A stretch of 64,000 bases of DNA from Dimorphilus gyrociliatus (GCA_904063045.1 CAJFCJ010000012.1:930001-994000); one strand, 5' to 3'. Positions 1 through 64,000 are shown, counted from the first letter of the stretch. Notes: generated by a model from the letters alone, not told the origin. Program-made: numbers and translations.

Positions 1-2950
1 ATTTTCAAAGTTCTCTTTATCAATAGAAAGGCATAAGATATAGAATATGTAACAATTAATTGATATATTTACTTACTTGAATGCTCTGGTAAGATTGAGA
101 CTGATTGAATTGTAACTAATTCTTGAAAATCAACACCCCACCAATTATTACCTCTCTCATTAGTTTGACTGCAGCTTATATTCTTTGTATATATAATATT
201 GTTGAAAGAGAAAATATCGACGGCTTTATTTGCTGCATGTTGTGGATAAGGTGTTGAACTTTGGGTAACGAAAGAATTGACATTTATATATTGTTTCAAC
301 AGTGTATCTGTTTAAGAGAAATGTAGATTGTTAGTTGTCTATACTTTCTAAGACAATCAAAAAATTGAAACTAAGGCCAAACGTACCTTGAGCGTTGTTT
401 GGAGTTCCATAGACAAAAATTTCGCAAATATCAAAAAATGCACCAGTAGTTAGTAGATTATGTGTTTTTGGTCCATTAGATATTTCAACATAACGACCAA
501 CCGTATGTAAACTACACGAGAAAATATTAGTTGAGCCAAGGGTCATATTTGAAAAGGGAACAATAGCGCAGATTGATAAATTGGCGTCCGGATTGATTGA
601 GTAAAATAGAGATATGTTTAAAACATCATTTGCTAATAAATATAACACCATTAATAGTAATCGATTGACACGTTATTATAAAGTATTTTTAACTAACTTG
701 CAATATACGAATTTCCCCTCACAACATGGACGTTCTTTACATTATAGGTAGCTTTTAAATCTATAATTAACCAGAAATTTTCCGTTCCCGCTTTCCAACA
801 TTCATTATCATAATGAAAGCCTTGTCGATAAATATTGTCAGTTGTCAAAGTAGCTGTTGTCTTCTCGGTTGCTGATATAGAAGACCAAACCGGTTTTCCA
901 AGCGCAATATTCGGATGTGCAGCTAAATTAAATATAGTTTTATCGTTAAATTGTAATATTCACTATTAAAATATTGATCAAATTTGCTTACAATCTTTAC
1001 TCTCCCCACCAAAGATTTCAATATTGCAAACTGTAAAGTTTGTATGAAGTTCTTTCTCAATTACGGTAACTAATTCTCCAACACTGGCGGGGTCACAGTC
1101 GTAATATCTATTCTCGACCCAATAGCAAGTTGAGGCAACATTATCAGTCATACTTAAATCCGTAACGGAGATGTTGAACTTAATGGAATTGGCTAGTAAG
1201 ATTAAAATACACAAGAAACTAAGTTAATTTGTTCAATTGATTTATAAGAAAATAAGGTTTAAGAGATATAAAATACGAACTTTCACTTTCTAACAGGTCC
1301 ATATGTTCGCAGGCGGTTTTTTCGTAACAGCAGTCTGTATCGTCTAATATCTTGTAACTATTCATGTATTTATCTTTGCTAATTGCCAGTGTTCCGTTGG
1401 TTATTTCAGAGAAAATCTGATGCTTAGAACAATATGAACCATTTGTATGAAATCCATCACAACTTAGGTCAGATTTACAACTCTGTCCCATTTGCTGTTT
1501 TGTCTCAACACAACTGCTGACAACGGTAGATGTATCGTAGAAGAAAGGATAACGCTTATAGTTGATAATATCTGTAGAACAAAAACTTAGTGTCTAAACT
1601 AACTATTTAACTGAAATTGTGTAGTTAGGAAAACCTTCTTTATATGCCATTACTGTAACTCTTTGAACGAAGAATATTTTACGTAGATATAATCTCCACC
1701 ATTTAAGTTTATCAATAGACCAATTTGACGAAGTACTTGATAATAAATGTTGAAATTTACCGAAATTTGCTGTAAAAGAAATGTTAATAGAATAATGATT
1801 TTCTACTTCTTAGAGAGCTTACTATTCTCAAAGTAAATTTGAATATTTAAATCAAGATTTAGAGTTAGCACTTCTGATAAGGCAACTCTTTTACCAGACT
1901 TTTCATACAAGTGAAATGCAGTAGTTTCCCAGGATCTTTTAAAAATTTCTCTACAAGATACAGTTCTTATACCAATAGCAAAGCCTCGATTGAAGAAAGT
2001 GTTATCGGGATTGATGACACCATTTCGAAATTCTTTCTGATAGTTTATGGAAAATAGCCCTTTTGAATGGTCTATTTGACCCATAACTAATAATTTTAGA
2101 AAAGGAGGATTTCATTAGAATTTGTTGCTATAATTAAGAATCAAAACAAACCAAATTCGACTCTGCTGTTACAGGAAGGACCTAGTACTCTTATTAATTT
2201 TCCGAAGCATTTGAACATCTTACTTGGAAAAACATATACTCCATTCCAGGTAAAGTCAAATTCGTAGTTAGTTTGTATGTTTAACAATTGATATTTATCA
2301 TTTAGAGGTTGAGGAGAGGAACAAGAAATATTAGGTTCACTTAGGAAATTCGGGATAGTCGGGAAAGGTTCTGTAGTCGTATATTCTGTTGTTGTATATT
2401 CTGTTGTAGTTTGCGTTGTACCTGTTGTACCATTTGTTGTACTAGGGAGGTTGGTTGTACCAGTTGTCGTATTAGGGAGATCGGTTGTACCAGTTGTCGT
2501 ACTTGAGCCTTCACTACTTGAATTATTTTGTTGCGAGAAAGTTGTCAACTTTTGCGTAGCGTTTCCAACTGCTGAATTATTTGTTGGTGCAACTGAAGTT
2601 ACATTGATACTCGATTTTGTTGTAGATTTTTCGGTAGTCAATTCGACGGTTGTCGTTATTTCAATTGTTGACTTTTGGAAATTTGATGTTGATGATTGAT
2701 CTGGACCTGTCGTGGTTGATGTTACTTCTTCATTTTTCGCTTTTGTCGATGCAGCTACAGTACTTTTTTTCGTTTCTTTTGAGGTCGGTGCAATAGATTG
2801 GGTTTTTGTAACTGTTGAAGCGTTATCAGATGGGGCAAATGAACTAGTCACATTATCAAGTAGTGTTAAATGCAGAAGAATAACAATCAAGTAGAAATAT
2901 CCTATGTAAACATATGTAGTAAGATTTCCCATGTAAAGTTTACGCTTCAT
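1..2950 (-). CDS. Secreted multi-exon protein: signal peptide, Thr/Ser-rich mucin stalk and at least 3 F-type-lectin (FTP/discoidin-like) domains; 3' end lies beyond the left edge
   Basis: Hydrophobic N-terminus (YVYIGYFYLIVILLHLTLL) after ATG at 2950 or 2932, then a Thr-rich region (TTTGTT/TTEYTT repeats). Minus-strand exons read NIALGKPVWSS...WLIIDLK (~920-720), GRYVEIS...DICEIFVYG (331-651), VTQSS...ANKAVD...CSQT...NNWWGVDF (69-299), GELVTV...TVCNIEIFG (978-1214) and KWWRLYL..FFVQRVTV (~1700-1640). All are FTP-type motifs. Not every exon junction was resolved. Confidence 0.75.
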
Positions 2951-4467
2951 TCTCTCCGACTGACTAATGAACAAACAGAGAAGCAGTTCAATAATAAGGC
3001 GGAGAATTTCCGAGATCTCCTCTAACTATGCTAATAGTCGTTAGTTTTAAAATATTAAATTTTAGCAAAGAGTACAGCTGCTTCTTTTGAACAATTAAAG
3101 AAAAATAATAATGAAGCAGGCGGAGTTATTGAGGCTAGTTAAGCAAAATAATTGAAAAAGTATAAAAACTTTCATAATAAATGCCTTTTTCATATATCTT
3201 TTACTATCATCTGAATAGTTAATAAGAAATGAACAAAGCGTAAAAAGAAGTTTGTTTCTGAAGACATTATGATTTTGTTTTTTTGTGCCAAAAAACAAAT
3301 CAAAATAACAATCTTACATCAAACTGCTCAAAAGAGAATGAACGGAGGTTTCGTAATTTTGTGAACAAAGCTTTTTAAGAATCTTCTTTAATGTTACTCT
3401 ATTGCATGGATAATAAAGCTCCACTTTATTGTCAATTTATTAGAACATATTTTAAATATTAATGTAAAATGGTATAACCAAAATTATGTTTTTTATTATG
3501 AAATATAAATATTTAGAAATTTCTAATTTCTGTCGAACTATCTCTAAAATATTTATACTATTTTAAAGTGTTTTACAAAATATAAACAGTTCATCCTTAA
3601 AGTACAATAGGCTGACATTTTATTCTAATTTAAAACAAAAACAACATTGGTGAAAAGCTAAACTATCTTAAAAACAAACTTTTTCTAGTTGAAAATATAG
3701 ACGCGACCTCTTTTTAACAAACTCCTCTCTTTATATCCATTCTATACTAATAGAACTCAATTCAAAACGAACTATCATGTTTGTTAAATCAATAATTATC
3801 ATTATTGATTAATAATGACAAAATCTGAATATTATTGTATTATGTGATACAAGGTTTGTTTAATTATTTACTTCATAGTCTTATTTCAAAGACGACCATA
3901 ATTATAATTAACCTGTATATATCGATAGAAAGATTTTACAGATATTCAATGTAGAAACTACTCGTACAGCATGAATTCTCCAGTAATTGTAGACTTTTTA
4001 AATCAGTTCAATGACCTTTTTTTTAATCCATATTTAGTGTTTTTTAGTAAAGAAAAAGATAACTAAAATTAATTATTATTCACTTTCTTTTTGCCCCCTA
4101 CAGATTGAATTAATTATTGATAATAGGTTCAAGTTAGAATTGAACACATTAAGTTGCAAAATATACTACTGTATATAGATACTATACAAAACTGTGTAAT
4201 CAAAGCGATTATTAATATGTAAAAACGAAAATATCAGTATAAATTATCTATTTATATAATAAATTTGTATGTTTAACTTTCAATAATGAGCTAATTGTAT
4301 TCTTTTTTACCTGATGTGCTGCTTATAAGATTGTGTAAAAATACAGTTTACTTAAAAAAAGAAGAATTGAAAATATACGTTGTGATATGTTTTTATTAGG
4401 TTAGATTATATTCGTTCATATTAAAGTTGTTTAATAACAATAAAAGTTAATATTTTGGAAGATTTTC

Positions 4468-5715
4468 TTATATTTTCTTTGCAAGATTACATGCTGAGAT
4501 AATGGCAATTAACTGTTTGGGAAATAAGACAAAAAAAGAAACATAATTATTCATTAATTGTTAATTAGTAAATATTTATAGAGTTATTTAAACTAATTTA
4601 ATTACTACTAACAAAAAAAAAGAATCTCACCTCTAACACGAAAACTGATGCTCCGATTGCCAATATTATTTTAGCGTATTTTATTAATTCATCTTTTACG
4701 GAATTGTAACATCCCTTATCAGAATTAGAATTTTTAGCGTCAGGATTTTGAAGACAACCTTGTATATCAACAAATTCAAGTTGGCTAGCTTTGCCTGGAA
4801 AAACATCTGGATTTTTTGCCTTGCAACACGTCATTGGTATCTTAGCCTTGAATTTATGATAAAATATGAAAGAGTATATTTAATTAACAATAAAAAAAAG
4901 CTAATTTAATGTTTAATGTTTAAAATTACCTTTATTGTGTTTCCTTTATAAGTATATTCCCTTATCCACTTTTCTGCTGTTTCGAAATCGCCTCCACCAT
5001 CAACACCGCAACATTCAAACTGATTTCAAAAAAGAGTTCATTTCGAGTTGCATATTTTGAATAGTATTATTTTAAAATCGATAGAACTGTACGTAAGTCA
5101 TAAAATAAAGAAATAAACTCGAATGAATTATACCTGCATTTGAGCTCCATCCCATGCCAACGAAACTGTATCATCAGCAACTTTAAATTTATCATCGTAC
5201 GTTGATCCCTTATAATCCTCTATAAGAGTCGTATTCATATAATCTTTCAATTTATCTTCAACTTTATTTTGGAAGACTGCTCCAAGAATCACAGCGGCTA
5301 ATTGAATAGTTAGTAGAACACTTACAACAATGGAATATAGATAGAGAAAGATTTTTATTTCCTTCCATGCTCCACAACATCCCATAAATGATATTACAAA
5401 TATAACAGATGCTGTTCCAATCAGAACATAAGCTCCACTCGACAATATAGAGGTAACATCCAAGTCAGTTGATTTAACATCAGATGGAATTTTGGCGAAT
5501 AGATCAGTAATAGTATCTTTGGATACTGTTACAAGAATTCCGAGAGCAATAGCAACAGCGCTAATTAACTATGGATAGAATTTGTAAAAATCGTATATTT
5601 AACAACATAAATAAATAGGCTCATCGAAACAAACATAAAAAAGAGAAAAATAACATACCACAAATCCAATATTAATAGCAAATAGGAATATTTTGGAAAC
5701 TGTCTCTCCACACAT
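4468..5715 (-). CDS. Tetraspanin (paralog 1), 5 exons
   Basis: Exons 5715-5659, 5568-5134, 5019-4930, 4846-4631 and 4512-4468 join in frame with GT-AG. Four TM segments, GCCGAWKE after TM2, LEL motifs FECCG, PMTCC and KGCY. Confidence 0.95.
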
Positions 5716-7444
5716 CTTTTATTACCACAACCTATATATTAAAAATACTATATTAAACAAAAGAAGAATTATACCATAAACAAGTAGTCTTTTTCTCCGA
5801 TATGCTAAAGGTTAATATAAGCAGGAAGGAAAGAATAAAAACAGACATTGATTTAGCTTAAAATTGTATAGTTACAATGAATAAATAAATTAGTTTTATT
5901 CGTCGTAAGAATTCTACTCAAGATTAATCTCTTCTTTTATTCCTTTAGCTTATAATGTTGATAATATCTCTTTCTAAGTAAATAAGAAATAATGATATTT
6001 TTCACCTTAACTTTTCGAACGTATCATTACTGTTACTTTAACAGTGTGAAAAACAAATTGAACTCAATAATATTGAGTTCTCAAAAAATTCTTTGGTATG
6101 ACTATTGGTTCGCCTGTATTAGTAGAATATATATATGATGAATAACGCACATATGGTCAAGTGTACATTATTCCACAGTTTTATATTGACGATGGTTAAT
6201 TCAAGATAATGAAAATTGAAAGGGAGTGTTCGTGAAGGGATTAATGTATCGTGTTTATACGTAAATTGTAAAGCAGTAAGTAGTAAGTATGAACAAAAAA
6301 ACATACCTTAAATATTTAAAATTTACTCCTTTTATTCTATTTAAATAGTATAAACTGATACGTTGGAATATTTGTAACTATACAAAAAGATGATAAACTA
6401 AATCAATTGAAAAAGAAAATATATATAAAAGATCTAAATCATTAATTATTTACAAATAGTAAAAGCATAAGCCATTGATTTGGGCTGTATATAGTCTAAA
6501 TTTATATATCGGTATCAATTACAAAGATATCTATCTATGTATCTATATATATTTTAAATATTTGTACTTACTAATTTTCTTATTTGTAATTGTGGTTAAA
6601 AATTATATAGAAATCTAGTTATGCAGGTCGATTCAATTGACGAAGTGCGCACACTTTTGCTTTTTTATGATTAATAAAAGAAACACATACACACGTAAGC
6701 ATATACATTGAAATTCAACAGATGTAAACTTTTATGAAAGAGAAATTAAACTTGCTTCTAGAAATAAAAACTGGTACTAAATTAGAAAGAGCTGTCTATG
6801 GTATTCGTTCCAAAGTGTAATTTAAATAGAACCGTAATAAAGAAGTAGATGGATAGACAGAAGAAAACGGAAGATTTAATAAATGAGAATGAAGGGGAGA
6901 GAAAGAGCTAAAAAAGTATTTGAGAAAAGCGCCCTCTTGAGGTGAAAAACTTGAAGAGAGATGGATCGAATGATCTCGGTTTTCTCTTTTTTTTGCCATT
7001 CCAACGTATAAACATTAATCAATTAAAACCAAACTAAAGCAAAAAAGAAATATATCGATTGGGAAAGCGAACTAAAGAGAATATTCTTTCTTAAATTTAT
7101 AATATCTTTTAACTCTACATAGTTCATTTCATTTGTATTCGTTGCATACTCTTTACAAGTATAGTTATACAGTAATATATATATAATTTATATATCTATT
7201 ATTATCATTTTTTCGCTTTATTTTTAAAGTTTGAACGCTTTAAAATGAACTAATTATAATAATAGTAATTAAGTTTAATAAATAATAACGTAGTAATAGT
7301 AATTGTCATTTTTCTTGAGTAGATTTTGTAAACGGAAAGAAGAAGTAGGCAGTTGTTGTAACGGTGGATTTAGAGAAGAGAAGAATTTCTTTTTTATCTT
7401 TTTTTTTGTTATTCAATTGGAAAAAGTGTCGAAAGTAATAGTTT

Positions 7445-8285
7445 TTATTGATTTAATCTTTCGTAGCTGTATCCTTGATCTGTACATGGTGGGGAATACC
7501 ATTGGCATCTCTCTTCAACATATATTATTGAATCATCTATGCAAAGAGCTATAACTGAACATAAGCAGAGGAAGGCTGATATAATTCCAGCGTAGAAAGA
7601 TGCATGTAAATCTAAATATTTGGGTGATTGAACGAGAAATTCCCCTACATCTTGTATATGTGCGCCAAATAAGTAGAGTGCTAATAGTTGTTGAGAAACT
7701 GAAACAAAATTTAAAGTGATATATACTGTTTCTACTGTTAAATTATAGTCTCTGGTTTATTTCAAACAATCCAGTAATCTAGTATTTGTTTTAATAATGA
7801 GAAAATCAGATTATACTTACTGGCAAATATAAGAATTATTGAAATGACTTTTCTGGCAGCAAGGCTCATTCGTAAACCTATTCTTGTCTTATGTCCCATT
7901 AACACAATCAAGCATACAAGGCATGCTGATACTCCCAATCCAAAGGCTCCAGAAAGCAGTTTATACCATACTATTTGGAATCGAAAGAAGAATTAATCAA
8001 TTTTAAAAAAATGTATTAAAATATAAATAAATCTAAGATACAAGATTATCTTAATATTTTAATAAAATACTCACATGGGATCTGATCTGTAAAGTCGCCT
8101 ATATAGTCGCATACATCCACTTTTAAGCAGAGATGAAAAAGCCCGAAATATATTGAACTAGATCCTTCATCAACGTTAAATAATGCCCAACAAGGTGTTG
8201 TCAAAGATACTAAACCAAATAACGTTGAAATTGTTAAAAATCTAACAGAATAGTGCAGTTTTCTAAACGCTATTTTCACCGCCAT
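7445..8285 (-). CDS. Claudin/PMP22/EMP-superfamily four-TM protein, 3 exons
   Basis: Exons 8285-8075, 7970-7821 and 7680-7445 join in frame. First loop has the W...GLF..C....C signature (PCWALF...YFGLFHLCLKVDVC). Four hydrophobic segments; C-terminus ends YSYERLNQ. Confidence 0.85.
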
Positions 8286-8700
8286 CTTGTTGCAGTGGAC
8301 GTCCTATCGATTTTTGCTAGGCGTATATATATATATATATATGTTGTATAGTTAGTTAGATTGACTATTCCGTCGAGGAAAAGTACGATTTGTATTAAAG
8401 AAACAGTTTGCAATAGAAAAAAAGAAATAAAAGAAGAGTCCTCCATTTTTTTTTTGCTTTTCCTATCTTGTAAAAAGGTCAATTAGTATAAACAATTACG
8501 TTATAAATATGGAAAAAAATTATAACTTTCATAATTCTACCTATATGAAAAACAATTGAAATTCTATATGTACATTGTTCACCGATTATGTATGTTGAAT
8601 GAAAGAAGTTAGGCCTAGTCTGTTTTTTTTCGTTGACAATTAAAAAGGATATACACAGTGTATATATACATATATGTATTAGTACGTTGATAGTGGCAGT

Positions 8701-8703
<3 letters not shown>

Positions 8704-8740
<37 letters not shown>
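8704..8740. repeat. (GA)n microsatellite
   Basis: Uninterrupted AG/GA dinucleotide run. Confidence 0.95.
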
Positions 8741-8746
<6 letters not shown>

Positions 8747-9561
8747 AATAGTATAGAAAACTGTTATTAGCACTTTTATAAAGTAATGATTATTTTTTAA
8801 GTATACTTGGTTTATGGTTTGACAAGATAATTGAAAACTACTCATATATAACTTATATGAACAAGATAAGATTATAAAATTGATTCTAGGCCTATTTGAA
8901 AAAAAAATGAAAAATATTTTGACAGAGGCAAGTGAATTAATAGTGTTAAAACGGAAAAAAGGGAAAAGAAATGGGTATTTTTTGGTTAATGAGCCAACTC
9001 CTCCTTCGCCTCCTCTCTCTAAATCATTAAGAACTCAGAAAGTTATAAAAAGAGGAACGAAATTTATCCTTAATTATTAATTAATTTCTTTGAAAATCTT
9101 TACAACCAATTAATGATTTTTCGTTTTTTTAATTACACTTGACAAGAGTTTAGTGATCTAAATGGGAAAAAAATATTATAAAGTTTTAATCCACCAGAGG
9201 TCGCCCTAATTTTTTCTTCTGCTTTGCAGTAGATTACAAGAATAATGCGAGATAAATATCAAGTTTAAAGACACACGCATGCAGAGAACAAGAAATGGAA
9301 GGGACGAAAGTAAGGCAGGGGGTCGGGGGGTGGGACAGAGAGATCTCTCTAACGAGGTGTATAATGTGCGATATATTTTTCCACGTTGACAACGGAAGAT
9401 GGCGCTGACGAAGTTAAAATTGTTGAAAAGGTTATTCTTTGACGGCTTTGTGTGCTAGACAATCACTATACTATATTTATATCGACCTTTTAACGTATAC
9501 GATTGGCCAAGTTTTAATTTTTTTTCAAAGTTTTCACATATATTACCCTTCATATGGAACG

Positions 9562-10161
9562 ATGAGAGGATTACTATTGTTAATTTTAATGACTTTAGTC
9601 ATACTTAGTGATACTACTACAAAGAAAAAGAAAACAGTGAAGCAGACACCCAAACAGTCGAAGAAATCTAATATCGATAGAGTTTGGAATGATAAAATAG
9701 TGGATTTAACTCATCCATTCAATTATCATACGCCGTTATTCTCTGAAAAGTCAGCCTTTTATGAAAAGAAGAAGGTAGCTGACTTGAAGGGCGAAGAGAG
9801 TAGTAATGCATATAAATATTGGTAAGTAATATACAAATATATATATATATATATATGTTTATATATACGTATAATATATTCAGTTCCAAATATAACATAA
9901 GCGAAAAATATTAATAATAGACGCCTTATATGGACGCTTAAAGACAGTAAACAATATGTAAGAAGTGAATAAAAGGACATGACAGTTTTCTGTATATAGT
10001 TCTTCTTCTTCTCTTTATACGTAATAATAAATAATTGATGACTTTGAAGCCGCGCATTATTATTTAGATTCTGTAAATATACATTTTTAATGATTAGACA
10101 TTTATACAAACAGATGTAGCTTGTACGTGAGATTAATATGCAAATATATATGTATCTACTA

Positions 10162-10213
<52 letters not shown>

Positions 10214-11160
10214 GCATACACACATATACATATATAATATATATATATATATATATATACAGTATAAACATAAAATTGTATTTATTATAAAAGTATACTT
10301 GCCGGAACACGCAGAAAAGACAATTATAAATTGTAATGTACATTGTGTATGTTTTGCGTTTATTATTATTTTTTATTATTATATAAATCTTGTACAACTG
10401 TAAATTTCTAACCTATTTTTTCACCTCTTCTTTAAGGGCTGTTGAGACTCACTTCGTTATTTATAATTCGGCGGGAACTCATATAGAATCGCCTCGTCGA
10501 CTTAATTCAAACGGTCTTTCAGTTAAGGATTTAACATTTGATCGACTCATTCTCCCTGCGGTCGTAATTGACATTGAAGCCGAATGCAGGAGGAACAGGA
10601 ATTACAGACTCACAGAAACCTATATCGCCGAATGGGAAAAAAAGCATGGCATTATACCTAAGGGTGGTCTTGTTCTTATAAAAACCGGTTGGTCGAATTA
10701 CTGGAAAAATTCTGAAAAATATTACGGAACAAAGGATAAAAATATTATGAAACTTTCTTGGCCAGGTATGGATGCCGAGGCTGCTGCGTGGCTTGTTCAT
10801 AATAGAAAAATTTACGGCGTGGGAATCGACGCTCCGTCTGTTGACAGAGGTCAATCGTCCGTTCTCTTGGCATTGCGTCAATTATATGATAATAATGTTT
10901 ACACATTGAAAAACTTAGCTGATATGAGCAATATACCAACGCGTGGAGCCACCGTTCAAATCATGCCAATGCTGATAGATGGAGCTGCAAGTAGTCCTAC
11001 AAGAGTTTTTGCAAGTTGGTCGGGTGATGGAAGTCACAAATCAGGTCGCTCCATACCTTTTCTCACAAGATCTGGAGTTGAGAAAACCGGAAGCAATATT
11101 AGAAAACTGCTGCTATATGTTTCGTTAGCTTGTTACGCTTACCATTTTCTTTTGCTATAA
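9562..11160 (+). CDS. Secreted, probably GPI-anchored cyclase-family (kynurenine formamidase KynB / isatin hydrolase-like) protein, 2 exons, 327 aa
   Basis: Exons 9562-9821 and 10437-11160 (TG|G = Trp). Signal peptide MRGLLLLILMTLVILS; family motifs IVDLTHPF, GTHIESP, GGLVLIKTGW, WPGMDAEAAAWLV, GVGIDAPSVD, GAASSPTRVFA; hydrophobic C-terminal tail. Confidence 0.9.
10165..10260. repeat. Compound microsatellite (CT)n(CA)n(TA)n in the cyclase-gene intron
   Basis: Read directly from the sequence; it explains the spurious ORF 9759-10397 (CERERE, YIYIY). Confidence 0.95.
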
Positions 11161-11807
11161 TGATATATAAACAAACAAAAAAATAAAATAAAAACATACA
11201 AAAACTACATAGAATAATAATTTAAAAACAAGCATGTAAGAGAAATCTTATCTGTGGAATCAAATCGGTGTCGTGACCTTATTTGACGGTGAGGCGTTCC
11301 TCAAATGAAAAAGCAAATGACTAATAGTCTCATCGAGCAGGAACTATGTAATGGATGGGTGTATAGAGAAAGAAAAGAGAGTGAGATACGGATGAGGGTA
11401 AAGAGAAAAATAATAGGATTTTAGATTTTGCTAAAAGAAAGAAATAGAAAATATGAAGAAAAATTCATAGACAAGTTTAGAAGGCCCATTAAACAGGGAT
11501 GAATGCGTAAACTATTTTACCATAAAATCTGTATAATAATTAAAACCATTAAAAAATTCTATTTTAAGGTAAGTTAGTCGTCAACTGACGTTGTTCTCAT
11601 ATATTCTATCTTACTTTTTCTCACAATACCCAATTAAACAACTATATCCATCTTCGTCATCATTATACAGTCTTCTGATCATTTAGCAGTGATATAGTTG
11701 ACTTTTAAAAATATTTATTAGATATACTTAAGCGTCTTATCATTTCACAGTTTTACCATTAGCGACACCTGTCGTTGAATGTATGCATTCCACTGTCTAT
11801 TAACAAT

Positions 11808-14800
11808 ATGCGCACGTCGGTAGCGTTACTCTCTTCACTTTTAATTCTTGTACTCTTTGAGGGGGTTTGTTCAATGAAAAAAGGTAGGAAGAAGACCAAG
11901 AATAGAGAAAAGTCTAAAGGTTTGTATGCTTTTAAATCTTTTTTTATTCAATATAAAGAGATTCCCTTCGGGCTTTGAACCTTTCCTATTTCGTTGTTTA
12001 TAGAAAAAGCACTTTGGTGGCTTGATATATTTTGTTACGGCATTTTGATTAAATATATAATAGCTCATTTAATTTTTACCTCTGTTTCTGAATAAGTATA
12101 TTTATCACATAATAAATATTCATTCGGTTTTTTCTCTCTTTTTTTCCCTTTCGTTTCCTCTCTGCTGTTAATTCTTTTTCTCTCTTTTTTTAGTTTTATC
12201 TTTTTCTTTTATCTGAATTGGAAACTAAATGGAAAAAATGAAAGTTATTCGTTCTAAAAATAAACATAGCTTTATTTAATACTTTTAACAAGTTTACCTT
12301 GAAAAATTCGTCTTAACTTCTATATCACAGTTGAATATGTATATATTCATTCTGTATATTTATATAATTTTACTTGTATTCGATGAATGCAGTAAATAGA
12401 TATATACAAATTTATAAATTTAACCGTTTCTTTATATAAACGCCGAATATCTTATCGATTGCGTAAACAATTGTAGAGAAATTAAAAACCCACAAACTCT
12501 TCTTATGTTTCAGTTCACTTTTCTACTGAATACGATCTTGTGCAAGACCTTTTGACCAACTATGATCCGATAGTTAGACCAAGGTACAACTCTTCTGAAA
12601 CCGTCGTCGTAAGGATCCGGTTCTCCCTACAGCAAATTTATGATTTAGTAAGTAAAGATAGAATTGCATTACGGTAAAATAGGGAAAAAATAGATAAAAG
12701 AGAAAAAGGGGGGAAAATGGCTACCTATGATATTCTCTCCAAGAGTTTTTTATTGTTATTTCATTTTTTAAGAAAATTCCAATCTCCATCTTTTATCCTC
12801 TAGTAGCAATTCTCCACAAAATATTAATCTCTTTTAAGGTACAATTTCTATACTTTTAATATATCGTTTCGCTCTATGAATAGGAAATAAAACGATGTAA
12901 ACTTGTATTTAGAGAAGGAAAAGAAAGGAAACATTTAGAGTAAAATTTCTTTTTCGAATATTTTAAACAGGATGAAAAGCGTCAAATATTAGCAATTAGT
13001 GGTTGGTTAACGGCAGAATGGGTATGGAGTTCTTTTTATTTATTACAGTATAATAATTTGTTATTAATAATTAATTGATCATCTCAATATATTAAATAAA
13101 TAGCTCGATGAGTTTTTAATGTGGGATCCTGAAGAGTATGGGAATATATCATCTCTAGTGCTCGATCCAAGACACATATGGACACCTAGTTTGGCCATTG
13201 GTAATTCGTAAGTATAGAACATGTTGTATAAAAGTGACATTTTTTTTTGGTAGTGGCGTTAGGCGAGTATCTTTCCAATTTGTGTATTTGTAGGACAATA
13301 AGACGACCAGCGTAGAGGCGTATTTACTTTGCTGATTATAGCTTTAGATAGGCGTCGTTTCGTTCTTTCTGTATGTGTCATTCGTTTCCGCTGGACTTTC
13401 AAGAGAATCGCTGTGCCTGAACGAACCTAATCTAATCCTAAGATGTATCAGTAGTTGAATTTAACGGTTTCATGCACTTAAGATGGAGAATGATTCCTTT
13501 ACAAATACCCACTCTAAAGACTCGTTGACCTCAAATATCCATTTAAATCCCTTAACAGACAGAATATCATGAAATAGTCCTTAATACCACTAGGTTCATT
13601 ATTTTAACCTTTTATTCATGACTTTATTAAAAACTCTTATTGAAAACTAATGACTGTTCTTATCTCAGGGCGGATAGAATGTTTCAAACATACCGTCACT
13701 TTTGGATTACAGTCAGGAGTACAGGCGAAGCCAGATGGCAACCTGGGGGTACTTTTGCTTTTACTTGTGCCCTTGATATGAATTACTATCCGTTCGATAA
13801 TCAATATTGTACAATGGAAGTGGAAACATGGCATTATAATTCGGAGAAGCTACAATTTAACATCTCAAAACACGAGTAAGTTAAGAAGGCCTAAGTTGAT
13901 TAAAATTATACGTTCCACCCTTGATAAGTGACCATCTGGGGATCAGTTTATAAAGTCTCGCTTCGTTTTAGAACAAGAATTTTATGATACTATTTTATCA
14001 TGAGATAACTTATATACAGTCAATTTATTCTATATGTATATAGATATATAGTCAATAGATAAAGAAAGAGGAATAAAACGAAGACGAATAAGGAATAGTG
14101 GATTGATTTATAAAAAGAGAATTTGTTAATATTAGATTTGTATCGCTTTTCAACAATTTAACAGATTTGGATTGGAGACGTATCTACAGCACGGAGAATG
14201 GGAAGTTTATAAAACACTTGTACGATACGAAAACGTCGAGTATAAATATTATCAGGATGAACAATTTCCGGAAGTCTTCTTCAGTATATTTATTAGGAGA
14301 AAATATACTTTTTATTTTATGTATATCCTACTACCATGTATAGTAAGTTATTAGTTGAAATTTTCTTATTACCTGTTATAAAGTCTCATCATCTAACAAT
14401 TGAAAAAAATAAGATATCTTCATTTTCAGATGCTTTCTTTTGTCTTATTAATGACCTTTTTATTACCGGCCGACTCTGGAGAGAAAGTTAATCTTGGTGT
14501 TTCAATACTGGTTGCATTTTCAGTTAGTAATTTTATCTATATAAATTCTCTTTTTCCTCTCTCCTCCTTCTCTCTGCTGTTCTTTTTCAATCATTTTGTT
14601 TTCTACTTTCTGTTTTCTTTTATTGTATTTCTAGGTTTTCTTGCTAATAGTGGCCGAAAAGGTTCCGGATACATCTGACGCAGTACCAATTATTGCTATT
14701 TATTTGATGTATTTTATGGCAATTACAGCATTGTCTGTTATGGCTAGTACAATCGTTCTGAAGCTGCATTTCAAAGGTAAGTGCGAGTGATAAATTAATG

Positions 14801-15287
14801 CTATAAATAACTGGAAATGGCATTGCTCTCTTCTTGTTAATGTGTTGACTTTACCGTTTAACGATGGAATTACTTAGTTTTTTTTCTTGATTTATTTAAT
14901 AATAAAGGTTCAGAGAAGAAACCGCCCAAATGGCTGCAATCATTCGTATTCGATTGCCTAGCACCCCTATTATGCCAAAAGAGCCATACTCATTGGCATA
15001 CTAAACAACAACTTCGGAATTCCATTACAATGACCTTTGTCTCAAGTCCATCGGAAAACGAATGCAAACCAATGAAAGAAGTTTGCGCTTGTTCCGAAAC
15101 TGAATCCGAAAGAGGTTCAGCGGATGAGAAGGCTAAACGAGAGAAAATTACACAAGAGTGGAAGAAAATAGCGGAAGTGATAGATCATTTATTCTTTTGC
15201 ACCTTTCTCTTTCTGATAATTCTTCCTCTGGGAGGTCTTGTTGTGTTTGCTCATATCTTTCATACTACAGAATCTGATATAAAATGA
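11808..15287 (+). CDS. Cys-loop ligand-gated cation channel, non-alpha nicotinic acetylcholine receptor-like subunit, 9 exons, ~454 aa
   Basis: Exons 11808-11883, 12514-12647, 12971-13021, 13104-13207, 13669-13875, 14165-14342, 14430-14522, 14635-14776 and 14908-15287 are all phase-consistent. Motifs: LLTNYDPIVRP, DEKRQIL..GWL..EW, WDPEEYG, Cys-loop CALDMNYYPFDNQYC, IRRK-M1, PADSGEKV-M2, VPDTSDAVP, EWKKIAEVIDHLF-M4. Confidence 0.96.
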
Positions 15288-16132
15288 TATATATGGCGTA
15301 CAAAGTTCTCTTCCTTTTGCGTAAAAGACAAAAGCACTCACCTGACATCTCTTTTTACTGTATAATCCACAGTTTTCTGTCGTAAGAATTGTGAATTAGT
15401 ACAAAGGTATAAATATTTGTAAATATTAAAAATGATTAACATTACTAAGAGTAAAGTGACTTTTTGAATATTGTTTTCTTTCTTATTGTAACTCAATTCA
15501 CAATAAAAACTCTTCATCAATGATTCTTTTACAACTACAATATAAGATGTATTTCTTTGAAGAAAATTAAAACAAAAGCATATTGAACTAAGAAATATAA
15601 TTAATAATTATTTTATGTGCAATTTCTATTATAACTTTACATCTATGGTTTTCTCATCTATTTAATTCTTAATTAATAATTCATGAGACAAATCTTTTAA
15701 TCTATATAAATTACTTTTTTTCCTTCTTCCTAAGATAAAAGAAGGGAATTGGAGATAATCTCTTATTCCTGTTTCTTCCGTATGAACCAATAAAATCTCC
15801 TACAAACTTTTCTTTCGCCACCTTTTTCATTTAATAATTACATTTTTATTATAGAGAAATCATTTCCTGTTCAACATCTGGAAATCGTTTAAAATAATCC
15901 TTGTGAAAAAAAAAACTAGGTAAAAAAAAGGAGAGAAAAAAGAAATTCTATTTTCTTCTTCAGTTTGCAAGTTTTGCAGCGTTTTGTTTTTATTTCTGGA
16001 ATTCTGTTTTCTTAGTTTATATAGAAAGCTATAATTAAGGCTTGTCGAATCTATTTTTCGTCACGCAATTATTTTGAAAACTTTGATAGCAAAATAATTT
16101 TACTTAATTAGAGAGACAAAATAAAACCGATT

Positions 16133-17694
16133 ATGGATTTAACCTGGTTCCGTCACAGTGTCACTCTTTTACTATCTCTTATAAACTTTATATTTTTTGT
16201 TAGTATTTCTATTATTAATTCTTTAAGATGTAGATAATTATCATAAATGTGTATAATACAGTAATTATGATAATAAATAAAAGTAACATATATATATATA
16301 TATATATAATGTAAATATATACTTTATAAATATTTTCCAGTATGTTTACTAAAATAACATGTACAAATAGAATCCTTTCTCTTTGCAGTTCATTTCTTTG
16401 TCGGTGTTTTCAGGATTAATCTTTTTTCTTAAACAACACAAATACGTAGTAAAGTGGACTCTGGATCAATTTTCTTTCGGAAAGGAGACTAATAACCTAA
16501 TAAAGGATCTAATAGAAGATTTCGAAATTCCTGATACTGTTCTTGCAATTTTAACATATCTTTGTACAGTATCTATTCTTATCAGTTTGACATCAATTTT
16601 TGGTTTTATAGGGTCATTTATGAAAAGAACTCTGCTTCAATCAATACACTCATTAATGATTGGTTTCTTAATATTAACTACAATTTTTATTTATAATATA
16701 AAAGGGAACGCTTCAGAGATAATAGAACCAGATTTAAGACACATTTTAATACACTCTTTCGAAGGGATATATATAAAACAGAATAATACTTTAAAAGACG
16801 AGTTTGAGGTGAAAGTAGTAAGAAAATTCGGAACTGTTTTATGGCTTGTTCTAACCCTGGGAGTAAGCTAATAAAATTCCATCTACTTTCCGAAATGTAA
16901 AATTATCTACTTATTTTTTCTTATTCCTTTTTTTTTTTTTAAAAAATAATAACAAATCACAATCAAATCATTAAAAAAAAAGCTACAGTGTTGTGGCATA
17001 GATGACTATAAAGATTTTCAGAAAGCCTCAAAATGGAATAAAGTTATAAATATAAAAAGAAAAATTGGGGAATTTATGATAACATCTAAAATTAAGGTGA
17101 GTTGTTTTCATCAATAAAATAAATTATAATTAGATGAATTCATTCTATAAAAAATTTATAATAGAAAGAAATTCCACTTTCTTGCTGCAAGTTAGAAAAG
17201 GATTGTGAATTCTCAACAAACATTTACGATCTGAAATTTGTCAATGTCCAAAAATGTCTAGTACAGCCGAATAATTTCAACGCCAACCTTTATACTGGAT
17301 GCAAAGGTGCGTTGGGAGATTATTTACGAGTCCAGCTTGGGTCTAGAATACGGATAGCCTATGCAATTTTTATCTCTTCTATGGTAAAAAAAACAACAAT
17401 TATTGACTTTATAGTTAAATTGAATATTAAAATAAATTCTGCTACTAATTATAATAACAACAATAGCGCTAATTAATTTTACAGATTCTTCAAATGGTTC
17501 TGTCAATAATTCTTATCCTATTAAAAAGGAAAGAGAGAGCAAGTAGAGAGAATCTAATGAATTATCTGCCTTTACAGGAGGAAAAGAGTTATATTAAATC
17601 ACCTAACCTTTCAAAGCTATCAATTTCAAATTCCAAGCTTGAAAAAAGGCGAAATGTTGTTGTTTACAAGAAAAAATACCTAAAAGATATATAG
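16133..17694 (+). CDS. Tetraspanin (paralog 2, divergent), 5 exons
   Basis: Exons 16133-16198, 16389-16862, 16983-17096, 17165-17383 and 17485-17694 are in frame (all phase 0). LQCCG, IPLSCC and TGC motifs; four TM segments. Confidence 0.88.
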
Positions 17695-18820
17695 TTTTAG
17701 ATTTTAAGTCGATATAATTATATGATAATTAGTATAGTACAATTAAATAGGATGATCTTTGAATAAAAGAGCATAAATGATATCACAAACCTTACTACTA
17801 TATTTATATCATTAGCTTATAATTTTGTAGATATTTGAAGAGTAAAGATCATATTTTTGATCTATTCGAATAATATGATACCGTATAACATAAAAGAAAT
17901 GTTCATTTATTTAAGTGTAAATGTATATTATTACATTTCATAAGATGAAAAAGTTTCTGAGGTTTGTTTTCAACTTTTAACGTTAGTAAATTATTGATTG
18001 AAAAAAGAAAACAACCTGAAATAAAGGTGTTTGTCAGTTTCTATCCAACAAACTGTCATTTGGTTTTAAGGGCTATTATCATTTCTGAATCCAACCAAAG
18101 CACTAAAAGTGGACGTAGAAAGTGTAAAAAAAATCATTGCGAATATCTTTTATCCTTTTTCCCGTATGTAGAGTTATTTTTATTCAATAAAAAGAAAAGA
18201 CTAAGCACTTTGTCTATATCTCTTGTCCTCCACTATCGAACATATACTAGATTTAGAAAAAAACATTACTTTCTTTCCCTTCTTAATTGTGAATCTTTAT
18301 GTGTGTGAATACGTGTGCTTTTTTTTATAAAGCTTGGAAAAAGACGGAATATTGAGGGATTAGTTGCTTTATAAAATATCTGCGATACTTTGCTTTTGAC
18401 TTAATAATCTTTAAGGTTACATTGAGCTCTATACAGATTATTTTTTAAGTGATAAACTCTTCTTCAACGATAGAACTATGGAAAGAATGAGAACGGAACT
18501 GAAGAGAAAAGCACAATATTATTATTATTACTGATATTATTATTGTTAGTATTGCTATTCAAATGTTTATTTATAGTAAACCAATTAATTAATTAAATTA
18601 TCCGTAAAAAATCAATATAAATAATAAAGATAAAGTTTACTTAATCACTTGTTTTCTTTAATAAAATTAATAAAACTAATGAATAAATGAATAAAAGACA
18701 AAATAAATAATAAAAATACTTAAGTTTACAAGAGAAATTTCGAATATTTAAAAATCTATAAAGAATTTTGGTAGAAATAGTAAAAAGAATAAAGAAGTAT
18801 TAATAGTTTGTATAAAGAAA

Positions 18821-20082
18821 ATGCTATGTACAGTTGCTAGATGTTGTTTGGTTACAGTTAGCCTGATTTTTATGGTATATTTATACTAAAGCAAAAATAT
18901 ATGTACACAGATATATTGATTATTTATATAATTATACTTTATATACTATAATAAATAAAATAATAGTAATAGTCCTAATTTTGGACAGCAATGCGGAGCC
19001 ATCATGCTTATAATGACCGCCTACTCGGTCGCCGACTTTCCTCAGTTTCGAAGATTGATATTATCATTCGATGAAGATATAGAGAATTCTTTAAAACATA
19101 TACCATTGCCAAAATTATTAAATGATACTATGATAGCTATACTTTGCATATCAATGATAATTATTATTATTTCAATTACTGGTCTATCCAATAATCGCTA
19201 CTGCCTATACGTTTACATATTTTCTACCTCATTAGTAACTCTGATTCATGTAATCATTCTTGTAACGGTATTTGTAAAAATGGAGAATTTCAAAAAAGGC
19301 TTAGAAAAGTATATAGAACAGCTCGTTTTTGATTCTTACGAGGGATGCTCCTTTTCGTTTATAGATAAAAAGTTTAGCGTATCAAAAAATGATCTCTCTA
19401 TAGCGATTGACAAAATTCAGATAGCTTATCAATGTTGCGGTGTAAAGAATGGTAATATTTACTCTCAGAACTACAAAAAGTTTAAGAAATGGAACAGCGT
19501 CGTTGATATGAATTTCACAAGTATATCTCCCTATTTGGGAATTCAGAGCGTTCAGGTACGCTTTTAATTAACTATTCTTTATCTCAGGTCTATTTTCACT
19601 CATTCACTTTAGATACTTGTGCCACCTTCTTGTTGTAAATTAAAGGAAAGTAATGTCAAGTTTTACAATCACGCTATTAAGAATAAAGATTTATATGAAA
19701 TCTTTCACGGATGCGTGCTGTCTGCGAGTGCAGCTTCTTCAAATTTTTATCATGGTTGTTATAAAGCTATAAACGATCGAATAGAGACAATTTATATAGT
19801 AGTGATATTGCTATTGTCTGTCGTATGTATCGTTTTACAGGTAATTCTATTTTTTTCTTAAGTATTATAAATGAAATAGCAATAAAAACAAAGACGATAT
19901 ACTTAATTTTGTTCCAGTTGGTTGGCATTTTAAGTGCGATAACTCGCATAAGAGAATTAACTGCCGAAGAGGAAGGAGACATAATAATCTCTTCTAAGCA
20001 CTCTTCCATACCCTTCAGCTATAGGGGAACGCCTTCAGTGAGAAGTAAAGCGGTTCTTGGACCAGTTATTCAATTGATTTAA
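18821..20082 (+). CDS. Tetraspanin (paralog 3, divergent), 4 exons
   Basis: Exons 18821-18874, 18989-19555, 19613-19840 and 19918-20082 are in frame. YQCCG, PPSCC and HGCY motifs; four TM segments. Confidence 0.9.
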
Positions 20083-20412
20083 TGAGTATCAAGAAGAAAA
20101 ACTCTCCTAAAGTTTAGTAAAAAATGAAGATATATATATATATTAATATATACACTAATATATATATATATATACAGTATATAGCTACATCCTTTTACAC
20201 TCATTCGCATTTAGCCAACTAAATATTACCCAAAAATATTCTACATCGCTTTTAATTTCAAGTTAACGCAGCAGATGTCGCTTTGATCAAGCGATTGTTC
20301 TAACAACTCTACTAATAGACTAATATAACTAATGATGTAAAGTACTATAGTAAAAAAAATCTTTATATGAACATAACAAAGTGTTCAAAACTATTAGTAT
20401 AAGCATATATCT

Positions 20413-20415
<3 letters not shown>

Positions 20416-20455
<40 letters not shown>
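20416..20455. repeat. (AT)n microsatellite
   Basis: About 20 uninterrupted AT units. Confidence 0.95.
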
Positions 20456-20459
<4 letters not shown>

Positions 20460-21299
20460 TTTATAGAAGCTTATAGTAACAATATATTTGTATTTAGAAC
20501 TTTATAAATTTTTGAAAATGCAATTTCATAGCTAAGTAGGCTAATTAACAAAAATATAGCAAAAAATTAGATTAAATTTTACAAACGAATCTAGCATGTC
20601 TTGTACAAAATGACGTTTTCTTCTCCTCTTTGATTTAAATAAGATAGTAGGAAATAGAAGTCGAATAGAGATGAAAAGAAAGAATGAGTGGAAGAGAACG
20701 AATTATGTAGATAGATTTACAGGCGGGTAATATACGTATATATATATATATATATACTGTTCCCGTATATTTTCTATCATAATACGGCTTTGTATAAATT
20801 TTTTTCTGAAAAAAATATTTAAAGAAAAAACGAGAAATGAGCGAAACTGAGAGAAAAAAGGAAAAGCTAATGATGCTGATGTAAAAAGTAATCGAAGAAA
20901 AAAAAACGGGTAGGAGGGTATGAGAGAGAATCTAAAGAAGAAACATGGGGGTTCTCTTTTGTACTTTAAGAAAGAATAAAAAAGGGGGCAGCGAGAGAAG
21001 GAAAAGTCCACAACGATTCTCATTTTATTGACAAGGCAAAAGTATTGATTAGGGATATTATTTAAGTCAAACGCTACTCGCGCCAGAAGTGCGCTAGATT
21101 TCTTTCAATGAACATGCAACTTTTCTTGATGAAGCTATACTCTATATTCACGATTAAAGCCTCTTTTGTTTCTTTATTCTTTGAAAATCTATAATTTTTT
21201 ACTTGAGCTAAAAATATTTAAAGAGGAGAAAAACACTTGTAAGATATTAATCTTAAGATAATTTGCATAGAAAAGTAAACAAAACTGAAAAGAATTGAA

Positions 21300-24200
21300 A
21301 TGAAAAGAATCGGAGGATTGATGATTAAATATCTTTGCCTTTTCCTTTTTGGAATTTCCATACTACTGGAAATCAGAGGTAAGTAAACTGATTTATTAAG
21401 TTATTGATATGAGAGATTTTGTATTTTACATCAAAAGAAGTTGATAAGAATAGACAAAGTACCAATTTTATTCCCTAACATTTCTTTATGTTTTTTCTTT
21501 TCGGATGCAAGATTTAAAGAGAGATTATCTATAATCTTCACATATTTAATAGTATATCATATAAAAATGTATAGATATTGCGTAATATGTTTACTTGTAC
21601 GGAATGTTTGGATAAGGAGAGGAGAAGTATTACTTTGTTATTGTTTTTAGTTGTAAATATGTGTTTATTTGACTAGAAAAATGCTTTTAGTTTGTTCAGC
21701 TGTCTCTTATATTTAACAAAAGTAAAATACCTTTTTTTATTACAGTTCTTTATGAGTTTAGTTTGTTTTAAACAGAAGAAATCACTAGATTTAATAGACT
21801 TTATTATATAAAAAAGGTATTATTAATTGGCTATTCGATATTTATAAAAAAGAGATAATGGCTAGTTTTAGCAGTTTTTCCTTCAGTTATTAGTATTCTA
21901 ATTAAGAAGTAAATCCTAAAATGAAGAGATTATATAAAAATAACCATTTTTTACCTATTTATCTCCTTTTCTTTTCTCTTTTGTTACATATTTGATTATC
22001 ATATTTTTTGTCTTTTCCCCTTTGTCTAGGTGAACACATTTTCTATATTTATAATTCATTTTTTCTTCTACTTAGTTTCTATCCTTCAGTACATGATGTA
22101 TAGAAAAGCTATTGCAAGAGTTGTCATCCTATAGGCTATTCATGGTATATAATTTATCGTAAATAGATAATGTGTTGAGAATGCATATTTCTTCATCCGT
22201 CTCTTTAATATTCTAAGCGGTTTGCTATAGTCAATAAATCTATCTTATAGCATCAAATTATAAGCGATCGAAGCATCTAATTTTCCCTGTAAATCTTCTC
22301 CATTTCGGTTTTCCTCTAATAGATAATCCTTTGAGAATAAACATCCTTATTTGCTTAGACCATAGAGCTTAAACTAAAGGATACTTGCAGTTCGTTGACT
22401 TAGTTTTATAATCCATTTGGAATCGTTTTAAGCATAATATTAAAATGGATATTTTTCAAAGAGTTTTTATATTGAAAATGAAGGCCTAAAGCAAAGATTA
22501 TGATTGAGTAATTAGGGTTTTATCTTTTTTTTTTCCATTTGGCAATGTAGTTTCTATTGATAGAATTTTTTACGAATGTTGCGTTACGGTGACACAAAAA
22601 ACAGGCAATTGATTTCTTCGATTCGACAATTCCTCAATTCTAATTAAGTATAAAATAAAAAAAGTAATGATTTTCCCACTATATTCAACTATAAGTATTT
22701 TTTTTATGATTCAAGCTATTGCAAATTAACTCATTCACCTTTTCCTTTTCCACTTCGGCATTCATATTCAATCTCTTTCTTTTTTTTTAACAAAAAAAAG
22801 TCACTTATTTGCCCTTTGTTTGCCCTATTCAGTGCCTTTTTATAGTTGAACAACTTAGTCGATATAAGACTATTTTTTTATGTAGTATCGCCCAACAAAT
22901 CCTTGTTAATCAGGGAATATCGTATAGAATAACACTAGTTGTTTTCTTTTCCTAAACGATTTCTCCTATTGATAACTTAAGGTCAATAAATTAAAAAATT
23001 TTCTTCAACTTGTGTTAATCGGTTAATATCAATATCTTTTTTTTTATTCCAGTAAAAACTCAACCAGATATCTTAAACGAAGCAAAGAATGCTGCAAAAG
23101 TTGCTGTTTTTCCTGTAAATTTATTTATTTTATTAAATTATACTATAATTATGCAAAAATTCTTTAAGGTTAAAAGTTTAATTACAGATTGAGCCCTACA
23201 TCAAAATAAATTACGATCCAAGTTTGGGTGGAAATCAAAAGTTTTATGGTTATCACGTAGATATATTAAAATTAGTTGCCAGGAGTCAACACCTTAATTA
23301 TGTTCTAAATTGGATAAGTAACGGAATAAGCTGCAAAAAATACTCATATGATAAATGGAATTGCGTAATTCGTGAATTAATTAATCAGGTTAGAATTATG
23401 GAGATACTTTATTTATGCCAATATTTTATTTTGAAATTTATAGTCTTTCACTCTTTCTACGCCCCCCTCGTTTTTCACACACACTCTCTCTCTCTTTCCC
23501 TCTCACACATATACACTTTCTTTCTCTTTTTTTTACTTTTTACTTTCTCTCATTCTTTGACTTTATACAATTTCTTATTACTTCTGACCTTATCCAACTA
23601 CTCCTTTTTCCTATTTTAATGATATTGGTAATTTAATTAAATTGTGGAAATGAAATATTTCAGAAATGCAACATTTCTATAGCACCTTTACCTATAGTGA
23701 GAGAATACTTCAAATCTATAAGCTATTCAACGCCAATAGAACAATTTAAATTCGTCGTTGTAGCCTCCAGGAAGTTCGGTACCCTGTCGATCGATTCGCT
23801 GAGAGGCCATCGTTACAGATTTAGTTGTATTTATGGTAGTTTCGTTCATAGAATGCTCAAAAAGGGAGAAAATGAACATTATCGAATAATTCATAAAAAT
23901 ATAAAGGATTACAGAAATTACGTAAAAAATGAATATGATGGATTTCATAGAGCTCTAACAAGAAGACATTTGTTCGTCATTGAGTCATCTTATGCCTACT
24001 ATTTCATTAATAAACGTGGTAGATGCGATTTACATATAGTCTGCGAATTTCCAGAGACATTTCAATATGCTTTTGCTGCCTCCAAGCAAAGTTTACATTT
24101 GCTAAAAAGGGTTGACAAAGGTCTGAGATCTCTACTTGGAAACCGTAGTCTCCTATCGAGTCTGAGAAGGAAATATTGGAATGATAAATGCGTAAAATCA

Positions 24201-25886
24201 CGGGATTATTTTATTCGACCTGGACTACCAACTACCCCATCTTTTCATCCTACAAAGGATATTTATAAGTTCGATTCAACTACGCGAACTTATAAGCTTA
24301 TCGGTTAGTCAATAGTGTTAAACTACTAATTATTGTTGAAAATCTTTCTTCTCCTATCTTCCTCTTTTCCTCTTCTCATATTCTCTGTATTTTTCTGTAA
24401 GAGAAGTAATTTAATTTATTTATACGAAAGATCTTGAGGCAACATCTTTAAAGGAAAATACACAAGTACAAACGGAAGTTGAAAAGAATAGAGAAATTAC
24501 AACTCCAATCAATAATGCGTCATTGAAAAGAATGGATAATGTTATAAAGGCAATTGGTATTGAAGTAAGTTCTTCTCTGAAAATACGATAATAAGAAGAA
24601 AGAAATTAGCACAGTTTATCAAAACTAACTGTATAATATATTATACAAGTATATAATGTTATTCTTTGATTTCCACAGAATCCACCCTATTTATACGTAC
24701 GAACCAAAAATTCGTCTACTGTTGAGTTTTCCGGTTATACACCCGAATTATTCCATCACTTATCAAGCGTAATACCATTTAAATTCAACATCGTATTAGA
24801 ACAGAAAGGCAGAATGGGTAGGAAATTACGAAATGGTAAATGGTCAGGTTTAATAGGCGATGTTATAAAGGGGGTAAGAACAATTAATTAACTTTCATGT
24901 TAGGAATTCTAGTAAAGCATCTAAATAAAATAATTGATAAAATATGTTTTTTGTCACTGATAATATATCATTTTCAGAAGGCTATCATGACAGCAATTCC
25001 ATTAAAAGTGACGAGGAGGTTGGAGAAGGTTCTAACGGCTACGAAACCAATACTCTTTTCGTCCTTAGCAATTGTTGGATGGGGTGATAGTTCTCTAGAA
25101 TCAATACATCTTTCGGATTTACTTAATAGCAGTAATTTCATAATAATTCATAAATCTTCGGCTCAACAAACTATAAAATATTCAAGGAATCCGCTTCTGA
25201 AACAATTATGGCATGTTATTCAAGAAAATAGATCGTTTATGCTTGTACACTCAATAGAAGAAGCTTTAAATAGATTGAAAAAGGAGAAATTATATTTAAT
25301 AATAGATTCATTGAATGCTTTATATTTAACCAATAATTATCATAATAGAAAATGTGGTTTAAAAGCTAAAGATGAAATTATTGAGAGTATGGAATTTTCT
25401 TACGCAGTTAAAAAGGATTCGAAAGATTTGATAAGGTCGATTAACGATGGCCTAGTTAAGCTGAAGCGAAGCGGCATCATAGATAGATTATTCGATAAAT
25501 ATTTCCCCTTATCTCCCTGCATGCTTAATTCAGCCCTACACTCTCAAAGTTTTATTAAAGATAGAACATCTTTGACATCGCCACAACCAACAACAATAAT
25601 TGAATCATTAACAACAATTCAAAGTAACGTTTCAACTACTAATAAGCAACCTCTTTCAAAAATTTTAAAGGAAAAGGATCAATATTCAAATATAAACAGA
25701 AATCAGCCTTTTACACCTAAAAGTTCTTACCAAACAACTCTGACCGGAAGAGATTTAATATCTAATAATACCAGAGGGAAAGTGAACGTTGTTTACAAAA
25801 AATCTAGAAATAGCGCAATTGTAGTTTTAACCGGATATTGCAGTACTCTCTGTTCGTTTTATATTGTCTATTTTCTACTACACTAA
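21300..25886 (+). CDS. Channel-less protein with two tandem ionotropic-glutamate-receptor-like ligand-binding domains (S1S2 fused), signal peptide and GPI-like tail; 7 exons, ~739 aa
   Basis: Exons 21300-21378, 23053-23114, 23188-23388, 23664-24303, 24431-24564, 24679-24873 and 24978-25886 join in frame (2220 nt). S1 motifs: EPYI..GNQKFYGYHVDIL..WNCVIRELI|KCNISIAPL..YSTP and PPYL..FSGYTPELF..NGKWSGLIGDVI|KAIMTAIPL..ATKP. S2 motifs: FVIESSYAYY..RCD..YAFA..KYW..C and LIIDS..KCG..FSYAVKKDS..INDGLVKLKRSGIIDRLFDKYF..C. No internal TM segment. Confidence 0.88.
22150..22430 (-). mobile_element. Possible degenerate RTE-clade LINE 3' relic in intron 1 of the LBD gene
   Basis: The minus strand reads (with stops) LKRFQMD..SKQIRMFILKGLSIRGKPKWRRF..IRCFD and LTIANRLEY*R. 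This resembles the RT C-terminal pattern PKQILF.EL..G.RSRG.PKKRW and A.DR..WR. Similarity judged by eye only. Confidence 0.3.
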
Positions 25887-26338
25887 TATGAAATTATTAA
25901 ATGTTATATTTTAAAAGGAAAGATATATATTTTCGTGTCGCCATCTATATTTCTTTAAAGAGCTTCTTTTGAGCGTATCATCTTCCTTCTATATACTTTA
26001 GATTTTATTGTTTTTTAAAAAAAAAGACAGAAAAGGAGAATACAAAAATAACGATAAAAACAGAACTTTGACTTATTTATGCTTAACTTTAAACAATAAA
26101 AAAGGGAACAATGGTCTGGTATTGAAATTGTATATATGCAATTTTTCTACTTTATCTTAAACAAAATAGCAAAATTGTCTGTAAAAATACTTGACAAACA
26201 CGCTGTCTTCATTTGTATGAATTAAAAGTATTGTATTACGTATATGTCGTTTGTCTCCGAGGTTTTTATTTAAAGTTTGTCAACACAGAACAAATTCCTT
26301 AGTTTTTCTTAACCAGACGATATTAGGGAAGTGTTAAG

Positions 26339-27448
26339 ATGAAAGGGGAAATTATTTTAATCTTTTGCTTAATATTCTCCCTTCAACTCGATTATATTCA
26401 ATGTCAATGGACTCGGCAAGAATTTATTGTCAAGGAAAGGAGCTTTAGTATGAATTGGAACGAGGCGCAACTTCTGTGCACAAACAGTACCAAAGAAAAG
26501 GGTCTATTGTATAAAGAGAATATGAAAGATTTGGTTAAAATTGAACACGCGATGAAAGATAAAAGGCAAGATAAACTCTGGGTTAATTTTATTACCCAAA
26601 AACCAAGATTTTCAGAGTTTAACAAGGAAAATAAAACTTTTTATTGGGAAAGCGGTATATTTCTCTCTTTATTGATCTTATCGTATTTATTATTATGTTA
26701 CAACATACGCTTTATTGAATATAAACAAGTAAATATAAATACACTTTCTTTTATTCAACATAAGGGCTGTCGTTTGATCAAAAAGTTCGAGTACCCCAAG
26801 AAAAACCGCAATGTGCATCCTTATCATATGGAGGAGGTCGATATAATGTTATTTTTGAGGATTGTAGCGAATTCGTTCAGTTTAAATGTAAGTTTTTAGT
26901 TTTCTCCTTTTAATTTATATTTCTTTTCTACAAGATACAATATATAAATTGAAGGCGTTGTACCGGATATCAATGGTAGGTGTATTAAACTACTTTCTGG
27001 TCAAAGAAGAAGAACTTGGTTAGATGCAAGAGAATTTTGCACCGAACGATTAGGAAGGCTGGTTGAATATAGTACCGAAGAGGAAAGGGTACAGTTAAGA
27101 GAAAACTTAGCAGGATATGGCAAAATTTGGCTTGGTTTAATTAATAGAGTTTGGACAAGAGGCCATTCTACAAATGATCCTGGTGCTATGTGCGGATTAA
27201 TTGACCTTACAAGAAAACAATTAGAAATGAGACCTTGTACTGATAGAATAGGAACAGTTGCTATGTGCAATATAGCTATTAAAAGCAAAGGTTATTGTCT
27301 GAATAACAAATCAAAATAAAAAATAGATGTATCTATATGTATATTTATAAATAAATGAGTAATTAATACTTTTTAAACAGAAAAAAGAAAGAGAAGACCA
27401 GCATCTAAAAAATACAATCCGCATCCAATGAAATGGTGCATATTGTAA
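26339..27448 (+). CDS. Secreted protein with two C-type lectin-like domains, 4 exons
   Basis: Exons 26339-26654, 26765-26887, 26955-27290 and 27381-27448. Signal peptide; MNWNEAQLLC...LWVN..YWESG..QCASL..EDCSE..KC; RTWLDAREFC..GRLVEYSTEEE..IWLGL..CGLI..RPC..AMC. No EPN/QPD/WND sugar-binding motifs. Confidence 0.85.
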
Positions 27449-27922
27449 CCAAAACAAAAACGATTCCGTGATTCAACCTATTATAGAAAAATCAAGTTAG
27501 ATGTAATTTGTATTTGTATTTAGGCGTTCAAATTATTAGTATTAATAAAATATATGGATTAACGAATAAGCGTTTATCTTTTTTTCTATAAAAGGAAAAT
27601 CAATGAAATTATGGATTATAGATCTTTCCCTTTTGAATACAATTAATAAATATCTATTGCTTATTTGAAATCAATCAATAATGATATTAATAATAAAAAC
27701 AAACAATCAATACAAACAATAAATTAGAATTGATAGAAAATTGCATTTAGAGTGGATATTTTTTAAATTCCCTGCTGTAGATTAGTCGCATATTTTTTAA
27801 AAATTGGATGCTACAACATATATTTTGGTTGAAAAATTTAAAAAAAAAACCTTATTGATAAACAAACAAACAAATAAACAAACAATAAATCCTTATAGGA
27901 TTTTCTACAGTAAGAAAATAAG

Positions 27923-29315
27923 ATGCAATCATCTTCTGCGTTTATTACCTTTTGTAATTATCAAATTAATCCAATTTAGAACTACTTGATAAAATAATAC
28001 TGTATATTTTATATTACAGATTTTCTATCTGTTATTAAAGTCCCTTATTACAATTTTCTAAAAGGTATTATGAACAATTCTTTCATGTAGTTATTTATAA
28101 AATTTCTTTCTATTCATTTCATAAATAGCTAAGCCTACTTATATAATCTATTACCATGCTAACGACTGTCTTATTTGGAAAAATAAATCTATAGGCTTAC
28201 ACAGTAATAATTTTAATGAAAACTTTACTGTTGAAGAAGATGGGAATTACTTTGTTAGTTTTAATTTCGGGATATTATCACTGATTAAAGAAAGTATAGA
28301 TTTATGCGAAATTTTCAAAGTAAAGTACTCTTTTGGAATGTCTAATGTGTTTGAAAGAATAGCTTGCTTAAAGAAAAAAATTCGGTTTTCTTTTAATTGG
28401 GGCTCTTACAGATCTCTAGCAGTATCTGGATTTTCTGGTTATATGAGTTTAGAAAGAGGGAAAACTTACTCTCTGGTGCCTTCGAATAATTTCCTACTGT
28501 ATGATGAACCTATATCAAAATTAACTTCATTGTTAATTTTTCGTTACAAAAGTGACATATGGGCGAGGGGTAATCTTGCGCAGTGGAATAACCAAACTCT
28601 TCTAACCGAGTCAATCGGTATTGGAGGTTGGTCTTCACATATACGATTAACAGAGGATGGAATATATTTTCTTAGTACTACAATCTCTTCCAAGAAAGGC
28701 AAAAAGTTTAGAATGGATATCAAGCATTCATCAATTGAAAAAGCTTTTAGCGTACAAAGAACGTCGTCCGACCACTTTGAAGAAACTATTTCTTTCTCAT
28801 ATCTCTTTAAAGGAAAGAGCCGAGACATCCTTACTTTTGATTTAGTCAGTGGTGAATCTGATTTCAATTATGGTAGTAACATTTTTTCGGTTTTTAAACT
28901 AAACGCGTCTAAAGAAAGACCAGTTTTATACGCACAAAGCAAACAATGGATAAAAAATCTTACAAAAAAGGAAACTCTTTCATTTAACTTCTTTCCTATT
29001 AAAATTGGGAATAAATGGAATATAAGTAATTCTACGTATACAATAAAAACACGAGGCTACTATTATATTTCGTTAAATATTGGATCGAAACAATCATATA
29101 AGTTAAAAGTATCAGTTATAAAGAATGATACAATTTTATTTCATGTAATTAAATTTTCTATATCAATAATTGGAGGAGATACTCTCTCTAATTCGGCAAT
29201 AGATCTCCTTTATGAAGGGGATAAAATAAAAGTTGTATCTGAAAAAGGATGTAATTACGATTCTCAAAATTATCCACCAACTTTAATAATCTTTCTAATA
29301 TCTTCTGCTGATTAG
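27923..29315 (+). CDS. Multi-C1q-like secreted protein, paralog 1 of 4
   Basis: Proposed exons 27923-27953, 28020-28064 and 28129-29315. Three repeats: EEDGNYFVSFNFG, TEDGIYFLS, and TRGYYYISLNI..KNDT..LSNSAI.LLYEGDKIKV. The 5' exons are less certain. Confidence 0.75.
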
Positions 29316-29534
29316 AGTCTTCATTAAATTTCTATTTAAATCCTTGAATAGACAGTATTATACTATTGATGCATTAATACAATACAATGTATTTTTTTTA
29401 AAAAGTAAACTTTTTATCTATTACTTAGAAATTGCATCGAATTTCGATAGATTTTGAGGAAAGCAGTAATCCATATCTCCTCTGTCTTTCTATATAAGGA
29501 TTAATTCTAAAATTTCTTTAGTAATCCCGTAAAG

Positions 29535-30930
29535 ATGGAGAGAAAACTTCTACTTTTATCTTTAGTTTGTAAGTCTTTAATAAGAGAAACATATTTTACA
29601 TATTTAAAAGCTTTAACAAAATTGTTCAGTTTTTATAATTGGCGAAAAAGAATGTATTTCGGAGGAAATCGCTACATTTGGCACGTTTGAACCAATATGT
29701 TACAAATTCTCTGATAAACAAACTTTATCTTCCAGAAATATTACATGGACAAACAATACTTCCTTTGACTCTTCTGAGAACCAAACCTTAAATAATGAAA
29801 TTAGAATTCCCAGCGATGATTTTTATTTTATAAGCTTTAATGTTGGATTTGAATTGTTCACTAATGAAGTAGTCGAATTCGTACATTTCATAAGGAAACA
29901 GTATTATACGAAAGAAAATTATTATGATCATAATTATGGCAGATATCGTAAAAGAAATGTAATTAAGACAAAGCTAGTGCCTTCTAGTCTCTTTGCTGTT
30001 TCTATAAATTCTAGTAGAGACAAAGGAATATCCGTAGCAAGCTCTCAAAACTTACTGATGCTAGCTGAAAATCAAACGTACTACATATCACTTAGAAAAG
30101 GAAATTTTAACCATTTCAGTGATAGTTTATCTAAGTTAACATCTATATCGATAATAAAATATCGATCAAATGCATATTTTACTGGTACAATTTCGGGTAG
30201 TTCAAAAGAGAATTTTCTGAAAATAAAGGGTAAGAATTGTTCAAAAATATCATTCTGGTCCTCTCATATTAGATTTACCGAAGATGGATTTTATGTTTTA
30301 AATGTTGTGGTTAATCAGAAAAAAGGTGTTGATTTTCATATGAATATCAACTATGCAGAACATAAACGCTTTTTTCTAAGAAGAACTGAAACTGATTCTG
30401 CAGCTGAAGCAATTTCTATGTCATATATTATAAAACTGAAACAAAGAAATATATTAGAGTTTAATCTAATATCTGGAAATCTAGACCCTTTGAACAATAA
30501 TAACATTTCAATAATGAAACTAAATCCTTCGAAAGTATCCCCACTTTTATATCTAGTTAGTACAAAATCAAAGTTAAACTCTACTGAAAGAAGTAAAGTT
30601 AAGTTTAACTCAAAAGCATATCAAATTGGTAATGAGTGGAATAATGAAACATTTCAATATACAATAAAAGAGACGGGGAAATATTTTGTTTATGTAACAA
30701 TAGAGACAAAAAAATATACCAAAATTGACGTCTCTGTTATGAAAAATGATAAAATCATGTTTGAAGTTTTGAAGTTGTCAAGATCAAAAACTAATGGAGA
30801 TTTTGTATCAAATTCAGCAACGGTTGAGCTGCATTTGGGGGATAAACTAGAAGTTTTTTCAAATGAAAAATCCGACTATGGAGTGTATTATAAGTTAACA
30901 ACCTTTATGGTATATTTCTTATCAAAATAA
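29535..30930 (+). CDS. Multi-C1q-like secreted protein, paralog 2 of 4
   Basis: Exons 29535-29568 (MERKLLLLSLV) and 29630-30930. C-terminal gC1q signature YTIKETGKYFVYV..VMKNDK..SNSATVELHLGDKLEV..TTFMVYFL, plus two upstream degenerate repeats. Confidence 0.85.
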
Positions 30931-31169
30931 AACGATATAATTCGTTTAAAAATGATTCATAGCCATTAAACGTGGTCCGATTTGTTTAGTTGTTCTCTTA
31001 TGCAATCTTTATCAATAAAAATAGCAATAAATTATTAATGCAAAAAATAAACTTAAGGAAACTGATATCTCGCTTTCAGTTCCGTTAAGTGTTAAGTGTT
31101 ATGTTAAGCATAACACATACGTATAAATAGACAATTTCCTTTTTAGTATCATTTAAGCATCGTACAAAG

Positions 31170-32484
31170 ATGATTAACCTAGCAGTAGTTTGTCTTTATG
31201 GTAAGTAAACAGTATATACTAGTAATATTAAAAATTATATAATACCTTTATATTTGAACTTGAATAGGAATCTTCCATCTTTCGTATTGCAATTTAATTG
31301 ATGGGGGAAACAATCAAAATTCATATAAAGCTGAACCTAATCTATATTGTTACGATAACTCGTCAAAATATTACTCTGTTGGTGGTATATCGTGGTCTAA
31401 TAATCATTATTACACTAAAGGACGCTCTTGCCCTTTTACGCTATGTTTGGACAATGGAATTCATTTCATAAGTTTAAACTTTGGAATTAGTTTACGCAAC
31501 TCTGGTGAAATTCACATACCATTTAGCTGTTCCAATGGGAAGGATAGTTCGAATAAAATCGAAAAAATTAATTATAAATATATAGACAAATCAGATCTTT
31601 CTGCTATCAATATAAATTTTTTAATTGCAAGTGAACAAGCACATTATTGTCAAATAGATGTGAAATTCATGAATTTGTACAGTGACAATTTATGTAAAAT
31701 GACGTCTATTTCGTCATTTTCATATCAGTCTCCAGTGTATGGCTTGATTCAAATGAAACATTCTGAATCGGCGGAAAAAATGACTTTTACTGTTTTGAAA
31801 TCATCGACAATTGGCGTTTGGGATTCAAATATAAGAATAGTTGAGGATGGTATTTACCTTTTAACTGTGTCAGCTTTTTCTCAATGGTATACAAAGTTTC
31901 TACTAACTGTAAATAGTAGTAATGGTGATGTTTATACTTTAAGAAATAACTATCGTGATTCACCATCAAATTTAATATCGATGTCATACTTATTGAAATG
32001 TAAAATTAAAGAAACATTATCTTTTAACTTGTTGGAAGGCCAACTTCAACAAACTAGTAGTTTATCTATTTTAAAACTAAGTGTGTCTAAAACAAGACCA
32101 GGTCTCTACGTATCAAGTTCGAGTCATAAAAGCAATGTACAACAGGAAAAGGAGATTTCCTTCGATGTTACTCATATATCAATTGGTAATTCATGGAACA
32201 ATAACACATTTACTTATACTATTGATATACCAGGACGCTATTATGTTTATGTTACAATAGAATCAAGAGAAGGTAGTAAAGTTGATGTGGCTGTTCAAAA
32301 AAATGGAAAAACCATATTCGAAATATTAAAATATTCAGCAAAAACGCACGATGGTCATGTTTTAGCTAATTCAGCAATAGTAAAATTTTCCCAGGGTGAT
32401 TCTTTGAGAATTATCTCTAATGCAATGTCTAGTTATGGAGCTTTAAATAAGTCGACAACTTTATTAGTAATTTTTTTGTCCTAG
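31170..32484 (+). CDS. Multi-C1q-like secreted protein, paralog 3 of 4
   Basis: Exons 31170-31200 and 31268-32484. TYTIDIPGRYYVYV..VQKNGK..LANSAIVKFSQGDSLRI..STTLLVIFL; alignable to its neighbours (SD.L.K.TS motif). Confidence 0.85.
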
Positions 32485-34687
32485 AAAACGATTAAAACTA
32501 ATTCAACCGGAAGTCTATAGATTATTGAACTTTGAGAAAAGAATTTAATTGTCAGAGCATGCTATGTGTTTTGTATTATTATAGAAACAAAATGAAGCAA
32601 TAATACACTACAATACAATATATTAGAGCAAGTAAACTTTTTATACAATTTGTATTTAAGCTATATTTGAATAGTATTTTATATAAAAGGTTATTATAAA
32701 CTGATAAAAGATTGTAAATTTTACATTTTTAATCAATAAGCAAAAAGATTATTCATTTATTTTTTATCATCTTCATCTATTGTCTAAAATATAAAATGTT
32801 GTACTTTTAGCCTAGTCTTATTCCAAGTAGGAATGTACGTTGTTTAGATTTAAGTTTATACAGATTTAAAATTCTATATCTGATAATATACAGCCTTTGT
32901 TTATTTCTTTGGCATTTTGACATTATTTGTTTTGAGAAATTGATGTGACAAGAAAAATTCTAAACCAAATATCATTATTAACTGATTTTATCTTATCCAA
33001 TTGGCCATTGAGAAATAAATTCTTAAAAAAACCATGTCAAAACAATGTAAACTTGTATGTTTAACGATTACAGCAAATTCTTCACTTTTAATTACCATAA
33101 TTGTACTCAAAAAGGAGAAATTAGTGCTTTTACATCCAGGTTACGAAATAAGTTTTTCTTGGAAGTGATTTAAGATAGGAATGATAGGATGTATGTTTTA
33201 CATTAGGTAACGTTTTCGGTTCGCTATTTTATAGAATATAATATATACACGTACTGATAAAAACCTTTTAATATGATACTGCTATACATAAAATGTTGGT
33301 AAAATATATTGCAACTTACAGGCCTAAAAACTAAATTAGAAAGTTAAATAAAGCGACTGACGGACAGAAATAGAGAAGGAAAGGAAGGAAGGGAGAGAAA
33401 AGAAATTCTTTTCATAAAAAATGGGTAAGTAAAAGAAGGACTGAAGAAAACTTTTTTTGATATTGACTGTGAACTGTAAAAGGAAAATGAAAAAGAAATA
33501 CAAGTCTCTTTCTTATTATAGGGAAGAGGTGGGGAGATGTTCATTACAAATATTAACCCTGCAGTAAACAACTGTAATAGATAGTGATATCAATAAATTG
33601 TGCCAATTATAACGTCATTGCTTTTAGTTCAATGCTTTAATCACAATTTTTTAAGTGTCTTTAAGAAAAAGTCAGAAACCTGACGACCTTGAATGCGGAG
33701 AATGGAGTTGGTAGATTATTTCTTTAGACAAAGGGTTTATGCAAGTGAATGAATGTTTTTAGTATGATAATAAAGAAAAAACACTTCAAAAGAAATAGGT
33801 TAAACCTTAAAAGAAAAGAAACTACTTGCGTAAATATTAAAATCCTAATAAAATATAATATAAATTTAAGTAAATATATGTTTTTCTTTTATTTGTAAAG
33901 AGAAAAAGAGGAAAATTTTAATTCTTCTCTATAAATAATAGTTTTTATCATGTTCTATATTATTGAAAAGCTATATGTATACAAGCGAGAGTCATGTGGA
34001 TAAATATAATTAAATTTCTCAAAGCTTCTCTACTCAAATGAATAGAAAGATTCACAAAAATTCCAAGGAATATACCTACGTTTCTAAGTAAATATATTTT
34101 AGGGAAAGGTAATTTTTACGCTATTTATTTAGCAGATTTGATTATATGACTACAATATTGTAACTGTTTACAATAGAAAGTATCATTGACCCAATAAAAA
34201 TCATTCGCATCTTTGTAATAGTAATATTTACACAACATTTGAATGATATCTCTGAATAGATTTTAATAAGTGATTCATACCGGTTGAGTTATTTTTTTGT
34301 AACATCGGAAAGGTTAATTTTTTTTATCATCAAATATACAAACGCTTAGAACGTAATGAAAAATACACTGTCTTGAACATATACGATACTATATAATCAA
34401 AAACTTTATTAACCTCTTCCCATCCTCTAACCAGAATAAAATTTAACAGCTTTTGAATAATTCCTTTTTTATGTTTGCTTAAATTGCACATTTATAAAAA
34501 GATAGTATAAAAAAACCGATATATTTTATCTATTGTGACATTTTTTTTCTAATTATTCAATCTATTCAATCGAATATTATCGCATTTTACATATTTTTGT
34601 AATTTGAAACGCAATTATTTTTATTATGTTTTGGGAAAATTATATAAAATGCAACAAGTTAAATTTTCATTACAAAGAGAGTGAAAA

Positions 34688-36012
34688 ATGAGAAATCTTC
34701 CATTCAATTTTCTTCTTCTTGGTATTTAACTTTTGAACTTGAAATAGGAATCCTTTCTTTTATAATATATATAACAATTTCTCTCCTTTTAGTTTCAGTT
34801 ATTTACTGGCAAAGATGCGAAGGATATTCGCTGGATAGCTATAACACCTTTTACTCTTTTATGAATTCAACGAAAACTTTTTCCCGTGATTTTTCTTGGG
34901 ATTCACTTATTACAACTTCGAAAAGTAGATATGCGAAAACGTCAGCTTATGATAAGTTGTATTTTATGAATGTAAACATCGGGGTTCACTCAAATACCGA
35001 AGGAATGATAAATGTTCATTTACATTCCTCCGAATTAATGGAAGGAGAAAAGATTAGACGTAGAAGGCATTCTTTGTTTTTTAACTCTGTGGGTCAAAAT
35101 GGAATTTCAGTTGTTAACTGGGCTAAACTTATTCGTGATGTTGATTTAGATCATTTCTTTCTGACAGCTGAAGAGAGAATAGATGGAGAGCTGACACAAG
35201 TTTACAGCGATAGTTTATCAAAACTTACAAATATGATCTTATTTAGATATCTTACCAGGCAATATCTTTTTGGAACAATGATAGAAAGCAAGTCGTATCC
35301 GGATAGGGTCGTTTTAGCTATCGATGAAGTATGTGGAATTGGTTACGACAACGAGATGATTCGTATAAGTGAGAGCGGTACTTATTTGATAACATTGACT
35401 TCTTGTACTCTAAAAGGGGACTCCCTTATATTATTGGTGAGAACATCCGCCGGAAACTCTTATTATTTGAAAAGAACAAGGCCAACGAAGGGAATAGAAA
35501 CAGTTACTAGATCTTTTATCATTACTGTAAGGGAAAGAGATTATTTAACGATAGACATACTATCTGGTAGTCTATCAAGTCAATGTAATAGAAATTCTTT
35601 TTCAATTTTTCAACTAAGGGATACCCATCACATATCAGCAGCGAGTACCTTACGTACTGGTATACAAAATACAACTCAATTGATAGGATTCAATGTAAAA
35701 AGCTCTGGTCAAGGAATTCATGCAAATTTCTCAACAAACACGTATCATATTCGTTCAGATGGTTTGTATTATATATATATCAGCATCGGACAACAAGCAA
35801 ATTACAATGTCGATGTTTCCGTCCTCGTGAATGATAAAACTGTCTTCGAAATATTAAGATATTACTCATTCGACACCGGAATTGATGTAATCAGCGGATC
35901 AGCACTTCTCAATCTTCGATATAATGATGTCATAAAAGTGGTAAGTCACAAAAATGCAGATTTTGATTCGACCAGTGGAATGACAAACCTTATAGCGTTT
36001 AAACTAAACTAA
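34688..36012 (+). CDS. Multi-C1q-like secreted protein, paralog 4 of 4
   Basis: Exon 1 34688-34721 (MRNLPFNFLLL, same 34-nt phase-1 exon as paralog 2) is spliced at ~34793 or 34799 into ORF 34681-36012. YHIRSDGLYYIYI..LVNDK..ISGSALLNLRYNDVIKV..TNLIAFKL. Confidence 0.82.
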
Positions 36013-36124
36013 AATTGTTTTGTGAACAAGAAAATAAAAGTATTTATAATAAAAAAAGTATTTTAGAGTGAAACAATGCATTCTGAATATATAAAACGTT
36101 ATAGTACGTTATAGCATTTGTGAT

Positions 36125-37274
36125 TTACAAATAATTCAAAAAGGCTAAGATAACGGTGACAACAGAGAAATTAAAAACATTTCGGTTAGCGTCACTAGTG
36201 CTTTTAATAACTTTAAAAGATTTTGTTTTTGTTACGCAATTCTCTTTGGAATTATAATAGTGACAAGCTTTACATTCCCATTTATTATTTCCAAGCATTT
36301 TTTCCGTTATTTCTAGCTCATCACCATTAATATCTCTTTTATCACCGGATTCTATTCCTTTCCAAGACATTGTAGGTAAAGGGTAGCCATTAGCTTCGCA
36401 TTTTATCTTGTCATTGATTAAGTACGAGCTCTTATCAGGGCTTACTGTCACAGTACTCACAGGGTCTGGAAGAAAATAAAATTGATTAAAATCTTTTGTA
36501 AAGTAATGAAATAATATAAAGTTTCTTCTTCTTACGTAAGATATATATATACTTCTCCACAGATTTTTTATAAGAGATTTCTTTAATGTGAAATTCACAG
36601 CGCATCCTTACTTTTTCTGACCAAGTAAAATTAAACTCAGTTTCCATACTAATTTGACCTGGTGTTTTTCCTGGATCAGCATCAATCGTCCATGGATCGT
36701 CTTGGCTTCTATTTATACGTAGTTGGTTGTCTAAATACAATAAAGCTTCGGGTCTCATATTTTGTTTGGCTATATCACTTTTTTAAGGGTACCAAACGTT
36801 ATGTTGCAAGCGGCTTTGCCCATTTCGGTTTTGTTGAAATCTTCTTGTAATATATCAATTTTTTCCAGTACTGTTACATAAGCTTGGTGGTCAGTGGCTT
36901 GGTACTTGCAATAATATAAATTTCCATCAATATACGAGATATTTTTTATTCTTAAATTGTAAAATCCTGAAATTTCCATGTAATCTGTAGCATCCTCCTT
37001 AGTTTTATTTCCTTCGGACAACAATTGTGGAAAACTAAATCCTGGAAGTTTAGTTATCCACCATTGAACCGATTTTGCACTCTCACCAGAACATTTAAGT
37101 TCAACATCTACACCCCTCTCAACGACAGTATCCTGTGGTTTTACGAAGGCGTCACTATTTCCAATAGATACTGCAAAAAAGAAATAGAAATGTTAATTCT
37201 ATAAAAGTAAAAAGAACAGAAAACCAACGTAATAAAGTAAAAATGAGAGAATTAAAAGCTTGAATATTCGTCAT
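36125..37274 (-). CDS. Three-Ig-domain cell-surface protein with GPI-like tail (lachesin/IgLON/DIP-like architecture); frame disruption at 36770-36792
   Basis: Signal exon 37274-37229, exon 37170-36536, exon 36465-36125. Ig1 VELKC..VQWW..NLRIKNI..DGNLYYC; Ig2 AACNIT...MRCEF; Ig3 IKCEANGYPLPTMSW..KWECKA; hydrophobic C-terminus. The middle exon is 635 nt and needs +1 nt or removal of a 23-nt GT-AG segment to keep frame. Confidence 0.78.
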
Positions 37275-38027
37275 TTTTTCAGGTAAAATTGAATAAAAGA
37301 ATATGCTTAAAAAGATTCAAGACTGTTCAAAACCAATGAAAAATTTGAACTGAAAAGTAATGGCAAGAATTGCGGTTTATATATTCTTTTATTGTTTATT
37401 TATCATCACTACGTCACGTACCAAAGCTCATACAATTTTGACTCATAGATAAGTTAAAAATGAGAAATACAACAAACCAATTTATAAGCCAAGTTAATTC
37501 CATCTTTGTTTATTTTATTCAGCATCAATGTTTATAGAGGAGAATGTCAGATTTTATTAGATTTTAGGATCGTGATAAAGATAAAAGTGAAAAATGAGAC
37601 TTTTTTACAAAATAATGCAGATTAATCAATAAAAAACATATAAAAGTATAAAAGTTGTTTTTTCTTTTCTTTTCTTTACTTTTATATTCAATTAAAGTGT
37701 TAATTTATTATAAAGTATTTAGGATATTTCACGTTTATTGTTTAATAGTAAAATATACAAGTCAAATGAGTCATATTTAAAGGATGTCTTACAGGTTGCT
37801 TTACATTTTGAAATTAGATTATTTGTTATAGAATCAGTGACAAGTTAATGATAAACTAAAAATTGGAATTTTGCCAAATTTTGCTAATGAAGGTAGATTC
37901 CCCATCGATATCTTACGCAATGTTTACATTTGTTACGTTAATTGATCTACTTTACGATACGAAAATAAATAAGGGGAAAAATAAGGAATCCTTGCCCATA
38001 CAAACTTCTGCCTACAAACAATACAGT

Positions 38028-39306
38028 ATGATTTGGAATGTATCACTAGGTAGTCAGCTTTTAAAAGTTAAATGTATCTGTATACTAATTAATTAATCGT
38101 TTCAAGTCGGTCTTTCCTTCTTAATTTTAATCTGGTGGTATAAAGTAAGCGGCTCAAGACGGCTTTGTAAAAGCAGAAGAAAGCTAAGTGGTAGAATAGC
38201 TTTAATTACAGGATCAAACACAGGTATAGGATATGAAACAGCTTTAGATTTAGCAAAGAGAGGTATGTATTTTTCTTACTTTTTTTTAAATAAATAACCT
38301 ATGTAAACAATTGGTCATTTTATTCTCCATATCTCTTTAAGGATGCACGGTTTTTCTTGCTTGTAGAAGTAATCTTAAAGCAAATATTGCTATTACAAAA
38401 ATAAAGAATTTAACGGGAAATCCTCATATAGAAAGTTTAATGGTGGATTTGGGTTCTTTTAACAGTATAAGGATGGTTGTAAAGATTATTAAACAGAGAA
38501 ATATAAAAATTGATTTTTTAATAAACAATGCAGGTAAAATGGCTTCTTTTTTTTCAATAGAATACAATACAATAAAAAAAACATGACTAAATGCCTTTAT
38601 TTATAGCTATTTTTGCTTGTCCGAATTGGAAATCTGAAGATGGATTTGAGATGCAAATAGCCGTAAATCACCTTGGTCATTTTTTACTAACAAATTTATT
38701 AAAAGATTCCTTAAATAATAGTGCGAAAATCATAAATTTGTCTTCTATTGCTCATTCTCAAATTGAATATGTGGATTTTAAAGATATTAATTATAAAAAA
38801 TCAGCTTATAATCCTTTTTTAGCATATATGAGGTCAAAATTAGCTAATCTCCTATTCACTAGAGAACTAGCTAAGCGACTTGGTCCTTTTCAAGAAACTT
38901 TTGCCGTTCACCCTGGACATGTTCGAACGAATTTGGGTTCTATTGCTAAAAAGCATTTAAATCTACCTTTCACTCTTCTATACATTTTATCTCCTTTCAA
39001 AAGGATATTTTTAGCCACATCTTCTAGACTAGGTGCCCAGACAACTCTATACTGTTGCTTAGAAAGAGGCCTGACATCTGGTGGATATTACGAGTAAGCC
39101 TTGACCGATTTATTTTAATTAGAAAAGCGTATTAATATAGGTGACTTTAAAGAAAAAAATAATTTACATCTATAATATATTCCCTATTTAGCAATTGTCA
39201 ACTTGTGAAGAATTTAAATGAAACTATGGATAATGATAAGACGGGATTAGAGCTATGGAATATGAGCGTCAAGTGGACGGGCCTAGAAAATGAAGATTGT
39301 TTTTAA
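38028..39306 (+). CDS. Retinol dehydrogenase 11/12/13/14-like short-chain dehydrogenase/reductase, 5 exons
   Basis: N-terminal anchor (MIWNVSLVGLSFLILIWW), TGSNTGIGYETALDLAKRG, LINNAG, GFEMQIAVNHLGHFLLTNLL, catalytic YMRSK, VHPGHVRTNL, GAQTTLYC. Introns at 38050-38106, after 38262, after 38532 and after 39093. Confidence 0.93.
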
Positions 39307-39677
39307 ACATTTTAAATTGTACAAATTTTCCCCCCGTTTAGTTTTAATATGGAAACACATGCGTTCAGAATTCATATAATCAATATGGCCTAATACAGTC
39401 AGTTATTTCACCATAAACTATTTTTTAAAGCCCTACTTTACAAAGCATGGTTTATGCCACCTGTTGTTGCAGACTGACTGTTACCGTTGGTCGAGGTTAA
39501 AAGTAGCTTTTATTCAGAATAGTATTCAGTTTCGCTCTAAAGGTGTACAATGCTTTTTCGTAGTCAGAACAGGCTAAATATCTATACAGAACACCAGCGT
39601 ACTGTGTCTAATACATTCTGATTATACTACACATAGCTCATTTACGCCCGGGACTTGACAATATACAAAAGTTAGAC

Positions 39678-42600
39678 ATGGAAAGGACTACAAATAATGT
39701 TCCTGCCTACATAAAACCTACATTATCCTCGCTTAGACGCAGTGTAAGAGTAGCTCCATCTTCATCAAGCCTTTTACACTCACTATTGGAAGATAGAACT
39801 TCTTCTTTTTCAAGGGACTTTAAAAGGTCAGCTAGCTTTAACTCGCATCGAAGATATGAACCAGGAATACGGACGGATATAAGTTTTGTTAATAAGCCAA
39901 GAAATCAGGATACCTTTGATAGACATGCACATCTCAAGGTCTACGGGAGACGAAATACTACGAATCCGGCTCATAGAAGTAAGTAAAACTAAGGGAAACA
40001 TGTTTAGACAAGTTATAGGTGTATATTTTTACCTAGGTATACCTGAAAAACATTTTAATTTTGGATAATTGTAAACAATATTTTTAAAAAAACTGAGGGG
40101 GAGGGATAGCAAAGGGGGTGAATATAAAGAAAAGATATGACTAAGCCTAGATAATGTTTAGATAGTATTTATTTTGTATTTAGCTTTTCCGGAATAGACC
40201 TATTCATGTCAAATAGAACATCTTCGTTTTTCTTCTTTAGATATCATCAAGCACTCGAAACTAGTATACTCTTGAATATCTCTTTTTGTTATTAGACCAT
40301 TTACAGTTCCTTTTTATCATTCTTATTATAAAAACGCACCTCACCATATAGTCTTTGATTTCGTATGTTACAGAGAGCAGCATTGAATACCCTCTCAATA
40401 TTGACAGTTTTCTGTCTGGTATCTTTGGCCCATAGGCCGAAAATTTTAAGAAAAGAAAGCGAGGGAGGGGGGGAGAGAGGGCAAAAAAAGCTTTGTTTAA
40501 TAATTTTTTCATAAAGAAAATACCTGTTGGTATCTCTTGAATGTTTTAGGGAAATCACGCTCCTACATGACTTTGCACAGGGATCACTTACTTAAGATAT
40601 TATTAGTCTAATTCAATATTGGTATTAGTAAGTCGGTTTGAAAAGGAGAACTATTGTATGGTCTGCTCACTTTTTGAGAATGTGGCTGAGGAAACTAGTA
40701 AAAAGGAGTCGTAGTCACTCCGAAGAAAATGATCATTTCGATGTATACGATCACAATAATCCGTGGTTAAAACGATCAAATACAGGTTCGTCGAGGCCCG
40801 CTAAATACTGTGCCTATTCTAATACTATAGAAAAATATGGAATATTAATATTTTTTAGGCCGATCTTTTATCGGGTAGTATAAGCGTATGATAATAAAAA
40901 ACGTAGGGGATTTAGTCGGTCTTTTATCATTTTCAACACTAAGTGTTGATTTAAAGAATATTTTTACGTGAATTTTAGTTGAAATGACGGAAGATGACTT
41001 GAATGATGGTGTTATCTTACCTTCGGTCGTTTATCACATAAGGAATATATTAGAGCAATATCCTTGCCATGGACAAATTCTGTATGTAAGTACTAATTCT
41101 TCTATTGTTGCCAATAAATAGCCCAATTCTGTTATTTATTCTGTTTTATTAATCCTAAAATTTTTCTTATTAACTATATTTAGGAACTTCTACAATATGC
41201 CGAAGATACCGGCGCTAGAATATTTAAATTACTAGTTGATTCATCCCAGGATGCTGTTTATATTTATCATGATGTGTCTCTTAGTACTACTGATTGGAAG
41301 GCTTTTCGTAATTTATGCGAACATCCTACAAAACATAAAGATAATCCAAAATCAGGGCACTTTGGTTTAGGTTTTAAAAGTCTTTTTCATCTAACTGATA
41401 TAGTTCATGTACTAAGTGATAGAAAATTAGCTATAATTGAACCTCTGAATAATGCATCAACAACGAAAGCGTTCAAATTAAATGAAAAACCTGAATTATT
41501 TAACCTATTCAATGGTTACTTTGGTTGTAATGAAAGTACCCTTAAACATGGTAGATTCCATGGGACAATTATAAGATTCGTCCTCAGGCAGAATGCTTCT
41601 AAAATTTCTTCTACAATTTATACAAGTCAAAGCCTACAATATGTTATAGACGAATTCCAAGGACATTTGCATACTTCTTTTTTATTTATGAATAATATTG
41701 AAGTTGTAGAGTTATTAGAAACAAGAAGAGATGAAATTTGTTCGTCATCAAGTGCTCATTTAGCCCCTGAATGCTTACAAAAGATCAGGGAGTTTAGAAA
41801 TGACATAAGGAATACTCAAGAAATTTCTAGATCAGCTTTAATTATAGTAAACGTACTTAAATCAGGAAAAGAGAGAACTTATAAATGGATTATTGGAGCT
41901 TACAAAACTGTCAGGAATTTATCAGCCATTTGTAAAAATATTTTAAAGGAGCTTCCCCTTTATCCATACGCCTCTGTAGCCTTACCTATAACACTGGATG
42001 ACTCTACAGTATGGACTCAAGCGGACGGTATGGAAGGAGGTACTTTTGCGTTGTTACCATTGGAACCCCATCCAAACTTTATAAACTTACCAGTTCACGT
42101 GAATGCGCGTTTTGCTCTAGAGTTAACAAAACGAGTTATGCTTTGGCCCCGATCATATTATGGTTCAGCTGATGTTCAAATGGACAAGAGACTAATATGG
42201 AATAAATGTATTGTAAGTGAGCTTGTACCTGTTGCCTATGCCGCAACTGTGCTTGCTTCAATAGAATTTTGTAAAAAAGGACTAATTACAACCGAACAAG
42301 TGTATAGAGCATTCCCTCGACTGGAGAGCTCATCAACGGCCTCTCTGTCAGCAGTTTATGGAAATATCTTTAAACATCCAGTCATATATACTCATTCAAA
42401 AGAATGGGTTACGGTTGAAAATGGTGTATACGATACAACATCAAAACTACCTCTAAACGTTCGTAATATACTTGTTCGCTGCGGTTTAAATTTAGCTAAT
42501 ATACCTGATCATGTGATGGAAGCTGTTCGACACTGTAATATTAGCATTAGAAAAGTAAATGGACCACTTTTAGCTACTGTAATAAGGAATCAAACGGCAA

Positions 42601-45600
42601 TGAGCGAAATTTGTAAGCTAGATCTACTAGACTACTTTTGTACTTCGGATGTCGATTTTCTTTACGGTTTGCCTCTATTACCACTTCAAAATGGAACTTT
42701 TGTAAAGTTCGAATCCTCTGAGAGAAAAATTTATGTCGCAAAGAGAAGCGAGGATGTTGAAATCTTACCAAAGGCCTCCTACGAAAGGATTATGCGTGTG
42801 GACTTAGTAAAGCACGTTAAACAAAGTTTAATAAATGCTTCTAGTCGGCACTTTGCTCAACTTAGAATATTAGATATTTCAGTTATCGCAGAACTGCTAA
42901 AAACATATATCATTAATATTCCCGAACTAAATAAAGAAACTGAGAGATGGTTGGCTAAACTTTGGTTCTATATTCATAGGTTTACACCATTTGACCTCTC
43001 CCGATTTGAAGGCCTACCAATTATTCCTATAGACAGAAAAATTGTTCGTCTCTCCTCGTCATCGGGCATGATTGTTAAACAATTACATCACCTGCATTTA
43101 AATGAGGATATTCAAACTATATTAGTACGGATGGGAGCTAATGTTATAACCAATTTGCCCTCATATCTATCGGGAAATTCGCATCTGTGTAATTTTTACA
43201 TCAAACCACCCACTTCTCATGGAGTTTGTTCAACTTTGGCACATTTATGCAAATCTAATGAGAGTGAATTTTTTGAAAAATTCTTTACTTCGACAACTGC
43301 AAATGAGAAAAAATCTTTACGTCAATTGTTTATGAAATTAGATTATAGCATTGGAAAAAGTAGTCTTAGAGAATTTCTACGTAATTTACCTATATTTGAG
43401 ACTTTAGATGGCCATTTTATATGCGTTAACGAAACAAATATTGCTGTACAGTCTATTAATTTACCAGTTCCTTTATGCAAACCCGTAATTAATTTGTCGG
43501 CGCTTCCATGTGCTGATAGTCTAGCCACTCTATTGGGAGTCAGATTACTTAGCCACCAAGACTTCTTTGTTGAAATTGTATTTACAGCGATAGAGAGTGC
43601 TTATTACAAAATTGGTGAAGTTACCGAGGTTATGATTCATATACTTAAGAATTATTGTTGTACTATGACAGAAACTTTTCAAAGCGCTCTTGCTGGGCTC
43701 CCATTTATTCCAAAAGGAGAGACTTTAATGACTGCTGATAGGTTTTATGACCCTGATTCAATAGTCTTACAACAAGTATTTAAAGGCGAGGATAATTTTC
43801 CAACGGGCCCTTTTAGACAACCGGAAGTCTTGCAGGTTTTAAGAAAAGTGGGCTTAAGAACTGATGAATATGTAGAACCCGAAGATTTGGAATGTTGTGC
43901 ACTTGTGTGTGATAACGATGTTGAAAAGAGCCTAGCTCTTATTGAATACGTTTGTCGAAATTCTTTTCTACTTCACCAGCTGTGCCACGACGCGCCTCTT
44001 TCTGCTAAATTAGCTGGTATACATTGGATACCCGTTTTGAAAGAGAGACCTCCCCAATATCCTGCTTCGTTAGACTGGCATTGTGAAGAACAAATAGTCA
44101 GACCTATAGATATATTCGAGTTCAAATATTCATATGTTGTTGGGTCTTTAAAATCAGCTTGCTGTCAAGAATTACCTGGGAATATTAGTGAACTATGGTT
44201 TCAAACGCCATCTGCCGAAGATATTGTTCAACATTTAAAAAACGTTGTCCGATGTTATTCAGCAACAGAGAAAGGAAAATATTTATATGTAACTACCCAA
44301 ATTTATTCTGAATTATTTAAGAATCCTATACAAAAAGTTAGCAACCTTCTTGAAGGAGAAAAATGGGTTTGGAATGGTCAAGGGTATTGTGCTGTGGAGG
44401 ATATAGTCTTTAAAAGGCCTTTTATTGATTTGCAACCCTTCATTTACCTTCTACCTTTAGAAATGATGCAATTCAGGCGTTATCTTTCAGATTTAGGGGT
44501 AAAAGATGATTGTTACCTGCCTGATGTTTTATATAAGATTTATAGAAAGCACGAAGCTGGTGCTAACGTTGAGATGAGCAGAGATCTTCATTTAGCAATT
44601 TCCATTCTAAACGAAATAAAGTCACGATACGATGATATACATTTAGAAAAACTAAAGAGTTCTATCTATGTACCTATTAAATCAGAAAATCAGAGACAAT
44701 TGAAAATGGATTTGGCGGAAAATTGTCATTATTCAACAAATGGTGAAAATATACCTGGAAAGAATATTGTTCATCAATCTGTTCCCGTTAATACTTGCAT
44801 AGCATTTAAAATAGAAAATGCGATCGCAAAACCTATTCAACAGGACGATATTTATACAACAACAACTGGCGGTGGGACAAGAATCCTGAAAGAAATTATA
44901 TCTGAATTAACTCCAACTTCGGTTGTTCGATATTTTTTATCTTTGGCCGAAGAATGTAAAGCAAATGAATTGAATATTTTATATGATACTAGAGAAAATT
45001 GGAAACAAAAAACTTTAATCACTGAAAAAATGTCTCTAAGTCAAGGAAAATCAATTTGGTTTCACTTTAATTCAACATTATCAAGAGATCATATAGAAAA
45101 AATTACTGCTGAAAATCACCTTAGTGATTCGTTAGGTTTTAGTTGCGTCTACTCAATCACAGAAACACCTTCAATTGCCACAGATGATCAATTAATTATT
45201 CTTGATCCTCAAGGTACCTATCTTCCGCGAAAGAAAGCGGTTCAATTGGATGTTAAAAAGCATTTATCTCTGATTGAAAAGTTGTCTGATCAGTTCGAAT
45301 TGTATAAAAATGTATTTGGATATAACTTTCAAGTTTATAATGGAACTTTGATACGATTGCCTTTACGTATAGCTGAACAGGCAGAAATCTCTGAAATATC
45401 AAATCAACCTCTATCTGATGAGAATGTTAGAAGTTTAATTAATGAAATCGATGATATTTTCCTTATTTTTTGCAATTATGTTAAGACTATAAATATTAAG
45501 ATATTAAAAAGTAAGTAATTTGAATAAGCTAATTAAGTTATAAATAGTCTGGTAAAAAATTGTTTCGTTTACAGATAGTCCTAATAGTTGTGAGCATTTA

Positions 45601-48600
45601 AAGTTGATAAGAAAAATTCATAAAGCAAATTTACCTCATTGGCCAAAAGCCGTATCAGTCTTTCAAATAGACACACATCATTCTGGAAAGTCATCAACAA
45701 CAACCGACTGGTTAACAATGAATATAACAGATGGATGTAATGCGCCATCTGTGGCAGTTACTACAATTGAACAACGGGACGGTTACGAGTTCTCTAAAGA
45801 AGGAGCCCTAATAAATTCCTCATATAATCGGGCTCCTTATGACGGATTACCAATATATATTTACTATAGTAAAATTGAAACGTTCCAGGATGAAATTGAA
45901 ATCGATGAACTATGTAATTTGTATTTAGAATTACTGCTGTTTCTAGCAAATTCTAATCGACCAACGCCATACTACTCCCTTTGGCCGACGTCCACAGAGC
46001 CAATAATGATGTCAATGGTTGAGGAATTTCTTCAACGAGTAACAAGTGAGGATAGATCAGCTCCAAAAATCTGGTCTGATGGTAAAAATTGGGCTAATGT
46101 TAGTGGTTCTTATTTCATACCGGAAGGAACCCAGCCATATTGTGTTGTGGCAGCTATGAAACAAATTCTTGTTGGGAAAACAGTAATTGAAATACCAGAG
46201 GCTCTTTGTACAAGATTAGAGAAGGCAAACGTGTTTAGCACAATTAAAAAGAGGTTGTATGATTTTAGAAGATTCTTTAGAGAGATATTTTTACCAAATT
46301 CTCACAAGTTGAGGGAAGAAATTCGTAACGACGTTCTTATCAGAGCACTGTCTCAAAAAGATGAGGACCTTAATGAAGCTTTAGGTACTTTTCCATGTAT
46401 ACCAACTAGCCCGAATGGTCAAAAGTTTGCCAGATTAACAAATTTAATTGATCGTTTAAGCGATTTGGGTGAGTTGTACTCAGTCGAAGAAGGGAAGTTT
46501 GTCTACGAACCTCTAGCCCAATTTTGTTCAAAGTTCGTGCTTCGGCGAGAAATTAATTGGACAGATATAGCCGAAAGGTTAAAGACCATACCAAACCTTA
46601 AAAAGGAGATAGCTAAAGAGAAAACTCGTTTAGCGTTGAATGTCCTAGCTAAAAAAATTGAAACTGAGAGAGAGGAAGCTGAGAAATTTCGAAAAACTTT
46701 GGAGAGCTTAAAATTTCTTTGGGATTTCCATAAAAAATTCTATGTTGCTCCTAATAAAGTTTATTCATCCATATATTCGCCATTAGTTAGTTATGTTGCT
46801 CCAGTATTCGATGTTGAACTAGTGGACGAACAACACCGAACAGCTGTTGAAGAGTTTTTGTTCACTTTAAGACCATCTGTTACTAATGTACTGGAGCAAT
46901 TGGAATGTGTTATTAAAACCGCAAGTGCTTTCGACGAGACCCAAAAGATTATCTATGCTATTTATGATTTCTTACAAGAGCAGCCAAATTTTGAGGATAT
47001 TGTTAAAAAAATAAGGAGTAAACCTTGCATCTTTTCTCAAGGTCGATTTTTATTTTCTAATCAAGTAGCTTTAAACTTCAATCAAGTGTGTCCGCCTTGT
47101 CTATATGGATTATCAGAAGGATTTAAGAGACGATATGAAAAACTTTTAAAAGCCCTTGATGTGCCCGAAATGTTTGGAATTGGTGATTATGTCCAGGCAT
47201 TGGCCGAATTAAAAAGCATGTATGATGCATCTGCATTAGACCAAAATCAACTAAAGGTGGCGCTAAGAGTCGTTGCGTTATTGAACGAAGCTATGTCGGA
47301 AAATGGATTGGTGTTAAATGACGTGACTTCCAAATATGGCTCCGTTTATATACCTAACTCGGATTGTGTCTTAAGGGATTCAAATGAGCAAAACAACGTA
47401 TGGCATCCACACATACCTTTTGCCCTTCTTCGTCAATTAAAACTTAACAAAGACACACCAGTAAAAGTGTGTACATCTGCTGAAAGGCCTACATGGATGA
47501 TACAAAGATCCCTTAGCGTTTATCCTAAACATTCATGCATATTCAAAGAGTTAGTTAGAAATGCTGATTTAACAGGCTGTACGTCAATTGATCTGGTTCA
47601 CGATAGAAGGCAACATGGTTGTAGGAAAATATTTAGCGACAAATGGAAAAGTCTCCAAGGTGCAGCCCTGTTAATTATAACTGATAAGCCATTCGATTAC
47701 AAAGATATATCACTTGCATATAATAGTGTCAATCCTTCAACTTCAATATTTGGGAATTTTAACTGGGTGTATTATCTAACAGACGTTCCCTTATTATTAA
47801 CGCAAACCGAAAAGAAGAAGCAACTTTATGTGTTTGATCCGCATATGTCGTTCATTTCAGAGGTAGCCAATAATAAACCCTGCAAAAAGTTCGAAGATAT
47901 CGATGAGCTTCAAAAGCAATATCCCGATATTTTTAGCGTTTTTCCAAAAGAAGATATATTTCCTAAGAGCAATTATACTATTTTGCGTCTACCATTAAGA
48001 AATGAACAAGTCGCTGCTACCTCTGAAATATCTGGTGATATTATAAATTCAGATTTGCTTGATGAACTCTTAAACGCTTTCAAATCTGAAGCTAATGATA
48101 GTTTTGTTTTCTTATCTAATCTAAGACAATTGAGAATATGGACAATTAGCAGTGAAGGTAAAAATCTTGTCAAGACTCACGAAACGAAGACGATGATAAA
48201 AGAGTACGATGATAATTCACATGTTCTTCAATTGAAGGATAGTACTGGCTTGAAAGAAAAATGGGCAATATTCAAATCTCCCGTTATTCCTTCTTCTGAA
48301 GTTTACAAGAACTCGTCAAAAATCTCTGATAATAAAGATTTACATCCTACAGTTTCTGGCTCTATTGCTGCTAAACTAAATTCTAATGAACATAGAGATA
48401 GACCAAGGAAATCATATTCTCACTTACCTTTAGCACCTAATGTCCCCCTTCCTGTTCACGTAAATGCGGAATGGATGCTTGAACATGATTCCAGGAGAAA
48501 TTTATGGCCCATTGAGGAGGATGGTGTCAAGTGCGAATGGAATATGTATATATTAGAACATATCTTGGCACCCTTATATGTATCTATGATGAATAAAATA

Positions 48601-51600
48601 CCTGTTCATTTATTTCCTTCGCTTCAACAATGTCACGGTGAAGAAAATTGCGGTCTGATAACTTTTGGAGAATTGGTTCAGATTTCGAATTATTATTCAC
48701 TGTTTCCGTCTTGTCCACGAGAAAAAGATTCATATTGGTACCACCTTGTAACGTTTATATATGAAAGGATGAAAAATGATCAAACTCCATTATTTCCTGT
48801 TGTTACGGAGGATGATCAAGATCATTTTAAGATTAAGTGGTTATCATTTGATAGCCAACCTATATTTGGTACTACCTGTAAGAAAGACGATAGCTTAAAA
48901 AGAATTCTATTAAATTGTGGTATGAAGTTATTGTCCTTGCCAAATACTGTATGTGATACAATTAATGAGCTTAAGCTAAATGTTAAAGTTTTGTCACCAA
49001 AAATTGTTCGAAAATATCTTCGAGAGGAGATTTCGCCTCGACTACCTGAGAAGATTGCTAATACGGTTATTGTCAACATTAAAAGTTTAGAGATTCTTTT
49101 AAAATATTGTTTAAAAGATACTGAAGATGCTAAAAATGATTTAGAAGGATCACCTTTCATACTAACGTGTGATAAAACCTTAGATGTCTTTCAAGAAAAG
49201 CGAATAATCTTTTTAAATAAGAATTATCAGTATTTACCATCTCTACCTAACTTATTCTTACATTCGGCTATTGAAGATACTTTCCAACAGCACATAAACT
49301 TAAATAGTCATCATTTAATCAATAATTTTGATACTGAACAATTGGCAAATTACTTGTCAAAAACTCTTGATCAAGAGATTTACCTAGATTCGAGTGGACT
49401 TGTTGAATGGCCAAAGAATGTCAAAAAGTCTTGGTTAAGAGATGTATGGAAATTTTTATACGAAAATGATCTTGGACCAGTTGAAAGATGGGCCCTAATA
49501 CCGGCTCTAGTCAAAGATGGGGAAAAATTTAGAGAATACCTTGTACCTATAAATCTTGGACATATTGTGGCTGACTTTCGTCACGTTTCTGTGGTGAATG
49601 TCTCGATAAGAGACTCGTTGAGAGCTTTGGAATTGGCAGAGCTGGACTACAAGTTGCTACCGTCGAATGTGTGTGATTATCTTGGATCAATGACATCTAA
49701 TTTGGACAAACCAATTGATATGCTTAAGTGTATTCACTATAGACTTGGACGGTTTGACTTAAGTGTAACACTTAAACACGACGATGCTATGAATGTTCTT
49801 AACTACTTCCGCCTTATCATTGACGAGTGGATCAATGAGCCCGAAGCTGTATCGATGATGAAAAAATTACCACTATATTTTACGAGTGATTCTTCTTTCG
49901 TATCTTTGGAAATTGGATCATTTTACATTCTTCCCAAAGCTACACCTTACGAAGGAATTAAAATTTGGAAACAGGATGCAACATTTCTGCTATATTCGCA
50001 AAAGCTTATGAAATTATATGAATCATTGGGTTGTAAACCATTATCTATTAGGGAACTATACGAGGAATTTATATTCAGTAAATTTGAAAGTTTGAACGAC
50101 AAGGAACGGTCTGTTCATTTGAAGTATCTTTTGGAAATTAATGATGAGAAACTGGAAAAATCATTAAAGAGTATTGCTATAATGAAAGATACTAAGGAAA
50201 GACTACAGAAGGCAAATTATTTTTTCGACCCAAGAAATATTCTTTTCGCTATGTTTAGACCAAACCATTTACCGCCCTATCCATTCGATGATATTCAATG
50301 GAGTAGGCTCTTGAAAAATGCTGGTCTCCAGAGTGAAATGACTGTAAAACTAGGCCAATCATTTATTAGCGAAGTAGAACACGAATTATCACTTTTACCT
50401 CAGGAAAATTCAAAAAGCAAAGTTCGCCAATTACTATTAGAAATTTACAAAGACGTAAGTTACATGGAGAATACAGAAATTCTTGAGGCCTTAAAATTGA
50501 GTAAAATATTACCTGTTTGTGAGCTCAGAGACAAACTTGTAGCTCTATCAAAACCATTTAAAATGGGAGGATATGTTTCTCTGGAGAAATCAGTTATAAA
50601 AAAACACGAACTTCTATGTTGGACAACAGCAGCTATTGTTCCGAATTGGGCATATCCAAACGACAATCAAACAGAAGTCTTTGAAATAATGAACTTTAAA
50701 AGACGACCGGAAGTGGAGAGAGTTGTACAACATATGAAAAGAGTATGCAACGAGAATAACTTTTATGAAACAAAAAAAGAATGTATGTTGGCCTTTTATA
50801 GCTATTTAAAAGAGTGTTCCGGTAGTCGGATAAGTGAAGAAGAATCCCAAATGCTTTTATCATTAAGTGAATCTAAATGCATAGTTATTGGAAATCAATT
50901 CATCGAACCTATTAAAGTTACACTATTTAAGTTTGGGGATAGAATGGAACCTTATTTATATCAATTACCGAATGAACTAAGAGAATATAAAGAAGGATTG
51001 TTTCTTATTGGTATGAAACATTCGCTAGGAATAGATCATTTTGCTAATATTCTTAATTCATTGTACCAAACAACGGGAGGGGATAACATGGATCCAAATG
51101 AGCTTCAAATCTCCCTAAAATCAGTCAAAGGTTTATTCTCTCTAATCTCATGTACATCCCTAGTAAGGGATGTTTTATACTTACCATCCAGTCAAGGTAA
51201 ATTATACAAATCTAACCAACTAGTTTTTATTGATGAAATGCGTTTAAACGAACGTATCCTGTACTTGGATAAAGAGACACTTATGGATTTAAATGAATGT
51301 GGCTTGGAATGTGGTAATCACGAAGATTTAATATCCTACCTGCCAAAACATCTAAGACCTGTTAATTTGACGGAAATTGTTCAAGAGGAATTGACAACCA
51401 GTCTTATAGCTACACAATCAAAAATTGCTAAAGTCATGAAAGAGCGTCTCTTTAGCAATGAATTTGCATACGGCATCATTAGGATAATTAATCACCGTCA
51501 GCATTTTGCCAATCATGAGTTTATTAAAAATAAGCTGAAAATGTTAAATGTTCAAAGTGTAGAAAAGATTGTCACTCATTTAGTACACAGAGGAGAAAAA

Positions 51601-53703
51601 TTACCTCAAAGCGAAACGGAACTCAATTGCTTTTATAAGGAAAACGTATTATTTATATCTCAAACAGCGTCGATATCAGAAGAAATGTTGGTTAATATAG
51701 CTGAAACCTTATGTAAATTCATCAAGAATAAAACTCTTCGATCTCTTATTCATTTATTACCACCTATTTTGACTTGCTCTCCATCTCAAATTTCAGCTAT
51801 ACTTGATAAACTACAAGTTCGTCCATACAAAAGTACTTCATTGCCATCAGTTGGCTTACCAGTTTCGAAACAGGATCAGTTGCGATTGGGTCAGACAATG
51901 AACAAATATAACGAAGGAGAATGGGTCGGAGTAGTTATAGATGGTGCTGCCGTTTACGGAGTCATCTTGGAAAGACAAGACGTTGAAGATGACGATGGGT
52001 TAATGCTGTCGTTTTATATTGTCGATATTGGTAATCGGAAGGTTGATTTGAGTCAATCGGATATATATCAATTCGATAGAGTAAAATCTAACAGGCCAAC
52101 ATCAATGCCTCCTCCAACTACAGAAAGGAAACCATACCCTGAGTCTATTCCTAAAGAGCCAAGGGAAAGATCAGAGCCTAGGGTAAAAAGACAACCATCT
52201 CCCACGCCAGTATTTACGTCTACGACCGAGTCTCCCCCTCATCCAATGCCTGTAAAAACTGAAATTCCCGAAACAAAAAAGCCCACTCCAAAGTTCAGTT
52301 CAGGGAGCAAAGATGATAGTGATCCCTTTGGCACAGCTAAAACTAGGAGAGCGGGAGCAACGAGACGTAAAATGGAGAGGCGGTGGCAGACTACAGAGGG
52401 AGTTTCCCCTGGTCAAAGCCCTCCTAGGGGCAGTAACTATTGGAAAGATTTTATAAATAACTTGAATACAGAACAAGAAGCTAGTCCTAATTTAGGTAGA
52501 AAATTCAGCCCTGAAAAAACTTCTAGTTGGCATGAAAGTGCTCCTCAACAGCCACCAGAAAGTAGTTATATGAGAAGAGAAAGTTCACCACCTAAAACGA
52601 CTGAAGAGGCTAAAGAAAAGAAACCAAGACCACATTCCTATCATTATAATGAATCCCGGGAAAAAAAGGAAAGACCGTCTCGTTTCAGTCAGTTTTCAAA
52701 TAAACCTAGAACAAATATAGAAGAAACCTTTTCGAAGAAACGCGAAAATGAACCTGCTATGGATGAGACAGATATCCCGAAAGTTCGGGTAACTTGTAGT
52801 GCTACTGATAAGCAGGACGAAAGAACGGAAGATACACCGGAAGAGAAGTCGGAAGAAAGTTCAGATTCTTCAGAACCATCATCTGAAGAAAAAGAAAAGA
52901 GTGAAGAGGAAGCAGAACTGGAGCAATTACTAAATTCTATTTCAGATCAGATGGAAGACTCGTGGAAGTTAGAAAATGGAAAAAAGAAGAGGGCTATTAA
53001 ACAATTATTATTAAAGTGGCATCCAGATAAAAATGTCGATAACGAACAAATAGCTACAGTAGTTACTCAGCATATTCACGCTGAGGTAGAGAGACTAGAG
53101 GCCGGTTTACCTAGACCCCAAACGTTTCATCCGAATTTTCACGAAGAATACAACTTGAATCCTAGAAATCCGTTCGCAAAAAGTACTGACTTTCAAAAGA
53201 ATTTTTATAGCGCGTATCAGCACTTTTACGAAGAAATGAAAAAGAAAAGTGAAAAGAAACGAGAGAATAGAAAAAGGGAACAGGAACAAGAGAAAGAAAA
53301 AGAACAGAATACACATATAGAAATTGCCAAAGACTTTTTAAAACTTGCCAAAAGCGATATCGAATCTGTTAAAAATGACACAAACGTAACTCAGCCATCA
53401 TTTGCCTGGGCTTGCTTAAAAGCCCACCAGGCTGGGGAAAAGGCATTAAAAGCAGCACAATATAGTCAGGATTCCGTTTGCAGTTTTAATCACGATTTAA
53501 CAACATTGGCAGCTACATTTCGATCGAATATTGAACTTCAGAGAATTAGCAATAAACTACAAACTTTAGTTGGCAATGCTTCAATTTTATACAATCCAGA
53601 TCCCGCTCTAAGTGGGCAAACATCTTTTACAAAGCAAAAAGCGGATGAAGCAACTCAATTAGCCAGTCAAATAATTTATATTATTGAGAAGAATTTTTTC
53701 TGA
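39678..53703 (+). CDS. SACS: Sacsin-like giant protein (~4300 aa): three SRR/GHKL-like repeats, J-domain and C-terminal HEPN
   Basis: Exons 39678-39978 (5' exon assignment tentative), 40979-41085, 41184-45510 and 45575-53703 are in frame. NILEQYP..GQIL|ELLQYAEDTGA..GHFGLGFKSLFHLTD, PVHVNARFAL..R..LW, KELVRNAD, PVHVNAEW...SRRNLW, LLLKWHPDKN, AHQAGEKALKAA..HDL. Confidence 0.93.
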
Positions 53704-54252
53704 AAAGCATTAAATGATAAGTTAAAAATTTAGGAAAATTTTCTTAATTTATTAATGTTTTTAATGTATAAATAAAGAAACAAAAAGCTCTATAAATTTT
53801 TGAAAAATACGCTTTGTTTTTTTTTGTATTAAAAGGAAAATTAATAAATACAATGGTGCTTTCTAATCGAAAATCGTTTAATAATAATTATAACAGTATG
53901 AGCTAAAAAATAGTTCTATATATATATAGGCTTAATTGTAGAGAAATACGATACGTAATCAAGCATGAATGCCTTTGAATTCGTATTCGCTATTAGTCGG
54001 CAGAACACTACGACCCTATTCAATATTGAACACAGCACCCGAATTAGGGAGGGAGATTCTTTCTTTTTTTTCTCTCTCTCTCTCTCTGTCTCCCTGTCTT
54101 TTTCATGTTTTCTATTTTCTTCTGCAATTTTATATTTTATTTATTGAATGAATGTTCAGATAACATCGAATTGTTAATATTTTTATGACAATATGCTCCA
54201 AGTGATTTGAATGGTGGCACTCGTCGGTGAATCTCTCTGGCTATAAAACGAA

Positions 54253-55209
54253 ATGTTACGAATTAGCCTACAGAATACGGATATAGAAACGAAGCTAAGT
54301 GGTTCTATTTTGCTGGAAATCGGTAGGAACACTTGCGAAGTAAGTAGGGTCAACGTTCGAATTTTTGGCATTATGAAATGGAAGGGTTCGAAGAAGATTT
54401 ATGACCGGCCGATAATAAGTCATACTTTCCCGATTCTGTCTGCCTGCAAATTAACACATGGACGTTATCGATTGCCATTCAATTATGATCATTTGGGTAA
54501 AGTTCCACCGACTTTAAAGCCTGTCTATATGGATAAAGGTTGGTTGTCCATTCTATACAAAGTGGAGGTCTCCTGCTTTATAAATGGATACCACAGTAAA
54601 TGCGAATTACCGTTTAGGATATTACCAAAAGCTGTTCCGGTTCCAGCCTACGGCTATAAACAGCTGAACGAAGTCAAAAGTTTAGTTCATCGTGGTGACG
54701 TTCATACCGTTGAGTTGCAATTATCTAGAACCTATTACTGCATTGGCGATACTTTAAATACTCGAATTAGTCTCAACACTCACAGTAGTATAAAAAAAAT
54801 AACTGCAAAGTTAGTACAAAGGATCTCAACCGTTCTCTGTTCTGACGAAAGAATAATTTCAATAGCTGAAATGAAGCCAGAAAAAGCCAATAATTGTTCT
54901 ACAGAATTTTCGATACCTATCATCAATCTTTCTTCTACAATTTCAAGTAATCAGCTAGAAATTAGCTACAAACTGTTACTAACAGCTTGTACATCCTCGG
55001 GTGATATCTTAACAAAGGTGCCTATAACTATAACTAGTAAACAGTCGTTAGACGATACAGCTATGTATGCTCCAACCGTCGGAAGTAGCGCAAAAGTTCC
55101 ATTTCTAATATCATTTTCGGATGACAAGATCAAGATACCAAAGTGTTTTTGTTGTTTACAAAAGAACTATTCTGAGGAATACGCAATGGCCGATTCCACT
55201 GAATGCTAA
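54253..55209 (+). CDS. Alpha-arrestin / arrestin-domain-containing protein, single exon
   Basis: 318-aa ORF with LSGSILL..VNVRIFG (N-domain start), HGRYRLPFNY..VPPT..GWLSILYKVEV, and VELQLSRTYYCIGDTLN..LVQRI..LEISYKL (C-domain). Confidence 0.8.
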   Translation: MLRISLQNTDIETKLSGSILLEIGRNTCEVSRVNVRIFGIMKWKGSKKIYDRPIISHTFPILSACKLTHGRYRLPFNYDHLGKVPPTLKPVYMDKGWLSILYKVEVSCFINGYHSKCELPFRILPKAVPVPAYGYKQLNEVKSLVHRGDVHTVELQLSRTYYCIGDTLNTRISLNTHSSIKKITAKLVQRISTVLCSDERIISIAEMKPEKANNCSTEFSIPIINLSSTISSNQLEISYKLLLTACTSSGDILTKVPITITSKQSLDDTAMYAPTVGSSAKVPFLISFSDDKIKIPKCFCCLQKNYSEEYAMADSTEC

Positions 55210-56260
55210 TGAATGATATAAAAAAAAAATAATTGGTTTTATTAACAACATGACAAATAATTTCGCTATACAAGAAATTTAAATATCTATAAAAATAAAT
55301 GAAAGAAAAGAAAGAAAAGAAAGAAAAGAGAAAAATAAATAAATATATATTTATATCTTCTAATAATCAATGCCATAGACTTTTTTTTTCCCTTTCAAGA
55401 TATTAAATACGACTATTTTCTTCTTCTTCCTCCTATAGGTGTTTTTTTTTTTAATAAGAATTTTCTCTTTTTCATTAATCATTAGTCTAAGTCAAAAAAA
55501 ATCGTAAAATGATATCGTCTATCGCATGTATTAAAAACCTATTTTGCTTTCTTAAAGTAGGTGGTAGGCTGATGCATTTACTACTTAAATAATATTTAGA
55601 GAAAATCAAATATTGACATACGTAGGAGACAAGAAAAACTAGGGTAATTAAGAGATTTTTAGTAATCAATAGCCACTCTCTGTCAAAATGTCTCGGTTTT
55701 TTTTCTATTTCTCTCTCTCTTTTCTTTGTCCATACTCTTTTTCTCTCGTACTCTTTCAGAACGTTTTACTATATCGTATCGCTATGTTTTCTTTTTTACT
55801 CTATTTCCGTAAGCTTTCAGTCAGACTTCTCATTTTATTTTTTATTTAATATTTTTGAAAAGATAGAGTTTGAATAAATGATAATTTGTACGAGGAGAAC
55901 GTTTGCTATACTTTTATATACACCTGGTATAATAAATATAATAGTTGATAAATAACACAGAAATTAAACAAGTTTAAATGTTTATGGTAAGCTATTCATT
56001 CGCCTACGACATAAAAAAGAATGCTTTTTGTCGTAAGAACTTATATTAAATTATAAATATATATCTTTTTCATATCTTGCTAGCCTTATACTTTATATGT
56101 GAATAACTTTTATATTACAATACAGCTATTGTTTTTATTGATAAAATTAACATCAAATCTATACTCTGGTTAGAGGGGTTAATTGTTGAACACTGTATTG
56201 AAAAATATTAGACATCTGGGGTCCTCATTCCAAAAATAGTTTAAGGCTTTGTTTATATCT

Positions 56261-58654
56261 TTATTGAATGACGCATAGCTTGGATACATGCTTATCCTCT
56301 CTCCGTAATTTTTCACTTCTAAATATAGCTGATTTTCCTTGTCTATTAATTATCATATTTACAATTAATAAATATTCATAAAAGTCGATAGTTTGAGAGT
56401 TATCAACATCAACTTCAAACATGACATCGGCTAAATCTCTAGCAGTAAAGTCTTTGGAAACAGTTGTTTTCATTGCTGTAGTCAACTACCATAATAAATA
56501 AGATTATTCTATTATTAGTCATATCAACAGATTGAATGAGAATGTTCTATTTTTACCTCGCTCAAATCTAAGCTTCCGTCTCCGTTTATATCATATTGTC
56601 GAAAATTTTGAAAATGTTCATCTATCTAATAGAGTATTTAGCAAATGCTTGATACAAAATAAAGAAATTATTGATTAAATTCTTACATCCGCCTGCTTTA
56701 TAAATGGAAATAGTTTCATGCATTTTGTATAATCTACGGAACCGTCGTCTCTTAGAACAGATGGATGATCAATGACTAATTAAAAGGCAATATAAATTAA
56801 ATATTAATAAGAGATAGACAATAAAATAATTTTACATACTCGGTTTGGCTGGATCAGCTTCATTTTTAGATTTTTCGTCAGTCTCTGTAATTAATAATTT
56901 TTTTCTGGCATCGTCGGGCGTTTTTGGCCGTCGTAATGATTGTATATCGATGGGTCTTCCAATCACGGATAATTTTCTACCAGGAACAACATCAACGTCC
57001 TATTTTTAGACATATTTTTTTGTTCAAAAGAAATATATTTAGTGTTTATGAATGGATTCTTATCAATAAACTTTTAAGTAAGGCATACCCTGTCAATAGC
57101 AATATAAGTATCCGGTAAATCCGCTCTTAAGGCTCCTAATTTACCTTGTTTAGCAGCAAGTCTTATTTTTTCGACTCTGGACATTAAATTATAAATATGT
57201 TTAGTAACTTCTTCCTTATCCCACTTTTCGACAAGATCAACAGTGTGACTAATATCACTCCGAAGCCCGGCACAAATACCGATGATATATTTATTTAAAT
57301 TAAAAATGTCAGCTTGTAGTACGTTAATGTCTTTTCTAACCATAAATACATTTTTTTCCATTTCATCTAATTTTTTACCAGATTCGTCTGTTGATTTTAT
57401 TTGTAATTCTTGCTTTAGCAACTGCATTTTCTGATTATTTTCTAAATTCTATTAGTCAACAAAAACAAGTTATAAATATTTGGTCAAAACTTATTTATTA
57501 CCTGAATTTTCTTAGTAAGTGCCTCGATTCTAGACGACTTTTCTTTAATTGTATTTTCCATATCTTCTTGCTTTTTCTTTGTGTCAGCCAATAATCTTTC
57601 CTTTTCCTTACCCCATAAAGAAACATTTGACTCTCTTTGAAGTCTTTGAGTTATAATTCTAAATCAATATCCTTTTAAATAATAAATACTTTATACTATA
57701 CCTTTCTATTGTTTTGGTCCTTTCTTCTAAATTCGCTTCTAAGTAAGCAACTCGATCAGTATTTAATTGTGAGCCCGACCTCTTTGCGTTTAACAATTCC
57801 GACTCTAATGTATAAAGTCTTTCGTGAAGACCTTTTATTTTGTTTTTCAAGTCATTTTCTCTTTTCTCATTTTCCTTAGAGTACAGAGTTACAGAGTAAA
57901 TTTAATAAATAATTATACAATGTTAATAGGATACCTTTAAAATTAAACACATTTCCGAATTCATATGATTTAATGCTGATACTAAATCTAAAAGTAATTT
58001 ACTTGGGTCAATAAGTTCTTCCGGTTTAAAGTTTCCATCTGAGTATCCGTGGAAAGAATCCAGAAGAAAAATATCTCTGACACTACCCCACTCTTTCTCA
58101 TCCTGAAAGGATTGTATATTAGTCATGATCATACAATACGCCTCCATATAGTAAATACAAACTAAAGCGCTAAGCCTTTCTAAAAGTTCCTTGGAAGACA
58201 TGATATCATGTTTTTCTGGAGGGACTATTGAGCATAGTAATATTTCAAAAAATTTATCCAAAGCTTCTTTAAGTGTTTGAATATTATGATGTCCAAAAAC
58301 TTTGCTGGACATTTTGTCAATTCGCAACTAAATAGGAGAAAAAGTATTAAAAAACACATGCATCAACATTTATATAAAGAATATATTAGTGTCAATTATA
58401 TTAAAATTAAATAAATAAAAATATTTTTACCATATTATTGTAAGAAAAAAAAAGAACGATAGAAAAAGGAACTTTTAACGTTAATCTCTTGAGATTTACA
58501 TGCGACTGCTCAACTCTAATACCTTTATAATTTTTTATATAATACTTAACATAAATATAAAGACCAAAATGAAGTACTTCTTGTTCTTACCTTTTGTTTC
58601 GGTCAATGCACTTGTGGGAGTGCCAAAATCTGCACTATCATAGTAATCGGTCAT
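56261..58654 (-). CDS. Coiled-coil protein with a C-terminal EF-hand pair and CaaX box (multi-exon)
   Basis: Exons from MTDYYDSADFGTPTS (58654-58591) through ORFs 57923-58327, 57659-57850 and 57074-57427 (Glu/Lys-rich heptads) to EF loop 1 DINGDGSLDLSE (~56600-56576) and EF loop 2 DVDNSQTIDFYE, ending SKLCVIQ*. Splicing of exon 2 is ambiguous. Confidence 0.8.
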
Positions 58655-58929
58655 AAATAAAAAGCTTTGCATTATGTTACTTGACTGACATATTGTTAAA
58701 ATATTAATTTAAACTATGGCTATTATAAATTAAGCAGAAATAGTTCTTCAGTACTTAAATATTTGTATAATTGTATTAAAAGGGTATATATAGTAATACT
58801 TATAAATTTATATCTATATATATATAGTACCGAATCACCTAGAATAGGTGAATACTAACTCTTATTTTTTATGAGACACTAGTAAAATGTTTTGATAGAA
58901 AATAAGATGAACATAACTTATCTATCTTC

Positions 58930-59262
58930 AACTGTCTGTTATGCACAGCTCAAGTCTTGAATCAATGAGGTATTTCGTAAAATTCCTCCTCCACTGCTCT
59001 CCATAAATCATCTTTACTGACAATTTCATGCTTTGGCATACTTTCTTGTATGACAGAAAGTTTTTCTTTTAACATCTCCTGATATCTACTGCTATCCATA
59101 TAGTCATCATAGAGTTTAACTTCTCTTCGTGATGCATACCCAGATGGATATTGCCCCATTTTTTATTCGAACAGATCTCTTTCCGGTCCTTTCGCTGCAT
59201 CCTTTAACAAAACTCTTTCTTTTTGTTTCGTGGCTTGATTTAAGCCCAGGTTTGCTGGTTGT
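58930..59262 (-). mobile_element. Degenerate, internally deleted Tc1/mariner transposase relic
   Basis: Frameshifted pieces KPGLKSSHETKRKSF (cf. KKPLL..HKK.RL.F), RIKNGAISIWVCIT (cf. K.GGSVMVWGC), YMDSSRYQEMLKEKL (cf. MNS..Y..IL), DLWRAVEEEFYEIP and LIDSRLELCI (cf. L..SMP.RL.AVI). No TIRs recognised. Confidence 0.7.
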
Positions 59263-59622
59263 CACATCCACTTAACTCATAATTGCTGTTTGCAGATAGA
59301 CAAGTTATATTCATCTCATTTTCTATCAAAAACATCTTCCTAGTACCACGCTTACGAGATTTAAAGCAAAACGAGAATGATGAGAAGAATATTATTAAAT
59401 ATAATAATATCCTTTGTTTTGTTTCTTTAAGTCAGAAAGAGAAAAAACAAAAAAAATATATCTTTTTTCAAGTATAACACAATGACTCAACGGCCCGTAC
59501 TAATATATATGCTGCATAAGTAAAAATTCAGAAACACTAGCCTTCAACATAACAAATTTGAACTAAAATAAATTTATCCCTTCAAGTGTAACTGGCACTG
59601 ATGATTTGAAATTGGTACCAGG

Positions 59623-60831
59623 CTAATCTTCTCTTGATCTATTTACAGGGAAGGCATGCCAGATGTCAGATGGGTTATCGCAAGCTGAATGACCTGGACC
59701 AGTACAAGTGGTTTGCACGGAATTCTGCCTATTTTCTCGAGATTCACTATCTGATGACATTTGTCTTCGAAAGTTGCTAGAGTCCACTCTCTCAGAGGCT
59801 AGTAAGGACTGGCTGGAAATTTCATAATTTGCATCTCCATTTTGATATGTATCGTTTGTACCATTTATTGAAGCGCGTAAAACTGACCCTTCTGGTAAAA
59901 CCAAGTTTCCATTGTCAATTTTCAGTATAAAAATATCTATAACTTACCACCAGTGTTATATTTAAATTTCTGGCACATCCAATAAGCAATGACAACGACA
60001 GTGCTTAAAATTATCCCTCCAAAAAATCCAACGGCAATGACGTAAAACCAAAGCTGATTATCAATGAAATTATCGTCCACTTTGCAATCTACGGAACAAA
60101 TAGTGCCATTGTATTCATTTTTCTTAGTTTGCTCATCCGAAATTCTTCGAGATATAGTTTTGCAGTCCTTCGTCAAGTTGTAATGTTGAATTAGATCGTG
60201 CTCAGATTGTGGAACGCAGTTTGCCTGTAAGCGTTTTCCATTTGAGCACAGTATAGTCGCAGTTTCAAACATCTTTAGCCTTTGAAAAGCTAATTCTTTT
60301 TTACTATTCTCCATTAGAACTTCATCGCAAACTGAAAAGTATATATTCTTGTATAAGGGGGTTTTCTCTTTAGCTGGCTTTAACGTTAAAATACACATTA
60401 TGATATTTAACTAAATTGTTTATCTATAAAAAGAGCCTCATCCACACAATAGACAAGTAATTCATAGAAATCCGGTTTAAAATATGATACATACAAAGCA
60501 TCGTTTTACCATATTCTTCTGTGCAGGCGTATAAAGGTCCTGTGCATTTGTCATCTCTATATTTCCATTCATCACAAGGATAACAGTTTTTGTAGGCTCC
60601 ATGCATAACATCGTAATATTTTGCTCTATATAACAGAATACACAGGTGTATATTGTTGCCGACTGTTCATAATGAGCGATAATACATGACTGAATAAAAT
60701 AGAATATAATATTGAACATAGCCTACTTGAACAAAGTTCATATATTTTAGAAATTAAAATATAAGATCATACCCCCGTATCACTATTCCAAATGTCTCAA
60801 TAAAGACGATAACCAAGAAAATTTTGTACAT
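59623..60831 (-). CDS. Type I membrane protein with a Cys-rich TNFR-like ectodomain (paralog A), 4 exons
   Basis: Exons 60831-60773 (signal MYKIFLVIVFIETFGIVIRG), 60625-60495 (KYYD..KNCYPCDEW..KC..YAC..LC), 60331-59948 (ILCSNG..ANC..TM LWFYVIAVGFFGGIILSTVVVIAYW) and 59891-59623 (Ser-rich tail) are phase-consistent. Confidence 0.7.
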
Positions 60832-61222
60832 TACTCTCTGACACACACACGATTACTTAGAAAAACATTCAGAAATTTTAAGCCTACATACCGCGGACTG
60901 TTTAAGGCTTGACGCAATTTTTTTCACTTTTGTCAATTACAGCGTATATTGATACGAAATATTAGTCCATTTATAGAGTTCTTTTCATTTTTTATAGCAA
61001 ATTTATATTTAAAAGTAAAAATATAAAACAAAACAAGATAATCACAAATATATTTCAACAATTAGACTTTTAGTCTGTTAGTTAGTTTACTATCTCCTTA
61101 CTGTTGTGTATATTGAAAGAAATTAATGACGATGTACGCGAAGACAAAAAAGGCGTAGGTGAAGGCGAAGGGGAAGATGAAACATTTCTATAAAGAAAAT
61201 TAAAAAAGTAAATTTATAAATT

Positions 61223-62156
61223 TCAATTATAATAATCAAATTCTATATTTTGCCTTTCTAAATTCTCATCATTTTCTGAAAATGTATCATTCTGATTATT
61301 ATGACGTTGCATTGATGCAGTATTAACTATGACACTCATTTTATGGGCTCCCTGATGTTCCTGAGACTCCGGACGTTCCTGAGCTTCCAGTTGTTCCTGA
61401 GCTTCCGGTCTTTCCATCATAGGTTGTAGCTGTATTTCACCTGGATCATGTTCTTTATTTCTTCTATATATCTTTTTAACGATCCAGATGGTGAACAGAA
61501 TTAACAACCCTAAAAAGGCTATAAGTAAAAAACTGTATCCTATTAAGTTGGTTGCACCACCGTTGCTGATTACTTCCTCTGACACTACTGATTAAAATAA
61601 AATAAATAAATAATTATGCAAATGCAAATTATATGATGATATGAAGAAATACCTTCTGAAGAGTTACATGGTACTACATTTCCTGAGGGAATCCATACAG
61701 GTTTACCATTCCTTACATCACTATCCTTGCAGGTATACTCATTTACAGTTCCGTTTCGACACGTTTGATTGCATTTGCTTCCAATAAAAGCAACACCATT
61801 GCAATCCATACCATACAAGAGAGTGCAATCTAAGAAAATGAATTTAAATATTTGCTTACATAAATTGTACAGACTTCTTACTTGGCGTAAATCCTCCTTT
61901 ACTTCTTCGAAGTTCAAAGCAATTATAGCTTGTCCCAGGACAAACCTTATCGTTGAAACCAACAGGACATCTTAAGCAATATACGCATGTTCTTGTTGAT
62001 TTATCAAAATATTTGTAGTCGCTGAATATGGATGAAATCTTGATTCCTATTGCTAACGAAATATTTTTCAACTTACTTTTCGGAGCATCTCGAGGCGGCA
62101 TCAAACTTAGAATATTTTTTGTTCCTTTTCATACGTAGTTGACTTTGTACGTCCAT
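61223..62156 (-). CDS. TNFR-cysteine-rich-domain plus sushi-like single-pass membrane protein (paralog B), 4 exons
   Basis: Exons 62156-62077, 62021-61882, 61829-61653 and 61587-61223 are in frame. RCSENDYKYFDKSTRTCVYCLRCPVGF..VCP..YNC (TNFR CRD pattern); C..C.G..GSKCNQTCRNG..YTC..G..VWIP..PC (CCP-like); TM LIGYSFLLIAFLGLLILFTIWIV. Start codon uncertain. Confidence 0.75.
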
Positions 62157-62902
62157 TTTCACTAATAATAGATCTATCATAGATTACGCTTATTTAGTGT
62201 TAAATGGAGAATAATTGAAAGGTGAGAAATACGAAAAAAGAAATACGAAGATAACTTCGAACGACGTATAATTAATATTTTTAACACACGTAAGAGTCTA
62301 AAACATATGCAAATACACGTAGTCCTATTCTTTTGTTGTAAACTAATAACTGTATTTTGATATAAGTTTTCTGTATAAAATTTGAAAGCTTAATACTGCA
62401 TATTATCTGTTGTATAGACCATAAAGAGAGCGGACTATAGATTTGAATTTAGTGAGTCATTAATGTATGATATCTGACAATATTAAATATTCTCATTTTA
62501 TATTACCTGGATAATAGTTAACTTTACATTAGTAAAAATTAATATAATTTGAAAAATATAGTAATTTGTCACATAGAACGAACATCCAGTAAAATTAAAT
62601 TAATTTTCAAAACGCACTTGGAAAAAATGGTCGTTTCCTCTACTAGGCTGGTTTCTGTTACATTTTACCTTGAAAAAGATATAATCCATAAAACGATACA
62701 TAAAATTTGTGCCAAAGGTCAAATTTTATGTAAACAAAAACAAATGTTTTAAAAAAATTGCTTTATACAAAATAATCCATTCATTTGGTACTATTGTCTT
62801 AATTAAATTAAAAATACTTTAACTTCTGAATAAGTCTGAATATTCATAATATGTCCAATAGCGTTTGAAAATTTATACACAACAGATGGCGTTGCCGAAC
62901 AT

Positions 62903-64000
62903 ATGTCTGCTGTTGAACGACGATTATCTATGTTGAGTTCGAAACTTTCAATTTTTTTGAGACGCTTCAGCGTAACAGCGTCGAAAACAGCTAATCTTAA
63001 TATAGGAGGTATTTATCCACCTATTGCAACGCCATTTGATCCTTCAGAGAATATTGACTATGGAAAATTAAATGAAAATCTTAAAGTATGGGAGGCGATT
63101 CCTTTCAGGGGCTATGTTGTCCAAGGTTCAAATGCCGAAACGGCCTATCTTAAATTGGATGAAAAAGTAAATATCGTTAAACACGTAAGAGAAAATGTTC
63201 CGTCTGAGAAATTAGTTATAGCTGGTTCAGGGTGTGAATCTACTAAGGAGACAGTAGAGTCATGTCAGCGAATGTCTGAAGTTGGTGCTGATGCTGTCTT
63301 AGTCAGAAATCCTTGTTTCTATAAAGGATCCATGACTGATAAAGCTTTAATTCAACACTATAGGACTGTTGCAGATAATTGCGATATTCCAGTTATATTA
63401 TACAGCGTCCCCGCAAACACAGGTATGCAGGAAAAATCTCAAAAAATAATTATTATATAGCTCTGTCATAAATTCATAGATAGTATATTATCTATATTTT
63501 TATTTTATCAATATTCTATTTAGGTTTAGAATTGCCGGAAAATGTGATAGTTGAACTCAGCAGTCATCAAAACATTATAGGTCTAAAAGATAGTGGAGGA
63601 GATGTAAGGTGAAGCAAAATTTCAAACGAATAAATCTAATTTATCTATTATCGATCAAAATAGATTACTAAACTTGCTGGGTTAGCTTTTAGAACATCTA
63701 AGAATAACTTTCAATTATTGGCCGGTTCAGCTAGTTTTCTCCTGCCCTCATACGTTGTTGGTAATACTAAATTAATTATCAAAAAAATGTTTAAAATTAC
63801 TAAATCAATTGAATATTTTCATTGTTCCTCAGGTTGCGTAGGTGGTGTTTGCGCATTAGCAAATATTCTAGGTCAAGCTTGTTGCGATCTTGAAAAACTT
63901 TTTAAAGAAGGTAAATTCGAAGAAGCTAAACTTCTTCAACAAAGGCTTGTCGCCCCTAATCAAGCTATTACGAAGAGATTTGGCATAGCTGGTCTGAAGA
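62903..64000 (+). CDS. HOGA1: 4-hydroxy-2-oxoglutarate aldolase, mitochondrial (DHDPS family); partial, continues past the right edge
   Basis: Exons 62903-63422, 63524-63603, 63664-63760 and 63833-. Presequence-like N-terminus, [47 protein letters not shown], Schiff-base [25 protein letters not shown]. Confidence 0.96.

Follow-up and report, generated by a model that had tools for sequence, protein, structure and literature searches.

The window, a 64-kb stretch of the Dimorphilus gyrociliatus genome, contains a plus-strand gene of seven exons (21300-25886; Table 1) that encodes a protein with two ligand-binding domains (LBDs) of the ionotropic glutamate receptor (iGluR) type and no ion channel. 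The exon structure is that of spliced transcript contigs (run X2), which span all six GT..AG introns, and the joined exons form an uninterrupted open reading frame of 2,220 nt, or 739 amino acids. Contigs from a marine metatranscriptome (X1) were 95 to 99% identical, with the joint of exons 4 and 5 among them. The host, a marine spiralian, has an AT-rich, compact genome. Four C1q-domain genes lie directly downstream of the gene in the window, as they do in the sister species. Searching the window with the 739-residue protein (tblastn) returned no paralogs, and the whole window gave no match to Rfam.

Table 1. Features of the channel-less iGluR-LBD gene, in positions of the window
Feature	Position	Strand	Content
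Exon 1	21300-21378	+	Start codon and N-terminal hydrophobic predicted signal peptide (residues 1-26); contig joins 21378 to 23053
Exon 2	23053-23114	+	First S1 strand of LBD1 (..AKVAVFP); spliced contig
Intron 2	23115-23187	+	73 nt
Exon 3	23188-23388	+	S1 core of LBD1; Pfam Lig_chan-Glu_bd
Exon 4	23664-24303	+	S1 end, FGT junction, all S2 of LBD1, start of inter-domain linker
Y129	23706-23708	+	Arg485 equivalent, unit 1
LBD1 junction	23766-23786	+	SRKFGTL
C235	24024-24026	+	LBD1 S2 cysteine
C290	24189-24191	+	LBD1 S2 cysteine
Exon 5	24431-24564	+	Linker between the LBDs, then first LBD2 strand; spliced contig
Exon 6	24679-24873	+	S1 core of LBD2; Pfam Lig_chan-Glu_bd
Exon 7	24978-25886	+	S1 end, junction, all S2 of LBD2, stalk, tail, stop codon
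Exon 7, first part	24978-25526	+	S1 end, GWGDSSL junction, all S2 of LBD2
L452	25020-25022	+	Arg485 equivalent, unit 2
LBD2 junction	25077-25097	+	GWGDSSL
C563	25353-25355	+	LBD2 S2 cysteine
C618	25518-25520	+	LBD2 S2 cysteine
Exon 7, middle	25527-25811	+	Stalk (residues 621-715)
Exon 7, end	25812-25886	+	Hydrophobic tail (residues 716-739), then stop codon

The ortholog in the sister species is intact, with all seven exons and their splice sites. Between the two species (dS about 0.8), dN/dS was 0.095 for LBD1 and 0.118 for LBD2, and it ranged from 0.46 to 0.85 across the inter-LBD linker (0.46), the stalk (0.50; 47% identity) and the tail. Exon 2 is 82% identical in nucleotide sequence to its counterpart, and intron 2 is unusually conserved (71 of 73 nt identical); the RNA fold of this intron was not stable (z +1.09). 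We conclude that the gene is transcribed, functional and under purifying selection.

Both halves are iGluR ligand-binding domains without a channel

Exons 3 and 6 matched the Pfam profile Lig_chan-Glu_bd (PF10613) above its curated cut-off (E of 7.6e-9 and 2e-10, respectively). Exon 4 had no Pfam match, exon 7 gave a sub-threshold match to SBP_bac_3 (PF00497; 23.6 bits; cut-off 26.4), and Lig_chan (PF00060) was not found in any of the gene's exons. In each LBD the end of S1 and all of S2 are read from a single exon (exon 4 or exon 7) through a junction of 3 to 7 residues, compared to about 115 residues in the canonical receptor P0023 (alignment A2). Both S1-S2 linkers have the length of the linker in engineered S1S2 constructs, and across the junction the exon 4 and exon 7 products align without gaps to engineered GluK4 and GluA2 S1S2, respectively. 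M1, the pore loop and M3 (SYTANLAAF) are absent, as judged from Lig_chan matches, internal hydrophobic segments and extra transcript exons, none of which were found. Membrane-segment exons spliced between S1 and S2 were ruled out, as exons 4 and 7 are each unbroken in the transcript contigs.

AF2 models covered the S1-end/S2 exon products, which begin after the first 85 to 90 residues of each lobe 1. For these parts, the exon 4 product (pLDDT 84) had only iGluR LBDs among its top 50 Foldseek matches (E of 2e-11), and the exon 7 product (pLDDT 88) best matched GluA2 LBDs (E of 6e-12). The best 50 PDB matches were all AMPA/kainate-type iGluR LBDs (rmsd of 2.0 to 2.7 Å over the S1-end/S2 parts), with bacterial binding proteins ranked below them. 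A phmmer search with the last 85 residues placed AncQR as the top match. The S2 cysteine pairs C235/C290 and C563/C618, equivalents of GluA2 C718-C773, occupy columns that are invariant in the family alignments, and no other column is.

Because fold, Pfam matches, disulfide and collinearity with engineered S1S2 agree, we conclude that the protein is iGluR derived, enters the secretory pathway and is channel-less, with the M1-pore-M3 insert cleanly excised in each clamshell. These results bear out most of the initial annotation, which had read S1 as running into S2 within one exon in both halves, had found no M1, pore loop, M3 or amino-terminal domain (hydropathy, Pfam and transcripts agree), and had noted a kept S2 disulfide, a signal peptide and a single C-terminal hydrophobic tail. 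Of the checks it had proposed, those on splicing, domain profiles and fold came out in its favor: splicing was correct and brought in no membrane-segment exons, Lig_chan-Glu_bd was matched by both S1 exons with no Lig_chan and SBP_bac_3 below cut-off, and both S1-end/S2 exon products were modeled with the fold of iGluR LBDs.

Signal peptide, stalk and hydrophobic tail

The protein consists, in order, of a signal peptide, the two LBDs, a Ser/Thr-rich stalk and a hydrophobic segment at the extreme C terminus. Only two hydrophobic segments were detected by the Kyte-Doolittle scale (residues 3-29 and 716-739). The signal peptide adjoins LBD1 with nothing between them, leaving no amino-terminal domain. 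By inspection, the stalk (residues 621-715) is of low complexity and rich in Ser, Thr and Asn; relatives carry longer, mucin-like Ser/Thr/Pro-rich stalks at the same position.

The tail is hydrophobic up to its last residue on the Kyte-Doolittle scale, with no cytosolic residues. Inspection and hydropathy place small residues (SRNSA) before it, followed by 23 hydrophobic residues, with N714 as a candidate omega site. The same tail ending was seen in 25 of 42 homolog matches, and the mite proteins among the relatives have, by inspection, textbook GPI-like C-terminal ends. We therefore regard the tail as a putative GPI-attachment signal or tail anchor. Since the spacer after N714 is unusually, and for such signals atypically, hydrophobic, the tail may instead be a simple anchor, or the protein may be cleaved and released. 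In alignment A2, the tail of the short family members lies at the position expected for M4. A single terminal hydrophobic segment is present, and what was called "no M4" may really be an M4 reduced to an anchor signal. The protein is extracellular and, judging from the GPI-like signal, possibly an M4 remnant, probably membrane tethered rather than free.

Canonical agonist contacts are replaced in both pockets

At the positions equivalent to GluA2 478, 480, 485, 654, 655 and 705, unit 1 has P, P, Y, F, V and E and unit 2 has P, K, L, S, A and D. The arginine at 485 is replaced in both (Y129 and L452), and the agonist triad (Arg485, Ser/Thr655 and Glu/Asp705) is not kept, reading Y, V, E in unit 1 and L, A, D in unit 2. 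In the clade that contains unit 2, the arginine position is filled by L, Q, Y or H, and the equivalents of 654, 655 and 705 are variable. Across family units, the arginine was kept in 31 of 39 and all three triad residues in 15 of 39. Scavenging of glutamate or other alpha-amino acids is unlikely here because both pockets lack the alpha-carboxylate arginine and most canonical contacts; on the same residues, canonical binding of such ligands by the tandem protein appears unlikely. For single-LBD relatives that carry the R/T/E triad, amino acid scavenging is plausible from their pocket residues.

A family of channel-less iGluR-LBD proteins

A homolog search gave 42 matches, almost all without Lig_chan, and only 2 of the 46 rows of alignment A1 carry this domain. 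Related channel-less sequences form about 38 clusters, which include Paralvinella, Capitella and astigmatid mites. The traits found across alignments A1 to A4 are a short S1-S2 linker, the invariant cysteine pair, a terminal hydrophobic tail and no Lig_chan; where the canonical receptor has about 115 residues, the 22 channel-less sequences of A2 have a few, up to about 20. The best shape match in the ESM Atlas was an annelid-rich cluster of 147 members without Lig_chan. Word-based homolog searches recovered the mite orthologs and otherwise almost nothing beyond the HMMER matches. The genomic context of two relatives (P0025 and P0005) was uninformative.

Relatives with the S1-S2 fusion occur in other spiralians: Capitella has channel-less members, and the Paralvinella protein KAK2155635.1 has the same layout of two LBDs, stalk and tail. 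Its unit 2 forms a clade with unit 2 of the present protein (support 100/99), and an orthologous relationship between the unit 1 domains of the two proteins was not rejected (AU test; P = 0.29). In the free tree, mite proteins group with canonical AMPA-like receptors (96/89), and in the midpoint-rooted tree the latter nest within channel-less diversity; canonical receptors as one clade were likewise not rejected (AU test; P = 0.29). The tandem gene is one diverged member of a larger family of signal peptide, LBD and tail proteins, many of which keep the triad, and this family is widespread in annelids and present also in mites.

The initial annotation knew of no described family with this architecture. 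That stands for the literature searched, which gave no description of channel-less iGluR-LBD proteins, but not for public databases, where many such sequences are deposited as "hypothetical" or "kainate-like." Two large iGluR surveys drop sequences with fewer than two transmembrane helices or without SYTANLAAF (PMC12226733, PMC6307864); because of these filters, the family was probably removed each time and thus missed.

Proposed role and alternatives

We lean, with some reserve, toward a channel-less surface recognition or co-receptor module as the best explanation. If the tail, which by its position would be what is left of M4, acts as a GPI-attachment signal, both clamshells would be displayed on the outer cell surface by way of a flexible stalk. 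There they would close on a ligand other than an amino acid, or the LBDs would dock to a partner, possibly the LBDs of true iGluRs or IRs contacted through the dimer surface. Readout would then fall to a transmembrane partner in cis, by analogy with GFR-alpha/RET or with bacterial binding proteins that dock to chemoreceptors or transporters.

Two other functional readings share the extracellular LBDs. As a ligand buffer or scavenger, the clamshells would lower the level of a free small molecule at the surface, or in the surrounding fluid after GPI cleavage, with no signaling partner. This reading fits LBDs without an effector domain, the strong constraint on both of them and the many single-LBD relatives in which the R/T/E triad persists and amino acid binding would be possible. 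Binding proteins derived from receptors also have precedents, in AChBP and in SmGBP, a truncated mGluR of schistosomes (PMC3206071). However, the lost arginine and other contacts in both pockets, the variability of unit 2 pocket positions, which argues against one conserved small ligand, and the tail, which argues against free diffusion, make a buffer rather unlikely. The initial annotation's extracellular binding protein derived from an iGluR thus survives in its origin and secretory route, but a glutamate scavenger is unlikely for this gene, and its likeness to AChBP as a free soluble buffer is weakened by the 24 hydrophobic C-terminal residues and the transmitter contacts replaced in both units. 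Alternatively, the LBDs could be rigid modules on a mucin-like stalk, serving cell-cell or cell-matrix contact, glycocalyx or cuticle without ligand-driven closure. Canonical pocket positions vary among unit 2 orthologs, yet whole domains are constrained, a pattern that would equally fit such a structural or adhesive glycoprotein, and the long Ser/Thr/Pro-rich stalks of relatives would suit it too. The adjoining C1q-domain genes would suit it as well; however, spiralians have very many C1q genes, and the adjacency may be meaningless. GluD receptors show that iGluR ectodomains can serve as trans-synaptic organizers (PMC11295041), but the contact of GluD with Cbln is made by the amino-terminal domain, which the present protein lacks. 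We consider a structural or adhesive role quite unlikely.

The remaining readings deny the protein a place among working iGluR derivatives. A bacterial-type solute-binding protein, channel-less from the start and either gained by gene transfer or left as a pre-insertion relic, would account for contiguous S1 and S2 as in SBP_bac_3 proteins, the weak match to that profile in exon 7 and the AncQR match. It is nevertheless very improbable given six spliceosomal introns and host-like composition, S1 exons that match the iGluR-specific Lig_chan-Glu_bd, animal AMPA/kainate LBDs as the best 50 structural matches with bacterial proteins lower, the invariant iGluR-specific disulfide and the nesting of canonical receptors within channel-less sequences in the midpoint-rooted tree. 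Bacterial contamination or gene transfer was rejected on the introns and iGluR-specific features. Hardly credible is a nonfunctional remnant, whether an iGluR gene in decay after the loss of its channel exons or an artifact of assembly or annotation: exon 4 lacks a Pfam match and key ligand residues are gone, but splicing is correct in two independent runs, all 739 codons are open, Paralvinella shares the architecture and the LBD folds are confidently predicted. Spliced transcripts, the intact ortholog and an LBD dN/dS of about 0.1 at a dS of about 0.8 led us to reject pseudogene or artifact.

Returning to the surface recognition or co-receptor module, a broader joint reading is possible, if doubtful. 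Protostomes, annelids at least and mites perhaps independently, would have an unrecognized lipid-anchored family of channel-less iGluR-LBD proteins. Its single-LBD members would be natural surface "S1S2" amino acid binders that serve as transmitter buffers or as co-receptors in chemosensation or uptake. The tandem form would fold as an intramolecular LBD pseudo-dimer and work either as a non-amino-acid sensor or as a modulator that docks onto the LBD layers of true iGluRs or IRs.

Significance and comparison with known systems

For 25 years the iGluR field has worked on artificial S1S2 constructs, of which the present gene is a natural, selected version. It indicates that the LBD can exist independently of the channel, a point that AChBP had made for Cys-loop receptors. 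It offers a testable case of a ligand-gated channel taken apart to leave a binding or co-receptor module: M1-M3 were cleanly excised, M4 was possibly turned into an anchor signal and the LBD was duplicated in tandem. It further reveals a gap in iGluR surveys, whose filters exclude channel-less sequences. Single-LBD relatives with the amino acid triad may provide naturally soluble scaffolds for crystallization and biosensors, and are candidates for sensing or taking up amino acids at the cell surface of marine worms.

AMPA/kainate receptors and chemosensory IRs have a homologous LBD, and many IRs likewise have no amino-terminal domain and have lost the R/T/E agonist triad. Unlike these receptors, the present protein has no Lig_chan and carries two LBDs per chain; it cannot be a channel subunit because M1, the pore loop and M3 are absent. 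Vertebrate KBPs (frog, chick and goldfish) are small iGluR relatives without an amino-terminal domain that keep all membrane segments, whereas the present protein has none of M1-M3. GFR-alpha, CNTFR-alpha, T-cadherin and Lynx1 are lipid-tethered extracellular binding modules that act through a partner. The likeness to them is one of analogy only, with no sequence relationship and with a GPI anchor that here is predicted. Like the tandem substrate-binding domains of the bacterial ABC importer GlnPQ (PDB 6h30, among the exon 7 search matches), the protein sets two class-II clamshells in series near the membrane, but those of GlnPQ are fused to a permease, whereas the present clamshells are of the animal iGluR type and come without a membrane domain.

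AChBP of molluscs and annelids is likewise a receptor-derived extracellular binding domain without a channel, in spiralians. It belongs to an unrelated superfamily and is a free soluble pentamer with the transmitter site kept; in contrast, the present protein is probably membrane tethered and its canonical transmitter contacts are lost. SmGBP, a truncated metabotropic glutamate receptor of Schistosoma mansoni (PMC3206071), is also a natural glutamate receptor-derived binding module without the transmembrane signaling part, and from a spiralian, but it is a Venus-flytrap module of a class-C GPCR, in which a glutamate site is predicted, rather than a duplicated iGluR S1S2 clamshell without one. 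With the engineered S1S2 cores (GluA2 S1S2J and GluK4 S1S2; PDB 4yu0 and 5ikb), the protein shares the two-lobed fold, the linker length and the S2 disulfide. Unlike them, it is natural and tandem, it carries a signal peptide, a stalk and a hydrophobic tail, and the agonist contacts Arg485, Thr480 and Ser654/Thr655 are replaced.

Expression and conservation of the tandem-LBD gene

Transcript contigs from a public run (X2) mapped onto positions 21200 to 26000 in spliced form, with six joints of the GT..AG type. Joining the seven exons, all at consensus splice sites, gave a 2220-nt open reading frame of 739 codons (see the table) in a window that is clearly eukaryotic (G+C, ~30%). A marine metatranscriptome (X1) held contigs 95 to 99% identical to the gene, the exon 4-5 joint among them, indicating a marine organism and expression of the gene in the field as well. 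Hydropathy analysis of the 739 residues detected only two hydrophobic segments, the N terminus (residues 3 to 29) and the last 24 residues (716 to 739), and none between residues 29 and 716.

A HMMER search against 1.84 billion representatives returned one close relative (73% identity). Its source, a genomic contig of a sister species (L001), contained the entire gene; 7 of 7 exons were intact, as were every splice site and the reading frame. Exon identity between the two species was 77 to 87% (67% for the short exon 1), while introns other than intron 2 were gap-rich and 63 to 72% identical. With dS at ~0.8, dN/dS (Nei-Gojobori) was 0.095 for LBD1 and 0.118 for LBD2, compared to 0.46, 0.50, and 0.85 for the linker, stalk, and tail, respectively. 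Values of this kind mark two folded domains under functional constraint, connected by flexible segments. A pseudogene is excluded for practical purposes. The channel-less gene with tandem ligand-binding domains (LBDs) proposed in the initial annotation is therefore real, given the spliced X2 message, the lack of any internal hydrophobic segment, the Pfam matches to S1, and the intact ortholog.

Intron 2 (23115-23187, 73 nt) was identical to the sister species at 71 of 73 positions, compared to 81 to 82% in the adjoining exons; no stable RNA structure was predicted for it (z +1.09), and it had no Rfam match. Separately, a noncoding block at ~20990-21133, 170 to 310 nt upstream of the start codon, was 91% identical to the sister species. 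It lies near the 5' end of a transcript contig, the likely transcript start, and is possibly a promoter or 5' UTR.

Exons of the tandem-LBD gene (all from X2 spliced contigs) and neighboring open reading frames
Feature	Position	Strand	Remark
Tetraspanin-like ORF	19004-19567		upstream of LBD gene
Exon 1	21300-21378	+	
Exon 2	23053-23114	+	
Exon 3	23188-23388	+	Lig_chan-Glu_bd, E 7.6e-9 (Pfam)
Exon 4	23664-24303	+	S1 end, junction, and all of S2, unit 1
Exon 5	24431-24564	+	
Exon 6	24679-24873	+	Lig_chan-Glu_bd, E 2e-10 (Pfam)
Exon 7	24978-25886	+	S1 end, junction, and all of S2, unit 2
Secreted-looking ORF	26339-26899	+	downstream; N-terminal hydrophobic leader; no Pfam match
C1q ORF 1	28338-29315	+	C-terminal C1q domain
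C1q ORF 2	29854-30930	+	C-terminal C1q domain
C1q ORF 3	31447-32484	+	C-terminal C1q domain
C1q ORF 4	34681-36012	+	C-terminal C1q domain
Two very large uninterrupted ORFs	41274-53703	+	1414 and 2699 aa; first with sacsin domain, E 1.6e-53
Arrestin-like ORF	54253-55209		downstream of LBD gene

Two iGluR clamshells without a channel

Both units matched Lig_chan-Glu_bd, Pfam's S1 model specific to iGluRs. The S1/S2 junctions, SRKFGTL in unit 1 (23766-23786, exon 4) and GWGDSSL in unit 2 (25077-25097, exon 7), each fall inside a single exon. Compared to PDB sequences, exons 4 and 7 each aligned to the engineered S1S2 of GluK4 (5ikb) and GluA2 (4yu0 and many others) as a single gapless block spanning the junction; the natural linkers therefore equal the artificial Gly-Thr linker in length. 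In family alignment A2, the site that ~115 residues of M1-pore-M3 occupy in the canonical receptor P0023 holds only a few residues in both units of the window and in 20 relatives. These comparisons bear out, for both units, the earlier reading that S1 runs into S2 without M1-pore-M3. The absence of an amino-terminal domain likewise stood, since a gap of only ~15 residues separates the signal peptide from LBD1.

AlphaFold2 models, which cover only the S1-end/S2 exon product of each unit, were confident, with pLDDT values of 84 (unit 1) and 88 (unit 2). In Foldseek, the 50 best PDB matches to the models of both units were all iGluR LBD structures: kainate receptors for unit 1 (E 2e-11; rmsd, ~2.1 Å) and mostly GluA2 for unit 2 (E 6e-12). 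Bacterial binding proteins ranked below these, and a bacterial-type binding protein is excluded for practical purposes. In every family alignment, the sole invariant columns were the cysteine pair that forms the S2 disulfide in iGluRs. Units 1 and 2 share 22% identity (E 1e-9), and in the gene model the two introns inside each unit match between units in position and phase.

A family of channel-less relatives

Of 42 HMMER hits, nearly all joined S1 directly to S2 and were either short proteins or ORFs at the exon level; 25 of the 42 had a C-terminal hydrophobic stretch ending at most 6 residues from the terminus. The channel model Lig_chan was present in only 2 of 46 rows of family alignment A1. 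Members include Capitella teleta ELU10795.1 and Paralvinella palmiformis KAK2155635.1 (869 aa), the latter laid out as the window protein is, with a pair of LBDs lacking the channel, followed by a long mucin-like stalk and a tail. Short AlphaFold DB entries (R7U7X4, 272 aa; DgyrCDS1714, 316 aa) matched as a single contiguous stretch of LBD length, and the best ESM Atlas shape match was a eukaryotic cluster of 147 members, Annelida commonest, with SBP_bac_3 and Lig_chan-Glu_bd and without Lig_chan. Three astigmatid mites, Sarcoptes scabiei (P0028), Dermatophagoides pteronyssinus (P0068), and Blomia tropicalis (P0070), encode channel-less proteins in which a signal peptide precedes a single iGluR LBD that retains the arginine, and a charged stalk leads to a C terminus of textbook GPI-like form; these are conserved at 55 to 62% identity and annotated "kainate glr-3-like" or "hypothetical." A fly sequence annotated "kainate 1" (P0012, Pseudolycoriella hygida KAJ6645490.1, 222 aa) also runs from S1 directly into S2 with a complete R/T/E triad; it stops at the second cysteine and may be a partial gene model.

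In maximum-likelihood trees based on ~225 columns, window unit 2 formed a clade (support, 100/99) with unit 2 of Paralvinella and three relatives that carry stalks. Window unit 1 was a long branch; an AU test did not reject its orthology to Paralvinella unit 1 (P = 0.29). We regard the tandem form as old. The mite proteins grouped with canonical AMPA-like receptors (96/89), away from the annelid proteins, and constraining canonical receptors to one clade was not rejected (AU P = 0.29). Mite channel loss may be independent of that in the annelid proteins.

Ligand sites and C-terminal tail

The GluA2 contacts P478, T480, R485, S654, T655, and E705 were mapped onto the units via a canonical GLR-1 sequence. 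The equivalents were P, P, Y, F, V, and E in unit 1 and P, K, L, S, A, and D in unit 2, identical in the sister species save for P instead of S at the unit-2 S654 equivalent. The arginine column was covered by 39 channel-less units; of these, 31 kept the arginine and 15 had R + S/T + D/E. The 8 units lacking arginine were the window's two, the sister species' two, the remaining three unit-2-clade members with this position covered (Q, Y, and H), and one further sequence; the 654, 655, and 705 equivalents also vary in the unit-2 clade. Judged by its sequence, the window protein is a diverged, ligand-site-degenerate family member that is unlikely to bind alpha-amino acids canonically, as many of the single-LBD relatives probably do.

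The protein ends in ...KKSRNSAIVVLTGYCSTLCSFYIVYFLLH, a small-residue cluster and then a run of 23 hydrophobic residues that reaches the stop codon, leaving no cytosolic residues after the hydrophobic stretch. The sister-species tail keeps these properties and not the sequence; GPI signals usually conserve properties rather than sequence. Mite C termini show the classical omega-spacer-hydrophobic pattern, and the spacer of the window protein's putative GPI signal is atypically hydrophobic. In short family members, the tail begins 10 to 25 residues past the second cysteine, the M4 position of the canonical receptor in A2. On that basis we read the tail as a putative M4 remnant converted to an anchor signal.

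Genomic neighborhood

The four C1q ORFs are consecutive downstream of the LBD gene (28338-36012, +), and C1q genes likewise lie downstream of the ortholog (L001, 9269-11066). In vertebrates, proteins of the C1q family bind the amino-terminal domains of iGluRs; because the window protein has no such domain, the adjacency may be chance. The secreted-looking ORF is probably a gene, since the sister contig matches 26111-27413 at 67% identity. The two very large ORFs together are probably one giant, nearly intron-less sacsin-like gene.

Proposed mode of action and relation to known proteins

The gene is expressed and under constraint, and its product is a secretory-pathway protein that has two iGluR clamshells but lacks a channel. 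With neither a pore nor a cytoplasmic part, it can act only by binding. The protein would be held by a lipid anchor on the outer cell surface, most likely as a recognition or co-receptor module that a transmembrane partner would read out. The initial annotation had cast it as an equivalent of AChBP, and in being receptor-derived, secretory, and channel-less it fits that description. However, the role of ligand buffer that the comparison implies is weakened by the putative anchor and by loss of the canonical ligand site, and we place it second to a recognition or co-receptor module. A structural or adhesive role ranks third.

A full-text literature search yielded no account of iGluR LBD proteins that lack a channel. 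Two large iGluR phylogenies lack such sequences by design: one required at least two TM helices (PMC12226733), the other most of the SYTANLAAF motif (PMC6307864). Family sequences are already public, under the labels "hypothetical" or "kainate-like." We rate the window protein, from its predicted domains, as a new architecture within a known superfamily. The nearest precedent found was SmGBP of Schistosoma (PMC3206071); whereas SmGBP is a truncated metabotropic glutamate receptor, the window protein consists of iGluR LBDs without the channel.
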